A stretch of DNA of 57,526 nt from an uncultured Candidatus Saccharibacteria bacterium (GTDB lineage Bacteria; Patescibacteriota; Minisyncoccia; Phycocordibacterales; GWA1-40-21). The stretch is taken from assembly GCA_964513515.1 (NCBI GenBank), contig CAZEMP010000002.1, positions 1 to 57,526 on the forward strand, in the 5' to 3' direction. The notes under the pieces are model-generated. The model saw only the letters and a program-made list of their open reading frames with translations, was not told the origin of the DNA and made no database searches. The position numbers and the translations under genes are program-made. Below, piece after piece: positions 1 through 57,526 of the stretch (the first letter of the stretch is position 1; every line of letters begins with the position of its first letter).

Positions 1-764
1 CAGAAAAACATATTGCGCCAGAGCCAATGCCATATATAGTCATTGTTATAGATGAGCTTGCTGATATTATGATGGCGTATCCAAGAGAACTTGAGGCAGG
101 TATAGTCCGCCTAGCTCAAATGAGTCGCGCCGTCGGTATTCACCTTATACTCTCAACACAAAGACCTTCTGTTAATGTTATTACCGGTATTATTAAAGCA
201 AACATACCTTCTAGAATTGCACTCCAGGTTGTTTCTCAGATAGATTCAAGAACGATTTTAGATACACCTGGTGCTGAAAAACTTCTAGGAGCTGGAGATA
301 TGCTCTATATTGGAGGTGAAATGTCAAAGCCCGTAAGAATACAATCAGCATTCGTATCAGAAAAAGAAGTTAAAGAAGTAGTAAAATATTTAGCAAATTC
401 ATATAAAGATGAACTCATAGGTGGAGAAATTGACCTTGGTGAGGTGGCTAAGAGTGGTGATAGCGATGGGGTTGGAGTATTTAATAGCCTAGAAGATGGA
501 GATGATGATGAGCTATATGAACAGGCGAAAGAAGAGGTTCTGAAGGCTGGAAAAGCTTCTACTTCTTATATACAGAGAAAACTTAGAGTTGGATACTCAA
601 GAGCTGCCAGACTTATTGATTTACTTGAGCAAAAGGGCGTGATAGGTCCTGGAGATGGGGCAAAAGCAAGAGAAGTGATTGGTAATGGAAATGGTACTAC
701 TGTAGATGAAGAAGAGCAGGTTGAATTGGAAGGAGTAGAACATAAAGATGGAGACTATTTGTAA
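1..764 (+). CDS. ftsK: DNA translocase FtsK/SpoIIIE, C-terminal portion (5' end outside the window)
   Basis: The frame is open from nt 3. Motifs [12 protein letters not shown] and [10 protein letters not shown] and the C-terminal winged-helix gamma domain [30 protein letters not shown] are typical of FtsK. Confidence 0.92.
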
Positions 765-783
765 TCGGAAATAAGCATATTTT

Positions 784-1137
784 ATGACAGACAGACATGC
801 AACCAGAAAACTTCTAAAAATAATCCTTATTTCTATAATCTTACTATTTCTATTTGGATATACTGGATATGAAATACAAAAAATGCTTTTTGGTCCTAGA
901 ATAGAAATATTATCACCAAAAAATGGATCTTTAATATCTAATCCCCTAACGGAAATATTTGGTCTAGCTTACAATATAAAAGATATCACCCTAAATGATA
1001 GGAAAATTTTTATAGATGAAAAAGGTAATTTTAAAGAAAAACTTTTACTATCTTATGGTTACAATGCTTTTGTTATAAAAGCATCTGATAAGTTTGGTAA
1101 AAATACAGAAAAAGTAGTTGAGGTTATATATAAATAG
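784..1137 (+). CDS. small membrane-anchored hypothetical protein
   Basis: 117-aa ORF 20 nt after ftsK. It has one hydrophobic N-terminal helix (LLKIILISIILLFLFGYTGY) followed by a beta-rich segment. No family recognised. Confidence 0.5.
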   Translation: MTDRHATRKLLKIILISIILLFLFGYTGYEIQKMLFGPRIEILSPKNGSLISNPLTEIFGLAYNIKDITLNDRKIFIDEKGNFKEKLLLSYGYNAFVIKASDKFGKNTEKVVEVIYK

Positions 1138-1206
1138 GATACGAAAATTATACGAATATTACGAATGGCTACGAATAAATACAAAAATAATAATACATTA
1201 TGATAC

Positions 1207-1282
1207 GTGTCATTCCCGCGCAGGCGGGAATCTAGTATCAGATTCAATTAATAATGGATTCCCGCCTGCGCGGGAATGACAC
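1207..1282. repeat. perfect 26-bp inverted repeat with a 24-nt spacer; REP/MITE-like GC palindrome pair upstream of recA
   Basis: GTGTCATTCCCGCGCAGGCGGGAATC (1207-1232) and its exact reverse complement (1257-1282). Each arm also contains the palindrome ATTCCCGC-nnnn-GCGGGAAT. ORF 1059..1247 (..RLRGND..) is just its translation. Confidence 0.8.
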
Positions 1283-1333
1283 CTGTGATATAATTACCGA
1301 GAAATTGATTTTATAAATTTTAATAAACTAAAT

Positions 1334-2422
1334 ATGCCCAAAAAAACGAAAGAAAAGAAAGTTGTGACAGAAGGATCTCTCGAAGTAACATCTGGTGATG
1401 AAAACACAAAAGAAGCTGAAACAAATAAAAAATCTGATAAAGCAAGCGCACATAAAATAGAAGATGCTATTGATGCCATAAAAACAAAATTTGGTGATGA
1501 TTCTATTATGATGCTTGGGGAAAAACCCAAATTAAACATTAATGTCATCCCTACTGGATCTATCGGTCTTGATGCTGCACTCGGTGTTGGAGGACTGCCT
1601 CGTGGAAGAATAATAGAAATATTTGGTCCAGAATCAAGTGGTAAGACTACCCTAGCTCTTCACGCTGTAGCTGAAGCTCAAAAAATGGATGGCGTATGTG
1701 CATACATTGATGCAGAACATGCGATGGATCCAGAATATGCGAAAAAGCTTGGAGTAAAAATAGATCAACTTTTAATATCTCAACCAGATAATGGTGAGCA
1801 AGCGCTCGATATTGTCGATAGCTTAGTCCGTTCAGGCAAAATAGATATCATAGTAATAGACTCTGTGGCTGCACTTACCCCTCGTGATGAGATAGAGGGA
1901 GATATGGGGGCATATCATGTCGGTAAACAAGCAAGGCTCATGTCACAAGCCCTAAGAAAGCTCACAGCTATCGTAGCAAAGTCTAAAACTATTGTTATCT
2001 TTATAAATCAAATAAGAATGCAAATTGGAATGATGTTTGGTAATCCAGAAACTACACCCGGTGGAAAAGCCTTAAAATTTTATACTTCTGTAAGGCTGGA
2101 CATAAGAAGAATTGCCCAAATAAAGAAGGGTGAGGAAATTATGGGTGGACGTATTAGAGTGAAGGTTGTAAAAAATAAAGTCGCTGCCCCTTTCAAGCAA
2201 ACAGAGTTCGACCTTATGTACAATGAAGGAATTTCTCGAGAAGGTGAAATATTGGCTCTTGGAGAAAAAATGGAACTTATTAAAAAGTCTGGTTCATCTT
2301 ACGAATACAATGGTGAGAAAATCGGCCGAGGATACGATTCTGCAAGAACTTATTTAAAAGAAAATAGTAAAGTGGCTTCTGCAATTTTGAAAGAAATAAG
2401 AGCGAAGTTAAAAGAAATGTAG
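1334..2422 (+). CDS. recA: recombinase RecA
   Basis: [24 protein letters not shown] Walker A region, IDAEHA and VIDSVAAL motifs; full-length similarity to RecA. Confidence 0.97.
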
Positions 2423-2465
2423 GTTAGGTTTTAGGTGCTAGCTTCTAGGTTTTAGAAAATAATTC

Positions 2466-2498
2466 AAAAGACGAGTTCGCTTCGCGAACTCGTCTTTT
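2466..2498. terminator. bidirectional intrinsic terminator between convergent recA and efp
   Basis: AAAAGACGAGTTCGC-ttc-GCGAACTCGTCTTTT: a 15-bp stem flanked by A-run and T-run. Confidence 0.8.
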
Positions 2499-2507
2499 GA
2501 ATTTATA

Positions 2508-3080
2508 TTACTTTCCAGCTCTCGATACGTATTCTCCAGTTTCTGTATTAATAGTGATCATCTCCCCTTCTGTTATAAATAGTGGTCCATTTATAATAGC
2601 TCCCGTCTCAAGGGTAATTTGTTTTGTTCCACCACTTGATGTATCCCCTCTTACTGCCGGTGGAGCTTCGGTTACCTTAAGGTCTACTTTTATAGGAAGA
2701 TGTACTCCGATCACTTTTTCATCAAAAATCATTGTTTCTACAACAGAGTTTGCCTTCATAAACTTAGCAGGATTTCCAATTATCTCTTCTTCAAGCTTAA
2801 ATCTATTTGAAGGATCTTTTGGATCACAAAACCAAAACTCACCCTTACTTTTATATAGAAATTTTGCGTCTTTGTATTCTATATCAGCTTCAGCTATCTT
2901 TTCTGATTGATGAAAAGATATTTCTGTTATCTTACCAGTGATAAGATTCTTTAATTTGGTAGCGTTTACTGGCTTTCTTTGTTGCTTACGAAAAACGTGA
3001 GAATGTAAAACTTCATAAGGTTGTCCCTCATGAAGAATAATTTTTCTTTCTACTACTTCACTATAATCCAAAATAGCCAT
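2508..3080 (-). CDS. efp: translation elongation factor P
   Basis: 190 aa. The N-terminal KOW-like region (ILHEGQPYEVLHSHVFRKQQRKPVNATKLKNLITGK) and the VTEAPPAVRGDTSSGGTKQITLETG motif are typical EF-P. Confidence 0.95.
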   Translation of the reverse strand: MAILDYSEVVERKIILHEGQPYEVLHSHVFRKQQRKPVNATKLKNLITGKITEISFHQSEKIAEADIEYKDAKFLYKSKGEFWFCDPKDPSNRFKLEEEIIGNPAKFMKANSVVETMIFDEKVIGVHLPIKVDLKVTEAPPAVRGDTSSGGTKQITLETGAIINGPLFITEGEMITINTETGEYVSRAGK

Positions 3081-3087
3081 AATATTT

Positions 3088-3288
3088 CTATCTAGCTACG
3101 AAAGGTAGTAGGGCCATAAATCTTGCTCTCTTTATTGCCTCTGAAAGTTGTCTTTGGCTTCTTGCACGAACATAAGTTTTTTTCTTACCTTGCATTCTTG
3201 CATGAGGATTTAAAAACTTCTTTAAAAGCTCTACATCTTTGTAATCAACGTACTTTATATTATTTTGTGAGAAAAAACACTGCTTCAT
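3088..3288 (-). CDS. rpsR: 30S ribosomal protein S18
   Basis: 66 aa with IKYVDYKDVELLKKFLNPHARM..RQLSEAIKRARFMALLPF, in the rpsF-ssb-rpsR arrangement. Confidence 0.9.
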   Translation of the reverse strand: MKQCFFSQNNIKYVDYKDVELLKKFLNPHARMQGKKKTYVRARSQRQLSEAIKRARFMALLPFVAR

Positions 3289-3316
3289 AATTTTTATTTA
3301 ATATTTAATTTTGGTT

Positions 3317-3769
3317 TTAAAAAGGTATGTCTTCTGGGTTAATTTCTTCTGTTGGATATTCAATTGTGTCCATCTGTTGCGCTTTATTACTTATTGGAGC
3401 TTCTGCTTGCGGTCTAGGTGCACTTTCGGCCCCTCTTCCTCCGCTTGGTCCAAACTGGAAATTATCTACTATTATTTCTGTTCTGTATTTCTTTGTTCCA
3501 TCATTCTTGTCATCCCAGCTTCTTGTCTCTATTCTTCCTTCTATAAATACACTACTTCCTTTCTTTAGGTATTGAGCCATGATCTCTGCTTGCTTACCAT
3601 AAGATACTATATTGTGAAAACTTACACTTTCTTGTTTAACACCGTTTTTATCTTTCCAAGTTCTGTTTGTAGCGAGTCCAAATGAGACAACTTTAATACC
3701 TGACGGCAAAGACTTAAGTTCTGGGTCTCTTGTTATATTTCCAAAAAGAAATGCTTTGTTTAAATACAT
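3317..3769 (-). CDS. ssb: single-stranded DNA-binding protein
   Basis: OB-fold N-terminus (MYLNKAFLFGNITRDPELK..), a Gly/Pro-rich linker and the acidic C-terminal tip EDIPF. Confidence 0.93.
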   Translation of the reverse strand: MYLNKAFLFGNITRDPELKSLPSGIKVVSFGLATNRTWKDKNGVKQESVSFHNIVSYGKQAEIMAQYLKKGSSVFIEGRIETRSWDDKNDGTKKYRTEIIVDNFQFGPSGGRGAESAPRPQAEAPISNKAQQMDTIEYPTEEINPEDIPF

Positions 3770-3782
3770 TTTTATTATAAAT

Positions 3783-4289
3783 TTATGCCTCCTCTACCAC
3801 CAATGCATCTATTGATTTATCTATCTCTTCTACACTAGCTGACTTTTCAGTATTCAAAACTTTTTCTTCTTTAAATGTTTTCTTTAATTTACCTTCCTTG
3901 TCTGAGAAAACGGTAATTTTTGGAGAGTACATGGTATTTTCTCTTACAGTTTTTATGACAATGTATCTTAAAACTGATTCATTGGCCTTTAAGCTATTAT
4001 CTATATTTCTAATATCACCATTCTCACCCATCTCAAACTTCATAAATCCAAAATATGCCTTATCAAAAGTCTTGTAAGATCCTCCGTATGCTTTTTTGAT
4101 AGAATAAGCTAAAGGTCTAAGCTTTGGAGCTTCTTCTGATATAATTGTTGCTTTTTCCTTAGCCAAATATCCTTTTATTTTTTCAACTTCTGCTCCAAGA
4201 TTTTCTTCTGATACAGACGAAACAATATGATATCCGACTTCGTATATCTTTTCTTCGTTATTTTTTGCAACTGTTGCCTTTTTACTCAT
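3783..4289 (-). CDS. rpsF: 30S ribosomal protein S6 with a C-terminal extension
   Basis: YEVGYHIVSS...LRPLAYSIKK core in the conserved position upstream of ssb. 168 aa is longer than typical S6. Confidence 0.8.
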   Translation of the reverse strand: MSKKATVAKNNEEKIYEVGYHIVSSVSEENLGAEVEKIKGYLAKEKATIISEEAPKLRPLAYSIKKAYGGSYKTFDKAYFGFMKFEMGENGDIRNIDNSLKANESVLRYIVIKTVRENTMYSPKITVFSDKEGKLKKTFKEEKVLNTEKSASVEEIDKSIDALVVEEA

Positions 4290-4358
4290 AGGCGAAATCC
4301 TATCATGATATTAGCCATATTGCAACAGAAATCGACTAGTCTGCCAACCGAACAAATC

Positions 4359-5627
4359 CTAGAAATGGAGTATGTCTTTAAATTCCCTATCGTCCTTAAA
4401 CTTGCCAACTATAGCCAAATTTAAACCCTCATCTTTAAAAATTCTCTCTGCAATAAATTTTATCTGTTCTGCGGTAACAGCTTTTATCTCTTTTATTATA
4501 TCTTGTGGTTTTTTTATATCTTTTCTCAAGACTTCCTGTGCACCATAATACATAGCAAGAGAATCGGACGATTCCAATCCTAGATTTAGACCACCTATCA
4601 AATGTTGTTTTGCTTTGTTCAATTCATCAGATTTTACTAGAGTTGTCTTTAGTTTATTCAGCTCTGAAAGCATAGTGGTGATAGCCTCTTTGACTCTTTT
4701 GCTATCTACACCGGCAGAAATTGAAAAGAATCCATGGTCGGTCAATTCATCATTGCTTGCTGTAACATAATAACAAATGCCCATCTCGTCTCTCAATTTT
4801 TGAAAAAGTCTTGAGCTCATGCCTCCAGACAATACGCCATTGAGGACCATTATGATTGGATTGTATTTATTGTAAGTATTAAATGACCTTACACCAAGTA
4901 TCATATGTGTTTGGTCAGTATCTTTGTAATGAAGTGCGACTTGAGGTGTTTTCTGAGTTTCAACCACTTTTTCCTTTCCATCTTTTTTCCATTTACCTAT
5001 ATCCTTGAAAACTTTGGTAACTTTTTTTATTACTTCTTTTTCATTTATTTTTCCAGAAACTATAACAGTAGTAGCAGAAGCAACGTAATGCTTGCTTGTA
5101 TAATCAATAAAGTCGGTTCTCTTCATTTTCAAAATATTTTCTTTTACTCCAGCCACATTCCATCCAGCAGGCACATCTCCATATAAAAGTTTTATAAATT
5201 CATATTCAACGATTTTTCTAGGCAAATCGTTATACATATTTATTTCCTCTATAATTACACCTTTCTCTTTTTCTATTTCCTTTTCTGGAAAAACAGGATT
5301 CAAATAAATATCAGAGACGACATCGAGGATCGTATCTATATTCTTATAGTCCGACTTTGCATGATACCCTGTATATTCATACCCTGTAAATGCGTTGTAT
5401 TCTGCTCCAATAGTGTCTAATTCACGTGTTATGTGAAATGCGGAAGGTCTTTTTGAAGTACCTTTAAAGCACATATGTTCAAGAAAATGAGATATACCGT
5501 TGTTTTCCTTTTTTTCGTATTTTGAGCCAGTCTCCACCAGTACAAGTACTGTAGCGGTAGGATTTTCTTTCATAGGAATGGTAATAATCCTCATTCCATT
5601 TTTTAATTTCTTTTTAGTGTAATTCAT
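4359..5627 (-). CDS. M16 (pitrilysin/insulinase) family zinc peptidase
   Basis: Inverted zinc motif HFLEHMCFKGT near the N-terminus; length about 420 aa is typical of M16B. Confidence 0.85.
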   Translation of the reverse strand: MNYTKKKLKNGMRIITIPMKENPTATVLVLVETGSKYEKKENNGISHFLEHMCFKGTSKRPSAFHITRELDTIGAEYNAFTGYEYTGYHAKSDYKNIDTILDVVSDIYLNPVFPEKEIEKEKGVIIEEINMYNDLPRKIVEYEFIKLLYGDVPAGWNVAGVKENILKMKRTDFIDYTSKHYVASATTVIVSGKINEKEVIKKVTKVFKDIGKWKKDGKEKVVETQKTPQVALHYKDTDQTHMILGVRSFNTYNKYNPIIMVLNGVLSGGMSSRLFQKLRDEMGICYYVTASNDELTDHGFFSISAGVDSKRVKEAITTMLSELNKLKTTLVKSDELNKAKQHLIGGLNLGLESSDSLAMYYGAQEVLRKDIKKPQDIIKEIKAVTAEQIKFIAERIFKDEGLNLAIVGKFKDDREFKDILHF

Positions 5628-5660
5628 TTAAAATGCGAATAAAGCAATAATTGCCAATAA

Positions 5661-6977
5661 TTAATTTAGAAGTTTTCTGAAATGCTCTACCAGATCCTCA
5701 ATTTTTACTCGCGCTTGTTCTCCAGTATCTCTATCTCTAACTGTAACCATATTATCTTTTTCTATTGTCTCAAAATCTACCGTGACACAATATGGGGTAC
5801 CGATTTCATCTTGTCTTCTATATCTTTTACCAATATTTCCATTGTCATCAAACATTACTAAACCAAACTCCTTCTTTAAATTTTTATATACTTCCCTAGC
5901 CTTTTCTACTAAGACTGGCTTATTTTTTAAAAGAGGAAAAATAGCAATTTTTACCGGAGCAACTTTTGGATTAAATTTCAAATAAACTCTTTTCTCACCT
6001 CCAAGATCATCTTCTGTATAGGCATCAGAAATTACAGCTAAAACTGATCTATCCAAACCAAAAGAAGGCTCGATGCAGTGTGGTACAAACTTTTCTTTTG
6101 TTTCTTCATCCATATATGACAATTCTACACCGCTGTGTTCAGAATGTTTTTTTAAATCATAATCTGTTCTATAAGCTAAGCCGTACAGCTCATTCTTACC
6201 AAAAGGAAACTCAAATTCAAAATCTATTGTTCTTTTTGAATAAAAAGCTCTGTCTTCATCTTCTATCTCATGTTCATATACATGCTCCGACTTTAAACCA
6301 ATTTCCTTCGTAAAATCAATCATTTCATTTCTAAAATGTTCAAAGGTATTCTTCCATTCATCTGGTTTTACTAGATACTCTATTTCCATCTGTTCAAATT
6401 CTCTAGATCGGAAAGTAAAATCACGAGGTGCGATTTCATTTCTAAAAGCCTTACCAACTTGAGCCATGCCAAAGGGTAATTTAGGATGATATGAATCAAT
6501 AATATTTTTATAATTTACAAACATACCTTGTGCGGTCTCTGGTCTTAGATATGAAATAGATGAATCATCGGCAATTGCACCAATATTTGTCTTAAACATC
6601 ATATTAAACTGTTTAGACTCGCCCATCTGACCTCCACATTCACATTTTTTAGTATCAACAAGCTGATCAGCCCTAAATCTTTTTTTACATTTTTTACATT
6701 CTACCAATGGATCGGAAAAGTTGTCAGCATGCCCTGTTGCCTGCCACACTTTTTGGTTCATCAAAATATCGGCATCTACTCCATACATATCTTCACGATC
6801 TGTAACGAATTTTTTCCACCATATATTCTTTATATTATTTTTTAAAGCTAGACCTAGATGTCCATAGTCCCATGTACCTGAAAGTCCTCCGTATATTTCA
6901 GATCCTTGAAATATAAAACCTCTTCTTTTGCAAAGAGAAATTATATCTTCCATTTTTTGATTTGATTCCTTTTTCAT
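5661..6977 (-). CDS. glyQS: glycine--tRNA ligase (dimeric GlyQS type)
   Basis: RRGFIFQGSEIYGGLSGTWDYGHLG, FRNEIAPR and SFGLDR class II motifs. Confidence 0.93.
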   Translation of the reverse strand: MKKESNQKMEDIISLCKRRGFIFQGSEIYGGLSGTWDYGHLGLALKNNIKNIWWKKFVTDREDMYGVDADILMNQKVWQATGHADNFSDPLVECKKCKKRFRADQLVDTKKCECGGQMGESKQFNMMFKTNIGAIADDSSISYLRPETAQGMFVNYKNIIDSYHPKLPFGMAQVGKAFRNEIAPRDFTFRSREFEQMEIEYLVKPDEWKNTFEHFRNEMIDFTKEIGLKSEHVYEHEIEDEDRAFYSKRTIDFEFEFPFGKNELYGLAYRTDYDLKKHSEHSGVELSYMDEETKEKFVPHCIEPSFGLDRSVLAVISDAYTEDDLGGEKRVYLKFNPKVAPVKIAIFPLLKNKPVLVEKAREVYKNLKKEFGLVMFDDNGNIGKRYRRQDEIGTPYCVTVDFETIEKDNMVTVRDRDTGEQARVKIEDLVEHFRKLLN

Positions 6978-7036
6978 TACTATTCTAATTTACCTTAAAA
7001 AATATTTTTTAGCTAGGAAATACGGTCTTATTTATC

Positions 7037-8959
7037 CTAATTTACTACCTTTCCTATGTCGTTTACATATTCTGGGTCAGAAGTAATATTAGTTGTAATG
7101 GGGCTCTTTACCTCTCCCAATCTTGCACCTGAATAAGCATCTATTCCACTTATCGTCGCCTCATTTAACAAATTTATTTCTGAACCTACTTGTGTAATAG
7201 AAGGTACTATAGCAACTTGAAATGAAACGTCTTTTGTAGGGTAACTTGTACCTATACCAGATTTCATATCACCGATATTCCATGTCACTTGTCCGGTTCC
7301 TTTATCATATGTAACATTTTCTGATTCTGGACTAACAAAACCTGTCCATCTAACATTTGGAGGCAAGAAGGCGACAACTTTGGCTCCATTTATGTTATTA
7401 AACGAATTCGTTGCTGTCCATGTTATCGTGTAAGTTGTCTCATTATCTACTTTTGGTGGAAAAGGTCCACTATTTTCAAATGGTCCAACTGTTCTAAATC
7501 CTCTAGATAATAGTTTTAAGCTTGAAGATATTTTTAATGTTTTTGTATCAGAGTATAATATTTCCTGTTCGCCTGTACCATTAGCTCCTGCTCTACTACC
7601 CAAGACAGTAATTTTTAGTCCAATATTACTACTTGCATACGAAGCTAAAGATTTTAAAGATGGAGTAAGCACTCCAAAATCAAACCTCACATCTCCCTCA
7701 TCTGAAGGAGATACTTCAGAAAGTGATGAATTTCCGTTCCTATCAAAAACGATAAAATTGTTTGACGAATTATAAAAACCTTTCTCTGCTCTTATAGAGC
7801 CTTTATCTAAATTTTGACCAACAAAATCTACTCGCAGAGACATGTCATAAACTTTCTCCGCCAAATTATTCTTCCAAACAATGACTGCTCTATTTTTACT
7901 TAAGGTATCAATAGCTATTTCATTTCCAGACTGATCATTCACAGTTACATCAACACCAACTGACGATCTTTTTAAAGAAACATTAGAAACATATAGCGCA
8001 AGCGGTGTTCCAATGACAGTATCGTCATCTCTACTTTTTGTACCAACAGTAAATTTAAAAACTCTCTCTTCTCCATCTTGTCCAGAAACTGTACCTGAAA
8101 TTCTTATATTCCTTTTTGCTCCAGGGGCCAAGTCACCAATAGAAAAGACGTCACCAAGTGATCCAGCTGGTTTGGGATTTGAAGAAGACAATGTAAAGCC
8201 AAAAGGATAATCCACTTTCAATATCAAGTCTTTAACAATATTTACCGAGTTTGAGTTTATATCCACTGAAAAATCAGTAAGTTGGTTTGCGTTTATCTCA
8301 GATGGAGCATTTACTTTTATATTTACTGGGGAAGAAGATATTAAAATATTAAAATCTTTTTGTTTGCTAAAAATTGCACTTGAACCAGAAATTCTATATT
8401 CAACATTTATTTTAACAACTTTTAAAGAATTCTCTTCTCCATACAAAACCGATTTAATCAAACGTTTTTCACTTCTACCTATACTTATATCGCCCAAGAC
8501 TTCATTGTATCTTTTCATATCAACCGTTTGATCTGTCGGGCTTTTTGTTCCATCTGGATATTCTATACGCAAATCAACCACTTTTAAATCTATATTGTTA
8601 TTATTTTTGACTTCTATCTCAAGTGGCAGCTCTTCTCCTCCTGCAATAGATACCGGTCCGCTTACCAATATATCTATATTATTTCCCGATACCACATTAT
8701 TTCCTAAGAAAAATTTGGAAAATGTAAAGACTAGAGCAAAAATAAAAAAAATAAAGGCTCCCAAAAGAATCTTGTTGTATGGAATTTGAAAATTACTTTC
8801 TGTTTCCTCCCTCTCTACATTCCAACCTACAGTCGGTCTTGTACTCGCTGTATCTTGTAGAGAATGTCTTCTTTTAGTAAAAATAGCATCCGTACTTCTT
8901 GAATAGAGAGAATCTTTTACCTTTTCTATATTATCTTTTTTCTCATTATCATCATTCAT
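7037..8959 (-). CDS. large membrane-anchored hypothetical protein with repeated beta-sandwich-like segments
   Basis: 640-aa ORF. One TM (ILLGAFIFFIFALVFTF) follows a charged N-terminus, and the rest is beta-rich and extracytoplasmic. No family named. Confidence 0.6.
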   Translation of the reverse strand: MNDDNEKKDNIEKVKDSLYSRSTDAIFTKRRHSLQDTASTRPTVGWNVEREETESNFQIPYNKILLGAFIFFIFALVFTFSKFFLGNNVVSGNNIDILVSGPVSIAGGEELPLEIEVKNNNNIDLKVVDLRIEYPDGTKSPTDQTVDMKRYNEVLGDISIGRSEKRLIKSVLYGEENSLKVVKINVEYRISGSSAIFSKQKDFNILISSSPVNIKVNAPSEINANQLTDFSVDINSNSVNIVKDLILKVDYPFGFTLSSSNPKPAGSLGDVFSIGDLAPGAKRNIRISGTVSGQDGEERVFKFTVGTKSRDDDTVIGTPLALYVSNVSLKRSSVGVDVTVNDQSGNEIAIDTLSKNRAVIVWKNNLAEKVYDMSLRVDFVGQNLDKGSIRAEKGFYNSSNNFIVFDRNGNSSLSEVSPSDEGDVRFDFGVLTPSLKSLASYASSNIGLKITVLGSRAGANGTGEQEILYSDTKTLKISSSLKLLSRGFRTVGPFENSGPFPPKVDNETTYTITWTATNSFNNINGAKVVAFLPPNVRWTGFVSPESENVTYDKGTGQVTWNIGDMKSGIGTSYPTKDVSFQVAIVPSITQVGSEINLLNEATISGIDAYSGARLGEVKSPITTNITSDPEYVNDIGKVVN

Positions 8960-9007
8960 AAAATATAATCGATATTATACCATATTGTTTTATGGCCAAA
9001 AACGTTT

Positions 9008-9589
9008 CTACAAATGACTCTCTTTGAGTGCGTTGTTGATATCAAGAATTGCCATTTTTTTCTTATCATCAAATAAATTTAGCTTTTTTACAGAAAGATC
9101 ATTGTCCATGACAAAATCAAATAGATCAAAAGATTTTTTAAAATATCCGAGATGATACAAGATTCTTAAAACAGTTATTGTTTCTAAATTGTGTATATCG
9201 TCAACAGATAATTCATTTTTTAGGAGAAAATTATAAAAAGACTCAACACTGTTAAATAAGGCCTCATTTTTTTCTTCTCCGTGTAGTAATCTCAAAAGTA
9301 AAGAGAAGGTGTTCTTAATAGCAATAAGCTTACTGGTATCGGAAACGCTTATATATTCCAGTGTTTCAGCACCCACAACGCGCCATACATCCCTTCCCCT
9401 TACCAAAGATAGACTGGCGAGCAAATAATCCTGCAAATGACCTTTTAGCTTGGACTTTTGTAGACGCACACCTTGAGCAGTAGCTTTTATAAAACCAAGA
9501 TCACAGGTTAATAAAAGATAGTATTTATTTGCCTCCCCTGTCGCCAAACCTTTTATAATGAAAGCCTTGGTCGTATATATGTGATGCAT
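9008..9589 (-). CDS. recO: probable DNA repair protein RecO (short form)
   Basis: N-terminal OB-fold pattern (TKAFIIKGLATGEANKYYLLLTCDLGFIKATAQGVRLQKSKLKGHLQ) resembles RecO. At 193 aa it is shorter than canonical RecO. Confidence 0.6.
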   Translation of the reverse strand: MHHIYTTKAFIIKGLATGEANKYYLLLTCDLGFIKATAQGVRLQKSKLKGHLQDYLLASLSLVRGRDVWRVVGAETLEYISVSDTSKLIAIKNTFSLLLRLLHGEEKNEALFNSVESFYNFLLKNELSVDDIHNLETITVLRILYHLGYFKKSFDLFDFVMDNDLSVKKLNLFDDKKKMAILDINNALKESHL

Positions 9590-9611
9590 ATGTATTCAGA
9601 AAAGAAATATT

Positions 9612-12600
9612 TTATTCTAAAAGCATTCTTGCCTTTAATCCATCTAGTTCAACAAGGTCTCCTCCATTGATTTGCTCAAAAGATATTTCTTTCAATCCTG
9701 TAACTTTTGAAATCTCATCATTGAACTTATTAAATATTTTCTTACCAACCTCGTCTATATCAACAACAAGATCAACCGTATCGGAAGGATTAAGTTTTTT
9801 ATTTTTTCTCATCTCCTGGATTGCCCTTATAATATCTCTTACAAGACCTTCTTCTTTCAACTCTTCTGTAAGAGTTGTGTCGAGTAAAACAGCATCATCA
9901 ATTGATTGGTCGAAGACAACTTCTTTTACATTTACCTCTTCTTTTATAAGACTATGAAATAGCTTATTAGCTTTCAACTTTTCATTTTTTACTTTTAGTT
10001 TTGCGAGCGGTTGTCTTACTTTTATTCCCGCTTTTGCGCGCGCCTCGAGACCTAGAGATACTATAAGTCTGGTTTCTTTCATATTTTCTAATATCTCTGA
10101 TTCTTCAGTAGAAAGATCGCCCACAAATGTATCTGACCAATTTTCCAAATGAACGCTTTCCTTCTCCATACCTCCTGTTATTTTCAAATATAAATCTTCT
10201 GAAATAAACGGCATTGAAGGAGCTATAAGTTTGGAAAATTCCAAAATTACAGTTCTGGTTGTTTGCATTGCAGAATTTCTGTCTTCCGCATCCTCAGATT
10301 TGAATCTGTCTCTTGATCTTCGTAAATACCACGTTGAAAGATCGTCAACAAAATCTCCTATCGGTCTTGTTGCTCTGTCCAACTCATAATTATCTGTGGC
10401 TCTTGTTATGCTTGTTGCTATTTCTTTTAATCGAGCAAAAATCCAAGCATCTAATACGTTTTTCGATTTAAATTTCTTTTTAAGATCCAAATCAAAACCG
10501 CCATACATTTCAAAAAATGTATAAACATTCTGAAGTCTCATAATAATTTTCTTCAAAATCTCATCTACATTTTTATTTGAAAATTTTAAATCTTCAGCTT
10601 TCATAACCGGAGAGGACAAAAGGTAGTACCTTAGTGCATCAGCGCTATAGGTGGATACTATATCCATTGGATCTGGATAATTCTTCAATCTTTTTGACAT
10701 TTTTTGACCATCTTCTGCAAGAACAGTTCCGTTTACCACCACATTCTTGTATGAAGACTCACCAAAAAGTGCCACAGAAAGTACAAGCATTGAATAAAAC
10801 CAACCTCTCGTCTGATCTATTCCTTCTGCAATAAAATCTCCTGGATAACCAATATTTTTTTCTGGATTAAATTTCTTGAGATTTTCAAATGGATAATGAG
10901 ATTCTGCAAATGGCATTGATCCAGATTCAAACCAGCAATCAAAAACTTCAGGTACTCTTTTCATCTCTCCTTTGCATGTACATTTTAAGATTATTTCATC
11001 TATAAATGGTCGATGCATATCGAGCTCATAGTTTCTATTGTGAGGTATCGGAGCAAAAGGAATTTCTTTTATCTCGGAATTTTCTATAAAAGCCGTTTTG
11101 TCTTTTCTAATAGACATTGCTTCAGTAGGTGTCATACCACCAGCTCCTGCATACATAAGCCAGATTGGAGTATTGTGAGAAACAATTAAAATATTCTTGC
11201 CTTCATGTTTTTTATCTATATCGTAAAGGAAATCTGTCATTCTGTTCTTAACAATCATATAATTCTCCCCTCCCTTGGGAGTCTTTGTAAATTTTGCCGC
11301 ACGAGATTCAAAAAATGCCTGATATTCAGCGTCTGGTTTTCCATCCATTTCTCCAACAAAGATTTCGTGCAAACGTTCATCATAAACTATTTTATCTTTT
11401 GAATAATTAATTTGTTCTGCTATTATTTCTGCAGTTTCTTTTGTTCTCATAAATGGAGAACAATATATAAAATCTATTTTTTCCTTCGAAAGATTTTTTG
11501 CAGCAAGTACTGCTTGTTCCTTCCCCTTTTCTGTTAGATGATTAACAGTTTTCGGATTTGAACTTAGTATTTGTTTAACATTACTATCAGCTTCGCCATG
11601 TCTAACTACCAAATATTTATTTTTATTTGTTGTCCTTTCTTTTATTTCTTTAATCGATCCGATAAATTCTTTTTCATTACAACTTGTGCACCTCCAAACT
11701 GGGAGAGGTGCTCCCCAGAATCTGGATCTAGAAATTGACCAATCTCGAGCCCCTTCAAGCCATTTTCCAAATCTTCCATCACCAACTTCGGCAGGGACCC
11801 ATTTTATTTTCTTATTTGCCCCTGCAAGCTTATCCTTAAATTTTGTGACTTCAACAAACCAAGAACTCGTAGCATAATTGAGAAGTGGAGTGTCACATCT
11901 ATAACAATGAGGATATGAGTGTACAAATTTTTCTTTTGCATAAAGCGTTCCCTTTCCAGCTAAATATTTTATTATTTCTATATCGGCAAGTTGTGGATTT
12001 TCGATTGGTTTTACTTTTGCACCTGCAAAATCTTTTACTTCTGACTTGAAGCGTCCATCTGTTCCAACATGTTGAATAAATGGTAACTTTTTCTCTTTTC
12101 CAAGATTCATATCGTCTTCTCCAAAAGCCGGAGCAATATGAACAATGCCTGTACCATCTTCTGTGGTTACAAAAGATGCGTCATATACTTTAAAAGCATT
12201 TTCTTTATTTTTTAATTCATTATTATTGTAATAATCAAAAAGTGGTTTATATGACATTCCTATCAAAGCTTTTCCCTCAGTCTTTTCAACTATTTCATAT
12301 GTATCTTTAATTGTAGATAATCTAGATTCTGCAAGAATAAATTTATCTTTACCAATTTTTACTTTTACATAATCAACTTCAGGATTTACTGCTAAAGCTA
12401 CATTTCCTGGTAAAGTCCAAGGGGTAGTCGTCCAAGCTAGAAAATATGTTCCAGGTTCATCCATTAGCTCAAATTTGGCAGTAACAGATATGTCAGTAAT
12501 GTCTTTATAACCTTGACTCACTTCAAAGTTTGAAAGGGTGGTTCCACAATGAGGACAAAGATGCATAGCCTTAAAACCTTCATACACTAAACCTTTTTTA

Positions 12601-13112
12601 TGTAATTCTTTAAAAATCCACCATACAGTTTCAGTGTATGACGGATTCATGGTTCTATAATCATTTTCCATGTCTACAAAACGACCCATACGAGGGATGA
12701 TCTTTTTCCATTCATCTGCATAGGTAAAAACTTTGCTTCTAGCCAAGTCATTAAATTTCTCAAGACCAAAATCCTCAACGTCTTTTTTAGATTTTAAACC
12801 AATTTCTTTTTCAACAATATTTTCAATAGGAAGGCCGTGACAATCCCAACCCCAACGACGAGCAACATGTTTGCCTTTCATAGTCTGATATCTGCCAATA
12901 TAATCTTTCATTGTCCCAGCAAGAATATGACCATAGTGTGGAAGACCGGTAGCAAAAGGAGGGCCATCATAAAAGACGAACTCACCATTTGGAGAATCTT
13001 TTTCTAAAGATTTCTTAAAAATTTCTTTTTCTTGCCAAAACTTTAGTATTTCCTCTTCTCTTTCGGCAATCTTGCTTTTTAATATAGGTTTTTCCTGATT
13101 ATTTTCACTCAT
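9612..13112 (-). CDS. ileS: isoleucine--tRNA ligase carrying an in-frame histidine-phosphatase domain insertion
   Basis: HIGH region (PPFATGLPHYGHIL), GWDCHGLP, the CP1 editing region (WTTTPWTLPGN), KMSKRL and the anticodon-binding region are present. Residues ~499-690 match the PGAM/His-phosphatase signature (see findings). Confidence 0.95.
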   Translation of the reverse strand: MSENNQEKPILKSKIAEREEEILKFWQEKEIFKKSLEKDSPNGEFVFYDGPPFATGLPHYGHILAGTMKDYIGRYQTMKGKHVARRWGWDCHGLPIENIVEKEIGLKSKKDVEDFGLEKFNDLARSKVFTYADEWKKIIPRMGRFVDMENDYRTMNPSYTETVWWIFKELHKKGLVYEGFKAMHLCPHCGTTLSNFEVSQGYKDITDISVTAKFELMDEPGTYFLAWTTTPWTLPGNVALAVNPEVDYVKVKIGKDKFILAESRLSTIKDTYEIVEKTEGKALIGMSYKPLFDYYNNNELKNKENAFKVYDASFVTTEDGTGIVHIAPAFGEDDMNLGKEKKLPFIQHVGTDGRFKSEVKDFAGAKVKPIENPQLADIEIIKYLAGKGTLYAKEKFVHSYPHCYRCDTPLLNYATSSWFVEVTKFKDKLAGANKKIKWVPAEVGDGRFGKWLEGARDWSISRSRFWGAPLPVWRCTSCNEKEFIGSIKEIKERTTNKNKYLVVRHGEADSNVKQILSSNPKTVNHLTEKGKEQAVLAAKNLSKEKIDFIYCSPFMRTKETAEIIAEQINYSKDKIVYDERLHEIFVGEMDGKPDAEYQAFFESRAAKFTKTPKGGENYMIVKNRMTDFLYDIDKKHEGKNILIVSHNTPIWLMYAGAGGMTPTEAMSIRKDKTAFIENSEIKEIPFAPIPHNRNYELDMHRPFIDEIILKCTCKGEMKRVPEVFDCWFESGSMPFAESHYPFENLKKFNPEKNIGYPGDFIAEGIDQTRGWFYSMLVLSVALFGESSYKNVVVNGTVLAEDGQKMSKRLKNYPDPMDIVSTYSADALRYYLLSSPVMKAEDLKFSNKNVDEILKKIIMRLQNVYTFFEMYGGFDLDLKKKFKSKNVLDAWIFARLKEIATSITRATDNYELDRATRPIGDFVDDLSTWYLRRSRDRFKSEDAEDRNSAMQTTRTVILEFSKLIAPSMPFISEDLYLKITGGMEKESVHLENWSDTFVGDLSTEESEILENMKETRLIVSLGLEARAKAGIKVRQPLAKLKVKNEKLKANKLFHSLIKEEVNVKEVVFDQSIDDAVLLDTTLTEELKEEGLVRDIIRAIQEMRKNKKLNPSDTVDLVVDIDEVGKKIFNKFNDEISKVTGLKEISFEQINGGDLVELDGLKARMLLE

Positions 13113-13143
13113 ATATATGATAAAATCACTGAATTTTTATTGT

Positions 13144-13215
13144 ATCCCGTTAGAGGTCAAAATTCAAATGAAATGAATTTTGCAGAAACGAAAGGTTTCT
13201 GACCTCTAACGGGAT
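13144..13215 (-). promoter_or_regulatory. long stem-loop in the ileS upstream leader
   Basis: ATCCCGTTAGAGGTCA (13144-13159) pairs perfectly with TGACCTCTAACGGGAT (13200-13215). The 40-nt loop contains a nested GAAAC-gaaag-GTTTC hairpin. Confidence 0.55.
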
Positions 13216-13239
13216 TGTATCAGTTTTTGAAAAAAGAAA

Positions 13240-13270
13240 AAGACCAGGTTCGCATAGCGAACCTGGTCTT
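13240..13270 (-). terminator. intrinsic terminator of argS
   Basis: AAGACCAGGTTCGC-ata-GCGAACCTGGTCTT: a 14-bp stem with flanking A/T runs. Confidence 0.8.
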
Positions 13271-13288
13271 TTTTATATTTTGAGTTTT

Positions 13289-13316
13289 CCTTATACTTAT
13301 ACTAAATACTTATACT
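13289..13316 (-). repeat. copy 1 of a conserved A/T-rich CTTATACTTATACTAAATACTTATACT motif immediately 3' of a stop codon
   Basis: Near-identical copies at 28344-28374 and 38220-38247. Each lies within about 7 nt of the stop of a minus-strand gene. The copies after argS and the 38255 NHL gene precede a clear terminator hairpin; the one after tatD is followed only by a weak hairpin. Confidence 0.75.
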
Positions 13317-13322
13317 ATGCCT

Positions 13323-15029
13323 TTACATCTTCTCTGGCACCTCAATACCAAGCAAATTAAGGCCTTCTTTTATAACAATCGAAAAAGCTTCTGTTAAAGC
13401 CACCTTATAGGAAGATTCGTCTTCATTTTTATCTACAATTTTTCCAAGAGCATAAAAACTATTAAAAGATGAGGCAAGTTCTACAAGATATGTGGCGATG
13501 TAATGCGGCGAATACTCATTCCCTGCTCGCTCCACCACTTCTCTAAATCTATAAAGAATTTTTTCTAAAGCTAAAACTTCATTTTTGTTAGAAAACTTTT
13601 TCCAATCAATCTTTTTTATTTTTTCTTCCTTAGCTTTTCGTAGGATAGATCTTGCTCTTACATATGAATATTGCAAATATGGTCCTGAATCACCTTCAAA
13701 AGATATTGATTTATCAAAATCAAAAATAATATCTTTTCCATTTACCTGTTTAAGGATTGAGTATTTTAATGCTCCCACAGCCACTTTCTCGGCGACCTGT
13801 TCTTTCTCTTTTTTTGTCATTCCCCTACCATCCATTTTCTCAAGAACTTTCATTTTTACGTCATTTAGCAAAGAGATAGCAGTGATAACATCTCCGGTCC
13901 TTGAAGACATTTTACCATCTGGAAGACGAAGCATGCCGTGAGAGAGATGTACTGTCTTTGCTGCAAGTTCTGGAAAAACAAAACTCATCGCCTTCAAAAG
14001 TACTTTAAAATACTCGTTTATCTCGTTACCTGTTATAACAATAGACTTATTATATTTTGTTTTATTAAACTTTATCTTTGCAAGACCAAGTTCTTTTGCT
14101 TCATATGTAGGAAGGCCTTCAGAATTTATAAAAACTCTTGTATGTAAGCCATAATTTTCTCCTCTGAAAATAACTGAGTTATTGTCCCCTCTCTCAAAAA
14201 TCTTACCGATATTTTCTTCTACTATCTTCTTTCCAAAATCTCCAGTCTCACTTTCAAAAAAGTAATTATCAAATTTTGTACCAAAAATTTTATACATTGA
14301 TTCAAAATATTTCAAACTTATTTTTCTTCCACTTTTGTAAAGTTTCTCTACTTCTTTGTTTGAATGATTATATATCTCTTTATTTATTTCTATAATTTCT
14401 CTCTTGATTCTTTCATCTCTTTCATATGAAGTGGACCCGAGCATATAAGCCTTTCCTAGATCTGAAGCTTCTTTTATATTGCCTATAATATTTTTCATGC
14501 CCCAAATAGCTTTAGCTACATGAAGACCAACATCTCCTTGATAACAGGCTCGTATCACCTTTGCTCCATTGGCTTCTGTTATTCTTGCGATAGCTTCTCC
14601 TATTGAATTACTCATCAAATGTCCAATGTGAAATTCTTTAAAAGGATTTGGGTCTGTATACTCAATAACAGTTTTTTCACCTTTAAGATTTTTATTGAGA
14701 CCAAACTTACTTTCAACTTTTAGCACCTCTTTTGTTTGTAAAATAAAAAATTCTGGCGATAAATAAAAGTTTATGAAACCTGGCCCAGCAACTTCTGCCT
14801 TTAGAAGCTCTTTTGGTTTTCTTTCTAGAATTTCTGCAACTATTTTTTCTGCCAATTCCCTAGGATTTTGTGATACTTGCTTTGCCAAAACCATAGCAAT
14901 ATTACTTGAGTAATCGCCATGCGTTAGCTCTTCTGGGTGTTCTAGATTTATCTTAGAAACTTTAGATTCTTCAATCTTGAGGCTCCAAAGTGCTGTTTTT
15001 ATTGATTTTTCTAATACATCTCGAATCAT
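13323..15029 (-). CDS. argS: arginine--tRNA ligase
   Basis: 568 aa with the HIGH variant FKEFHIGHLMSN, the N-terminal Arg_tRNA_synt_N-like region and the C-terminal DALR-type anticodon-binding region. Confidence 0.95.
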   Translation of the reverse strand: MIRDVLEKSIKTALWSLKIEESKVSKINLEHPEELTHGDYSSNIAMVLAKQVSQNPRELAEKIVAEILERKPKELLKAEVAGPGFINFYLSPEFFILQTKEVLKVESKFGLNKNLKGEKTVIEYTDPNPFKEFHIGHLMSNSIGEAIARITEANGAKVIRACYQGDVGLHVAKAIWGMKNIIGNIKEASDLGKAYMLGSTSYERDERIKREIIEINKEIYNHSNKEVEKLYKSGRKISLKYFESMYKIFGTKFDNYFFESETGDFGKKIVEENIGKIFERGDNNSVIFRGENYGLHTRVFINSEGLPTYEAKELGLAKIKFNKTKYNKSIVITGNEINEYFKVLLKAMSFVFPELAAKTVHLSHGMLRLPDGKMSSRTGDVITAISLLNDVKMKVLEKMDGRGMTKKEKEQVAEKVAVGALKYSILKQVNGKDIIFDFDKSISFEGDSGPYLQYSYVRARSILRKAKEEKIKKIDWKKFSNKNEVLALEKILYRFREVVERAGNEYSPHYIATYLVELASSFNSFYALGKIVDKNEDESSYKVALTEAFSIVIKEGLNLLGIEVPEKM

Positions 15030-15070
15030 ACAGACTACATAATACTCTATATTAAGAAAAAAGTGTATAA

Positions 15071-16042
15071 TTGATCCGTTATCAATTAAATATAAAATTT
15101 ATGGAAAATAGACAAAAAACAACAGCAAAAGATTTCTTCCTTTATCTAGGAATAATCATTGGTCTTTATGTAAGCTCAATAAGTTTTTTAATGTTAGTCT
15201 TTCAAATAATAGATAAATTATTCCCATTAAGCGGTGAATATTATTGGGGTTTTGATTCGTCTGTCAGAAGCAGTTTGGCTTCACTTATAATATTCTTCCC
15301 TGCATTTCTTTACGTTTTATATCTAGCCAACAATGATTTAAAACTCTATCCAGAAAAAAAAGAAATGTGGGTTAGAAGATGGATGATATTTCTTACTCTG
15401 TTTGTAGCAGGACTCACCATTGCTATAGACTTAACAACACTAATATATAGATTTCTTGGAGCTGAAGATCTAACACTTAGATTCTTTCTAAAAGTTTTCT
15501 TTGTATTAGCTGTTGCTATTACAGTATTTAAATCTACACTTTACGATCTAAAAAGAGATACCTTTGAGTATACAAAAAACATGAAAGTTTACAGTGCTAT
15601 TATTAGCTTTGTTGTTTTAATTAGTATTATATATGGAGTTGTACTTATCGGATCACCGGCTCAACAAAGAGCAAAAATGTTGGATGAGCAAAGGGTTAAT
15701 GATTTATCAAGTATTCAAAGTCAAATAGTTTATACACAATGGCAAAACAAGGGAGAAGTACCGGCAAATCTAGACGCGCTTAGGGATCCTATAAGTGGAT
15801 ATATGTTACCAACAGATCCAGAAACAAATGAAAATTATGGATATAAAATGATTTCAAAAAATAGCTTTGAACTTTGTGCAACGTTCAAAACAGTTAGTAT
15901 GTCAGCACAAAATGTAATTACAAAACCATATCCGTATTTTGATGGAGGAACAAATGAAAACTGGCAACACGGCGCAGAAAAAACTTGTTTTACAAGAACT
16001 ATAGATGATAAGCTTTATCCGATAAACCAAAGAAAAATTTAA
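15071..16042 (+). CDS. multi-pass membrane protein of unknown function (start may be the Met at 15101)
   Basis: Several hydrophobic helices precede a soluble C-terminal region (..RVNDLSSIQSQIVYTQW..ELCATF..). This resembles CPR-typical uncharacterised membrane proteins. Confidence 0.6.
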   Translation: MIRYQLNIKFMENRQKTTAKDFFLYLGIIIGLYVSSISFLMLVFQIIDKLFPLSGEYYWGFDSSVRSSLASLIIFFPAFLYVLYLANNDLKLYPEKKEMWVRRWMIFLTLFVAGLTIAIDLTTLIYRFLGAEDLTLRFFLKVFFVLAVAITVFKSTLYDLKRDTFEYTKNMKVYSAIISFVVLISIIYGVVLIGSPAQQRAKMLDEQRVNDLSSIQSQIVYTQWQNKGEVPANLDALRDPISGYMLPTDPETNENYGYKMISKNSFELCATFKTVSMSAQNVITKPYPYFDGGTNENWQHGAEKTCFTRTIDDKLYPINQRKI

Positions 16043-17346
16043 TTTTTGATCTGTAATTGTTTTGCAGCTGACTTTCCTGCTACATAGCCGGTAGTCCAAC
16101 AAAGCTGAAGTGAATAACCACCAGAAGGTCTATCAAAATCCAATATGTCCCCTATTAAAAATAAGTTGTCATAGAGCTTGGATTTCATTTCTTTAAAATC
16201 CAGTTCGTTTAGATCTACCCCACCACTTGAAATGATGGCTTTGTCATATCCGAGCAATCTATCTACAGTAAGTTCGAACTTTTTAAAAGTCTCCACAATA
16301 GCGAATCTTTCTGCCCTTCTGACTTCATTTGCAAACCAATCACTGTCCATACTCATAAGTGAAATCATCTTTAGATAGACTTTTTCGGGCACTTCTTTAA
16401 AAACTAAGTTCTTTAATTTCTTTTTTGGGTTTTGTTCAAAAACATTGAGCACATTTTGATGCATCACATCAAGACCTATTCCTGGGAAAAAATCTATTGC
16501 AACTTTTACTTTGTTCTCACCTTCATACTCTGTACCTTCAAGTAATTCACCGATCATTTTGCTCATATTAATAATAGTAGGTCCAGATAATCCCTCGTGA
16601 GTAAAAAGTATTCTTCCGACTTTACCATGCATTTTTTTACCATTATGCCAGATAGATACACCGACATTATCAAGTGTAATTCCTGCGAGATCTTTCACCC
16701 ATTCTTCTTTTGTCTTTATTGGTACAAGTGATGGGTTTGCTTCAACAACCTTATGCCCTATCTCTTTAAGCCATTTAAAACCATCTCCTGTAGAACCTGT
16801 CTCTGGACGAGATTTTCCTCCAGTAGCTAATATAAAATTCTTGGCTTTAATCTCATTTCCATCTTCAAGTATTACAGATTCGATTTTCTTTTTTGATTGC
16901 TTAAGGTGCGATACACCAACACCAACTCTAAATTCAACTCCATTATCTTCACAAGATTTTGTAAGCGCCTCCAAAACATCTGATGACTTATCTGATACTG
17001 GAAAAATGCGAAAAAGATTTTCTACTTTTGTTTTTACACCGAGCCCTTCAAAAAATCGTATAGCATCATTATTATCAAAAACAGAAAATGGTGTAAAAAG
17101 AAAATTTCCCTTCTTTCCATATTTTGAAATAAGGGTTCGCGGGTTGGGTTCGCCATTAGTCATGTTGCATCTTCCCCCTCCTGAAATAAGAAGCTTTTTG
17201 CCCATTATTTCATTCTTTTCAAGTAAAAGTACCTTCGCCCCATGTTTTCCTGCAGTACTTGCAGCCATAAGACCTGCGGGGCCACCACCTATCACAACCG
17301 TATCCCATATATTTGATTTTGTAGCTTTTTTGACCATCAACGACAT
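16039..17346 (-). CDS. HI0933/YhiN (BaiN-like) family NAD(FAD)-utilising flavoprotein
   Basis: VVIGGGPAGLMAAS dinucleotide-binding motif followed by LLISGGGRCNMTN, the family hallmark. Confidence 0.85.
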   Translation of the reverse strand: MSLMVKKATKSNIWDTVVIGGGPAGLMAASTAGKHGAKVLLLEKNEIMGKKLLISGGGRCNMTNGEPNPRTLISKYGKKGNFLFTPFSVFDNNDAIRFFEGLGVKTKVENLFRIFPVSDKSSDVLEALTKSCEDNGVEFRVGVGVSHLKQSKKKIESVILEDGNEIKAKNFILATGGKSRPETGSTGDGFKWLKEIGHKVVEANPSLVPIKTKEEWVKDLAGITLDNVGVSIWHNGKKMHGKVGRILFTHEGLSGPTIINMSKMIGELLEGTEYEGENKVKVAIDFFPGIGLDVMHQNVLNVFEQNPKKKLKNLVFKEVPEKVYLKMISLMSMDSDWFANEVRRAERFAIVETFKKFELTVDRLLGYDKAIISSGGVDLNELDFKEMKSKLYDNLFLIGDILDFDRPSGGYSLQLCWTTGYVAGKSAAKQLQIKN

Positions 17347-17364
17347 ATTATGTCAAAAACAACA

Positions 17365-17396
17365 AAAAAGCGAGTTCTTTTGAGAATTCGCTTTTT
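17365..17396 (-). terminator. intrinsic terminator of glyA
   Basis: AAAAAGCGAGTTC...GAATTCGCTTTTT hairpin followed by a T-run on the minus strand. Confidence 0.7.
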
Positions 17397-17413
17397 GTTA
17401 AAATTTTATTTAA

Positions 17414-18613
17414 TTAACCTCTAAGTATTTTGTCGATCCTTTTTGCGAGCTTTATCATATCTTTTTCTTTGGCTCCACGAGTAGTCTCACCGGCAGTTCC
17501 AAGTCTTATACCTGACGGATCCATAGGACTTCTCGTTTCGTTTGGAATTGTATTTTTGTTTACAATTATTCCTTCTTTTTCAAGCTTATTGCTTGCATCT
17601 TCCCCACTAACCCCTTTTCCACCCATCCAGGTATCCATCAAAATCAAATGACTATCTGTTCCACCAGAAATTATTTTCCAACCAAGTTTTTTCAATTCAT
17701 CTGAAAGAACTTTTGCATTTTTTACCACTTGTTGAGCGTATTTTTTAAAAGCTGGAGTATCTGCTTCTTTGAGCGCTACAGCTACAGCAGCTATCTGATT
17801 CATATGTGGACCACCTTGAAGTCCAGGAAAGACTGCTTTATCTATAAAATCTGAAAAACTAATATCATTTCCTTTTGCACTTTTTTGTGTTTTATCTTTT
17901 CTTGAAAAGATGAGGGCGCTTCTTGGACCGCGTAAAGTTTTATGTACCGTTGTTGTAACAACATCTGCATATGGAAATGGTGACGGATAAGCACGGCCTG
18001 CAACAAGTCCAGCAAAGTGAGACATATCTACCATAAGTATTGCACCGACAGAGTCTGCAATCTCTCTAAACTTTTTAAAATCTACAACTCTTGGATATGC
18101 GGTAAATCCAGCAATGATCATATTTGGCTTCTCGGCAAGTGCAATCTTTTTTAATTCCTCATAATCAATCATTTCTGTAGTCGCATTTACACCAAATGGA
18201 ACTTGAGTCCACATCTTTCCAGTAGCTGAAACTTTATGTCCGTGCGTAAGGTGGCCACCATGATTTAGTGACATTCCCATTACTTTTCCACCTGGTGGAA
18301 CAAGAGCCACATACACTGCTAAGTTTGCTGGTGAACCAGAAAGTCCCTGTACATTCACATGCCAATCTTTACCATTTAAACCAAAAACTTTTAAAGCTCG
18401 TGCCCTTGTAAGCTCTTCGAGCTTATCGGTATTTTCCTGACCTTTATAATATCTTTTTCCTGGGTATCCTTCAGAATATTTATTAGTAAACTTTGAACCA
18501 AGAGCTTTTAAAACATCTTCTGAAACGTAGTTTTCTGAAGCAATGAGAGAAATTGTTTTTTTCTGTCTGAGTTCTTCTGCTTTTATAAGTTTTTCAATTT
18601 GTTTATCTTTCAT
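17414..18613 (-). CDS. glyA: serine hydroxymethyltransferase
   Basis: LIASENYVS, YSEGYPGKRYY and the TTTVHKTLRGPR PLP-lysine motif. Confidence 0.97.
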   Translation of the reverse strand: MKDKQIEKLIKAEELRQKKTISLIASENYVSEDVLKALGSKFTNKYSEGYPGKRYYKGQENTDKLEELTRARALKVFGLNGKDWHVNVQGLSGSPANLAVYVALVPPGGKVMGMSLNHGGHLTHGHKVSATGKMWTQVPFGVNATTEMIDYEELKKIALAEKPNMIIAGFTAYPRVVDFKKFREIADSVGAILMVDMSHFAGLVAGRAYPSPFPYADVVTTTVHKTLRGPRSALIFSRKDKTQKSAKGNDISFSDFIDKAVFPGLQGGPHMNQIAAVAVALKEADTPAFKKYAQQVVKNAKVLSDELKKLGWKIISGGTDSHLILMDTWMGGKGVSGEDASNKLEKEGIIVNKNTIPNETRSPMDPSGIRLGTAGETTRGAKEKDMIKLAKRIDKILRG

Positions 18614-18723
18614 TTTTTTGTTTATTAATATTTAATAGATATAGATTATCATTAAAATATATACTATGCACTATTGATTAATAATTATTATAGTTATAAT
18701 ATTAACAAATAATTTATATATTT

Positions 18724-19629
18724 ATGAATCAGCCAGTAAAATACAAACCTTATTCAGAAAGAACCTTAGATTCTCAATACAGAAATCTCTTGCAAAAGAT
18801 AATGGACGAGGGTACGGAAGTCTTACCAATACATGGAGAAAAAGCGAAAATGCTCGTTGGACAACAACTAAGATATAAAATGGAAAATGGTTTCCCTGTT
18901 ATTACAGAAAGGGATATGGCTGGACCATTCTTTACAGCTGCACTTGCAGAACATATAGCATTCTTGCATGGAGCAAGAACTCAGGCAGAGCTAGAAAAAT
19001 TTGGTTGTAAGTTTTGGAAAAAATGGGTTACAAAAGAAAAGTGTGACATATTCGGTCTACCAGAAGGAGATCTCGGTGATGGCTCTTATGGTGCGGCTTG
19101 GGCATCTTTTCCAACGGCCGAAGGGAAACCTTTCAACCAAATAGCACACCTGATAAAACAAATTAAAGAGAGACCTTATCTTCGTACACACATACTTACC
19201 CCCTGGATTCCACAATATACACTTCAACATTCAGAACTAAAAAGAAAAGTGGTTGTCGCACCATGTCATGGTTATATTCATGTATTGGCATTTCCAGAGA
19301 CAAAAGAATTGACTATTCATCATTTTCAAAGAAGTGGTGATTTCCCTGTTGGTGTACCGTTCAATATGGTTCAATATGCGGCTTTTGGTATGATGGTGGC
19401 GCAAATAATCGGTTATACATTTAAAGAAATTGTATACACATTTTCTGATGTACATATTTATGAGAGTCAGTATGAGCATGTAAAAGAATTGTTAAAGAGA
19501 GAGCCTAGAAAACTCCCGACTGTCAAAATAAATGCTGATAAAAAAGATATCTTTGAATTTAAACCGGAGGATTTCAAATTAGAAGATTATGAGCCTCATC
19601 CAAAGATGCTCATACCGACACCGGTGTGA
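18724..19629 (+). CDS. thyA: thymidylate synthase (ThyA family, divergent)
   Basis: Catalytic Cys context VVAPCHGY, FQRSGDFPVGVPFNMVQYA (cf. QRSxDxxLGxPFN) and SDVHIYESQ (cf. GDxHxY). The usual RR and YGxQWR motifs are degenerate. Confidence 0.8.
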   Translation: MNQPVKYKPYSERTLDSQYRNLLQKIMDEGTEVLPIHGEKAKMLVGQQLRYKMENGFPVITERDMAGPFFTAALAEHIAFLHGARTQAELEKFGCKFWKKWVTKEKCDIFGLPEGDLGDGSYGAAWASFPTAEGKPFNQIAHLIKQIKERPYLRTHILTPWIPQYTLQHSELKRKVVVAPCHGYIHVLAFPETKELTIHHFQRSGDFPVGVPFNMVQYAAFGMMVAQIIGYTFKEIVYTFSDVHIYESQYEHVKELLKREPRKLPTVKINADKKDIFEFKPEDFKLEDYEPHPKMLIPTPV

Positions 19630-19636
19630 TAAAAAT

Positions 19637-20083
19637 ATGAAGAAAAAGTTTGTTAATTTAACTAATGCCAGACCTGGAATATATGAAAAGGTGATTAAAG
19701 ATATACAAGAATCTGCTATTTGTCCGTTTTGTCCAGAGAATATAAATAAAATTCACAAAAACCCAATAGTTGAGGAAAAATTTTGGTTGGTTACAGATAA
19801 TATGTACCCTTATAAACCAACGAAAAAACATATTTTGATAATCCACAAAGAACATATAGAGCATCTTGCTGATATAAAAGATGGTGCATGGAGAGAATTA
19901 TATAAAATAATAAGGAGCAAAAGTAAAGATTTAGATATGATGGGTGGAACTTTTATGATGAGGTTTGGTGACACAAAATATACTGGGGCTTCTGTTTCAC
20001 ATCTTCATTGTAATTTATTACAATCAGACCCTGAACACCCAGAATATGAAAAAAATAAAGGTGTTATAACAAGAGTTGGGTAA
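19637..20083 (+). CDS. HIT-superfamily nucleotide hydrolase/transferase (atypical HxHxN motif)
   Basis: CPFCPEN near the N-terminus and GASVSHLHCNLL in place of HxHxHxx. The Met at 19637 avoids the overlap with thyA created by the listed 19589 start. Confidence 0.7.
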   Translation: MKKKFVNLTNARPGIYEKVIKDIQESAICPFCPENINKIHKNPIVEEKFWLVTDNMYPYKPTKKHILIIHKEHIEHLADIKDGAWRELYKIIRSKSKDLDMMGGTFMMRFGDTKYTGASVSHLHCNLLQSDPEHPEYEKNKGVITRVG

Positions 20084-20084
20084 T

Positions 20085-20906
20085 CTATTTAACAAGAATT
20101 ATTTCTGCACCAGCATCTTTTAGTATATCTTCTGCATCTAAAAGAGAGTACCCTTTTGAATAAAAAACTTTCTTTATTCCTGCTTCAGCAATAAGTCTGG
20201 CACATGTTGGACATGGAAAAGTTGTCACAAAAATATAAGAATCCTCTAATTTAATACCGTTCTTAGCAGCATTGGCAATTATTGATGCTTCTGCATGTAT
20301 TGCAGTGCATAGATCTATTCTTATTCCAGCATCAAAATTATTTCTGGGATCTCCGTTTATGTAAGGTGAAAAATCACTAGGAAAATGTTTATTGTATCCG
20401 GAGATAATAATTTTATTATCCTTTACTATTAAAGCGCCCACTTGCCTCCACCAGTCACTACTTCTATCTGATTGAGCAAATGCATTTTTTATAAATTCTT
20501 TATCAATATCACTGGTTGATATTTTTCTGTCTGGTAATATTTCTTGTTCTTTCAAAGAAATCGGCTTATCCCACCTTAAAAAAACTTTCTCAAAAATTAT
20601 TTCTTTATCTTTTAGATATTTTTCAGAAAAAATTCTTGAAACATCTTCATCGGGCATAATAATTATGTCAAAATTTTTTGTAAATTCTGAAATATTTTTG
20701 TAATTTAATAAATTTACTCTACTAACAAATGGAGAAACCGCTCTTAGCGCTTGTTCTGGTCTGAGCATTCTTATTTCTCTGGATAAATGCGGTATCTCAG
20801 ATAGAAAATCATTGTCTAATAAAAAAACTTCGTTATTATCTTTAGATAAAAAATTTATATACCCAGAATGAATAACTGGCATAAAAGCCAAAACAGCTTT
20901 TCTCAT
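20085..20906 (-). CDS. dCMP (CMP/dCMP-type) deaminase with a ~130-aa N-terminal extra domain
   Basis: Zinc motifs CTAIHAEASII and PCPTCARLI lie in the C-terminal half. The N-terminal half (..FMPVIHSGYINFL..) is not part of the deaminase fold. Confidence 0.8.
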   Translation of the reverse strand: MRKAVLAFMPVIHSGYINFLSKDNNEVFLLDNDFLSEIPHLSREIRMLRPEQALRAVSPFVSRVNLLNYKNISEFTKNFDIIIMPDEDVSRIFSEKYLKDKEIIFEKVFLRWDKPISLKEQEILPDRKISTSDIDKEFIKNAFAQSDRSSDWWRQVGALIVKDNKIIISGYNKHFPSDFSPYINGDPRNNFDAGIRIDLCTAIHAEASIIANAAKNGIKLEDSYIFVTTFPCPTCARLIAEAGIKKVFYSKGYSLLDAEDILKDAGAEIILVK

Positions 20907-20915
20907 TGTATTTTA

Positions 20916-21506
20916 TTATTTATTAAACTTCTCCAGAAAATCTTTTGTAAGTTTATTTATTTCAGATGCTAGTTTTTCTGCCCCCTCAATAAACAGAGTT
21001 CTTATTCTTGCAGAAGTTGTGGTTGTTGATTGTGGCGGAAGCATTATAATCTGGCCGCAATTTTTCTCATACTCCATAGCCATCTCTTTCGGAAAATCTG
21101 TTGTAGATGATGAAACAACCAAAACATCTGGTTTAACTAACCTTATTAAATCTCCTATTTCGTGTTTGGTCTCTCTAAGAACAATAATGTCTACATGCCT
21201 TAAGTGTGCCAGCATTTTTACCCTTTCTTCTTGTGGTACGATCGGTCTTGTTGGTCCTTTTCTTTGTTTAGTTAATTCATCTGAATCTATTCCAACAATG
21301 AGAATATCTCCGTGAGATTTGGCATTTTCAAGATATTTAGCGTGTCCTTCATGCAAAAGATCATATACTCCTTGGGTCAAAACTATTCTATAACCCATTT
21401 TTTTAAGCATTTTTACAAGACTATCCAACTGATCAAAATCTTTAACGAAACGGCTTTCAAACTCTGTTTTTCCGCTTAATATTTCTTTGATTTTTGTATC
21501 GGACAT
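20916..21506 (-). CDS. cytidylyltransferase-family nucleotidyltransferase (RfaE domain II / TagD-like)
   Basis: VLTQGVYDLLHEGHAKYLENAK (HxGH motif) and IVGIDSDE are typical of the family. Confidence 0.75.
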   Translation of the reverse strand: MSDTKIKEILSGKTEFESRFVKDFDQLDSLVKMLKKMGYRIVLTQGVYDLLHEGHAKYLENAKSHGDILIVGIDSDELTKQRKGPTRPIVPQEERVKMLAHLRHVDIIVLRETKHEIGDLIRLVKPDVLVVSSSTTDFPKEMAMEYEKNCGQIIMLPPQSTTTTSARIRTLFIEGAEKLASEINKLTKDFLEKFNK

Positions 21507-21578
21507 ATAATTGATTGTGATTATAGATTATAGTATAGTTCTATTAGAACTGTTGTCAAACTAAACAAAAGGATAACT

Positions 21579-22097
21579 ATGTCACAAATAAACATTATAG
21601 CGGCTGTAGACAATAAAAGAGTCATTGGTAAAAACAATGATCTTGTTTGGAAAGGTGCTCCGGGTGACATGAAAAGATTTAAAGAGACCACCACTGGGCA
21701 TCCGATCATTATGGGAAGAAAAACTCTTGAATCGTTTGGCCAAAAGATGCCTGACGGGAATATTATTCTCAAACCTCTACCGAACAGAACAAACATCGTG
21801 GTCACAAGGAACAAAGACTTTCAAGTGCCCGGATGTTTTATGTTCCCTTCTTTGGAAGAAGCGATCGTGTTCGCTTCTCAAAAAGATGAACGGGTGTTTA
21901 TAATCGGAGGTGGAGAAATATATTCGCAGGCGATGAAACTTGCGGATAGATTGTACCTCACCGTGATTGATGCGGAAGCAGACGGCGATACATTCTTTCC
22001 TGAATACAGTGAGTTCACAAAGGTGATCTCATCGGAGGAGATGCCCGCGACAGAAAAGTTCCCTTACAAGTACAAGTTCGTTGTTTTGGAGAAATAG
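21579..22097 (+). CDS. folA: dihydrofolate reductase
   Basis: IIAAVDNKRVIGKNNDLVW, MGRKTLESFG and IIGGGEIY motifs. The 3' half is about 47% G+C in a sampled line, above the local background. Confidence 0.93.
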   Translation: MSQINIIAAVDNKRVIGKNNDLVWKGAPGDMKRFKETTTGHPIIMGRKTLESFGQKMPDGNIILKPLPNRTNIVVTRNKDFQVPGCFMFPSLEEAIVFASQKDERVFIIGGGEIYSQAMKLADRLYLTVIDAEADGDTFFPEYSEFTKVISSEEMPATEKFPYKYKFVVLEK

Positions 22098-22099
22098 AG

Positions 22100-22135
22100 A
22101 AGGGCGGCTCGTCTACGAGCCGCCCTTTCCTTTTT
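22100..22135 (+). terminator. intrinsic terminator of folA
   Basis: AAGGGCGGCTCG-tcta-CGAGCCGCCCTT followed by TCCTTTTT. Confidence 0.8.
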
Positions 22136-22258
22136 AATATTTATTTAACATCAACTCCTTACAGGAGCAGTACACTTTTTCAATATTTTTGTTCGTATTA
22201 ACTCCAAAAATATTTGAAGAAAGTTCGTTGAAGTTATAAAACACCGCCCCGCGGTGTT

Positions 22259-22681
22259 TTATTTGACTTCAACGCCCATTGATCTTGCAGCTCCCTCTAC
22301 CATCTTCATTGCTGCATTTATATCGTTTGCGTTCATATCTATCATTTTTTTCTCCGCAATCTCTTTGATTTGAGCTTTTGTAATTGTTCCGACTTTAACC
22401 GTATTTGGTTTACCAGAACCTTTCTCCACTCCTATAGCTTTCAATATCATTCCAGCCGTTGGTGGGGTCTTTAATATGAAATCATAAGATCTATCTTCGT
22501 AAACCGTTATAACTACAGGAAGAGTATCCCCTATTTGAGCCTTGGTGGCTGTGTTAAATTTATTAACAAAATCTCCAATGTTTATACCTGCTTGACCCAA
22601 TGCTGGACCTATAGGTGGAGCTGGAGTAGCCTTACCTGCCGGAATCTGAAGTTTTAATTTTTTTAATATTTTTTTAGCCAT
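22259..22681 (-). CDS. rplK: 50S ribosomal protein L11
   Basis: [22 protein letters not shown] hallmark; 140 aa. A hairpin (AAAACACCGC-ccc-GCGGTGTTTT, 22238-22260) overlaps its stop. Confidence 0.97.
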
Positions 22682-22752
22682 TTTTTTATTTTATTTAGTT
22701 ATCAGAGGCACGTTTAAATTAACAGATATAAGCCTAAAAGTAAAGATAAATA

Positions 22753-23298
22753 TTAAACCTTTCTTATTTGAAGAAGGTCTAATTCTACTGATGTTTCTCT
22801 TCCGAACATTAATACCATAACTCTAGCTTTACCCTTTTCTCCATCTATTTCACTTATTTTACCTTCAAGATCCTTAAATGGACCATCTACTATTTTAACA
22901 GTATCTCCTAGAACAAAATCTACTGCGTGAGAAACTTTATTAACATCCATTTTACCCAAAAAGAATGCGACTTCCTTTTCTGAAAGTGGCACAGGATGAA
23001 CACCTGTTCCCACAAATCCAGTAACGCGAGGGGTATTTCTAACTACGAACCAAGATTCATCCGTCACTATCATATCTACCAAAATATAACCTGGATATAT
23101 TTTTTCATCCTCTTCAACTCTTTTGTTTCCTTTTATTTTTATTTTCTTTTCTACTGGAACAACGACGTTAAAAATCTTATCGCTCATGTTTAAAGACTCT
23201 ATTCTCTGTTTGAGGTTTCTAGCAACTGCATTTTCATAACCTGCATAAGTGTGTATGGTATACCAGTGTCTTCCACTTTCAATTGTTTGTTTTGCCAT
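22753..23298 (-). CDS. nusG: transcription termination/antitermination factor NusG
   Basis: WYTIHTYAGYENAV NGN domain and a C-terminal KOW (GDTVKIVDGPFKDLEGKISEID). Confidence 0.95.
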   Translation of the reverse strand: MAKQTIESGRHWYTIHTYAGYENAVARNLKQRIESLNMSDKIFNVVVPVEKKIKIKGNKRVEEDEKIYPGYILVDMIVTDESWFVVRNTPRVTGFVGTGVHPVPLSEKEVAFFLGKMDVNKVSHAVDFVLGDTVKIVDGPFKDLEGKISEIDGEKGKARVMVLMFGRETSVELDLLQIRKV

Positions 23299-23309
23299 GA
23301 TTGATTTTA

Positions 23310-23486
23310 TTAAATGATACTCTTAAGTCCGATTGAGAATAAATAATCAAAAAGTCCCAAATATAAAGCTACTGCCAAAGAAATAGCAATAACGAGTATA
23401 GTAAAAACAAGTGTCTGGTTTCTTGTTGGCCAGCTCACATGCTTCATTTCTTCCATTGTCTCCTTAAAATAATTTGATAAATCCAT
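23310..23486 (-). CDS. secE: preprotein translocase subunit SecE (58 aa; not in the supplied ORF track)
   Basis: Hand translation gives MDLSNYFKETMEEMKHVSWPTRNQTLVFTILVIAISLAVALYLGLFDYLFSIGLKSII. It has the KxVxWP motif plus one TM and sits in the conserved position upstream of nusG. Confidence 0.8.
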   Translation of the reverse strand: MDLSNYFKETMEEMKHVSWPTRNQTLVFTILVIAISLAVALYLGLFDYLFSIGLKSII

Positions 23487-23625
23487 AAAATTAGCTTGTA
23501 GGATGTGGCTCGTTGCTTATTACAAACACAACAAGCATTCAATAATACAAAATTAGATTAATAAAATTTTCATTTTAAAACCCCCTGAGGGGGCTTACGG
23601 ATATACAATAACATGAAATACACCT

Positions 23626-23667
23626 AAAATGCAAGAGGTGTACCATAGGGCACACCTCTTGCATTTT
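23626..23667 (-). terminator. intrinsic terminator after the SIMPL-domain gene
   Basis: AAAATGCAAGAGGTGT / 10-nt loop / ACACCTCTTGCATTTT: a 16-bp perfect stem. Confidence 0.8.
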
Positions 23668-23688
23668 ATAAATAAAATAAAAAATATT

Positions 23689-24480
23689 TTACCTTATTTC
23701 ATATGTGACACTCACATTTGAAGTGATTGTATTCTCACCTGTTGGCAAATAAGCTTCTTTGCTCATTGAAACATCTCCGCCCATACCCATAGCTGCCGCT
23801 CTACCGTAATATATTGGGTAAGTACCACCCTCTGAATAACCAATTATTTTCTTAAGTCTAACACCAAGTGCCTTTGCAAGTTTTTCAGCTTCTTTTCTAG
23901 CATCTGTAATAGCTTCATCTCTCACCTGTCTCAATAATTCATCGTAATTATCATTGGTAAAACTCAATCCGCTCATATCTGTAACACCAAGTCCTCCTAA
24001 GTCAGAGACGATTCTTCCTGCCTTTGAAAGATCTCTTATTTTTAGAACAACACTTTGGGTTACAGAATAACCAGCAAGCACCTGTTTCCCTCCATAAGGG
24101 GATGTCTTGTCATCTATGTAGTCATACCTAGGGTAAATGTTATAGCTTGTAGTTTTTATATCTTTTTCTAAAACTCCATTTGTTTTTAAATTTTCCAATA
24201 TCTTTTCTATATTCTTGTTTACCAAATCAGAAGCTTTTGAGATATCCATATTCTCCTGTGTAACTGAAAAAGAAATTGTTGCCATATCAGGCTTTATAGT
24301 AAGCTCACTTTTACCATTTACAACGATAGTATCTTTCTGAACATTATCATTCTTATTACCAACCGTTTTTATTAGTAAAAAAACCAAAAGAAATGCAACA
24401 ACAAAAGATAACCATCTTTTATGACCGTGACACTTCATACCAGCACACCATCCCATACATGATTCTTTATTTTCCTCCAT
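23689..24480 (-). CDS. SIMPL (DUF541) domain membrane-anchored protein
   Basis: An N-terminal TM is followed by the pattern ..TISFSVT....LAGYSVTQSVVLKIRDLSKAGRIVSDL.. typical of SIMPL/26-kDa periplasmic antigen proteins. Confidence 0.75.
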   Translation of the reverse strand: MEENKESCMGWCAGMKCHGHKRWLSFVVAFLLVFLLIKTVGNKNDNVQKDTIVVNGKSELTIKPDMATISFSVTQENMDISKASDLVNKNIEKILENLKTNGVLEKDIKTTSYNIYPRYDYIDDKTSPYGGKQVLAGYSVTQSVVLKIRDLSKAGRIVSDLGGLGVTDMSGLSFTNDNYDELLRQVRDEAITDARKEAEKLAKALGVRLKKIIGYSEGGTYPIYYGRAAAMGMGGDVSMSKEAYLPTGENTITSNVSVTYEIR

Positions 24481-24526
24481 ATTTATAAAATTAAATTAAA
24501 CTAATAACTGCAGGAATAATAACATA

Positions 24527-25408
24527 TTAATTATCTGTTTTCGAACCATCTAAATCAGCTAGCTGTTTTTCTAATTCCTTTATTTTGTCCTTCAAAGAAA
24601 TCATGGTCAATTCACGTCCAATCATTATTTTATTAAATGATTCTAATTCACGATTTTTATTTTTAAGTTCTTCCTCAGCTTTTTTTGTTTCACTTATATC
24701 AGTCGAATAAAACAATACTGTTTTAACTTTGTTTGAATTCTCCTCAAATGTTGGAAAAATGAGACCGGAACACCAGGCATGGCCCATTCCCTGGACATGC
24801 TCCATTTCAACTTTACCAGATTTCCCTTTCAAGGCTTCTTCAAAAGCCTTCTTAACAACAGGTCGATATTCTTCTTTTATAGAACTTAACCAATCCCATT
24901 TTTTAATATCATCAGTGTCTTTTATATGATGTTCATCCCTACCGTTTTTATTTAGAAAAATTAATTCACCTCGAGTATCAAAAATTTTTATACAAACCGG
25001 TGTCGAATCAATTAATTCTCGGCTATCTTTTTGAAGCAACTCGGTCTTATGACTATCGCTAGTATCCAAAGAAAAAACCATGATGCTATTTATTTTGCCA
25101 TCTTCGTCAAATAACGGAGAGATACTAATGGAACACCATACATGACCTTCTCCCGGAACATGCTCAATTTCTATTTGTCCAGAATCTCCATTTAATGCTT
25201 TGCGGAAAATAGACCTGACCTCTGCCTTGTATTCTTCTTTTATTGATTCAACCCAATCTAGTTTGGAAATATCCTCATTGTCTTTTATATGATGTTCTTC
25301 TCTACCAGCCTTATTGATAAACATTAAGTTGCCCTGAGGATCAAAAACCTTAACACATAGTGGTGTTAAATTTATTAGATCTCTATATATTTTTTCTGTT
25401 ACAGTCAT
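24527..25408 (-). CDS. tandem PAS-domain protein with a C-terminal coiled coil and no output domain
   Basis: Two ~115-aa internal repeats (LINLTPLCVKVFDPQGNLMFINKAGREEHHIKD.. and LIDSTPVCIKIFDTRGELIFLNKNGRDEHHIKD..) are followed by a heptad-like tail. Confidence 0.75.
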   Translation of the reverse strand: MTVTEKIYRDLINLTPLCVKVFDPQGNLMFINKAGREEHHIKDNEDISKLDWVESIKEEYKAEVRSIFRKALNGDSGQIEIEHVPGEGHVWCSISISPLFDEDGKINSIMVFSLDTSDSHKTELLQKDSRELIDSTPVCIKIFDTRGELIFLNKNGRDEHHIKDTDDIKKWDWLSSIKEEYRPVVKKAFEEALKGKSGKVEMEHVQGMGHAWCSGLIFPTFEENSNKVKTVLFYSTDISETKKAEEELKNKNRELESFNKIMIGRELTMISLKDKIKELEKQLADLDGSKTDN

Positions 25409-25443
25409 TTATATATTAATTAATTATTCATAACTAATTAATA

Positions 25444-26298
25444 TTATAGCACAATCTTATTTTGTCTTTTGTATGCAATCAAAAGGTTATCAAAAAGTGA
25501 GATTACTGTCATTGGGCCTATGCCTCCAGGTACTGGTGTGATCGCATAAACAACCTTTGATACAGATTTCAAATCGACATCGCCGTACAGACTATCACCG
25601 AATTTTGTTATACCGACATCTATTATTATTTGACCTTTTTTAACAAAACTATTCTTAATAAAATTACGTTTACCAATTGCCACAACAACTATGTCGGCAT
25701 TCTTTGTTTCTATATTTAATTTTTTCGTTTTACTATTACATACAGTAACTGTGGCATCTCTATTTAAAAAAGCGATAGCTGTTGGTCTGCCAACAAGAAG
25801 TGACATACCCACTACCACAACCTTTTTGCCTTTTATTGAAATTTTATAATAATCTAATAATGAAAGTATCCCCTTTGTAGTTGCAGGAATAAATCCACTA
25901 TCACTAGTAGGTAAATTGGCAAGTAGAAATTTTAAATTTTTTGAATTTAATCCATCAACATCTTTTTCCGGATTAATTGTCTCAATTACGCTTATAGGAT
26001 TAATGTTTTTTGGTATAGGCAACTGAACTATAATTCCGTTAACATTATTGTCCGAATTTAGATCTTTAATCATTTCTATAAGATCTTTTTCGGATGTTTT
26101 ATCTTCAAGTTGAATATGATCAACTAAAAATCCTAGCTTCTCACCAAAAATCTTTTTTTGTTTTACGTATACAGAAGATCTCGGATCATCACCAACCTGA
26201 ATAATAGAAAGTTTTGGCTTTGTATCTAAGTTTTTTAATTCAGATCTTATTTTTTCTGAGATAAAATCTCGCACTTTTTTTCCGTCTAAAATTTTCAT
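25444..26298 (-). CDS. folD: bifunctional methylene-THF dehydrogenase / methenyl-THF cyclohydrolase
   Basis: LSIIQVGDDPRSSVYVKQK, GIIVQLPIP, VVVVGMSLLVGRP and PVPGGIGPMT motifs. Confidence 0.93.
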   Translation of the reverse strand: MKILDGKKVRDFISEKIRSELKNLDTKPKLSIIQVGDDPRSSVYVKQKKIFGEKLGFLVDHIQLEDKTSEKDLIEMIKDLNSDNNVNGIIVQLPIPKNINPISVIETINPEKDVDGLNSKNLKFLLANLPTSDSGFIPATTKGILSLLDYYKISIKGKKVVVVGMSLLVGRPTAIAFLNRDATVTVCNSKTKKLNIETKNADIVVVAIGKRNFIKNSFVKKGQIIIDVGITKFGDSLYGDVDLKSVSKVVYAITPVPGGIGPMTVISLFDNLLIAYKRQNKIVL

Positions 26299-26304
26299 AG
26301 ATTT

Positions 26305-27174
26305 TTATTTGGACCAGCGAACAAATATACCGCACGGTAAAAGTCTTTTACCCTTCGATTCTTCTATTGTAAGCTCTCCCATTTCAATTTCACCACCATA
26401 CTTCTCCACCATAGGTTTAAGTGCATTATAATATGCAGTGGAAGAATATCCTGCGGCATAACCATTTATTAAAAAGAAAAGAGGTTGATCAGAAAGGATC
26501 TTTGAGCATTCATCTAAAAGTCTGATAAAATCGGTTTCGATTTTCCATATTTCGCCCTTACCCCCACGACCAAAAGATGGCGGATCCATTATTATGCCAT
26601 CGTATTTTACTCCGCGTTTTATTTCTCTCATTACAAATTTTCTTGCATCATCTATAATCCATCTAACGGGCATTTTAGCTAAACCTGAAAGTTCGGCATT
26701 TTCTTTTGCCCAAGTAATAGAGGTCTTTGAACCATCAACATGGGTTACTTCTGCACCAGCAAAAAGCGCAGCAAGTGTTGCTCCTCCTGTATATCCAAAT
26801 AAATTAAGAATTTTTAATGGCCTTTTACTTTCCTTTATTTTTTCTATTATCCAACTCCAATTAGAAGATTGCTCCGGAAAAACTCCAGTGTGTTTAAAGG
26901 CCGTTGGTTTAATATTAAATTTTAAATTATCAAAAGTAATTTGCCACTCATTTTGAATTTCCTTGTTTTTCTTCCAACCAACTCTGTCATTATTGCGTAC
27001 AAAAATAGCATCTGCATCTTTCCATACATTTTCAGGTAAGTTTTTTTTCCACAGAGCTTGTGGATCTGGTCTCCTTAGAACATATTTACCGTAACGCTCT
27101 AACTTCTCTTCGTTTCCACTATCAATCAACTCATAGTCAGAACTTGGTTTTGTTATTAAAATCTTAGGTTCCAT
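26305..27174 (-). CDS. class I SAM-dependent (rRNA large-subunit type, RlmI/K-like) methyltransferase
   Basis: ILNLFGYTGGATLAALFAGAEVTHVDGSK SAM-binding motif and IIMDPPSFG motif IV. Confidence 0.8.
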   Translation of the reverse strand: MEPKILITKPSSDYELIDSGNEEKLERYGKYVLRRPDPQALWKKNLPENVWKDADAIFVRNNDRVGWKKNKEIQNEWQITFDNLKFNIKPTAFKHTGVFPEQSSNWSWIIEKIKESKRPLKILNLFGYTGGATLAALFAGAEVTHVDGSKTSITWAKENAELSGLAKMPVRWIIDDARKFVMREIKRGVKYDGIIMDPPSFGRGGKGEIWKIETDFIRLLDECSKILSDQPLFFLINGYAAGYSSTAYYNALKPMVEKYGGEIEMGELTIEESKGKRLLPCGIFVRWSK

Positions 27175-27242
27175 TGCAAAAAACTATAGCAGAAAATGGG
27201 GGAAAATGAAATCATGGGAAATTACTTATTTTATAAAAAAGT

Positions 27243-27276
27243 TTAGCCCCACTCCGGTTTCCCGGAGTGGGGCTAA
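27243..27276 (-). terminator. intrinsic terminator of the GC-rich ORF 27357..27878
   Basis: TTAGCCCCACTCCGG-tttc-CCGGAGTGGGGCTAA: a 15-bp stem followed by ACTTTTTTAT on the minus strand. Confidence 0.8.
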
Positions 27277-27356
27277 GTTCTAGGTTTCAAAGAGCAAGCT
27301 CCAAGAAACCTAGTGCTGAGTACTAACTTGCCTGCCTCGTAGTGAGCTTTGCTCTA

Positions 27357-27878
27357 CTACTGGGCGAGTACGGCAGACGGGCAGTTGGCACCCAAGTTAT
27401 GGGAGAGAAACTTGAAGCCCAAGAACCACCAGCCATCGTGCCAGCCGTAGCTCCGGCTCCAACTTCTACCACTCCAATACAGACACAGGATGCCGCGGCG
27501 GTCGATCGGGTCCCGAAAAACCGTGCCGTCGAAGTAGATGTAGCGGATGTCACCGTTCACCTTCTTCTTCCACGATTCAGGGATGAGATGCTTATTCTCG
27601 ATGAGTGTCTGGACGATCCTGGCATCGAGGCGGGTGTGTCCCCTCTTCTTCAGGCGTTTCAGCCTCTCCTCACCCGTCACGAACGTCTCACCTTCCTTGA
27701 GCATCGTCTCGAAGCGGATCTTCGTCAGATCCACCTTAGTCAGTGTCATTGAGCGAGTATCAGTTTCGTCCTTCACGATCGTTAAGCCATCGTTGACAGA
27801 CTTCGGGTCGGAGGACTTCGTGCGGTCGATCTTGATCGTCTTCGGCTTGCCAATGATGACCTTGGTGATTTTCCCCAT
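27357..27878 (-). CDS. GC-rich hypothetical protein (173 aa from the SD-preceded Met)
   Basis: A sampled line is about 62% G+C against about 30% in the flanks. AAGGAG lies 8 nt upstream of the ATG at 27878, and a terminator follows. The C-terminus is Trp-rich (CLYWSGRSWSRSYGWHDGWWFLGFKF). No named family. Confidence 0.7.
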   Translation of the reverse strand: MGKITKVIIGKPKTIKIDRTKSSDPKSVNDGLTIVKDETDTRSMTLTKVDLTKIRFETMLKEGETFVTGEERLKRLKKRGHTRLDARIVQTLIENKHLIPESWKKKVNGDIRYIYFDGTVFRDPIDRRGILCLYWSGRSWSRSYGWHDGWWFLGFKFLSHNLGANCPSAVLAQ

Positions 27879-28343
27879 ATTAGTTTCTCCTTCCATCAAT
27901 TTACTTGACTACCGCCTATATTTAGTAGTCATAGCCAGAAGATCTCATTTTATAAGAGCTTTTGGCTATGACTACTCATGAATATGTCAAAGAACACTAT
28001 TCACACATCAATGAGTAGTTATTTTTTAATTATTTTTACCAATAATATCTGGCTTAAATTAAAAAATTCCTCGTTAGAGGAAAGATATAGATTGATTAGT
28101 CTTATCTTTCCATAATAATGCCTTTTGCATTATTTGGCTGGATTTAGCACCTACTTATTTCTAAGGGTTGCTGATGGGTCGTGGAGCCAGTTGCTCTCGC
28201 CATACTCTTGATACAACTATTAAGTTGTATGATCACGATATCATACCCAATAAATATGTCAAGTAGTTAAATGCCCTTATTTTAAGGCATACAATAGCGA
28301 ATTGACGGCTTTGTGGAGCAAAACCGTCTGCTATGTTTAATTT

Positions 28344-28374
28344 TGATACTTATACTAATACCTTATACTTATAC
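28344..28374 (-). repeat. copy 2 of the CTTATACTTATACT-type motif, immediately 3' of the tatD stop
   Basis: GATACTTATACTAATACCTTATACTTATACT; compare 13289-13316 and 38220-38247. Confidence 0.7.
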
Positions 28375-28377
28375 TCT

Positions 28378-29151
28378 TTATTGTATACCAAACACCCTTT
28401 TTGCATTATCTAAAAGCTGTATCCTTACACTTTCAAAATCTTCACCGCGTATTTCTGCAATCCTTTTTATCGTTTCAACAACATAAGCTGGCTCATTCCT
28501 CTTTCCTCTATAGGGAATAGGTGCAACATATGGTGCATCTGTCTCTGCATGTAGCATATTTAAAGGAATATTTTTTACAACTTCGTCATATTGGTCCGCA
28601 AAAGTTATAACTCCTGTAAAAGAGACGGTAAAGCCTAGGTTATTAAATTTTCTTGCCCAATCAAGACTTCCGGCAAAAAAATGTATATTCCCTCTTACCT
28701 TACCTTCATATTTTTTTAATATATTATATGCATCATCGTAAGCATCTCTAATGTGGAGCATTAATGCTTTGTTATATTTTATAGCAAATTCAATTTGTTT
28801 TATAAACTCATTTTTCTGCCTGGCCTTTTCGACATCTATATCCCCAATCATTTTAAAATAATCGAGTCCACACTCACCTATTGCTACAACTTTTGGATTT
28901 TGTACCAAACCCTTAAAATCTTCCTCTCTAAAAACAAAATCTAATACATCGTGGGGATGTGCCCCGATACAAGCAAAAACATTTTCATTTTCACTGGCAA
29001 TTTTTACTGCTTCGATTGAGCTTACGAGATCTGTGCCTACTGTTATAGTGGCCATTTCAAGATCATTCATCCTTTTTAAAACATCTTTTTGATCTTTACC
29101 GTAATCAGCAAAGCTTATATGTGAATGTATGTCTATGTATTTAAATTTCAT
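28378..29151 (-). CDS. tatD: TatD-family metal-dependent hydrolase (DNase)
   Basis: IDIHSHI at the N-terminus, GECGLDY, HIRDA and ETDAPY motifs. Confidence 0.9.
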   Translation of the reverse strand: MKFKYIDIHSHISFADYGKDQKDVLKRMNDLEMATITVGTDLVSSIEAVKIASENENVFACIGAHPHDVLDFVFREEDFKGLVQNPKVVAIGECGLDYFKMIGDIDVEKARQKNEFIKQIEFAIKYNKALMLHIRDAYDDAYNILKKYEGKVRGNIHFFAGSLDWARKFNNLGFTVSFTGVITFADQYDEVVKNIPLNMLHAETDAPYVAPIPYRGKRNEPAYVVETIKRIAEIRGEDFESVRIQLLDNAKRVFGIQ

Positions 29152-29152
29152 A

Positions 29153-30607
29153 CTAATCTTTTCTTACAAACAATGGGGTTTCTGGTTTTTTATTTTCTTT
29201 AACTAATTTTTTAATCTTCTCTGAAGTCTCCGGTAATATTGGAGAAAGATAAAATGCAATTTCATATACACCCACAACTAATTCTTTTATTATTTCTTTA
29301 GCTTTTTCACTATCTGTCTTTATTAATTTAAATGGTTGTGTTGTTTGAATCTTCAAATCAAGTTCACTGATTTTTTTCCAAATAATATTTGTAGCCTCTT
29401 GTATATTGTATTTTTCTATAGCATTTTTAAATTCTAAAGATAAAGAGACCTCCCCGGTTTTTACAGCTTCTTTAATATTATTTTCAGACATAGTCATCAC
29501 TCTACTTACAAGATTCCCGAGTCCGTTAGCAAGATTTGCGTTATAAACATCCTTAAACATCTCTTTTGTAAAAGGAGAATCTTCAAAAGATGAGACTTCT
29601 CTTGCAAGATAGTATCTGACCGCATCTTTTCCATATTCTTCTATAAGCTCTATAGGGTCAACAACATTACCTAAACTTTTACTCATTTTTATTCCTCCAA
29701 GACCGGTTATAAAACCATTTATAATTATATTTTTTGAATTTGGTAAATTTGCAGCCATAAGCATTGCTTGCCACATAGCAGATTGTTGACGAAGATTGTC
29801 TTTTCCACAATACTGAACCACCCCTCCTGTCTCCACCTGCCAAGTATTAAATTTTTCTAAATCGTCTGGCCAACCAATGGCTGAAATATAATTCACCAAA
29901 GCATCAAACCAAACATACATTACCTGTGCATTATCTCCAGGTACCTCTATACCCCAAGGCATTTTAGATTTTAAACGTGAAATACTGAAATCCACTAATC
30001 CTCTCTTAACAAAAGCTTTTATCTCATTAAATCTAAAATCTGGAATTACAAAATCTGGATTATTTTCATAAAATTTCAATAAGTTGTCACTAAAAGCTGA
30101 AAATTTAAAAAAATAATTTTCTTCATCTATTAATTCTATTGCTAAATTTGGATGATCTGGACATTTACCGTCGACAAGCTCAGAATCTGACTTTTCAAGC
30201 TCACATCCAACACAATATTTTATTTTGTAGTTTTTCTTATAGATGAAACCGTTTTTATCACAGACTTTCCAAAACTCCTGTGCAGATTTTATATGGTGTG
30301 TATCTGTAGTTCTAATAAAGTTCACATCGTCAGATATACCCAACATCTTTAGAACATCCTTAAGTTTTTGGGCATATTCATCTACGTAGGATTTTGGGTC
30401 TCTACCTTCTTCTTGCGCCTTTTTATAAATTTTTACCCCATGTTCATCTGAACCTGTATTAAAAAATACATCAAAACCTTCCAGTTTCTTGTATCTGGCA
30501 ATAATATCAGCACGTGTAAATTCAAGAGCGTGGCCTATGTGAGCTTTTGTATTCACATATGGCAATGTGGTCGTGATATAAAATTTTTTTGATGATGAAC
30601 CAAGCAT
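29153..30607 (-). CDS. metG: methionine--tRNA ligase (minimal form)
   Basis: TTTLPYVNTKAHIGHALE (HIGH), a Cys-rich knuckle (YCVGCE..GKCPDH) and KMSKSLGN. Confidence 0.95.
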   Translation of the reverse strand: MLGSSSKKFYITTTLPYVNTKAHIGHALEFTRADIIARYKKLEGFDVFFNTGSDEHGVKIYKKAQEEGRDPKSYVDEYAQKLKDVLKMLGISDDVNFIRTTDTHHIKSAQEFWKVCDKNGFIYKKNYKIKYCVGCELEKSDSELVDGKCPDHPNLAIELIDEENYFFKFSAFSDNLLKFYENNPDFVIPDFRFNEIKAFVKRGLVDFSISRLKSKMPWGIEVPGDNAQVMYVWFDALVNYISAIGWPDDLEKFNTWQVETGGVVQYCGKDNLRQQSAMWQAMLMAANLPNSKNIIINGFITGLGGIKMSKSLGNVVDPIELIEEYGKDAVRYYLAREVSSFEDSPFTKEMFKDVYNANLANGLGNLVSRVMTMSENNIKEAVKTGEVSLSLEFKNAIEKYNIQEATNIIWKKISELDLKIQTTQPFKLIKTDSEKAKEIIKELVVGVYEIAFYLSPILPETSEKIKKLVKENKKPETPLFVRKD

Positions 30608-30639
30608 TCTAATATAGAATCTAAATTATGTTTTACAAA

Positions 30640-31791
30640 CTATTCTGATTTTTTAAGATGATGACTTTTTTTCTTTTCTATATCATCAACAAATTCCATA
30701 ACGGCAGATATCATAGGAACTGAAAGTACAATTCCCAAAAATCCTGCAAGGTCGTACCCGATAATAAGGGCAAGTATAACGACAACTGGAGAAACCCCAA
30801 CAACTTTTTTTACAACAAGTGGATATATAAGATGATTCTCAAATTGTTGTACGATAGTGTAAAGACCCAAAACAAGAACCGCTGAAGTAAAACCTCCTCC
30901 CACAAAAGCCATAAGTATTGCTGGTATAGAAGACAAAATTGGACCAAAAATAGGAATAATCTCCATAATACCACCAAGAACCGCCAAAAGTAGAGCGTTT
31001 TTTATACCAAGTATCATAAGACCTAGATACAAAAGCACAGCAACAATAACTCCCAATAATATTTGCCCTTGCATCCACTGACCAATCTTTATTTGAGATC
31101 TCTTCCATAAACCTATTACGTAATTTTCATGCTTTACGGGTGTAATCAATCGAAGAAAATTGGCAACTCCATCTTCCTGAACAAGAAAATAAAAAGATAA
31201 AACAATTATCAAAGCAAATGATAATAATCCTCCGAAAATAACACTTATCATTTCCACAAAACCACCAGAAACGTTTGAGGAAATCTGCTGAATACTTCTT
31301 ACTAAATCTCCCAATCCAAAATTCGTGCCGGAGACACTTGTTCTTATTTGATTTTGAGCAGTAGAAACCAATTCATTTGGATTATTTACTCCCTCTGATA
31401 AAGTCCTGACTAATTTTTGAGAAGTTGAAAGATCTTGGCTATTTATATTTAGAGGATTCCAAAGTGGTGTGGTTTCCAAATATTTTGGTAATTCTGTAAG
31501 AAAAGATGCTGCTTCATCCAAAACTGCCGGAACGAAGAAAAACATAAGTCCTGTAAAAATACCGATTATTACGATATAAGAAACGATTGAGGCAAAAAGT
31601 CGGTTTATTTTATACCTCGCAAACCACATTATTAGCGGTTCCATTCCAGAGGCTATTACTACGGCCACGAGAACTACTAAAGCTACATCTTTTATAAGAT
31701 ACAAAAACCAAATAAGCAAAATAACACCAATTGCCTTAAAAATTGATCCAGCTGTAATGCTTATATTTATTGTTTTGTCTTCATTTTCCAT
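30640..31791 (-). CDS. AI-2E (PerM/UPF0118) family transporter
   Basis: A multi-pass membrane protein with the typical C-terminal ..GLMILGIKNALLLAVLGGIMEIIPIFGP.. region. The start is set at Met30 (31791) to avoid overlap with the upstream gene. Confidence 0.8.
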   Translation of the reverse strand: MENEDKTINISITAGSIFKAIGVILLIWFLYLIKDVALVVLVAVVIASGMEPLIMWFARYKINRLFASIVSYIVIIGIFTGLMFFFVPAVLDEAASFLTELPKYLETTPLWNPLNINSQDLSTSQKLVRTLSEGVNNPNELVSTAQNQIRTSVSGTNFGLGDLVRSIQQISSNVSGGFVEMISVIFGGLLSFALIIVLSFYFLVQEDGVANFLRLITPVKHENYVIGLWKRSQIKIGQWMQGQILLGVIVAVLLYLGLMILGIKNALLLAVLGGIMEIIPIFGPILSSIPAILMAFVGGGFTSAVLVLGLYTIVQQFENHLIYPLVVKKVVGVSPVVVILALIIGYDLAGFLGIVLSVPMISAVMEFVDDIEKKKSHHLKKSE

Positions 31792-31843
31792 AAAATAAAT
31801 ATTAGCACTTAATACCTGAATCCACAAACTCTGCTCAAACGAT

Positions 31844-33640
31844 CTAATTTTCAAGTTCTCTCCAACCAAAAATATCAAAACTGCCAGATGGACCGGAAGA
31901 AAAATTAGTATTAGCTATTCCACTTTCATATCTCAAAACAGTGCTTCCGGACATTGTTATTTTGTTTGCTGTAGCTTCATTTGCCTCTGCGTTTCCAGAA
32001 AAATTAATGGTACCTTTTTGTGCATTTAATATTACTGCCCCACCTGATCCAGCCATACTTATTGCAGGATTATCATCACAATCACCAACAGGACATGTAC
32101 TATTGCTAATAATCATAATGTAGCTACCATTTTGACCAGATCCTGTTACCTCTGTACTGCCTCCAATAAATACTGTTCCATCAACAATAATTATTCCACT
32201 ATTTGTTCCATATGATGACGCTAACTTTAATATGCCTGAGCCGCCAATTTCTAAATCACCCGTAATATAAATAGTTCCATTAACAGTAAGAACAGCGCTT
32301 CCGCTAATTTCTAAATCTCCTACAATCTTTTTTGGCCCAATTGATGCGTTTGATGATCCTCCTAATTGATATCCGCCATTAATAGTGCCGCCTGCAATTG
32401 CCTCGTCTTTCCATTCAACAATATTTGCATCTGAAATGGGATATGTTGAAGGTGTTGGGTCAGAAAATGAACTGTCGCAAGATTTATTATTGGAAATTTC
32501 ATTCTGACATCGGATAGAACCCGCTGTTTCAACATACGATACATCGTGAGCCCAGATTATATCCTCAGTAGAACTTCCTATGTTTATCCTATTAGTTTCA
32601 TCTTCACCACTTATTTTTGAAAAAAAACCTCCTAAATAAACCTTAAAATATGTGTCATATCCCGTACTTGTCCAAGCACCATTCCAAACACCAATCTGAG
32701 AAGTTCCAGGTGTATAATTTGTATCTAAATTTCCCCCTATAATATATTTATTGTTTACATTACCTGTTGATCCATCGAGGACAATCCAATATGTTGTGAC
32801 TGGATTGAGGCTAACATTAGGTGAAAGTGATACATCTATCCAACCATAATTTGGTGTAACTAAAGAAGAATTCAATATGCCAGTTGAGACTATATCTAAA
32901 GAATTAGAACTCGGTGCACCATTATTATCTCTTACTATTTTTATATTTATACTTGATGGGCTTCCAATCTTTTTTATATAAAGAGATATTTGTGTTAATG
33001 GTGAAGAAGATGAGACTTGGATACTTTGAGAAATATCCTGTGTAGAAGCGGTATCTCCAAAAGTTAGAGAATTTGATGGTGATGATGGTGTCTCATTTGA
33101 TTGGTTTTTAATAACAGAGCCATTTGAAGCAATTGCTGAACCAGTAATATAACAACTAGAACATCCTATAATATCTCCGTTAGAAAAAACATTTCCTATA
33201 ATTCCAGACGTCCCAGACATCGTAAATCCCCCATTACCAGCCTGTAAGCCATATATAAAAGATGCCCCACTACCCTTTTTAATTCTTGTTTCAATTTTTT
33301 TATTATAACCATCTTGATTTGATAAGGCCGTTACTGTCAAACCGTCTATACTTGAAAGTGATCCAGAAAAAGTAGTGGTGGCGGTATATCCATTAACAGA
33401 TAAATATTCTGTCGGGCCAATATATTGATTATATACTGAATCTTTTAGTCTAAAAATAATATCCTCTATCGATGCTTCTGAAAGATAGTAACTTTGCTTG
33501 GCCCCCCATATGTCCCTTGATAAAAAAATCTGATTAACAATAGGTGTGGCTAGTCCAAAAATTATTACAACGGAAACCATCATAAAAATGACGGTAGTTA
33601 AAAGCATTACATATCCTTTTTTGTAGTGTATTAGAATCAT
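31844..33640 (-). CDS. PilX-N-like pilus-associated giant protein
   Basis: The N-terminus KKGYVMLLTTVIFMMVSVVIIFGLATP is prepilin-like but lacks Glu+5. It is followed by Gly/Ser-rich beta-helix-like repeats (..GSAVLTVNGTIYITGDLEIGGSG..). Last gene of the pilus block. Confidence 0.6.
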   Translation of the reverse strand: MILIHYKKGYVMLLTTVIFMMVSVVIIFGLATPIVNQIFLSRDIWGAKQSYYLSEASIEDIIFRLKDSVYNQYIGPTEYLSVNGYTATTTFSGSLSSIDGLTVTALSNQDGYNKKIETRIKKGSGASFIYGLQAGNGGFTMSGTSGIIGNVFSNGDIIGCSSCYITGSAIASNGSVIKNQSNETPSSPSNSLTFGDTASTQDISQSIQVSSSSPLTQISLYIKKIGSPSSINIKIVRDNNGAPSSNSLDIVSTGILNSSLVTPNYGWIDVSLSPNVSLNPVTTYWIVLDGSTGNVNNKYIIGGNLDTNYTPGTSQIGVWNGAWTSTGYDTYFKVYLGGFFSKISGEDETNRINIGSSTEDIIWAHDVSYVETAGSIRCQNEISNNKSCDSSFSDPTPSTYPISDANIVEWKDEAIAGGTINGGYQLGGSSNASIGPKKIVGDLEISGSAVLTVNGTIYITGDLEIGGSGILKLASSYGTNSGIIIVDGTVFIGGSTEVTGSGQNGSYIMIISNSTCPVGDCDDNPAISMAGSGGAVILNAQKGTINFSGNAEANEATANKITMSGSTVLRYESGIANTNFSSGPSGSFDIFGWRELEN

Positions 33641-33641
33641 T

Positions 33642-34148
33642 TTAATAAGAACCTCTTAATATTGCCGTGCCATAAAACCATTCGCTTTTATATATATCAT
33701 TGACATTTGTCTCTAACTCCATTTCTATCCTCACCGCAAAAGATTTACCCGTGTTAATTTTAGTAAAAATTAAATTCTTAACAAAAACACCCTTAGAAGT
33801 TAGTGGTCCAACTATGTTTGGCACATCAGATCCCTCATAAAAATCAATAGTACCTTCTGATGAAGTAGAAAATCTTACCACACGAGTTAGATTGTCTTGT
33901 TTCATCTCAAGAATGCCCATTGATGCTTGTTCCACGGTCTCTGATGATCGTATCTCCCTTAGAATCCCCTCCATTGCAGTGTATCCAGAATTTCTAATAT
34001 TAATATCTGCAAAGGAACTTCGATTTGATTTTAATACTACAGTTATTGACTGAACTATAACAAGAATAATTATAGTCATTAATGCCACATACATAAGCAT
34101 CTCTATAAGTGTGAACCCTGTTTTTTTGTTTTTATTATTCGTATTCAT
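33642..34148 (-). CDS. prepilin-type N-terminal cleavage/methylation domain protein (minor pilin)
   Basis: KKTG/FTLIEMLMYVALMTIIILVIV class III signal with Glu+5. Confidence 0.8.
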   Translation of the reverse strand: MNTNNKNKKTGFTLIEMLMYVALMTIIILVIVQSITVVLKSNRSSFADINIRNSGYTAMEGILREIRSSETVEQASMGILEMKQDNLTRVVRFSTSSEGTIDFYEGSDVPNIVGPLTSKGVFVKNLIFTKINTGKSFAVRIEMELETNVNDIYKSEWFYGTAILRGSY

Positions 34149-34179
34149 TATTTTTTATTCATATACTTCCATTATATTT

Positions 34180-34677
34180 TTATATATTTGCTATATATGT
34201 AGACAAACTCTTGTTTGTTGTTGAATTCTTTAATAAATAAGAAACTGATACTGTAACTTTTTTAGTATATGGATCTAAGAAGCCACTATCAGTAATTCTT
34301 CCACTAGAATCTCTATAAACCGGCTCTAAGTTAAAAGTTCTTACATAAATAGAGTCAATATATGAAAAAGTAGATGTTGCATACCAAGTGTTGTTGGTTG
34401 ATGAGGACGTATCAAAATAAAAATAGTAATCTGTATTCTCGCTTAGGGTTGAAATATAATTCCACCCCGTATCTCTTATTATTTTTACCGCCTCTATACC
34501 CTCTTGTGCAATATAAGCGGCTTTCGTTGATTTTAAACTGTCAAAAGCAGTAGAAATATACATACCGCTTACTGTAATCAAAGATCCTAATATTACTGTA
34601 AATATAAAAATAGCGATTAGTATTTCTACTAAGCCAGAACCTTTTTTAAAACTGATCTTTCTAATATTTATTTTCAT
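34180..34677 (-). CDS. prepilin-like protein (minor pilin, PilV-like)
   Basis: KKG/SGLVEILIAIFIFTVILGSL signal with Glu+5. Confidence 0.7.
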   Translation of the reverse strand: MKINIRKISFKKGSGLVEILIAIFIFTVILGSLITVSGMYISTAFDSLKSTKAAYIAQEGIEAVKIIRDTGWNYISTLSENTDYYFYFDTSSSTNNTWYATSTFSYIDSIYVRTFNLEPVYRDSSGRITDSGFLDPYTKKVTVSVSYLLKNSTTNKSLSTYIANI

Positions 34678-34683
34678 TATGCT

Positions 34684-35139
34684 TTAGTTTTTTTCTATGA
34701 CCCCTGTTGGATATACACGTATTACTGCATTTTTTGATAAATCAGATAAAACAGAAACGATTATTGTGCCACTGGCACTAGTACTTCCAGACACATTATT
34801 GAAAATGATATCTTCTCCTATACCTGTAGAAGTGCCTATAGTGACAAGATTTGAAACAGTAAACTCTCTATTTGAGTTTCCGTAATTATTTTTAAAAGAG
34901 ACCAGTCTATCATTAAAAATTCTTACTCCATAATTTGATGCATCTTTTGAAGAAACCGCCATAGATCTTGCTTCACTTAAAACAGACATTGTTGAAATGA
35001 TCGTTGTGTCTAAAGCTTCACTTCCTCCAACTGTACTAAATGATGAAACAGCCATTGAAACTAGTATTGTTGTTATTGCCAAAACTATTAGTACTTCTGT
35101 CAGGGTAAACCCTTTTTTTAAATACACTGCTATATTCAT
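34684..35139 (-). CDS. prepilin-type protein (FimT/GspH-like minor pilin)
   Basis: KKG/FTLTEVLIVLAITTILVSMAV signal. Confidence 0.8.
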   Translation of the reverse strand: MNIAVYLKKGFTLTEVLIVLAITTILVSMAVSSFSTVGGSEALDTTIISTMSVLSEARSMAVSSKDASNYGVRIFNDRLVSFKNNYGNSNREFTVSNLVTIGTSTGIGEDIIFNNVSGSTSASGTIIVSVLSDLSKNAVIRVYPTGVIEKN

Positions 35140-35150
35140 AATATGACTAA

Positions 35151-36356
35151 TTATATTGAATCAACTAAAGAGTACATAGGTTTTATTATTGCAAGTGCAA
35201 AAAATCCTACAGCAATACCTATAAACACCATAAGTACGGGTTCGATTATTGTAGAAATGTTTTTCGTTTTTTGATCAACAGATTCTTCATAAAAAAGGGC
35301 AACTTCCATAAGCATTTCTGGAAGCTTGCCTGTCTCTTCGCCCACTACCATCATTTCAGCAACAAAAACAGGGCACAAACTTGTATTTTCCATAAAGACA
35401 CTTGAAATAGCACCTCCTTTTTCTACAGCAACTTTAGCCGTGTTTAAAACATCTTTAAAATATTCGTTTTGTACAACATGTCTGGTAATAGATATAGATT
35501 CTGTGTAAGAAACCCCGGAAGATAATAGGGAAGAAATTGTTCTTGTGAGTCTGGCAGAATTAGTTTCTCTAACAAGCTCGCCGATAACTGGAAGTTTTAA
35601 AATTAAAAAATCAAACATTCTTTTTCCCGGTTTAGAAAGTAAATATAAATAAAAAATAATAAATACAAATATTAAAATAAGTAAATATAATAAAATATTA
35701 TTTTTTAAAAGGTCGCTCACATTTATCAGCAGCTTCGTTAGGAAAGGTAATTCCAGTTTCAACCCCTTAAAAGTCGCTGTAATACTAGGAACAACATATA
35801 TAAGCATGAGTACTCCTATAAAAATCATCACTGAAAAAATAACTCCTGGATATATCATTGCGCCTTTAACTTTTTGTTTAAGTTTATATGTTCCGTCCAT
35901 CTGGTTTGAAATAATCTGCAGAGATTCTGAAAGTTTACCAGACTCCTCACCCGCTCTGACCATAGATACAAATAGCTCTGAGAAAATCTTTGGATATTGA
36001 GAAGTCGCACCACTAAATGAATTGCCTTTATTTATTTCTGATTCTAATGACTCTATAACTTTCTGAAAATTCTTATTAGAAATTTGTTTCTTTAAAATAT
36101 TTAATGCCTTAGCTAGTGACAATCCTGCTTTTATCATCAATCCTAGATTTCTAGCAAATATTATCTTCTGATGTTCTGGAACAGTGCCAACAAAAGGAAT
36201 ATTAATCTCAAATTTTGGTTTTGTTATTTCGTATGCAGATATTAATGTGTCCCCTTCCGCTTTAAGTTCCTCATATAAGGAAAATTTGTCTCTGGATTCC
36301 CTTGTTCCATCATATTTATTACCATTATTTTTTATAGCCTTAAATTTAAATTTCAT
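35151..36356 (-). CDS. pilC: type IV pilus / T2SS platform protein (GspF/PilC family)
   Basis: 401 aa with two T2SSF repeats and three TM segments (..ESGKLSESL.. and ..ETGKLPEML..). Confidence 0.9.
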   Translation of the reverse strand: MKFKFKAIKNNGNKYDGTRESRDKFSLYEELKAEGDTLISAYEITKPKFEINIPFVGTVPEHQKIIFARNLGLMIKAGLSLAKALNILKKQISNKNFQKVIESLESEINKGNSFSGATSQYPKIFSELFVSMVRAGEESGKLSESLQIISNQMDGTYKLKQKVKGAMIYPGVIFSVMIFIGVLMLIYVVPSITATFKGLKLELPFLTKLLINVSDLLKNNILLYLLILIFVFIIFYLYLLSKPGKRMFDFLILKLPVIGELVRETNSARLTRTISSLLSSGVSYTESISITRHVVQNEYFKDVLNTAKVAVEKGGAISSVFMENTSLCPVFVAEMMVVGEETGKLPEMLMEVALFYEESVDQKTKNISTIIEPVLMVFIGIAVGFFALAIIKPMYSLVDSI

Positions 36357-36357
36357 A

Positions 36358-38124
36358 TTATTCTGTAACGACTCTCAAGACCTCCTCAATCGTTGTCATT
36401 CCAGTAACACATTTGTATATTCCGTCTTCTAGCATAGTAAGCATACCTTCTTTTTTTGCTTGCTTTTCTATTTCTTCTGAAGTTGCTCCTGCCATTACAA
36501 GATCTTTTATTGGTCCTGTCATTTTTAGAATCTCGTGAATACCAATTCTACCTGCATAACCATCTTTTGAATCAATAGTTGCTTTTGGTCTGTAAAAATA
36601 GATATTTTCCCACTTATCATTTTCCCCCACAATATTTTCTGACTTTAAAGTTTCCAAAACCTTATCTAAATCTACTATCTTTGCCAAAGATTCAAGATCA
36701 GCTTTTGGTAGAAGATATTTTTCTTTTTCTCTTGTTAGTTTTCTAACAAGTCTCTGTGCCAAAATAATATTAATAGTGGATACAAGTAAAAATTTCTCTA
36801 TCTTCATATCCATCAATCTTGGTATGGCACCGGCGGAAGAATTTGTATGTAGAGTTGAAAGTACAACATGGCCAGTTAGAGCCGCGTTTACTGCAAGCGC
36901 TGCGGTTTCATTATCTCTAATTTCTCCAACCATTATGATATCTGGATCCTGTCTTACTAAAGACCTAAGACCGTTCGCAAAAGTAAAACCTATTTCTGGT
37001 TTTACTTGAGTTTGGTTTATTCCTGATATTTGATATTCGATAGGGTCTTCAATGGTAGAGATATTTACGTCATGTGAATTCAACATTTCTAATATTGTAT
37101 AAAGTGTGGTTGTTTTTCCGCTACCGGTAGGGCCAGTTGTTAAAATCATACCATTTGCCTTTCTCATTGCCTCATGTACTCTCTCCAAGTTTATTCCGTG
37201 AAAACCCATAGATTCTAGAGTGTAAGATCCAACATTTTCTCTTAGTAATCTCATAACTGTCTTCTCACCATAATATGTGGGAATTATAGATACTCTAAAA
37301 GAGACTTTTTCACCCTCAATATCTATTTTGAATCTGCCGTCTTGTGGTAATCTTTTTTCATCAAGTTTTAAATTAGAAAGGACTTTTATTCTTGCTGTAA
37401 TGCTTGTCGCAGCAATTTTAGGAAGAACCATAGCATCATGCAGAATACCGTCGATCCTATATCTTATAAGAACACTGTCTTCCATACTTTCAACATGTAT
37501 ATCAGAAGCATTTTGTAATGCTGCGTGTTTAAGGAGTGTTTCAACAATACGAACAACCGGTAAATCCTCTGCGATCTTTTTCAACAAAATTTCATTACTT
37601 TCAACTTTTGTCCCAGCTTCTAGATTTCCAGAATCCTTAAGAGCTTGAATATCTTTTTGTATCAAATCTCCAAATTCTGCTTTTAAGCTTTTTTGATACT
37701 GTAGAATTCCACTTTTTATGGAAACTGAATCGGTAAGTCTTGGTAAAATTTTTAGTCCAACTTTCTTTTTTATAAACTCTATTGCTGAAAGATTTTGAAT
37801 ATCAAGCATTGCAACTTCCAATGAGTCTTCATTTGCGGCATATGCTACCATATTGTTTTTACGTGCAAGCGGTTCTGGTATCAAGGAAAGTACAGATAAA
37901 TCTATTTTTTGATTTCTTAAATCAACGAAAGGTATGCCGAGAACATATGCTTGCGCCCTACGCAAATCATCTTCAGAAATTTTTCCCTGGCTAACCAAAA
38001 CATTCTCAGGAGTATCTTTAAGCTTGCCTTCTTTTACAAGATTTTCTATATCAGCATATTCAGTCTTTGTAACAAGACCTGTATCTATCAAAAAATCTTT
38101 TAATTGTTTGCTTTCTAATATCAT
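36358..38124 (-). CDS. pilB: type IV pilus assembly ATPase (GspE/PilB family)
   Basis: Walker A TGPTGSGKTTTLY, Asp box, Walker B IIMVGEIRD and His box TGHVVLSTLHTN. The start is set at Met25, because the listed 5' extension overlaps the upstream terminator. Confidence 0.92.
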   Translation of the reverse strand: MILESKQLKDFLIDTGLVTKTEYADIENLVKEGKLKDTPENVLVSQGKISEDDLRRAQAYVLGIPFVDLRNQKIDLSVLSLIPEPLARKNNMVAYAANEDSLEVAMLDIQNLSAIEFIKKKVGLKILPRLTDSVSIKSGILQYQKSLKAEFGDLIQKDIQALKDSGNLEAGTKVESNEILLKKIAEDLPVVRIVETLLKHAALQNASDIHVESMEDSVLIRYRIDGILHDAMVLPKIAATSITARIKVLSNLKLDEKRLPQDGRFKIDIEGEKVSFRVSIIPTYYGEKTVMRLLRENVGSYTLESMGFHGINLERVHEAMRKANGMILTTGPTGSGKTTTLYTILEMLNSHDVNISTIEDPIEYQISGINQTQVKPEIGFTFANGLRSLVRQDPDIIMVGEIRDNETAALAVNAALTGHVVLSTLHTNSSAGAIPRLMDMKIEKFLLVSTINIILAQRLVRKLTREKEKYLLPKADLESLAKIVDLDKVLETLKSENIVGENDKWENIYFYRPKATIDSKDGYAGRIGIHEILKMTGPIKDLVMAGATSEEIEKQAKKEGMLTMLEDGIYKCVTGMTTIEEVLRVVTE

Positions 38125-38160
38125 TACTAAGATAATTATACCTTTTCCAGTAAGAAAAAC

Positions 38161-38195
38161 AAAAGAAAAATGTCGGGTGCCTAAGTTGCCCGACA
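38161..38195 (-). terminator. intrinsic terminator of the NHL-repeat gene 38255..42553
   Basis: TGTCGGG / 11-nt loop / CCCGACA followed by TTTTTCTTTT on the minus strand. Confidence 0.65.
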
Positions 38196-38219
38196 CGTTT
38201 CTTTTGTTATTTGTATTTT

Positions 38220-38247
38220 CTTATACTTTATACTAAATACTTATACT
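38220..38247 (-). repeat. copy 3 of the CTTATACTTATACT-type motif, between the stop codon and the terminator
   Basis: CTTATACTTTATACTAAATACTTATACT. Confidence 0.75.
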
Positions 38248-38254
38248 TTTTATA

Positions 38255-41200
38255 TTATATTTCTCCTCCCGTCCCAGGATCAAGTTTTACTATAGTTGTA
38301 GTTGAACAACTTGAAGTAAATGTTTCTCCAGATAATAATGTTCCGCTAGTTTCAGCATTAATAGTTTTGGGACCGATTGTTGTGTAAATCTTATTGTATT
38401 CAAGTCCAGAAAGAGTTATTCCGCCAGTTGGTATATTTGTACCCGTCCATTTTGTAATAAGACTTGGAATTTCCACATCAGTAGTACTTAAAGTTGCTCT
38501 TAATGTTGTGGTTCTATTTACATATATATTGGTATCACCGGATGCGTTTCCTGCTTGTAATAAAGTACAAGTTGCATTTGATACTACCTCCGGTGTGGTA
38601 CAAAGACTTGCAATAGCAGATAAGGTATTTGATGGAATAGAGTCTCCTAAAATAGCATTATTGGCTATAACATAATAACTGTGAGGATTTGTATCTCCAA
38701 CTGGCAACACATCGATATATGGAGAAAATGAAACGTCTGGATTTATTTTTACTCCATCCTTGTAGATCTTAAAAGTGGATTCGGGTGAATCCCAACTTAA
38801 GCCTATCTGACCACACGTACTCGAGTTTACCGCAAAATTTGTTGGTGGAGATACTGTTGTCGGTCCAACGGTCACTGTTACAGACTTGCTTGCAGAATAG
38901 GTACCCTTAACACATGTAGCAGTAAAGGTTGTGTCAGTTGTTAAGGGTCCAGAAGATTTAGTGCCCGATAAATTATTATCAGGGGATGAAAACTTTTTAA
39001 TAATATGACTGCTCATATCTACAACATATACATCTCCAGAAGAATCAATGCTTAAGTCTGTAGGACCTAAAAACTGGTAATTTGCAGAACCGTAAGAACC
39101 GAATTTTGAAACATATCCACCAGATGAGTTGAATTTTTGAATATTAAAATTACTAGCATCTAAAACATAGATATTACCTGAAGAATCAAGGGATATTCCG
39201 TAAGGGTACTGAAACTGGCCATTACCAGAACCAACTGAACCAAATTTTGAAAGATATACACCATTGGAATTAAATTTTTGAATACGATAATTATAAGTGT
39301 CCACAACATATATATTATCTGAGGAATCAAGAGCTACTCCATTTGGCTGCAAAAACTGTCCGTTGCCACTTCCGTTATAACCTAAACCTGCGGTGTGTAT
39401 CCCGATAGATGAACCATCATAACCTAACCACCATAAAAAATTACCAAAAGGGTCAAATTTTTGAATACGGTGATTATATACATCGGCAATATATACATTA
39501 TTTGATGAGTCAGTAGCTATTCCCCTAGGACCACTGAATTGCCCTTGGCCAGAACCCCCAGAACCAAATTGTGAAATATATACACCAGATGAGGTAAATT
39601 TTTGGATACGATTATTGCCAGTATCCACAACATAGATATTATTTGAGGAATCAGTAGTTATTCCGGAAGGATAGGAAAACTGACTATTATCAGAACCAGA
39701 AGAACCGAACCTGGATAGATATGTGCCAAAAGAAGTAAATTTTTGTACGTGATTATTAACATTTTCTGTAATATATATATTTCCTGAGGAATCAAGAGTT
39801 ATATTATTTGGTGAAAAAGCGCTAGTGCCATATGATCCAAATTTAGAATCATATGCGCCAGCTGAAGTAAATTTTTGAATACGATTATTGCCAGTATCTA
39901 CAATGTATAAATTACCTGAGGAATCAAGAGTTATTCCCCGGGGATCAAGTAATTGTCCGTCACCAGTTCCAAATGAACCAAACTGGGAAATATATGTGCC
40001 AGCTGAAGTAAATTTTTGAATACGGTGATTACCTTGATCAACAACATATATATTATTTGAAGAATCAAAAGCTATTCCTTTAGGATTGCTAAATTGGCCT
40101 TCGCCAGAACCACCAGAACCAAATTGTGAAATATATATACCAGATGAGGTAAATTTTTTAATACGACCGTAATTATAAGAGCCTTCTACAATATATAAAT
40201 TATTGGATGAATCAATTGCTATTCCCCAAGGATTACTAAGAAATTGTGAGTCGTCACCACCATATGAACCGAATTGGGAAAGATAGGTACCTGAAGTATC
40301 AAATTTTTGAATACGAAAATTATTGATATCTACAACATATATATTATTTAAAGAATCAGTAGCTATTCCGCTAGGATACTGAAACTGACCATTACTAGAA
40401 CCAAATGAACCAAACTGGGAAATATATGTGCCAGCTGAAGTAAATTTTTGAATACGGTGATTACCTTGATCAACAACATATATATTATTTGAAGAATCAA
40501 AAGCTATTCCTAATACCCCATTAAATTGTCCATTGTCTGTTCCATAAGAGCCAAACTGGGAAATATACGTGCCATCTGATGTAAATTTTTGAATACGATT
40601 ATTGCCAGTATCTGCAATGTATAAATTACCTGCGGAATCACGGACTATTCCGGAAGGAGAGCTAAATTTAATACCAGCAAAACCATCAGAACTAAACTGG
40701 GAAACATATTGGTATGACCCGGTACTTGTAATCCAGTTGCTATCATTCTTTGTCACATCACATGAATCTGCATTAGTTGAATTCCAAGAAATATCTACAG
40801 AACCTTCAGGTGTGGTGGAAGTAGCACTTGCATCTATACTGACGTTTATAATGGGGATGACTGATATTGTTAGGTCCTTAGTTATTTCGCCCCCATCACC
40901 CTTACAATAAAGCTGAAAATATTCATCTTCTGTTATAGGTCCTGAGTCGGTAGTTATAGTACTAGGACTACCCCACGATATAACTCTGCCATTACCAGTC
41001 AAAGTACAAGAAGTGCTGTTAGTTATACTTGCAGAAATAGTTGCGGAGTTATTATAATCAACTGGATTAGGAGTAGCATAAAAAGAAGTAATAGCAGGAG
41101 CGGGTATTGGAGGTGTATACGTACAATATTGATTTGCCCCTATAATATCTGTACTAGTAATGGTACAACCAGACGGTAAATATACCGGAGTATAACAATA

Positions 41201-42553
41201 TAATACACCGTTTACATCACATGGGGCAAAATTATTATTCCAGCAATAAGCATAAGTGCACGGATATGCCTCTACTTTACTCAAAGGTAAAAAATAAAAT
41301 AAACTACTCGATATTATTATCACACCAAATATCATTATTAAATATTTTTTTCTGTAAACCAAAGCACCCAAACCCATAACCACAAGAACAAGTGCTATAA
41401 TTTTTAGAAACATTGCAATTGTTGAAAATGTTGGTGTTGTTGTACTTACAACGGTCATGACTTCATAATTTTGTGTATCAAGAATGGTGCCATTTGATGA
41501 AAGTATTATATTAGCTTTTGGATTAGTACAGTCTTTAGTGATTGGTATTTTTAGATTAATTATTGAAAAGTTAGATATATCTTTTGTTGTGGTTTCCGAA
41601 CATAGACCTGTATCGTCAGTGATGCTCGCTGTAATTGTACTTGTACTTACTCCTGTCTGCGTTGAGAATACTTGAAGATTTGCTGTGTCTCCTCTCCTAT
41701 AATATGTTTTGTCAAAAACTACGTTTTTTATTTCACCCGCTATGCCCGATAGAATGTAATTGATTGAGATAGTGTTAGATGTAGTTTTTGAATCTGGGGT
41801 TTTTAGGAAAAAAGAAATATTGTAACTCTGTGGATTTGATGCTTTTGGTAAGATTATGTTTATATCACTAATCCCCTTCTTGATTATGATGTTTTCTCTA
41901 GAACCTCCTGTATCAGAAACTGTCTCTCCAAATATTGTGTGACTTCTAGTTATAAAGTTTGGTGTAAAAATTGTGTTTGTAGATAAATTGCTTTGTACCA
42001 AACATTTTATGGTGACTACATCTGTAGAGTTTATAAGAACCACTTGGCTCAATAAATATTGTTCCTTCGCTGTATTTTTAACGAGATAACAAGAGTCGGG
42101 AATAATTTGAATTATATTTGGTAGATTATTCGTAATTTTTACCTCGCCAACCAGAGCTGTGCCCAGAGATAATCCATTCTCATTTTTACTATCAATCCAC
42201 ATTCTGTATGTACCTACAGATATTGAAGATGGAATACTATAATCAATAACCTTTGTTATCTTAGTGTTTTCTGCTAAGGAGATGGTTTCTTCATATACCT
42301 TTTCATCGAAAATCACTTGGTTTGTTGAAGATGACGTCAATCGCACAGAATATTTTATCTGTGGTTGGGCTCCTACCCTATTTGATATATCAAAAGATAT
42401 TTTATAGTCTCTATCATTACTTAAGACTATTTTTGCATTACTTATATTTACTGTGGCTACGACTGTGCCTTGGGAGTTTTGGGCGAAGGCATTGTGAGAG
42501 AAAAGTGTAGTGAGAAGAAATATAGAAAACATTGATCTCAATATTATTTTCAT
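38255..42553 (-). CDS. giant surface protein: signal peptide, conserved N-module, TM hairpin, Ig/PKD-like domains, 12 NHL repeats, C-terminal PKD-like domain
   Basis: 1432 aa with twelve ..GxxNxRIQKFxSxGxYxSxFGSxGxxxGQFxxPxGIAxDSSxNIYVxD.. units, i.e. two six-bladed NHL propellers. The N-terminal ~370 aa are nearly identical to the adjacent paralog. Confidence 0.85.
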   Translation of the reverse strand: MKIILRSMFSIFLLTTLFSHNAFAQNSQGTVVATVNISNAKIVLSNDRDYKISFDISNRVGAQPQIKYSVRLTSSSTNQVIFDEKVYEETISLAENTKITKVIDYSIPSSISVGTYRMWIDSKNENGLSLGTALVGEVKITNNLPNIIQIIPDSCYLVKNTAKEQYLLSQVVLINSTDVVTIKCLVQSNLSTNTIFTPNFITRSHTIFGETVSDTGGSRENIIIKKGISDINIILPKASNPQSYNISFFLKTPDSKTTSNTISINYILSGIAGEIKNVVFDKTYYRRGDTANLQVFSTQTGVSTSTITASITDDTGLCSETTTKDISNFSIINLKIPITKDCTNPKANIILSSNGTILDTQNYEVMTVVSTTTPTFSTIAMFLKIIALVLVVMGLGALVYRKKYLIMIFGVIIISSSLFYFLPLSKVEAYPCTYAYCWNNNFAPCDVNGVLYCYTPVYLPSGCTITSTDIIGANQYCTYTPPIPAPAITSFYATPNPVDYNNSATISASITNSTSCTLTGNGRVISWGSPSTITTDSGPITEDEYFQLYCKGDGGEITKDLTISVIPIINVSIDASATSTTPEGSVDISWNSTNADSCDVTKNDSNWITSTGSYQYVSQFSSDGFAGIKFSSPSGIVRDSAGNLYIADTGNNRIQKFTSDGTYISQFGSYGTDNGQFNGVLGIAFDSSNNIYVVDQGNHRIQKFTSAGTYISQFGSFGSSNGQFQYPSGIATDSLNNIYVVDINNFRIQKFDTSGTYLSQFGSYGGDDSQFLSNPWGIAIDSSNNLYIVEGSYNYGRIKKFTSSGIYISQFGSGGSGEGQFSNPKGIAFDSSNNIYVVDQGNHRIQKFTSAGTYISQFGSFGTGDGQLLDPRGITLDSSGNLYIVDTGNNRIQKFTSAGAYDSKFGSYGTSAFSPNNITLDSSGNIYITENVNNHVQKFTSFGTYLSRFGSSGSDNSQFSYPSGITTDSSNNIYVVDTGNNRIQKFTSSGVYISQFGSGGSGQGQFSGPRGIATDSSNNVYIADVYNHRIQKFDPFGNFLWWLGYDGSSIGIHTAGLGYNGSGNGQFLQPNGVALDSSDNIYVVDTYNYRIQKFNSNGVYLSKFGSVGSGNGQFQYPYGISLDSSGNIYVLDASNFNIQKFNSSGGYVSKFGSYGSANYQFLGPTDLSIDSSGDVYVVDMSSHIIKKFSSPDNNLSGTKSSGPLTTDTTFTATCVKGTYSASKSVTVTVGPTTVSPPTNFAVNSSTCGQIGLSWDSPESTFKIYKDGVKINPDVSFSPYIDVLPVGDTNPHSYYVIANNAILGDSIPSNTLSAIASLCTTPEVVSNATCTLLQAGNASGDTNIYVNRTTTLRATLSTTDVEIPSLITKWTGTNIPTGGITLSGLEYNKIYTTIGPKTINAETSGTLLSGETFTSSCSTTTIVKLDPGTGGEI

Positions 42554-42584
42554 AAGATGATTTTATCATAAAATAATAATATAT

Positions 42585-42611
42585 AGAACGGCGCGCGAAG
42601 CGCGCCGTTCT
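42585..42611 (-). terminator. GC-clamp hairpin terminator between the two NHL genes
   Basis: AGAACGGCGCG-cgaag-CGCGCCGTTCT. Confidence 0.7.
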
Positions 42612-42654
42612 ACTATCCTTATTTTTATATTTTGCTCTTTGATTTTTAATCTTC

Positions 42655-45600
42655 CTAGATTTCCCCGCTCGTTCCTGTATCTAATCTTACTGTTGTGGTT
42701 GCAGAACAATCTGAACTAAATAGGGTTCCGTCTGGACGAATAACTGTTGTGAAAGCATTTATCATTTTTTGTCCTACTGTTGTGTATATTTTATTTAATG
42801 TGTCACCAGAAGTTCTATTCTTTAATAGATTTGTACCTATCCATAATGTACTTTGAGGATCGCCGGCGGTATTAGTAATTTTCCATATAGTATTTCTATT
42901 TAAATAGATATTATTATCTCCAGGCTCGTTACCCGTCTGTGTAACTGTACATATAGATGCTGGTTCTGGTTGTACAGGACAAATCCTTGTAGTAATTGGT
43001 GACTCTCCAAGCGTACAGCCAAGAGGGCTTGCTTCTATAACGTTTCTGGTCTGTGTGCTTCCTACCGAACAAGCAGATGGAAACCAATCATCATATAAAA
43101 ATGCAATGCATGCGACTTCACCTGGGATACAATTTTGGGTCAAAGATAATGTTTCGGAAGGTTCACCAGAACAACCTTGTGGAAGGTTACCCACAAGAGT
43201 TCTTGTCCTAAAACCTTCAGCTGGACACACAGATGGTAGCCAGTCTGAATAGTCATATCCTACACACTGACAAGATGAACCCCCGCAAGATCTATGCACA
43301 ATAGGCGTTGTAACAACCGTTGGGGTTTCATTATAAACATTAATAATAACTAACTCTGATCTAGAATTTTCAGTATTCATACATGTCGCTGTAAAAGTTG
43401 ATGCTTCATTTAGATTTCCAGTATTTATATTAGTACCTGACGTTGCCGTTGAAAGTATTCGATTAACATCACCTAAGTTTTCCACTATTTCGCAGGAATC
43501 TGCTCCAGTTGAAGTCCAAGAGAGAGTTGTAGAGTTACCAGACAAAATAGATGATGACGCTGCTGTAAATTGTATATTTATTGGAAAAGCTGCTAGGTCC
43601 ACCAAAACTGAGTCTGTCTTTGAATTTGTATTATACATACATGTTGCAGCAAAAGTAGTTGGTGATGTTATTGGACCAGATGATCTAGAGCCAGATAAAC
43701 TACTTACTGTCATTGATTGTGAAAATTTTTGAATTCTATCATTCCCGCTGTCAACCACATATATACTATTTGAAGAATCAACAATCGCTGCTATTGGTGC
43801 TTTAAACTGGCCGTCACCACTTCCGTATGAACCAAACTGAGATACATAAACGCCTGAAGAAGTAAATTTTTGAACTCGATTATTTATTTCTCCACTTCCG
43901 CTCTCTACTACATATAAATTATCATAAGCGTCGGTAGTTATTGATGCTGGAACATAAAATTGTCCGTTACCGTCTCCATAAGAACCAGATTTGGAGATAA
44001 ACGTACCGGAAGAAGTAAATTTTTGAACCCAGTTGGAATAATCTAAAACATATACCTTACCTGTTGAATCAGTCGTCATTGATATTACATAATAAAACTT
44101 TCCATCACCTGATCCTAAAGAGCCAAATTTTGAAATAAATCTTCCTGAAGAATCAAACTTTTGAATACTCGCTGATTCATTTTTAATATCATAGTTACCA
44201 TTATAATCATAGCCGTTGTAACGATATGCTACATATATATTATCTGAAGAATCTATAGTTATTGCGGTTGGAAATGGTCGGCCTACGCCATTGCCAATAC
44301 TATAAAATTTGGAAATAAATCTTCCTGAAGAATCAAACTTTTGAACCCTACCATCAGTTGAATCTAAAATATATATATTATCTGAAGAGTCTATCGCCAT
44401 ACCAATCATACTCATAAAATAACCGTCGATATCACTACCGTACTCACCAAATTGAGATATGAACGCACCAGATGAATCAAATTTTTTAATTTTAACATTC
44501 TTGGTATCTAAAACGTATATATTACCAAGTGAATCACGAGCAATTCCCTTATCGCCACCATGAAATCCGTAAACATCAAGGAATGTATTGAATTGAGAAA
44601 AATATTCATAACCAGATGCGCTTGTAACTAAGGGGGAACCGTTCTTTGTTATCAAACAAGAGTTAGCGCCAGCCGAGCTCCAAGAAACCGTAGTTGAACT
44701 ACCTGTCAGAACCACAGTAGAACTAGCGTCTATATTAACCATTAAAGGAGATGAACAATGTTGACTCAAAACTGGTGAACCGCCAGAACAATTGTTTGGT
44801 AGTGCAGCTGTAATGCTTCTGGTTTGTTGATTGTTTGAACAAACCCCCCAATCAGAGTACGTAAAGGATGTACAAGTTTGAGGAATAACTGATACCACAA
44901 CCTGATTCGTTGCTGTGCCGTCATCTCCGGTGCAGGACATAGAAAATGTCGTGTCAGATGTCAGTGGTCCAGATGATACTGAGCCCGATATATTTTGAGA
45001 AAATTTTTGAACACGAAAATTATTTTTATCTAAAATATACACATTATCAAAAAAATCTATAGATATGGGCAGTTCCGATCCAAAGGAAATACTATTGCCA
45101 GAAAAAAATTTGGAAATATATTCACCAGAAGAAGTAAATTTTTGAACATTATTAACACCTGAAACATAAACGTTATCCAAAGAATCGATACCTATTCCTA
45201 TCGGATAATAAAACTGGCCATCACCAGTACCATATGAACCAAATTGTAAAATATAGTTACCAGTAGAATCAAATTTTTGAATACGATGGTTAAGTCTGTC
45301 GGCAACATATATATTGTCTGAAGAATCAACGGCTATTGCAAAAGGGCTGCTGAATTGTGCAATACCAGAGCCAGAGGAGCCAAATTGGGAAACATATTGT
45401 CCGGATGAACTAAATTTTAGTATACGATTATTATCAGTGTCTGCAATATATATATTTCCAAAAGAATCAATGCCTATATCTCTAGGTGAGCTAAATTGAC
45501 CGTTGCCAGAGCCAGAGGAGCCAAATTGGGAAACATATTGTCCGGATGAACTAAATTTTAGTATACGATTATTACCTGTGTCTACAACATATATGTTATC

Positions 45601-47277
45601 TGATGAATCGGCAACTATCCCTGTAGGATAATAAAACTGACCATTACCCGAACCAAAGGAACCAAATTTTGAAACATATTGCCCAAAAGAGTCTAGTTTC
45701 TGAAGACGGGGAACATCCACACCTCCTGCATAATCACGATAGATATCCGTAACGTATATATTACCTAAAGAATCATTGGATATATCGCTACTAAACCAAA
45801 ATTGTCCATTACCCCCCCCAAAAGATCCGCCGGTTTGAAAAGAATATCTAAATACCCCTGAATAAGCTGTAGTTTTACCGTTACCCGTAAGTGTACAAGA
45901 AGTACTTTGGTTTGTATTGAAAGAAATGTTTGTTGAAGCACCGTAAGCAACGGTTGAAGAAGCTGCGGAAATATTAATAATCGGTGGAGCCGCTTTAACA
46001 GATCCGGCAAAACTCATTGAAAAAAGAAAGATGATAATCAATAGGTTTAATTTTGAAATCCTATTCCTATAATACCCCTCCGTAATAATCAAAATAATAA
46101 CCAGTAATATAATTGCTACAATTATTGTATATATTGTAGTTGTTGAAAATGTTGGTGTTGTTGTACTTACAACTGTCATGACTTCATAATTTTGTGTATC
46201 GAGAATGGTACCGTTTGATGAAAGTATTATATTGGCTTTTGGATTTGTACAATCTTTAGTAATTGGTATTTTTAGATCAATTATTGAAAAGTTAGATATA
46301 TCTTTTGTTGTAGTTTCCGAACATAGACCTGTTTCATCAATAATACTTGCTGTAATTGTACTTGTATCTACTCCTGTTTGTGTTGAGAATACTTGAAGAT
46401 TTGCTGTATCACCTCTCCTATAATATGTTTTGTCAAAAACTACGTTTTTTATTTCACCTGCAACGCCTGATAAAATATAACTGACTGAGATAGTATTAGA
46501 TGTAGTTTTTGAATCTGGGGTTTTTAGGAAAAAAGAAATATTGTAACTCTGTGGATTTGATGCTTTTGGTAAGGTTATGTTTATATCATTAATCCCCTTC
46601 TTGATTGTGATGTTTTCTCTAGAACCTCCCGTATCAGAAACTATTTCTCCATATAATGTATGACTTCTAGTTATAAAGTTTGGTATAAAAATCGTGTTTG
46701 TAGACAAATTACTTTGAATCTTACATTTTAGAGCAAGTTCATCGCTCAAACTTATAGATACACCTTGGTCTAATAGATATCTTGTCGTGCTTGTACCAAC
46801 TATTAGATAGCAAGTATTAGGAATGATTTCTGTTGTGTTTGATATGCTCTTTGTAATATTTACTTCCCCTACAAAAGCAACTCCGAGCGGTAGACCGTTT
46901 TCATTTTTACTATCAATCCACATTCTGTATGTACCTATAGATATTGAAGGTGGGATAGTATAATCAATAACTTTTGTTATTTTAGTGTTTTCTGCTAGAG
47001 AAAGAGTTTCTTCGTATACTTTTTCATCAACTAGTGGTTCAGTATTTGATATAACTTTTGTTAGTCTTACAGAGTATTTTATTTGAGGTTGGGCTCCTAC
47101 CCTATTTGATATATCAAAAGATATTTTATAGTCTCTATCATTACTTAAGACTATTTTTGCATTACTTATATTTACTGTGGCTACGACTGTGCCTTGGGAG
47201 TTTTGGGCGAAAGTTGTACTAGAGAGAAGTGTGAGGAGGGTGATGATAGAGAAAAATGGGAGAAATAGTTTTTTCAT
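42655..47277 (-). CDS. giant surface protein, paralog of 38255..42553 (2 x 6 NHL repeats separated by Cys-rich/Ig-like modules)
   Basis: 1540 aa with the same N-module, TM hairpin and C-terminal ..KIYTT.G.K.IN....GEI tail. The NHL blocks are divergent. Confidence 0.85.
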   Translation of the reverse strand: MKKLFLPFFSIITLLTLLSSTTFAQNSQGTVVATVNISNAKIVLSNDRDYKISFDISNRVGAQPQIKYSVRLTKVISNTEPLVDEKVYEETLSLAENTKITKVIDYTIPPSISIGTYRMWIDSKNENGLPLGVAFVGEVNITKSISNTTEIIPNTCYLIVGTSTTRYLLDQGVSISLSDELALKCKIQSNLSTNTIFIPNFITRSHTLYGEIVSDTGGSRENITIKKGINDINITLPKASNPQSYNISFFLKTPDSKTTSNTISVSYILSGVAGEIKNVVFDKTYYRRGDTANLQVFSTQTGVDTSTITASIIDETGLCSETTTKDISNFSIIDLKIPITKDCTNPKANIILSSNGTILDTQNYEVMTVVSTTTPTFSTTTIYTIIVAIILLVIILIITEGYYRNRISKLNLLIIIFLFSMSFAGSVKAAPPIINISAASSTVAYGASTNISFNTNQSTSCTLTGNGKTTAYSGVFRYSFQTGGSFGGGNGQFWFSSDISNDSLGNIYVTDIYRDYAGGVDVPRLQKLDSFGQYVSKFGSFGSGNGQFYYPTGIVADSSDNIYVVDTGNNRILKFSSSGQYVSQFGSSGSGNGQFSSPRDIGIDSFGNIYIADTDNNRILKFSSSGQYVSQFGSSGSGIAQFSSPFAIAVDSSDNIYVADRLNHRIQKFDSTGNYILQFGSYGTGDGQFYYPIGIGIDSLDNVYVSGVNNVQKFTSSGEYISKFFSGNSISFGSELPISIDFFDNVYILDKNNFRVQKFSQNISGSVSSGPLTSDTTFSMSCTGDDGTATNQVVVSVIPQTCTSFTYSDWGVCSNNQQTRSITAALPNNCSGGSPVLSQHCSSPLMVNIDASSTVVLTGSSTTVSWSSAGANSCLITKNGSPLVTSASGYEYFSQFNTFLDVYGFHGGDKGIARDSLGNIYVLDTKNVKIKKFDSSGAFISQFGEYGSDIDGYFMSMIGMAIDSSDNIYILDSTDGRVQKFDSSGRFISKFYSIGNGVGRPFPTAITIDSSDNIYVAYRYNGYDYNGNYDIKNESASIQKFDSSGRFISKFGSLGSGDGKFYYVISMTTDSTGKVYVLDYSNWVQKFTSSGTFISKSGSYGDGNGQFYVPASITTDAYDNLYVVESGSGEINNRVQKFTSSGVYVSQFGSYGSGDGQFKAPIAAIVDSSNSIYVVDSGNDRIQKFSQSMTVSSLSGSRSSGPITSPTTFAATCMYNTNSKTDSVLVDLAAFPINIQFTAASSSILSGNSTTLSWTSTGADSCEIVENLGDVNRILSTATSGTNINTGNLNEASTFTATCMNTENSRSELVIINVYNETPTVVTTPIVHRSCGGSSCQCVGYDYSDWLPSVCPAEGFRTRTLVGNLPQGCSGEPSETLSLTQNCIPGEVACIAFLYDDWFPSACSVGSTQTRNVIEASPLGCTLGESPITTRICPVQPEPASICTVTQTGNEPGDNNIYLNRNTIWKITNTAGDPQSTLWIGTNLLKNRTSGDTLNKIYTTVGQKMINAFTTVIRPDGTLFSSDCSATTTVRLDTGTSGEI

Positions 47278-47335
47278 TTTTTAAAATAATTAAATAACTA
47301 TAAATTACCCACTCATTGTATCATAATAAAAATCA

Positions 47336-47363
47336 TTGACAAAAAAATAAATACTGATAATAT
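47336..47363 (+). promoter_or_regulatory. sigma-70-type promoter upstream of nusA
   Basis: TTGACA (47336-47341), 16-nt spacer, TAATAT (47358-47363). Confidence 0.55.
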
Positions 47364-47374
47364 GTATGCATTGA

Positions 47375-47402
47375 AGTTCGCCTTGGGCGAGCTCATTTTT
47401 TT
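47375..47402 (+). terminator. leader hairpin plus T7 run (candidate attenuator) between the promoter and nusA
   Basis: AGTTCGCC-ttg-GGCGAGCT (one G-U pair) followed by CATTTTTTT, about 10 nt downstream of the predicted start site. Confidence 0.5.
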
Positions 47403-47482
47403 AAAAAAAATTAATATAGTGTTTTATACCTTGGTATTTTGGATTTTCCTAAAACCTAGAAACTAGAACCTAAAAACTAATT

Positions 47483-48670
47483 ATGATAGATCTAAAAGTA
47501 ATAAATTCTGTTATTGAACAGATGGAACAAGAAAGAGGAATACCAAAAGCAAAAATGCTCGAAGCAATCGAGATGGCCTTAGCCACTGCTTATAAAAAAG
47601 AGTACGGAAAAAGAGGGCAGATTATAAAATCAAAAGTTGATCTTGCGAGTGGAAAAATGGAATTCGTCCAAGTAAAAACTATCGTTGATAAAGATAGTGT
47701 TATTATCCGTGACGAAAAAGAAGACACCGAAGCAGAAGAGAGATTCAAAAGATCAAAAAAGTTAGAAGAAGAAAAGGTTGAATTAAACGAAAAGGGAGAA
47801 AAAATAGTTTACTATAATCCAGAACATCATATCTTTATTGAAGACGCAAAAAGAATCAAGAAAGATGCAAAGGTAGGAGATGAATTAATCTTCCCCCTTG
47901 AGGAAAAAAGTGATTATGGGAGAATAGCTGCTCAAACAGCCAAACAAGTAATTGTCCAAAAAATAAGAGAAGCTGAAAAAGTTTCTGTATTTAATGAATA
48001 TGGAGAAAAGGAAGGAACTATAGTTACCGGTATAGTACAAAGACTAGAAAGAGGAAATCTCTTTGTCGATATGGGAAGAGCTACGGCCATACTTCCGTTT
48101 GAAGAACAGATTCCTGGAGAAAAATATAAACCAGGGGAAAGAATAAGGGGTTATCTTTATAAAGTAGAAGAAACACCAAAAGGAATCTTTTTGAGACTTT
48201 CTCGCTCTCACCCAAAGTTCTTAGAGGAATTATTTAGAACAGAATCTCCAGAACTTGGAACAGGAGTGATAGAGATAAAATCTATAGCAAGAGAAACTGG
48301 TTCAAGATCAAAAATCGCAGTTGCTTCAAAAGATGAGCATATAGATCCTGTAGGTTCACTTGTTGGACAAAGAGGAGTAAGAGTTTCTACTGTCATGTCT
48401 GAACTTGGCGGAGAAAAAATAGATATCATAGAGTGGTCAGCAGATCCTAAGAAATTTATCGAGGAATCACTTTCGCCAGCAAGAATACTTTCTGTAACAT
48501 TAGATGAAGCTGAGAAAAAAGCTACTGTTGAAGTTGCGTCCGATCAACAATCATTAGCAATAGGAAAAGGTGGTCAGAATGTAAGACTTGCCGCAAAACT
48601 TACCGGATGGAAAATAGACATCGTATCTGTTGAAGGAGAATATATTGAAGCGGTAGAGGAAGTAAAATAA
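47483..48670 (+). CDS. nusA: transcription termination/antitermination factor NusA
   Basis: N-terminal domain, S1 (GTIVTGIVQRLERGNLFVDMG) and KH1/KH2 (GQRGVRV.., GKGGQNVRLAAKLTGWKIDI). Confidence 0.95.
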   Translation: MIDLKVINSVIEQMEQERGIPKAKMLEAIEMALATAYKKEYGKRGQIIKSKVDLASGKMEFVQVKTIVDKDSVIIRDEKEDTEAEERFKRSKKLEEEKVELNEKGEKIVYYNPEHHIFIEDAKRIKKDAKVGDELIFPLEEKSDYGRIAAQTAKQVIVQKIREAEKVSVFNEYGEKEGTIVTGIVQRLERGNLFVDMGRATAILPFEEQIPGEKYKPGERIRGYLYKVEETPKGIFLRLSRSHPKFLEELFRTESPELGTGVIEIKSIARETGSRSKIAVASKDEHIDPVGSLVGQRGVRVSTVMSELGGEKIDIIEWSADPKKFIEESLSPARILSVTLDEAEKKATVEVASDQQSLAIGKGGQNVRLAAKLTGWKIDIVSVEGEYIEAVEEVK

Positions 48671-48687
48671 TCATTAAATTTAAAAGC

Positions 48688-48720
48688 AAAAAGCGGTACC
48701 ACAGAGCTCCGCTTTTTCTT
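48688..48720 (+). terminator. intrinsic terminator of nusA
   Basis: AAAAAGCGG / loop / CCGCTTTTT. Confidence 0.7.
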
Positions 48721-48826
48721 TATTATTTCTTTTATATTCTTGCCTACTTTTAAATATTTCAGACATTTGCTTAAACATATTATTTGGCTGTATAATACAG
48801 ACATTATTAACCAATGAAAAAACACT

Positions 48827-49495
48827 ATGAATAAAAAACGTTTATTTTCTACAATTTTTATATTATCTCTGTTACTGTCAGGAACTGCTTTAGCGCAAGA
48901 AAACGCTACAAGAACTCTCAAAATTAATGAATTAAAAGAGAAAGTACAAGAAAAGAGATTGGAGGCCAAAGAAAGATTGGCATCGACAACAGAAAAATTA
49001 AAGAAAGCTAAAGAAGATTCAAGGAAAGAAGCGGAGCTTAGAATTGGAAAAAAGCTGGATGAAAGAAAAACAAAAATCGCTAATGCTTTTGAAAAAGCAA
49101 TAGAAAATCTAAAAGACCTAGCAGATAGAGTCGAGTCACGAATTTTAAAGATGGAGTCTGAAAACATTAATACGACTTCAGCAAGAAGCCTGTTAACAGA
49201 AGCTCGTACAAAATTAGCTCTTGCTGAAACAGAACTATTAAATTTGGAAAATCTTTTGTTAAATGAGGTGCCAGCAAATTCAACTAGCACCACAAGAAAT
49301 GACGCAAGAAAAGCCATAATTAAAAGTTTAAATTTACAAAGTGAAAAAACTAAATCTGCGATAAAGGTCGCTCACAGATCAATTGTAGAAGTTATTACTT
49401 CACTAAAGAGAGGTCTAATGAAAGAAAAGAATTCGACTTCAACAGAATCTGTTTCTACTACATCTACAACGGTGGCAACTACTACAAGTAATTAA
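48827..49495 (+). CDS. secreted alpha-helical (coiled-coil) hypothetical protein
   Basis: Signal peptide MNKKRLFSTIFILSLLLSGTALA/QE, then a Lys/Glu-rich helical sequence and a Thr/Ser-rich tail. Confidence 0.6.
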   Translation: MNKKRLFSTIFILSLLLSGTALAQENATRTLKINELKEKVQEKRLEAKERLASTTEKLKKAKEDSRKEAELRIGKKLDERKTKIANAFEKAIENLKDLADRVESRILKMESENINTTSARSLLTEARTKLALAETELLNLENLLLNEVPANSTSTTRNDARKAIIKSLNLQSEKTKSAIKVAHRSIVEVITSLKRGLMKEKNSTSTESVSTTSTTVATTTSN

Positions 49496-49506
49496 AATAA
49501 ATTAAC

Positions 49507-49746
49507 ATGGAAAAAAATAAACAAAACGGAGAATTGGGAGCGATGATAGGTATAATTATAGTTGTTATTATATTGATCATTGGTGGTCTATATTTTGCAA
49601 AGCAGAGAATGGAAAAAAGCAGGCAATTTCAAAAAACATTAAATGAGGGACAGGTCCTCACAACATCTGACGAAGTTACCGATCTTGAAAGTGATGTTGA
49701 ATCATTAAACTTTGATGGACTTGGTGCTGATATAGAAAATCTATAA
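49507..49746 (+). CDS. small single-pass membrane protein
   Basis: 79 aa with the TM GAMIGIIIVVIILIIGGLYFA and an acidic C-terminus. A terminator follows at 49758-49791. Confidence 0.5.
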   Translation: MEKNKQNGELGAMIGIIIVVIILIIGGLYFAKQRMEKSRQFQKTLNEGQVLTTSDEVTDLESDVESLNFDGLGADIENL

Positions 49747-49757
49747 AATAAACTCTT

Positions 49758-49791
49758 AAAACAAAACTGCCCATAAGGGCAGTTTTGTTTT
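49758..49791 (+). terminator. intrinsic terminator
   Basis: AAAACAAAACTGCCC-ataa-GGGCAGTTTTGTTTT. Confidence 0.8.
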
Positions 49792-49826
49792 GCATTTTGT
49801 ATATTTTTCAGTTAGTATCACTAACT

Positions 49827-50888
49827 ATGAAAGATAATAAAATATATAAAATAAAAGATACAAAAAAACTTCCAGATTGTGAGGTGGAAATAACAGCTGA
49901 AATCACAACTGAAGCATTGGAGAGTTATAAGGTAAAAGCTTTAAAAAAAATTAAAGAGGTTGCTGAATTGCCGGGATTCAGAAAAGGACATGTCCCTGAA
50001 GCCAAACTAAAAGAAAAGTTCGGGGAGCTTGGCATCATAGAAAACGCTGCTGAAATAGCTATTAATGATAGTGCTGTTGAAATATTGCTAGAATCAAAAG
50101 TTAATTTTCTTGGAAGACCGGACATAAATTTGAGTAAAATAGCTATTGGATCCCCCATTGAATTTAAGATAAAAGTTACAGTAGTGCCTGAAGTAAAACT
50201 TCCCGATTATAAGAAAATAGTTAAAAAAGAAAATTCTGTGGAAGAAAAAGTAGAAGAAGTGAGCGAAAAACAAATAGAAGAAACTATCGAGCAAATAAGA
50301 AAAATGTATGCCGAACAAAATCATTCGCATGCGCCAGGTGAAAAGCATGATAAGGACGAAGAATTGTCCCTTCCAGAAATCAATGATGAGTTTGTGAAGA
50401 AGCTTGGTGATTTTAAAGATGTAGAAGACTTTAGATCAAAACTAAAAATAAATATTGCAAAAGAAAAAGAGATTCATGCAAAAGATAAGAAGAGAGGTAA
50501 AATCATAGAAAAACTTGTTGCAGAAACAAAAATAGAAATGCCAAAAATTGTTATCCAAAGTGAACTTGAAAAAATGGAGGGGCAATTTAAAGCAGATATA
50601 GCCCAAATGGGACTACAGCCAGACGAATATTTAAAGCACATTAAAAAAACTTGGGAAGATTTAAGAAAAGAATGGTATCCTGATGCAGAAAAAAGAGCAA
50701 AAACCCAACTTATATTACAAAAAATATCTTTGGAAGAAAAAATAGAAGCTGATAAAAACTTAATGGAAAAAGAAATAAAACACCTTACAGATCTATACAA
50801 AGGAGCGGATCCAGAAAGAGTGAAAGCTTATGTAGAAATGGTACTTGTAAATGATGCCGTGCTTAAATTCTTAGAAGGATTGAAATAA
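49827..50888 (+). CDS. tig: trigger factor lacking the central PPIase domain
   Basis: Ribosome-binding motif LPGFRKGHVP lies in the N-domain and a C-terminal arm domain is present. The start is set at Met15 because the listed 5' extension overlaps the upstream terminator. Confidence 0.85.
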   Translation: MKDNKIYKIKDTKKLPDCEVEITAEITTEALESYKVKALKKIKEVAELPGFRKGHVPEAKLKEKFGELGIIENAAEIAINDSAVEILLESKVNFLGRPDINLSKIAIGSPIEFKIKVTVVPEVKLPDYKKIVKKENSVEEKVEEVSEKQIEETIEQIRKMYAEQNHSHAPGEKHDKDEELSLPEINDEFVKKLGDFKDVEDFRSKLKINIAKEKEIHAKDKKRGKIIEKLVAETKIEMPKIVIQSELEKMEGQFKADIAQMGLQPDEYLKHIKKTWEDLRKEWYPDAEKRAKTQLILQKISLEEKIEADKNLMEKEIKHLTDLYKGADPERVKAYVEMVLVNDAVLKFLEGLK

Positions 50889-50891
50889 AAT

Positions 50892-50939
50892 AAACAAACA
50901 CAAAAGCGGCTAGTAAATGAGCCGCTTTTGTGTTTGTTT
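50892..50939. terminator. bidirectional terminator between convergent tig and polA
   Basis: AAACAAACACAAAAGCGGC / 10-nt loop / GCCGCTTTTGTGTTTGTTT: a 19-bp stem. Confidence 0.85.
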
Positions 50940-50944
50940 TAATT

Positions 50945-53416
50945 TTATAGCTTGTTCATATTTTTCCAATTCTTCCCTTCTGAAACTTCTGCTTTCATCA
51001 AAACTCCTTTTGTATCTTTAAGTGGAATGAGTGATTCCATAATAGATTTTATTTTAGGTGCAATTTCAGAGATTATATTTTCTTCCACCTCATATACAAG
51101 CTCGTCATGGACATTTAAAAGAAGCTTCACTTTTTGATCTATTTTTTCTTTTATTAAAAATTCATCTATTTTTACCATTGCTAGTTTTACAATATCCGCT
51201 TCTGTTCCTTGTATTGGTGCGTTGATAGCCATTCTTTCAGCCATAGCACGGATGAAAGGGATCTTACTTCTCAAACCTTCAAAGTATCTTCTTCTTCCAA
51301 AAAAGGTCTCCGTGTATCCATTCCTTTCTGCCTCTATTTTTATATTTTCTAAAAATTTTGCTAATCCAGAAAACTTTTTAAAGTATTCATTGAGATATTT
51401 TTGTGCTTCCTCTCTACTTACAAGACCTTTGTATGCTGGATGTGCTTTTGTAATAAGAGTCTGTCCCGAACCAAGATTTACACGCAATGCATTTACACCC
51501 ATACCATACATAATTCCAAAATTTATAACCTTTGCTCTACGTCTCATTTCCTTATCGACTTTATCAAGTGGTACATCAAAAACTTCTGAGGCAACTGCTG
51601 TATGTACATCCTCACCCTTCTTAAAAATATCAATCAATTTCTCGTCTTGCGCTAAAAATGCTGCGATTCTGAGTTCTATTTGGGAATAATCTAAAGACAA
51701 AAGTTTTGTTCCATTATCGGAAATAAATGCGGTTCTGATATTTCTTCCGAGTTCACTTTCATTTGGGATGTTCTGTAAATTTGGATTTGAAGATGCCATA
51801 CGGCCTGTCGTTGTTCCTGTTTGAAGAAACTTTGCATGAAGCCTTCCATCTTTATCTAAAAGATCTGGTATAACATCTATGTAAGTAGAAAGTAATTTTT
51901 GAAATTCTCTATGTTCTATTACTAAATCTACTATAGGGTGCATATCTCTCATTTTTTCAAGCTCTGATTCTTTTGTAGACAACGCTCCAGATCCAGTTTT
52001 CTTTTGATTCTTCGGTTTCAAACCAAGCTTTACAAAAAGTATTTCTCCGAGTTGTTTTGGAGAGTTTATATTAAATTCCCCTCCGGCTAACTCCCATATT
52101 TTTTTCTCAATTATGGAAAGTCTCTGATGATAATCTTTGGAAAGTTTCTCAAGTTCCTTTTTATCAACCTTTATACCAACCCTTTCCATTTTTTCAACTA
52201 TCGAAATAAGTGGCTTCTCTATTGTTTCCCAAACTTTTATTAAATCTCTCTTTTTTAATTCTAGAAGTAAAATCTCCTCTGCCTTTTTCAAATCTTTCTC
52301 TTTTGTAAAATTATAAATATCCTCCGATGTTGGATTGGTAAGATTTGAATTGATAAGCCAAAGCATAACAGAAAGCTCTTTTATTTTTTGATTATCTTCT
52401 TCACTAGCAAACAATCCTGTATTTATTGTTCCACTTTTTATCTCAAGATTCTCTCTGGAGGCTTCATCTTCGGAACTTTTAAGTTTTATCTTTGGATTCA
52501 AAGTTTCCTTCAGTCTTGCTCCGAGCGTTCTAAACTCCAAATCACTCCATAAAGATAATATTTTCTCTGCCTCTATTGATTCTTTCCAAGATTTTTCTGG
52601 AATAACAAAATCCACCGGAGCATCGAGACGAATAGTACCAAGCATTTTAGAAAATTTTGCCTCTTCCTCTCCTTCTTTTAAAAGTTCTATTATTCTTTCT
52701 TTTATTCCCGCCTCTTCAAATTGTTTTTTGTTCTTCTTTAATTTTTTATATATATCTTCAATAGAGCCAAATTTTTGTATTAAGTTGCTAGCCGTAACTT
52801 CTCCAATACCTTTTATACCAATAATGTTATCTGATGGGTCACCTCGAAGCCCTTTATAATCTGGCAAAAGTTTTGGGCCAAATCCGTATCTTGCTATCAC
52901 TGCTTTTTCATCATAAATAATTGTATCTTTTATGCCTTTTTTAAGAGTATATACTCTGACTCTTTCTCCATCTACAAGCTGGAGCGTATCCATGTCACCA
53001 GAAGCTATTACAATATTTAAATCTTTCTGTTTTTTCATCTTTTCTGCGATTGTTCCTATCATATCGTCAGCTTCAAAACCTTCTTTTGAATACACGGGGA
53101 TATTAAACGCCTTAAAAATATCGTACGATCTTTTTAATTGAGAAATAAGTTCGTCATCTGCTTTTGCTCTACCAGCTTTGTAATCTTTGTATGCAATGTG
53201 GCGATATGTTGGCTTTGGTAAGTCGTAACATGCAGCGATATAATCTGGCTTCAGATCAGAAATAATTTTCAAAAGCATTGTTGAGAGTCCATAAAGTGCA
53301 CCTGTTGGCTCACCTTTACTTGTCGCAAATTCTGGTAATGCATGATAAGCACGATGAATAATCGCGTGAACATCAAGCAATACTAGTGTTTTTTGTTTAT
53401 CCGTTTTTTTAGCCAT
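50945..53416 (-). CDS. polA: DNA polymerase I (5'-3' exonuclease plus family A polymerase domains)
   Basis: N-terminal FEN motifs (LLDVHAIIHRAYHA, EADD) and polymerase motifs A (LLSLDYSQIELRI), B (RRRAKVINFGIMYG) and C (NVHDELV). Confidence 0.95.
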   Translation of the reverse strand: MAKKTDKQKTLVLLDVHAIIHRAYHALPEFATSKGEPTGALYGLSTMLLKIISDLKPDYIAACYDLPKPTYRHIAYKDYKAGRAKADDELISQLKRSYDIFKAFNIPVYSKEGFEADDMIGTIAEKMKKQKDLNIVIASGDMDTLQLVDGERVRVYTLKKGIKDTIIYDEKAVIARYGFGPKLLPDYKGLRGDPSDNIIGIKGIGEVTASNLIQKFGSIEDIYKKLKKNKKQFEEAGIKERIIELLKEGEEEAKFSKMLGTIRLDAPVDFVIPEKSWKESIEAEKILSLWSDLEFRTLGARLKETLNPKIKLKSSEDEASRENLEIKSGTINTGLFASEEDNQKIKELSVMLWLINSNLTNPTSEDIYNFTKEKDLKKAEEILLLELKKRDLIKVWETIEKPLISIVEKMERVGIKVDKKELEKLSKDYHQRLSIIEKKIWELAGGEFNINSPKQLGEILFVKLGLKPKNQKKTGSGALSTKESELEKMRDMHPIVDLVIEHREFQKLLSTYIDVIPDLLDKDGRLHAKFLQTGTTTGRMASSNPNLQNIPNESELGRNIRTAFISDNGTKLLSLDYSQIELRIAAFLAQDEKLIDIFKKGEDVHTAVASEVFDVPLDKVDKEMRRRAKVINFGIMYGMGVNALRVNLGSGQTLITKAHPAYKGLVSREEAQKYLNEYFKKFSGLAKFLENIKIEAERNGYTETFFGRRRYFEGLRSKIPFIRAMAERMAINAPIQGTEADIVKLAMVKIDEFLIKEKIDQKVKLLLNVHDELVYEVEENIISEIAPKIKSIMESLIPLKDTKGVLMKAEVSEGKNWKNMNKL

Positions 53417-53417
53417 T

Positions 53418-53852
53418 TTATATTTCTATTTCTCTTTCATTTTCGCTCATAAATTTAAAAAATATTTTTGCATGATTTTCAGGCAAAACATCTATCACTC
53501 TTTCCGGCCATTCTATAAAAATAATATTATTTCTATCTGATAAAGTTTTATCCCAATCAAGAACCGAAAGCTCTTTGGCTGAATCAAGTCTATATGCATC
53601 TATATGTATAAGTTTCTTAAATTTTTTATTATTCAAAGGATATATTTTTTCAATAACAAATGTTGGACTTGTTACATACTCATCAATATCAAATAGTTTT
53701 GCAACTGCTTGGGTAAATGTTGTTTTACCAGAACCAAGCTCACCGTAAAGTCCCACAATCAAAGCGGTGTCATAAATACCCATAGATATTTTTTCTATAA
53801 AGTCTTTGGCTATTTTTTCTGTATCAGAAACACTTTTGCTTATAATTTTCAT
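53418..53852 (-). CDS. tsaE: tRNA t6A37 biosynthesis ATPase TsaE (YjeE)
   Basis: GLYGELGSGKTTFTQ P-loop, SPTF and HIDAYRL motifs. Confidence 0.9.
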   Translation of the reverse strand: MKIISKSVSDTEKIAKDFIEKISMGIYDTALIVGLYGELGSGKTTFTQAVAKLFDIDEYVTSPTFVIEKIYPLNNKKFKKLIHIDAYRLDSAKELSVLDWDKTLSDRNNIIFIEWPERVIDVLPENHAKIFFKFMSENEREIEI

Positions 53853-53933
53853 TAGACCAATTTTATCACAATAAAAGCTAATTAAAATGAGCCAAATTTC
53901 TTAAGTATTTAAAAATTTGGCTTATAAAAAAAT

Positions 53934-53971
53934 AAAGAGCGGAGAGGGGATAAAACCCTCTTCCGCTCTTT
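53934..53971 (-). terminator. intrinsic terminator of GC-island gene A
   Basis: AAAGAGCGGAGAGGG / loop / CCCTCTTCCGCTCTTT (one bulge) followed by ATTTTTTTAT on the minus strand. Confidence 0.7.
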
Positions 53972-53976
53972 GGAAC

Positions 53977-54909
53977 TTACTGGGATCTCACCCCATGATT
54001 CGTTCCGTCAAACCTCCACGCCCAAGGACCTGGGCCTGTGAAGTCTTCCTTCGAGGACTCCATGCCCTCACCAGTGGTCATGAGCTTGATCCCATGATGT
54101 CCCTCGTAACTGATGGACTTCATAGTATTCGGAAGGATGGTAGCGAGCTCCTTTCTCGCCTCCGTCCCATCTTCCTTCAGCTCCAATTCGTAAACCTTCA
54201 GCTCCTTCGAGCTTTGGTTTACGACCATCACCGTTTTACCGGTGACCACCCTCTGCACCGGCTTGGGAGCCGGTGCAGTGGGCGGGGTGACTTTCGTCAC
54301 CATGACTTGGGGTTGGGGAGGCTGCTGGATCTTTCCGAAAGCGCTGAAGAACTTCATCATCGCTTTCCGGTTAGCTTCCAGCTGACCCTCGATCGAGTTG
54401 ACCTTGGCCATGTCGAGCGAAGAGATCCTCACCTCCTCGGGTTGGACCTGCTTGCCCGACTTCTTCAGACTGTCCTGCAAGGACCTCTGAAGAGTTGCCA
54501 TCTGATCTCCGATCGCTTTGCGATCCGCTTTCTGGAGGCTGTGGAGGCATGCCCCCATAGCCAAGACCATGATGAGCATCGCTCCCACACCGGAGAAAAA
54601 CAACTTCCAGTAAGGAGGCTGAAGCGCTTGGACTTCCTCCAGCACTTGCATCCTCTCCTGACGGCGAGCTTCTCGGATGGCGAGGTCGAACATCTCCTTG
54701 AGTTGATGCTTCGTCTCTTCCGACAAGCTCACCAGGTTGTTTTCCTGATGAACCACGACAGGGTGAACTTCTTTTCCTTCCTTTCCCTGTTCCGAACCGT
54801 TCGTCCCGTTCTGTCTCGTCGACGCCCCTCCCTCTGTCGAGGGAGACGGCATCAGACCCGCACGCTCGCGCGCGAGCCTCTCTCTTCGCTCCCTGCGACT
54901 TTCAGCCAT
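53977..54909 (-). CDS. GC-island gene A: single-pass membrane protein with coiled coil, Pro-rich linker and a ~100-aa C-terminal domain shared with gene B
   Basis: About 57% G+C, with SD AAGGAGG 8-10 nt upstream of the ATG. It has an Arg/Glu-rich N-terminus, the TM WKLFFSGVGAMLIMVLAMGACLH, the linker PPTAPAPKP and the domain ..KVYELELKEDGTEARKELATILPNTMKSISYEGHHGIKLMTTGEG..GPWAWRFD. Confidence 0.75.
   Translation of the reverse strand: MAESRRERRERLARERAGLMPSPSTEGGASTRQNGTNGSEQGKEGKEVHPVVVHQENNLVSLSEETKHQLKEMFDLAIREARRQERMQVLEEVQALQPPYWKLFFSGVGAMLIMVLAMGACLHSLQKADRKAIGDQMATLQRSLQDSLKKSGKQVQPEEVRISSLDMAKVNSIEGQLEANRKAMMKFFSAFGKIQQPPQPQVMVTKVTPPTAPAPKPVQRVVTGKTVMVVNQSSKELKVYELELKEDGTEARKELATILPNTMKSISYEGHHGIKLMTTGEGMESSKEDFTGPGPWAWRFDGTNHGVRSQ
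54006..54315 (-). repeat. 310-nt direct repeat encoding the shared C-terminal domain (second copy 55815-56124)
   Basis: The two copies differ at a single position by hand alignment (CCCAAGGACC versus CCCACGGACC). Confidence 0.9.
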
Positions 54910-54970
54910 GGGGCTCTAGCCTCCTTGTATTTAAAGAATTTTTTACGAAGAACTTCTCACTTCACTCTAT

Positions 54971-54999
54971 AGTTTACACTAAACAAACTTTTTTGTCAA
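54971..54999 (-). promoter_or_regulatory. promoter of gene A (TTGACA-17-TAAACT)
   Basis: The minus strand reads TTGACAaaaaagtttgtttagtgTAAACT. The -35 is at 54994-54999 and the -10 at 54971-54976. Confidence 0.7.
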
Positions 55000-55119
55000 T
55001 AGGTAATAAACGAAAAAGACTACCTCATTTGAGATAGTCCTCTGGTCTAGGGGGCGGGGTGTTTTTCCTCCTGTAAAACACCCCGCCCCACAAAACCTTG
55101 GGCTTCTTAGCCCTTCTTC
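54993..55119 (-). repeat. 127-nt spacer repeat, copy 1 (gene 3' end KKG-stop, two terminator hairpins, -35 box)
   Basis: Matches 55673-55798 with 3 substitutions and one 1-nt indel. Contains GGGGCGGGGTGTTTT..AAAACACCCCGCCCC (55051-55089) and GACTACCTCATTTGAGATAGTC (55018-55039). Confidence 0.9.
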
Positions 55120-55574
55120 CTCTCCGGAAGCTTGGAGAGATCCTGGGTTCTCGAGAAGTTCCCCTTCTCGTCGAACTGGACCAGCCAGCTTCCGTCCCTG
55201 AACTCCTGCTTCTGGAGCTCCTGGACGGCGTCCCCCCCTTTCAGCTTGAGCTGAAGGGTGAGGAGCTGGTAGCCGGTGTAGTTGTACACACCGACCGAGC
55301 GAGGCTTCACCAGGTCTTCGTTCTTGACCTTGTGCTCCTCACCGTCCACCAGGATGGACTTCTTCTTCTCGCCGTCCAGGATCTTGACCTGGATGGCGAA
55401 CTTGCCGGAGTTGACCACGTACACGACGTGGTCCAACGACGTCTTCGCCGGCGCGCTCGCCAAGACGATCTCTCCCGAGATCGGCTCGGCGTCGCTCACC
55501 TGCGCCGCCTCCACCTTCATCGATCCGAAGAAGGAGAAAACGGTGACGAACAGCATGAAGAGGATGCTCTTCAT
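55107..55574 (-). CDS. GC-island gene C: small secreted protein
   Basis: Signal peptide MKSILFMLFVTVFSFFGSMKVEA/AQ, a beta-rich mature part, and the SD GGGAGG. No family recognised. Confidence 0.75.
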   Translation of the reverse strand: MKSILFMLFVTVFSFFGSMKVEAAQVSDAEPISGEIVLASAPAKTSLDHVVYVVNSGKFAIQVKILDGEKKKSILVDGEEHKVKNEDLVKPRSVGVYNYTGYQLLTLQLKLKGGDAVQELQKQEFRDGSWLVQFDEKGNFSRTQDLSKLPERKKG

Positions 55575-55650
55575 TTGAAACCTCCCAATCTCTGCTTCCC
55601 CTTTCGGGTTGAAGTCTTACAAGATTTTACGAAGAACAAATTCGTTTAAC

Positions 55651-55679
55651 AGTATATCATGTGTCATATTTCTTGTCAA
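55651..55679 (-). promoter_or_regulatory. promoter of gene C (TTGACA-17-TATACT)
   Basis: The minus strand reads TTGACAagaaatatgacacatgaTATACT. Confidence 0.7.
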
Positions 55680-55798
55680 TAGGTAATAAATGAAAAAGAC
55701 TACCTCATTTGAGATAGTCCTCTGGTCTCGGGGCGGGGTGTTTTTCCTCCTGGAAAACACCCCGCCCCACAAAACCTTGGGCTTCTTAGCCCTTCTTC
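55673..55798 (-). repeat. 127-nt spacer repeat, copy 2
   Basis: See 54993-55119. Hairpins at 55730-55768 and 55698-55719. Confidence 0.9.
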
Positions 55799-56484
55799 AA
55801 GGCTTTTCCTCCTTCGTCAAACCTCCACGCCCACGGACCTGGGCCTGTGAAGTCTTCCTTCGAGGACTCCATGCCCTCACCAGTGGTCATGAGCTTGATC
55901 CCATGATGTCCCTCGTAACTGATGGACTTCATAGTATTCGGAAGGATGGTAGCGAGCTCCTTTCTCGCCTCCGTCCCATCTTCCTTCAGCTCCAATTCGT
56001 AAACCTTCAGCTCCTTCGAGCTTTGGTTTACGACCATCACCGTTTTACCGGTGACCACCCTCTGCACCGGCTTGGGAGCCGGTGCAGTGGGCGGGGTGAC
56101 TTTCGTCACCATGACTTGGGGTTGAAGCTTTTGGCTTTGAGGTTTTTTTGAAACAGGCAGGCTCCTTCTCGTCTCGCGACTTGACCTCTCCACCTGCTCC
56201 ACTTCCTCTCTGCACTTCTTCACCAGCTTGTCGCTCGTGATCCGAAGCTGGTCTACCAAAGACTTTTTGGTCTCTTCGACCTTACGGACGTCTTCGGCTG
56301 CCCTCTTTCTCGTCTCGTTGAGAAGGGAGCCGAGTTCATGCGTGCTGGTCTGCTTACCAAAAATGAAAGCGACGACCAGCAAGAGGAGAACGACGGTGAC
56401 CTCAACGAAGATCCAAATACCGTTCTCCCATCTTTTCCTCATAGGGAGGAAAAGTCCTGCGGTTGGCGGATCAAACTGACTCAT
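55786..56484 (-). CDS. GC-island gene B: paralog of gene A (TM, coiled coil, same C-terminal domain)
   Basis: The start is set at Met14 (56484), which is preceded by GGGGGGAAG. The listed ATG at 56523 abuts the predicted -10 box (56523-56528) and so lies upstream of the predicted transcription start. TM IWIFVEVTVVLLLLVVAFIF. The C-terminal ~100 aa are identical to gene A. Confidence 0.75.
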   Translation of the reverse strand: MSQFDPPTAGLFLPMRKRWENGIWIFVEVTVVLLLLVVAFIFGKQTSTHELGSLLNETRKRAAEDVRKVEETKKSLVDQLRITSDKLVKKCREEVEQVERSSRETRRSLPVSKKPQSQKLQPQVMVTKVTPPTAPAPKPVQRVVTGKTVMVVNQSSKELKVYELELKEDGTEARKELATILPNTMKSISYEGHHGIKLMTTGEGMESSKEDFTGPGPWAWRFDEGGKALKKG

Positions 56485-56522
56485 AACTTCCCCCCTTTTT
56501 ATAGAACGAATTTCCCAACTCA

Positions 56523-56551
56523 ATCATACACCAAAATATATTACTTGTCAA
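56523..56551 (-). promoter_or_regulatory. promoter of gene B (TTGACA-17-TATGAT)
   Basis: The minus strand reads TTGACAagtaatatattttggtgTATGAT. Confidence 0.65.
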
Positions 56552-56576
56552 TATAACAATTGGAGTTATGCGTTGT

Positions 56577-56606
56577 TAAAAAACCGCCATCTATAGCGGT
56601 TTTTTA
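56577..56606 (-). terminator. intrinsic terminator overlapping the stop of the Gly/Tyr-rich protein gene
   Basis: AAAAAACCGC-catctata-GCGGTTTTTT. Confidence 0.75.
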
Positions 56607-57526
56607 ACACCCTTTGCTTATTTGATTCTCTCCTACTGTAATCCACTCATCTTTTGCGATGCTTCTTATGTATTCAGAACTATTTATTTTTCCTAATCTT
56701 GAGAGTTTTACAAGCTTTGCTGAAGCATCAGATGAAAGTAATACTTTATTTATTCTTGCATACTCTTCAACTTTACTAATGTCTGAATTGTCAGAAACTA
56801 TTTGGTTTAGAATTGCTGATGTAGCAAAATTGTTTTTGTCATTTTTTGCTTCCATCACATCAACATAAGCATTTGCAAATAATTTTTGAGCTTCAATTTT
56901 TCTTTTTAAGAAAACGTAGGCCAGTATTGTGCTCCAAGATAAAAGTAATGAGATAAAGATTATTATAGAATAATAATCTCCGAAGCCAGTAGAAGGAATG
57001 TCACTTAGATAAACAGAATCTATGTTTGGATTCGTATCTGTGTAAGCCAATACTTGATTTGAAAGTGTTGGTTGTCCATAGTAAGAAGGGTTTGATTGGC
57101 CATAGTAAAAACTAGGCTGACCACCATAATATTGAGGGTAATATGGATAATTTCCACCACTGTAATAACCCACCGGAGCTACTGGAGATGCTGCAAGAGT
57201 AGATGTTCCTTGAACTGTAACTACTGTTGGTCCTGAAGTTGTTATTGAACCACCACCAACTGAATAACCACCACCTAAACTAAATCCGCCATAGTATCCT
57301 CCCATTCCATAACCCCCCCAATTATAAGAAGATCTACCAACATTTCCTCCTCTTGATTCTGAGACTAGATTTTCAGATGGAGTTGAAGGGTTTGTACCAT
57401 TATATAAACCTTCATTATAAGCATAACTATTATCTGGTAGATTGGTACCGTTATATACATCATCGTTATAAGCATAATCATATCCACCAGATAAATTTGT
57501 TCCGTTATATACTGGACTATTAAATG
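56604..57526 (-). CDS. Gly/Tyr/Asn-rich low-complexity protein with one TM and a C-terminal globular domain (5' end outside the window)
   Basis: The frame has no stop from 57305 up to the window edge, so the listed Met is probably internal. It has YNGTN(L/P) and GGYYGG repeats, the TM YYSIIIFISLLLSWSTILAYVFL, and a ~110-aa tail. Confidence 0.7.
   Translation of the reverse strand, partial: FNSPVYNGTNLSGGYDYAYNDDVYNGTNLPDNSYAYNEGLYNGTNPSTPSENLVSESRGGNVGRSSYNWGGYGMGGYYGGFSLGGGYSVGGGSITTSGPTVVTVQGTSTLAASPVAPVGYYSGGNYPYYPQYYGGQPSFYYGQSNPSYYGQPTLSNQVLAYTDTNPNIDSVYLSDIPSTGFGDYYSIIIFISLLLSWSTILAYVFLKRKIEAQKLFANAYVDVMEAKNDKNNFATSAILNQIVSDNSDISKVEEYARINKVLLSSDASAKLVKLSRLGKINSSEYIRSIAKDEWITVGENQISKGC

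Follow-up and report, generated by a model that had tools for sequence, protein, structure and literature searches.

A histidine phosphatase domain nested in the CP3 loop of a Patescibacteria isoleucyl-tRNA synthetase and its linkage to ileS

In the 57,526-nt stretch of Patescibacteria DNA analyzed here (the window), the ileS gene encodes an isoleucyl-tRNA synthetase (IleRS) with a whole histidine phosphatase domain nested in it, and we consider it somewhat probable that its product is a bifunctional IleRS-phosphomonoesterase, the phosphatase having been selected for production with, or holding beside, the synthetase. The phosphatase is a member of an orthologue group of Patescibacteria that in nearly all cases is tied to ileS, either as an adjacent gene or nested in one of three loops of IleRS. 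Our literature search found no description of a phosphatase within an aminoacyl-tRNA synthetase (aaRS) or of IleRS insertions in Parcubacteria, in line with the initial annotation of this DNA, whose author was not aware of any aaRS containing a phosphatase.

The window IleRS and the limits of its insert

The features of the locus are the following.
9612..13112, minus strand: IleRS, type 2 by domain content, with the nested phosphatase; 1166 aa, single ORF (TIGR00392 and Pfam architecture)
11631..13112, minus strand: IleRS N-terminal part, aa 1-494, aligning with 8c8u residues 9-478
12927..12938, minus strand: HIGH-type signature HYGH, aa 59-62 (H59 in 70/70 and H62 in 69/70 genome orthologues)
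11679..11690, minus strand: first half of the CP3 zinc knuckle, CTSC, aa 475-478, located in the sequence
11034..11630, minus strand: nested histidine phosphatase domain, aa 495-693 (PF00300, 6.1e-37), the size of a whole stand-alone protein (~190 aa)
11595..11603, minus strand: RHG motif, aa 504-506, with R504, predicted nucleophile H505 and G506 (R504 in 120/120 and H505 in 119/120 clusters; both in 70/70 genomes)
11445..11447, minus strand: predicted second phosphate-binding arginine R556, in CSPFMRTKET (120/120 clusters, 70/70 genomes)
11364..11366, minus strand: putative general acid E583, in LHEIF (120/120 clusters; 68 E and 2 D in 70 genomes)
11175..11177, minus strand: predicted second catalytic histidine H646, in VSHNT (120/120 clusters, 70/70 genomes)
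11028..11057, minus strand: return linker FAPIPHNRNY, aa 686-695, conserved; stand-alone homologues lack it and end before it
9612..11033, minus strand: IleRS C-terminal part, aa 694-1166, aligning with 8c8u residues 483-869 and onwards
10689..10703, minus strand: KMSKS-type signature KMSKR, aa 804-808 (K804 and K807 in 70/70 genome orthologues)
13323..15029, minus strand: upstream neighbour argS, encoding ArgRS (Pfam), a synteny anchor
9008..9589, minus strand: downstream neighbour, a recO-like gene (RecO_N), a synteny anchor

The window protein passes the cut-off of the ileS equivalog model NCBIfam TIGR00392 (879.4 bits against 621.4). The Pfam domain order is tRNA-synt_1 in two stretches (1.8e-137) with His_Phos_1 between them (the nesting that the initial annotation had expected of such a scan), followed by Anticodon_1 (aa 888-1037) and DUF5915 (PF19302, aa 1075-1165). 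The N-terminal part comprises the first Rossmann half, the CP core, the CP1 editing domain, CP2 and the first half of CP3; the C-terminal part continues with the second CP3 half (CTC, aa 711-713), the second Rossmann half, the anticodon-binding domain and the type-2 C-terminal domain. The CP1 editing motifs WTTTPWT (W227-T233) and GTGxVHxAPxFG are present, with W227-T233, G320-T321-G322, H325 and D333 invariant in 61 orthologues, and residues 201-402 are matched by 1wk8, a structure of the editing domain alone. The enzyme is collinear throughout with Priestia megaterium IleRS2 (8c8u, E=9e-230) and with Thermus thermophilus IleRS (1ile, E=7e-214), sharing with the latter a CP3 zinc knuckle (the zinc motif of the T. 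thermophilus CP3 is described in PMC7191050). The type-1 enzyme 1ffy is a far weaker match (2.5e-90, compared with about 1e-214 to 1e-230 for type 2), and by its domain content the window IleRS is assigned to type 2, DUF5915 replacing the type-1 C-terminal zinc-binding domain. A MupA/MupB resistance enzyme was considered and rejected (775 and 762 bits against cut-offs of 1900). Several proteins of the nested type are named by NCBI merely 'class I tRNA ligase family protein'.

The alignment to P. megaterium IleRS2 pairs query residues 14-494 with chain residues 9-478 and query residues 694-1089 with chain residues 483-869, leaving about 199 extra residues (aa 495-693) where 8c8u has a 4-residue CP3 loop. 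This sharpens the earlier reading of an IleS of 1166 aa with about 200 extra residues at approximately 11030-11630. The same reading had put the insert inside the catalytic core; it does lie within IleRS, but in the peripheral CP3 subdomain, the insertion point corresponding to about residue 499 of Candida albicans IleRS, whose CP3 spans residues 473-534 (PMC7191050). More precisely, the alignment places the insert at the tip of this connective-peptide subdomain, between the CxxC and CxC halves of the zinc knuckle. In 24 of the 70 orthologues all four knuckle cysteines are gone and the insert is still kept. The insert aligns end to end with its stand-alone homologues and stops, like those 190-aa phosphatases, at the last beta-strand. 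Among 61 orthologues the return linker is invariant at F686 and H691 and nearly so at P688, I689, P690 and N692, and its block-mean pLDDT in the full-length model is 87-93.

Several findings bear on whether the nested form could be an artefact, be it an assembly chimera, two or three distinct genes masked by a frameshift, or a pseudo-domain in decay. On three related contigs ileS is broken (in 3-4 pieces on L001 and L002, and also on L080), and one protein fragment (P0006) has Q at the position of the second catalytic histidine. On L001, on the other hand, the splits extend to the neighbouring and unrelated IF3 and SIS genes, and a protein from L002 (P0004) contains a frameshifted stretch, which points to indel-prone assemblies behind the broken versions. 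In addition to the intact single ORF of the window, a single frame of at least 1100 codons runs without interruption across both junctions at 69 of 80 species-level GTDB genome loci (at least 80 GTDB species genomes gave a match) and at 25 metagenome loci. Among protein clusters (90% identity), the best 120, which come from independent projects, all combine PF00133 with PF00300 in one uninterrupted protein. At least one phosphatase copy is present in 106 of the best 150 IleRS representatives (50% identity). Base composition is uniform across both insert junctions, and the catalytic residues are invariant at the level listed above. An artefact is therefore extremely improbable, and the earlier statement that the domain is nested in frame rather than being a neighbouring gene is borne out by the single ORF, the Pfam order, the 8c8u alignment and the conserved architecture. 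Within the window there is no second ileS, no second His_Phos and no nested domain in any other large protein.

The phosphatase domain

The match to His_Phos_1 (PF00300) covers aa 501-674 and profile positions 2-175 of 194, with 127.6 bits against a gathering score of 21.7 (E=6.1e-37). All four motifs from which the initial annotation had read a complete histidine phosphatase signature are present (RHG 504-506, R556, E583, H646). The insert is considerably more variable than its host, with a mean pairwise identity of 42% (minimum 27%) compared to 62% for the IleRS N-terminal core, and the near-invariance of its catalytic residues in spite of this divergence argues for purifying selection on catalysis. 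We see at most a slight chance that the domain is devoid of catalytic activity.

The AF2 model of the insert (pLDDT 94.3, pTM 0.91) matched histidine phosphatases in Foldseek with probability 1.00 (TM 0.81 to 4ij6 and 0.72-0.73 to 1h2e/1ebb). The best superpositions of the predicted fold are with the phosphatases PspA, Rv2419c, TIGAR, CobC and PhoE (rmsd 2.1-2.8 A); most dPGM/BPGM structures superpose with rmsd 6-8 A and TMt 0.54-0.63. The earlier label 'PGAM-type' is thus right as to the superfamily and misleading as to the activity, the fold being nearest to phosphatases and the dPGM models staying far under their cut-offs with the insert alone (dPGM_arch 107.6 vs 225, pgm_1 32.9 vs 81.7, GpmB 49.3 vs 261, others at most 37 bits). 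A true phosphoglycerate mutase, which has a longer cap and a C-terminal tail in addition, was rejected on these NCBIfam cut-offs and on the structural ranking. The phosphatase equivalogs are missed as well (PspA 79 vs 350, CobC 83.5 vs 162.9, SixA 42.9 vs 74.5).

PspA of Hydrogenobacter thermophilus (4ij5/4ij6), Geobacillus PhoE (1h2e), the CobC alpha-ribazole phosphatase (6e4b) and Rv2419c (4pz9) have the fold of the insert (TM 0.72-0.81), the same Arg-His-Gly / Arg / Glu / His set and a similar size. They differ from it in being free-standing rather than nested, and the identity is merely 21-29%. Since the insert falls below every NCBIfam equivalog cut-off, a substrate cannot be transferred to it from these enzymes. 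A histidine phosphatase of CobC-like type joined to a nucleic-acid enzyme is known from the Rv2228c-type RNase H / acid phosphatase of Mycobacterium tuberculosis (NF005567), which scores 83 bits with the insert, one of its better NCBIfam matches though far under the cut-off of 326; that fusion, however, is end-to-end and with another partner. Overall, the insert is a branch-1 histidine phosphatase, complete and of the PhoE/PspA/CobC-like phosphatase type, predicted from its residues and modelled fold to be catalytically competent.

Linkage to ileS and nesting at other sites

The insert is most closely related, at 39-44% identity over the full length, to stand-alone Patescibacteria proteins named 'histidine phosphatase family protein / PhoE' (P0005, P0013, P0026, P0028 and P0035). 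They have in common with the window form the catalytic residues and the ArgRS / IleRS / RecO synteny; in contrast to it, they are separate polypeptides without the FAPIPHN return linker, and their partner is an insert-free IleRS of 921-978 aa. All such close homologues (5/5) are encoded immediately upstream of an insert-free ileS, the phosphatase gene ending 1-12 nt ahead of the ileS start, and in some genomes argS ends 2-3 nt before the phosphatase gene. This placement between argS and ileS is seen in the insert-free relatives L083, L084, L086 and L088, and the recO-like gene is found in corresponding order in these four and in L002. The 80 metagenome loci comprised 45 with an adjacent phosphatase gene, 25 with a nested domain, 2 with the gene nearby, 3 unlinked and 5 uninformative.

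The insertion sites were placed with an HMM built from 27 insert-free IleRS, replacing regex anchors that missed many sequences. The phosphatase is nested at three IleRS loops in all, namely at the CP3 site of the window form (site A) and at sites B and C in other lineages, sometimes in two copies. The site-B, site-C and tandem copies keep all five catalytic residues, save one E to N replacement, and by best BLAST hits the copies at the three sites are all about equally distant (31-47% identity), which fits independent captures and moves within the gene alike.

Phosphatases are not the only guests of this synthetase: related IleRS bear nested NUDIX, GNAT, alpha/beta-hydrolase or P-loop kinase-like (AAA_18) domains, and in some a GNAT or NUDIX domain is combined with the phosphatase (P0356, P0363, P0347, P0374). 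Together with the NCBIfam entry NF040702 ('isoleucine--tRNA ligase, N-acetyltransferase domain-containing'), these proteins are precedents for an extra enzyme domain in IleRS. The window protein is distinct from NF040702, scoring 303.9 bits against a cut-off of 1999 with the match confined to residues 11-290, and no acetyltransferase domain was found by Pfam in the window IleRS.

These precedents suggest that IleRS may simply tolerate insertions, and they bear on a possible, though rather unlikely, reading in which a housekeeping metabolic phosphatase (e.g. a phosphoserine, sugar-phosphate or PGAM-like enzyme) located beside ileS was captured in tolerant loops with no mutual influence. In L086, free-standing GNAT and NUDIX genes occur within a few kb of ileS, and L001 and L090 have a NUDIX gene close to it, which suggests such local capture of neighbours. 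Conserved ileS operons with no known functional link exist in other bacteria, as exemplified by ribF-ileS-lspA of E. coli. It also counts against a bifunctional partnership that the closest solved structures are those of ordinary metabolic phosphatases and that the insertion sites vary and are scattered along the IleRS sequence, both of which fit a phosphatase unrelated to aminoacylation as well. What speaks against mere capture is the persistence and the selectivity of the association. The phosphatase is linked to ileS at 72 of the 75 informative metagenome loci, and the link is retained in unrelated genomic neighbourhoods, outlasting a complete change of surroundings. The domain has recurred at three sites and in double copies, yet it was never found fused to the equally adjacent ArgRS (0/120 ArgRS clusters), and more distant members of the phosphatase family have no ileS linkage (2/2).

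As to the direction of change, an NJ tree of the IleRS core (unbootstrapped) shows adjacent-type IleRS as successive sister groups of the main nested clade. Given this branching of nested-type beside adjacent-type enzymes, the window form most likely arose by movement of the upstream phosphatase gene into the CP3 loop, as far as the sequence comparison indicates. In the same tree nested and adjacent forms are interleaved, and the site-A insert would have been gained or lost at least 11 times; with so many implied state changes and no bootstrap, the tree serves here as qualitative evidence of that interleaving.

Possible functions and significance

The window protein, in our favoured reading a bifunctional enzyme, has two intact active sites in one chain: a complete type-2 IleRS (with HIGH, KMSKS, editing and anticodon domains) and a CP3-mounted phosphatase. 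By analogy with the chemistry of the family, the latter would remove a terminal phosphoryl group via a phospho-His505 intermediate, R504, R556 and H646 holding the phosphate and E583 acting as the acid. Since the phosphatase is found in three different loops and also as a separate neighbouring gene, the comparative data suggest that the selected property would be co-production and proximity with IleRS rather than a fixed geometry. A whole catalytic domain inserted in a loop of the Rossmann fold to provide a second active site is familiar from the CP1 editing domain of IleRS, ValRS and LeuRS and from the INS domain of bacterial ProRS. Those domains act hydrolytically on mis-acylated tRNA or adenylate esters, and all members of the respective families have them; the window insert, in contrast, has a phosphomonoesterase fold, occurs in particular clades only and can be exchanged for a separate gene. 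The functional ideas in the initial annotation had been offered as speculative. With respect to the substrate, we tentatively rank first a small phosphorylated metabolite or nucleotide handled beside IleRS. A phosphorylated or pyrophosphorylated tRNA 3' end comes second, as a doubtful candidate, and phospho-IleRS or another protein comes third, as an improbable one.

The second of these substrates corresponds to an unlikely reading in which the tethered phosphatase makes tRNA chargeable by stripping off a blocking 3'-phosphate or, in the case of a 3'-pyrophosphate, its terminal phosphate, the NUDIX, alpha/beta-hydrolase, kinase and GNAT modules being other tools of the same kit. Histidine phosphatases act on terminal phosphoryl groups, and this substrate type would suit such a role; we know of no histidine phosphatase acting on RNA 3' ends, which weighs against it. 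A phosphatase tethered at any of several points could reach a long tRNA bound to IleRS along its length, consistent with the three insertion sites, and NUDIX and His_Phos co-occur in one IleRS in P0347 and P0374. No reason is apparent why IleRS alone would bear the phosphatase, and neither the insert nor the stand-alone homologue P0005 matched any PADLOC defence model. The strongly basic net charge of the stand-alone forms (median +16) recurs in the nested forms (+10) and in the IleRS cores (+9 and +26) of the same lineages, which suggests a lysine-rich proteome effect and gives no specific nucleic-acid-binding signal. On the other hand, there are toxins, some of them tRNA-specific, that block aminoacylation by pyrophosphorylating the 3'-CCA end of tRNA (10.1101/2021.04.30.441581; PMC11559606).

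A phosphatase acting in cis on its own synthetase, either by dephosphorylating IleRS (e.g. after an inhibitory kinase) or by sensing a phospho-metabolite and so tuning IleRS, appears quite improbable. The superfamily does include protein phosphatases (SixA, PGAM5 and Sts-1), and HipA-type kinase toxins inactivate aminoacyl-tRNA synthetases. A tether alone would suffice for action in cis, consistent with the variable sites, and the return linker is conserved. The SixA model, however, covers only the N-terminal half of the insert and stays under its cut-off, the top structural matches are small-molecule enzymes with a cap subdomain, and no kinase partner was seen in any neighbourhood examined.

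A broader and improbable view would join the ileS-linked phosphatase with the nested NUDIX, alpha/beta-hydrolase, P-loop kinase-like and GNAT modules into a synthetase-mounted repair/detoxification toolkit. Such a toolkit would restore blocked tRNA acceptor ends (3'-phosphorylated or 3'-pyrophosphorylated, as by toxSAS-like toxins) or reverse the phosphorylation of IleRS by toxins. If true, these episymbiotic bacteria with small genomes would be equipped with an inbuilt defence against toxins directed at translation.

Few enzymes have been catalogued as thoroughly as the aminoacyl-tRNA synthetases, and new biology has come to light time and again through their accessory domains (editing, tRNA-binding, signalling). 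The comparative evidence that an intact phosphatase is kept with one synthetase across a large part of Patescibacteria is strong, and it points to a functional partnership which appears to have been undescribed so far. An immediate consequence concerns annotation, as nested-type proteins stand under the vague NCBI name quoted above. Should its target be tRNA ends, IleRS or a nucleotide by-product, the phosphatase would add a new layer of translation quality control or regulation. If it is a metabolic enzyme, it would illustrate the packing of unrelated activities into essential proteins where genomes are extremely reduced, and would mark the CP3 tip, along with two further IleRS loops, as places that tolerate whole-domain insertions, a property useful in protein engineering.

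Position and type of the phosphatase domain

The ileS gene of the window is a single ORF with uniform base composition along its whole length. Its product scored 879 bits against the cut-off of 621 for the NCBIfam ileS equivalog TIGR00392, and its top matches among solved structures were type-2 IleRS (P. megaterium IleRS2 8c8u at 9e-230, the yeast and Candida enzymes, and T. thermophilus 1ile). The initial annotation had proposed a phosphatase domain nested in frame in this enzyme, and the Pfam scan returned the expected arrangement: tRNA-synt_1 in two stretches (1.8e-137) with His_Phos_1 between them (residues 501-674, 6.1e-37, 127.6 bits versus a gathering score of 21.7), then Anticodon_1 and DUF5915. 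The motifs quoted in that annotation were all found where it had placed them. In the alignment with 8c8u, query residues 14-494 pair with chain residues 9-478 and residues 694-1089 with 483-869, so that ∼199 residues of the window IleRS replace four of the reference.

9612..13112, minus strand: ileS, single ORF, 1166 aa
11034-11630, minus strand: the insert, residues 495-693 (8c8u alignment)
11679-11690 and 10974-10982, minus strand: the four zinc-knuckle cysteines of CP3, all present

The junctions align as a clean insertion (...SRKELGV continuing directly into DDKFDLHKPFID... in an insert-free relative versus ...SIKEIKERTT, the 199 aa and the resumed IleRS sequence in the window). In the alignment, residue 494 is the counterpart of residue ∼499 of C. 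albicans IleRS, in which the connective-peptide subdomain CP3 spans residues 473-534 (PMC7191050); the T. thermophilus equivalent of CP3 carries a zinc-binding motif (PMC7191050). Together with CTSC (475-478) preceding the insert and CTC (711-713) following it, this puts the phosphatase at the tip of the CP3 zinc knuckle. The nesting within IleRS was correctly called but "catalytic core" was too loose a term, the alignment locating the insert in a peripheral connective peptide, outside the Rossmann core proper.

The insert aligns end to end with ∼190-aa stand-alone Patescibacteria proteins, indicating the insertion of a whole gene-sized domain. Its AlphaFold2 model (pLDDT 94.3, pTM 0.91) is most similar in predicted fold to PspA phosphoserine phosphatase (4ij5/4ij6), Rv2419c, TIGAR, CobC and PhoE (top Foldseek ranks, TM 0.72-0.81, rmsd 2.1-2.8 Å), versus an rmsd of 6-8 Å for most phosphoglycerate/bisphosphoglycerate mutases. 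No specific NCBIfam equivalog was reached, with dPGM, PspA, CobC, SixA and GpmB all far under cut-off. Both observations place the domain in the histidine phosphatase superfamily, among its phosphatase-type members; of the original "PGAM-type" label only the superfamily is retained. Confidence stays high for the insert and its two linkers in the model of the full-length IleRS (pLDDT 83.9, pTM 0.72 overall), where the means of 10-residue blocks are 86-96 across residues 481-720. Orthologues share an almost unchanging return linker, FAPIPHNRNY, which the stand-alone proteins lack.

Conservation of the nested form across relatives

A full-protein search detected PF00133 together with PF00300 in 120/120 of the best 90%-identity clusters (59-82% identity; most 1150-1210 aa), and when each GTDB species was represented by one genome, the full length of the junction-spanning query was matched at 80 or more loci, with identity as low as 44%. 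The same insert is present in IleRS of CPR relatives, as the initial annotation had suggested checking, the loci being titled Taylorbacteria (a member of the Parcubacteria group of Patescibacteria), Lloydbacteria, Nomurabacteria, Paceibacterota and Parcubacteria. A single uninterrupted frame of at least 1100 codons crosses both junctions in 69 of the 80 loci, most others being cut by contig ends. Among 70 genomes, R504, H505, R556 and H646 are all invariant and position 583 is E in 68 and D in two, with the same invariance in the 120 clusters, while mean pairwise identity is 42% for the insert (minimum 27%) versus 62% for the IleRS N-terminal core. The HYGH, KMSKR and editing-domain motifs of IleRS are conserved to an equal degree. 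This pattern shows strong purifying selection on the predicted phosphatase active site. Twenty-four of the 70 genomes have lost all four knuckle cysteines as a set yet retain the insert, so the zinc site is dispensable once the domain is present. A chimera or frameshift artefact is ruled out for practical purposes by the 69 intact loci, the 120 clusters and the invariant catalytic residues.

Split ileS genes occur only on three contigs (L001, L002 and L080) that look indel-prone.

L001 4448-8074 and L002 4337-7857: ileS plus insert broken into 3-4 gene calls

On L001 the neighbouring IF3 and SIS genes are split too, which suggests indel-rich assemblies rather than true split genes; its ileS break falls exactly at the RHG motif, and the fragment P0003 begins MRHGEAE. 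In another fragment (P0006, 189 aa) Q replaces the second catalytic His (ILIVSQNTPI); its C-terminus also deviates from the conserved IleRS motif of relatives, and the Q may reflect a sequencing error rather than a real inactive variant. An IS200-like Y1 transposase domain (PF01797) lies within the gene call of one IleRS relative (P0345, residues ∼352-428), which may be a gene-disrupting IS insertion or gene-calling read-through.

Genetic linkage to ileS and recurrent insertion

For each of the five close stand-alone homologues that could be placed (P0005, P0013, P0026, P0028 and P0035; 39-44% identity to the insert), the next gene downstream is an ileS without insert (921-978 aa), which follows after a gap of 1-12 nt. 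In four cases the gene order is that of the window (ArgRS, [phosphatase], IleRS, RecO), and three of these four also have its large protein and class II aaRS. Two more distant family members lie away from ileS. When metagenomes were scanned with a profile built from the stand-alone group, 80 loci emerged: 45 stand-alone genes abutting the ileS 5' end, 25 nested in ileS, two with ileS 0.7-1.4 kb downstream, three without a downstream ileS and five at contig ends. Of the 75 informative loci, 72 are thus linked to ileS. The domain is absent from all 120 of the best ArgRS clusters in the same clade, even though 2-3 nt separate the end of argS from the phosphatase gene in some genomes. Within the window there is no second His_Phos or ileS, and ArgRS, MetRS, PolA and the other large proteins have no nested foreign domain. 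Nested and adjacent forms intermingle in the unbootstrapped NJ tree built for the IleRS core, where adjacent-type IleRS are successive sister groups of the main nested clade (69 sequences); this branching speaks for a transfer of the upstream gene into the CP3 loop rather than the reverse.

Several other features of the window were recorded.

7037-8959, minus strand: 640-aa protein without Pfam match, located downstream of recO in a conserved gene order; in L002 and L083-L086 its counterparts show only faint or weak CLIPPER, DUF7619 or muHD matches
15071-16042, plus strand: DUF5671 protein adjoining argS, also beside argS in L002
28099-28217, minus strand: SAM riboswitch RF00162 (58.7 bits; gathering score 44.4), lying between ORF 28378-29151 (minus) and ORFs near 27357-27981
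38255-42553 and 42655-47277, minus strand: two adjoining, very large proteins (1432 and 1540 aa) with many NHL / beta-propeller repeats, which may be surface or adhesion proteins of a presumably episymbiotic bacterium

The best 150 IleRS relatives were collected with HMMER from 1.84 billion representatives clustered at 50% identity, and 106 of them have at least one His_Phos domain. Placed on an HMM made from 27 insert-free IleRS, the domains fall at three sites (A 96, B 7 and C 7, the window protein counted).

Site A, HMM position ∼486: the site of the window
Site B, HMM position ∼540: loop following the DxWF[DE]SG motif
Site C, HMM position ∼668: directly before the anticodon-binding domain

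Two copies occur in tandem at site A (P0271) or as A+B (P0375), A+C (P0267) and B+C (P0349, P0368). The five catalytic residues are kept in all site-B, site-C and double copies but for one E to N. One site-B protein, PCI25629.1, is annotated as Candidatus Peregrinibacteria. Related IleRS also contain nested NUDIX (P0384 at CP3; P0325, P0377, P0347 and P0374 more upstream, HMM positions ∼215-280), GNAT (P0356, P0363), Ser_hydrolase alpha/beta (P0371) and AAA_18 P-loop (P0302) domains, in several cases alongside the histidine phosphatase. On contigs of 23-268 kb with unrelated neighbourhoods, the site-B, site-C and GNAT-containing variants are each encoded by a single gene. IleRS of these lineages is a recurrent host of whole-domain insertions. 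NUDIX genes standing alone (L086, L001, L090) and one such GNAT gene (L086) were seen a few kb from ileS; the same families being nested elsewhere hints at neighbouring genes as the source of such domains.

L086 1-525, L001 1015-1473 and L090 479-943: stand-alone NUDIX/GNAT loci

Overall, the comparative placement shows a near-obligate genetic linkage of this phosphatase orthologue group to ileS, in at least four interchangeable forms (adjacent gene and three insertion loops). The main rival explanation, that an unrelated housekeeping enzyme was caught by a permissive scaffold, would account for a fold of the metabolic-phosphatase kind and for the assortment of other domains nested in IleRS. 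Against it stand the domain's specificity for IleRS, its repeated occurrence at three sites, its presence in two copies in some proteins and a link that outlasts changes of neighbourhood.

Possible function and significance

The conserved motifs show two intact catalytic units on one polypeptide. By family chemistry, the phosphatase would hydrolyse a terminal phosphoryl group via a phospho-His505 intermediate. The comparative pattern suggests that what selection maintains is production together with IleRS and closeness to it rather than a fixed geometry, which would fit a diffusible substrate or a large flexible one (tRNA or IleRS itself). More adventurous possibilities are the reversal of IleRS phosphorylation, and the repair of 3'-phosphorylated or 3'-pyrophosphorylated tRNA ends, a modification that known toxins make (10.1101/2021.04.30.441581; PMC11559606); PADLOC gave no defence signal, and the analysis of charge yielded nothing specific to nucleic-acid binding.

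The literature, searched in full text, yielded no account of an aminoacyl-tRNA synthetase with a phosphatase nested in it or of these Parcubacteria IleRS insertions; the public names of the proteins are "isoleucyl-tRNA synthetase" or just "class I tRNA ligase family protein". NCBIfam already curates a family of IleRS with GNAT (NF040702), so additional enzyme domains on this synthetase have some record. The nested phosphatase can be grouped with the accessory domains of other aaRS; the association merits attention because it is broad and recurrent.

Follow-up and report, generated by a model that had tools for sequence, protein, structure and literature searches.

Islands of deviant base composition are routinely read as horizontal transfer. 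The stretch of DNA analyzed here (57,526 nucleotides; the window) contains such an island between tsaE and the gene for a Gly/Tyr-rich surface protein. A first description made from the letters alone (the sequence-only reading) had offered two explanations, recent acquisition from a foreign, possibly GC-rich source, or an unusual constraint. Is the island foreign to this genome, and if it is native, what keeps its G+C so high?

The flip in composition was confirmed by sliding-window comparison. In 200-nt windows, G+C runs at 0.51-0.61 from 53.95 to 56.5 kb, compared with 0.26-0.38 on either side. The island genes have 53-59% G+C and a GC3 of 0.66-0.91, compared with a genome of about 0.33 G+C and a host mean GC3 of 0.23 (sd 0.02; 29 host genes). 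The three minus-strand ORFs previously placed here (A, B and C) were recovered at the same coordinates, and are listed with their associated features:

56604-57526, minus strand: Gly/Tyr-rich surface-protein gene, the upstream flank (GC3 0.19; reading frame open to the window end)
56574-56609: terminator hairpin of the Gly/Tyr-rich gene
56523-56551, minus strand: gene C promoter (TTGACA, 17 nt, TATGAT; 11 of 12 positions match)
55786-56484, minus strand: gene C (232 aa from ATG; G+C 0.53, GC3 0.66; hairpin-dense coding sequence)
55815-56124, minus strand: gene-conversion tract, copy in C (310 nt, one mismatch to the A copy)
55694-55776, minus strand: 3' module of C (GC-clamp hairpin of 15 bp whose loop is CCAGGAGGA; an intrinsic terminator and its T-run follow)
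55651-55679, minus strand: gene B promoter (TTGACA, 17 nt, TATACT; TG precedes the -10 hexamer; match at 11 of 12 positions)
55107-55574, minus strand: gene B (155 aa; G+C 0.59, GC3 0.91; hairpin-dense coding sequence)
55014-55097, minus strand: 3' module of B (GC-clamp hairpin and terminator; second copy of the 3' module of C)
54969-55002, minus strand: gene A promoter (TATTGACAAAAAAGTTTGTTTAGTGTAAACTAT; clade-conserved)
53977-54909, minus strand: gene A (310 aa; G+C 0.56, GC3 0.69; hairpin-dense coding sequence)
54006-54315, minus strand: gene-conversion tract, copy in A (310 nt, one mismatch to the C copy)
53935-53970, minus strand: terminator hairpin of gene A (T-run follows)
53418-53852, minus strand: tsaE, the downstream flank (AT-rich, GC3 0.17)
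50945-53416: polA, after tsaE

Each gene had been described as a self-contained cassette, and all three indeed show an autonomous promoter-ORF-terminator organization with a near-consensus promoter, an SD and a terminator. The promoters combine TTGACA and a 17-nt spacer with TAAACT, TATACT or TATGAT, and the best three promoter matches in 53.3-57.5 kb (10-11 of 12 positions) sit directly upstream of A, B and C. The same GC-clamp hairpin (GGGGCGGGGTGTTTT/AAAACACCCCGCCCC) lies 3' of both B and C, followed in each case by a second hairpin with a T-run, and the terminator of A is unlike these, as originally reported. The GC-clamp hairpin of C also occurs in L007, with a compensatory G-C to A-T change. 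The spacers between the ORFs had been called AT-rich; this holds only outside the GC hairpins (G+C 0.40-0.42 in 200-nt windows).

Both base composition and codon usage are atypical for the host, as in a genomic island. Codon usage is approximately the mirror image of that of the host (correlation -0.25), for example 0.79 versus 0.24 for AAG and 0.89 versus 0.11 for ATC. AGR codons make up 0.62 of the Arg codons of the island, compared with 0.79 in the host and 0.10 in GC-rich relatives. The GC1 and GC2 values of A and C fall on the GC1/GC2-versus-GC3 regression of the clade, where a gene from one of its moderately GC-rich genomes would be expected, and given these values A and C may have been imported from GC-richer relatives. 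The plus-strand GC skew across the island (-0.05 to -0.28) is in the range of the adjacent minus-strand host genes, and the third codon position contains 0.43 G and 0.31 C.

The only other stretch of comparable G+C in the window, which also encodes aminoacyl-tRNA synthetases, ribosomal proteins and type IV pilus genes, is at 27.2-27.95 kb. Its GC-rich ORF (27357-27899) had been grouped with the island as one module. This grouping is not supported; the ORF belongs to a DGR-target family and has no excess RNA structure (z = 0.0). A Harrisonbacteria homologue of this ORF adjoins bAvd and an RT, and the two members of its 126-nt TR/VR pair differ at 15 positions, each of them an adenine in the TR.

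The island proteins belong to a rare, uncharacterized family in which a seven-strand beta-sandwich is combined with a stalk and either a TM helix or a signal peptide. No family had been recognized for them at first sight, and neither Pfam nor NCBIfam gives a match. A and C are membrane-anchored. Protein A consists of a charged N-terminal region, a TM helix, a coiled coil, a linker and the beta-sandwich, and protein C of a short N-terminus, a TM helix, a coiled coil, a Pro/Ala linker and the beta-sandwich. They are paralogous single-pass membrane proteins with a near-identical C-terminal domain (104 of 106 residues in common), as had been proposed. B is secreted and consists of a signal peptide and the beta-sandwich only; its description as a small signal-peptide protein was correct, and we add that it is a distant paralogue of the A/C domain. 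An exhaustive search of 1.8 billion representative proteins yielded seven further matches, six of which are family homologues and one a marginal repeat match (P0058). Some residues of the domain are invariant throughout the family, so the protein is still under purifying selection.

The relatives with which the locus was compared are Paceibacterota MAGs with a PolA 71-81% identical to that of the window. Their gene order is conserved: the Gly/Tyr-rich gene, one to three genes for small membrane-anchored or secreted proteins (the slot), tsaE and polA. This synteny was seen in 11 GTDB genome loci and further metagenome loci, and the orthologues of the Gly/Tyr-rich gene are always directly upstream of the slot (11 genome loci, 28 metagenome loci). 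Sister genomes with tsaE beside the Gly/Tyr-rich gene and no island between them had been envisaged, but no empty slot was found among the syntenic relatives, each of which has one to three slot genes. The 34-nt promoter of gene A is conserved at the orthologous position, with 94-97% identity in L013, L014 and L074 and 88% in L009. The coding sequences are hyperdivergent. L013, L014 and L074 share 69-83% nucleotide identity with the window in the flanking genes, whereas their slot coding sequences can be aligned with it barely or not at all. At the protein level, identity to the relatives is 35% or less, or undetectable, for the slot compared with 56-81% for TsaE and the PolA values above. Between divergent genomes the most similar alleles are 58-60% identical, and no near-identical alleles are common to them.

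L006, from another assembly, illustrates the conserved frame. Its order is terminator, promoter, B-like gene, hairpin, promoter, A-like gene, hairpin and an AT-rich tsaE. The orthologue of gene A is directly upstream of tsaE (35% identity), and the counterpart of gene B encodes 163 aa with 42% identity over 133 aligned residues (32% over 173 by BLASTP). Slot GC3 exceeds flank GC3 in 21 of 21 distinct AT-rich loci. In GC-rich relatives it is about equal or lower (L075, 0.66 versus 0.64-0.77 in the flank; L107, 0.48 versus 0.59). Across loci slot GC3 ranges from 0.32 to 0.73, varies independently of flank GC3 and is similar to that of GC-rich clade members such as L018, L019 and L075. Although gene A and its L006 orthologue are only 35% identical, their GC3 is 0.63-0.69 in both, so high GC3 is being maintained and is not the relic of one old import.

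The coding sequences of the island contain hairpins at a density far beyond chance. One calculation gave an MFE z of -8.9 for B and -11.1 for C. In another (n = 40), z ranged from -9.2 to -11.8 relative to dinucleotide shuffles and from -5.5 to -10.8 relative to shuffles of synonymous codons (A, -11.8 and -10.8; B, -9.6 and -5.5; C, -9.2 and -9.6, respectively). G+C alone cannot explain the hairpins, because shuffles that preserve composition and codons fail to reproduce the folding energy. Homologues have z of -5.0 to -9.8, and the median of 20 other slot genes, 18 of them in addition to the two L094 family members, is around -4.2. The controls give a median of -0.26 for 29 host genes, -1.1 for 18 genes of GC-rich relatives and -1.6 for tsaE. 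For GC-rich genes that lie upstream of tsaE but are more distant, little of the folding is in excess of what their arrangement-shuffled versions give (z -0.3 to -5.3). Nowhere else in the window is there a long stretch of z <= -4, and the island hairpins are local and arranged back-to-back. Openness around the start codons does not clearly exceed that of the gene bodies. The "unusual constraint" of the sequence-only reading is supported, and hairpin packing probably accounts for the odd composition.

The antisense strand is over-structured as well (z -3.3 to -9.4). G-U pairs in stems number 423 in the sense direction against 229, a ratio of 1.85 that only modestly exceeds the 1.40 expected from composition. 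C and the homologue nearest to it (in L007) have only 42 of 215 base pairs in common, and compensatory changes are not above shifted controls. Non-conserved base pairs fit selection for generic foldedness and, equally, a process that generates hairpins.

The slot also recombines. L014, L074 and L095 have flanks 92-99% identical, but their homology is lost within the gene and returns at the terminator; near-identical relatives differ by the abrupt replacement of the extracellular part. Within the window A and C share the 310-nt tract with one mismatch (T/G) and abrupt borders, and B and C share about 130 nt of 3' module, also with abrupt borders. Both show gene conversion. No further copies of the 310-nt repeat occur in the window.

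We consider it moderately probable that the island is a native, vertically conserved slot for small surface proteins, in which coding sequences turn over rapidly and high G+C is held by selection for folded mRNA. The lineage is AT-rich Paceibacteria (Parcubacteria, CPR), and the slot has the gene for the Gly/Tyr-rich surface protein on one side and tsaE-polA on the other. Its conserved frame is made up of a strong SD, stable terminator hairpins and a near-consensus promoter, and the coding sequence between them changes quickly as recombination replaces the extracellular portion and paralogues exchange sequence through gene conversion. This genome carries the cassette three times. Its products display the seven-strand beta-sandwich on a stalk of TM helix, coiled coil and Pro-rich linker, or release it, and the domain may serve as a binding module for the surface of a host or partner. 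The high G+C does not mark a donor. It accompanies local hairpins that are exceptionally dense throughout the transcript, and selection for strongly folded mRNA would most likely hold it up against the AT drift of the genome. The structure would be selected at the RNA level and the hairpins would stabilize the mRNA, making it long-lived and highly expressed. Tentatively, one may go further and regard the hairpin architecture of the whole coding sequence as the functional device itself, serving either exceptional mRNA persistence or partner recognition in an AT-rich CPR cell, or a continual, hairpin-templated rewriting of the extracellular part. Protein sequence and nucleic-acid folding would then co-evolve inside a conserved expression slot.

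How does selection on a native slot compare with the other explanations? Recent acquisition from an unrelated high-GC donor or mobile element, or an assembly chimera, has in its favor the G+C of the three genes and a layout that recalls phage morons, but is scarcely credible. The locus is occupied in all syntenic relatives, many of which have raised-G+C genes that are homologous or positionally equivalent at this very place. The promoter within the island is native to the clade and Arg codon choice is host-like. The search of 1.8 billion proteins found no homologue in a GC-rich genomic context, and all five homologues examined at the DNA level (L006-L010) lie in AT-rich flanks. No integrase or transposase ORFs are present in the region and no direct repeats flank the island, in agreement with the sequence-only reading, and the window has no tRNA gene. 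A chimera is ruled out by independent assemblies with the same kinds of junction: L001 carries the island interior at 99.9% identity, and L006, L008, L010 and L105 have equivalent composition junctions. It is rather unlikely that the composition is a by-product of recombination, such that alleles of a hotspot circulate among Paceibacteria of differing G+C, with G+C raised by GC-biased gene conversion or by import from GC-richer clade members and with hairpins that have no function of their own. The mosaic breakpoints within the gene among near-identical relatives, the conversion tracts in the window, the position of A and C on the clade regression and the decoupled slot GC3 would all be expected of such a hotspot. 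Yet the folding energy is lost in shuffles that preserve composition or codons, near-identical alleles do not pass between divergent genomes, the promoter tracks species relationships and Arg codons stay of the AGR type. The clade sample is mostly AT-rich, yet an AT-rich allele is found in 0 of the 21 AT-rich loci.

The over-structuring of both strands raises the idea that the hairpins act at the DNA level as a diversification device, in which quasi-palindromes cause template switching or cruciform-mediated recombination and so produce both hypervariation and inverted repeats. Hairpin positions that are not conserved but regenerated per lineage, the extremely divergent coding sequences beside conserved flanks and the abrupt homology breaks are consistent with this. 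The bias of stem G-U pairs toward the sense strand, though only modestly above shuffled controls, and the purifying selection evident from the invariant residues argue against it, and we regard it as quite improbable. Tuning at the codon level, in which G/C-ending, genome-rare codons are selected to slow or condition the translation of exported proteins and structure is incidental, is very doubtful. It would suit the mirror-image codon usage and the TM helix or signal peptide of every product, and a similar suggestion has been made for a surface gene of Gracilibacteria that is hypervariable (PMC6851277). However, synonymous-codon shuffles keep codon usage and lose 5-11 sd of folding energy, and other exported proteins in the window are AT-rich (e.g. 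38255-47277, GC3 0.22).

An excess of 20-25 points of G+C marks a native, conserved locus in this case, so composition-based calls of horizontal transfer in CPR genomes can mislead. A clade-conserved promoter/terminator frame, piecemeal replacement of the coding sequence and folding 9-12 sd beyond shuffles have not previously been described together. If the structure is adaptive, the island is a natural example of whole-coding-sequence structural design in bacterial mRNA and a handle on surface proteins that episymbiotic Paceibacteria probably use for partner contact. If the hairpins are the functional device, it is a hypervariable locus of a previously undescribed kind.

Several known systems resemble the island in part. 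The variable proteins of DGRs are likewise hypervariable surface-binding proteins of CPR bacteria. Unlike DGR targets, the island lacks a TR/VR pair (the copies of the 310-nt repeat differ by one T/G), and the DGR-type gene of the window lacks the excess RNA structure of the island genes. In and next to the island the ORF list shows no RT-sized ORF. An integron cassette array was considered and rejected, as each cassette has its own consensus promoter, no integrase is present and the 3' elements are perfect 15-bp hairpins with terminators rather than attC-like imperfect repeats. Phage morons, reportedly described by Juhala and Hendrix in 2000, are autonomous promoter-gene-terminator units of deviant composition. 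The island shares with them insulated promoter/SD/coding sequence/terminator units that differ in composition from their neighbors and lie between conserved genes. Unlike morons, it lies outside any prophage, flanked by tsaE/polA and a conserved cellular surface-protein gene; descent has preserved its position and promoter throughout a bacterial clade, and its cassettes are paralogues of one family.

A parallel in CPR is the PTD-repeat surface gene of a Gracilibacteria genome, which is hypervariable, encodes one N-terminal TM helix with an extracellular remainder, uses genome-rare codons and is predicted to form periodic mRNA stem-loops, for which the authors speculate on mRNA stabilization or protein binding (Sieber et al. 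2019, PMC6851277). The island is similar in each of these features, a hypervariable CPR locus with a TM helix and extracellular part, genome-rare codons and predicted stem-loops. The Gracilibacteria gene consists of tandem 9-nt repeats that vary within one population, whereas the island coding sequences are non-repetitive, vary between lineages by segment replacement and have their G+C raised by more than 20 points.

The vls locus of Borrelia (vlsE and its silent cassettes) is a surface locus of about 49% G+C in a genome of about 28.6%, and its high G+C is kept across species despite low identity. It diversifies by segmental gene conversion, and the authors infer strong selection for maintaining composition (PMC11499132). 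Similarly, the island has G+C far above that of its genome, conserved across relatives, and segmental gene conversion links its copies. The vls system has one expression site and promoterless silent cassettes, whereas all three island copies have a promoter, SD and terminator and no silent cassette array was seen in the window. The coding-strand GC skew of vls is about 0.5 with G runs, whereas whole-sequence skew in the island is host-like, and the third position has 0.43 G against 0.31 C. The island proteins are unrelated to those of vls, and the trait that distinguishes the island is its hairpin density.

Between tsaE and a Gly/Tyr-rich surface-protein gene, the composition of the window flips sharply. 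From 53.95 to 56.5 kb the G+C is 0.51-0.61 and in the flanks 0.26-0.38; the sole other G+C outlier of the window lies at 27.2-27.95 kb. The genes concerned are the following.

53977-54909 (-), gene A, GC-rich ORF of the island
55107-55574 (-), gene B, GC-rich ORF of the island
55786-56484 (-), gene C, GC-rich ORF of the island
56604-57526 (-), Gly/Tyr-rich gene, which runs past the window end and is longer than the listed 233 aa
27357-27899 (-), the window's other GC-rich ORF (the 27-kb ORF)

The sequence-only reading had described three minus-strand ORFs, a composition flip, promoters, Shine-Dalgarno (SD) sites and terminators, all of which were confirmed. The third-codon-position G+C (GC3) of genes A, B and C is 0.69, 0.91 and 0.66, against a mean of 0.23 (sd 0.02) for 29 host genes. 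The best three sigma-70-like matches of the region sit directly 5' of the three genes. They consist of TTGACA, a 17-nt spacer and TAAACT, TATACT or TATGAT, with 10-11 of 12 positions in agreement, and a GGAGG-type SD site precedes each gene. An identical 15-bp GC-clamp hairpin, then a T-run terminator, is found 3' of B and C, and gene A has a terminator of its own. Outside this lineage, represented by the window and contig L001, the full GGAGG-loop GC-clamp hairpin with 9 or more stem base pairs was found in locus L007 alone; L006 and L009 have imperfect versions. Only two positions (window 55084 and 55088, L001 886 and 890) separate the window from the independent contig L001. Both lie in the GC-clamp hairpin that follows B, in its 5' arm, and leave L001 with a shorter stem. 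Membership of the cassettes in an integron (attC) was considered and rejected, as was their membership among phage morons.

Genes of the window include those for aminoacyl-tRNA synthetases, ribosomal proteins, components of type IV pili, TsaE and PolA. The nearest PolA relatives (79-81% identity) are in MAGs labelled Candidatus Paceibacterota or Patescibacteria, followed by Candidatus Taylorbacteria. Relatives of the locus were collected through the flanking proteins PolA and the Gly/Tyr-rich protein. In 11 genome loci among the PolA relatives the order is Gly/Tyr-rich gene, one gene of ~170-290 aa, tsaE and polA. Further metagenome loci, found by the Gly/Tyr protein, have the same order, and those with two or three genes in this slot are L094, L095 and L105. 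The 2,076-bp contig L006, from a different assembly, repeats the window layout: terminator, promoter, B-like gene (163 aa, GC3 0.73), hairpin, promoter, A-like gene (330 aa, GC3 0.63), hairpin and AT-rich tsaE. L008 carries an A-like gene, a GIY-YIG gene and tsaE, L010 a Gly/Tyr-type gene and then a family member, and the interior of the island has a 99.9% match in L001, likewise of a different assembly. Because these independent assemblies carry the same layout or interior, the assembly chimera raised by the earlier reading is ruled out. Recent foreign acquisition was proposed there too, with syntenic orthologues named as the mark of vertical inheritance, and such relatives are what was found.

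The Gly/Tyr orthologues (alignment A6) have a signal peptide, low-complexity G/Y/T/S repeats, a conserved [IV]PxTG, a hydrophobic helix and KRK. The latter part resembles a sortase sorting signal, yet a further conserved ~100-aa domain comes after it. In more distant Paceibacteria, GC-rich genes for small lipoproteins or secreted proteins lie directly upstream of tsaE; homology of these genes to the window family is undetectable.

L028 7631-7969, GC-rich gene upstream of tsaE
L035 2486-3157, likewise
L037 3506-3964, likewise
L039 401-853, likewise
L071 7295-8465, likewise
L073 6697-7134, likewise

The raised composition belongs to the slot rather than to a donor. Of the distinct loci, 21 have a flank GC3 of 0.35 or less, and in all of these each slot gene exceeds its flanks in GC3 (0.32-0.91). 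Where the relatives are GC-richer, slot GC3 is about equal to that of the flanks or lower (0.66 vs 0.64-0.77 in L075, 0.48 vs 0.59 in L107). Gene A and its L006 counterpart are 35% identical and GC3 is 0.63-0.69 in both, while TsaE of those genomes is ~79% identical. The GC richness of the slot is thus either maintained or repeatedly renewed, because neutral synonymous sites would long since have drifted to the host value. An exhaustive search of 1.8 billion representative proteins gave seven further matches. Six of them are homologues of the family and share its architecture; the other, the 949-aa repeat protein P0058 (E = 5.9e-4), is probably spurious. All five homologues with DNA available are in AT-rich flanks. 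A regression of GC1/GC2 against GC3 as a donor test places A and C on the line, and B and the 27-kb gene off it. The description of the island as compositionally foreign is not supported, given the raised GC3 of slot genes in AT-rich loci and the AT-rich flanks of the homologues. Elsewhere in the window, a DHFR-like gene (21579-22097, +) has a moderately raised GC3 (0.47 vs 0.23 in the host). Two very large tandem paralogues of 1,432 and 1,540 aa (38255-42553 and 42655-47277, -) with near-identical signal peptides have host-like AT-rich composition, so exported proteins here are not generally GC-rich.

The slot genes are also packed with hairpins. Folding energy was compared with that of shuffled versions (z, negative being more structured; n=40).

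Gene A: z -11.8 against dinucleotide shuffles, -10.8 against synonymous-codon shuffles
Gene B: z -9.6 and -5.5, respectively
Gene C: z -9.2 and -9.6, respectively

Separate runs against dinucleotide shuffles gave z -8.9 for B (MFE -239.3 vs -180.2 +/- 6.7 kcal/mol) and -11.1 for C (-304.9 vs -231.0 +/- 6.7 kcal/mol). The median is -0.26 for 29 host genes (range -3.5 to +2.7) and -1.1 for 18 genes of GC-rich relatives; tsaE has -1.6 and the 27-kb GC-rich gene 0.0. Family homologues, including the AT-richer L010 allele, range from -5.0 to -9.8, and for 20 further slot genes (two of them L094 family members) the range is -1.0 to -10.6 and the median about -4.2. In a rough sliding scan (8 shuffles per scanned segment) the island is the sole long contiguous run of z <= -4 in the window. 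Local hairpins of 6-23 pairs follow one another back to back, and the median pair span is ~22 nt; an example is an 11-bp palindrome, CTGCACCGGCT/AGCCGGTGCAG, coding for the PTAPAPKPVQ linker. Only 42 of 215 pairs are common to C and its L007 counterpart, and compensatory changes between the two show no excess over shifted controls; what is conserved is therefore foldedness rather than any single fold. In the distant GC-rich genes upstream of tsaE absolute folding is strong, and arrangement contributes little beyond composition. The sequence-only reading had offered an unusual constraint as its alternative; this is supported and takes concrete form as hairpin density. Outside the island, an intergenic inverted repeat at 1199-1290 (40-nt arms, 88% complementary, with the nested palindrome TTCCCGCGCAGGCGGGAA) has one of the strongest folding z values. 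At 13144-13280, two strong hairpins adjoin between two minus-strand genes; the rough scan gives z ~ -21, and they probably form a pair of terminators.

In the full-length model of A (pLDDT 66) the N-terminal region is helical and charged; a long helix that includes the TM follows, then another helix, a disordered Pro/Ala linker and a C-terminal beta-sandwich. A model of that domain alone (pLDDT 76) shows seven strands. B consists of this domain preceded by a signal peptide. The residues N, Y, G, F, G and W are invariant across the family, and because they persist the proteins are judged to be real and under constraint. No family had been recognised for the products, and this still holds: Pfam, NCBIfam, PDB profile searches and Foldseek against PDB and BFVD gave no significant match. 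The best Foldseek/PDB matches are weak beta-sandwiches such as cholesterol-dependent cytolysin domain 4 (E = 3e-3, TM ~0.4-0.5), which are a lead only.

The frame of the locus is conserved and its content is not. Nucleotide identity to relatives is 69-74% for the Gly/Tyr gene, 75-78% for tsaE and 79-83% for polA, and the 34-nt gene A promoter is 94-97% identical in L013, L014 and L074; slot coding sequence could not be aligned to that of relatives at the nucleotide level. At the protein level identity is 56-81% for TsaE, 71-81% for PolA and at most 35% or undetectable for the slot. An iterative HMM search joined the window family to L014, L017 and L012, and found no link to the L015/L075/L018 type. 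The loci L014, L074 and L095 are 98-99% identical among themselves in the Gly/Tyr segment and 92-93% in tsaE. They are homologous across the promoter and into the slot gene as far as its N-terminal part; there the homology breaks abruptly, to return at the terminator; the slot holds one gene in L014 (6382-7382), one frameshifted gene in L074 (8197-9415) and three genes in L095 (2674-4911). This break inside the slot gene indicates that the extracellular part has been replaced by recombination. Within the window, 104 of 106 C-terminal residues are the same in A and C; the 310-nt tract that codes for them has abrupt borders and just one mismatch, T/G. A 3' module of ~130 nt is common to B and C; it begins with the last four codons (KKG, stop), takes in both hairpins and reaches the next -35 hexamer. 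These conversion tracts show the same recombination process between paralogues. The island was also considered as a DGR target and rejected, as the 310-nt repeat differs by one T/G.

The 27-kb ORF is, by homology, a separate matter. It had been joined with the island as one module; it proves to be a homologue of CPR DGR variable proteins and has no excess RNA structure (z 0.0). Its GC3 is 0.76-0.78, and ~48 homologues occur in CPR genomes, with G+C near 0.58-0.60 in genomes of 0.41-0.55. A Harrisonbacteria homologue (L002 10001-11118) adjoins bAvd and an RT. All 15 mismatches of its 126-nt TR/VR pair fall at TR adenines, so this homologue is a genuine DGR target. No TR copy for the 27-kb ORF is found within the window. 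At 28099-28217 (-) lies a SAM-I riboswitch (Rfam RF00162, 58.7 bits), and its tail resembles a terminator. The next gene downstream on the same strand, ~200 nt off, is the 27-kb ORF, which has no evident link to SAM metabolism.

The best-supported interpretation of the island is a native, conserved slot for the expression of small surface proteins that recombine fast, present in triplicate in this genome. Its G+C excess goes together with a hairpin-dense transcript, and selection for that transcript probably keeps the excess up. The most economical role of the hairpins would be mRNA stabilisation, because the genes have a consensus promoter, a strong SD site and a double terminator; a strongly folded mRNA would be stabilised and would give high expression. 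Foreign acquisition or a chimera is poorly supported beside the syntenic relatives and independent assemblies.

Three rivals to a selected transcript were considered. The G+C could be due to GC-biased conversion, or to import from GC-richer members of the clade, with incidental hairpins. Conversion tracts are present, which speaks for this. Against it, Arg codons stay AGR as in the host and unlike GC-rich relatives (share 0.62 in the island, 0.79 in the host, 0.10 in GC-rich relatives), and near-identical slot alleles in divergent genomes, a sign of recent transfer, were not found. The hairpins could also template diversification at the DNA level. The antisense strand is likewise over-structured, but less so than the sense strand, and G-U pairs are distributed 1.85 to 1 between sense and antisense (1.40 to 1 in synonymous shuffles), a bias that supports selection on the transcript rather than the DNA and is only suggestive. 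Codon-level translational tuning is the third. Island and host codons are almost mirror images (AAG 0.79 vs 0.24, ATC 0.89 vs 0.11, TAC 1.00 vs 0.23), but the excess of structure persists against synonymous-codon shuffles.

A literature search gave partial analogues only. The nearest is the Borrelia vls locus, whose G+C (~49% vs 28.6% in the genome) is conserved across species and which diversifies by gene conversion (PMC11499132); unlike the island, it shows strong GC skew and includes silent cassettes. A hypervariable repeat gene of Gracilibacteria (PMC6851277) resembles the island in its CPR setting, TM topology, rare codons and predicted mRNA stem-loops, but is a tandem-repeat array. The cassette layout is like that of phage morons, although the island is not in a phage. 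What is new here is a variant of the hypervariable surface-protein locus, together with an uncharacterised protein family.
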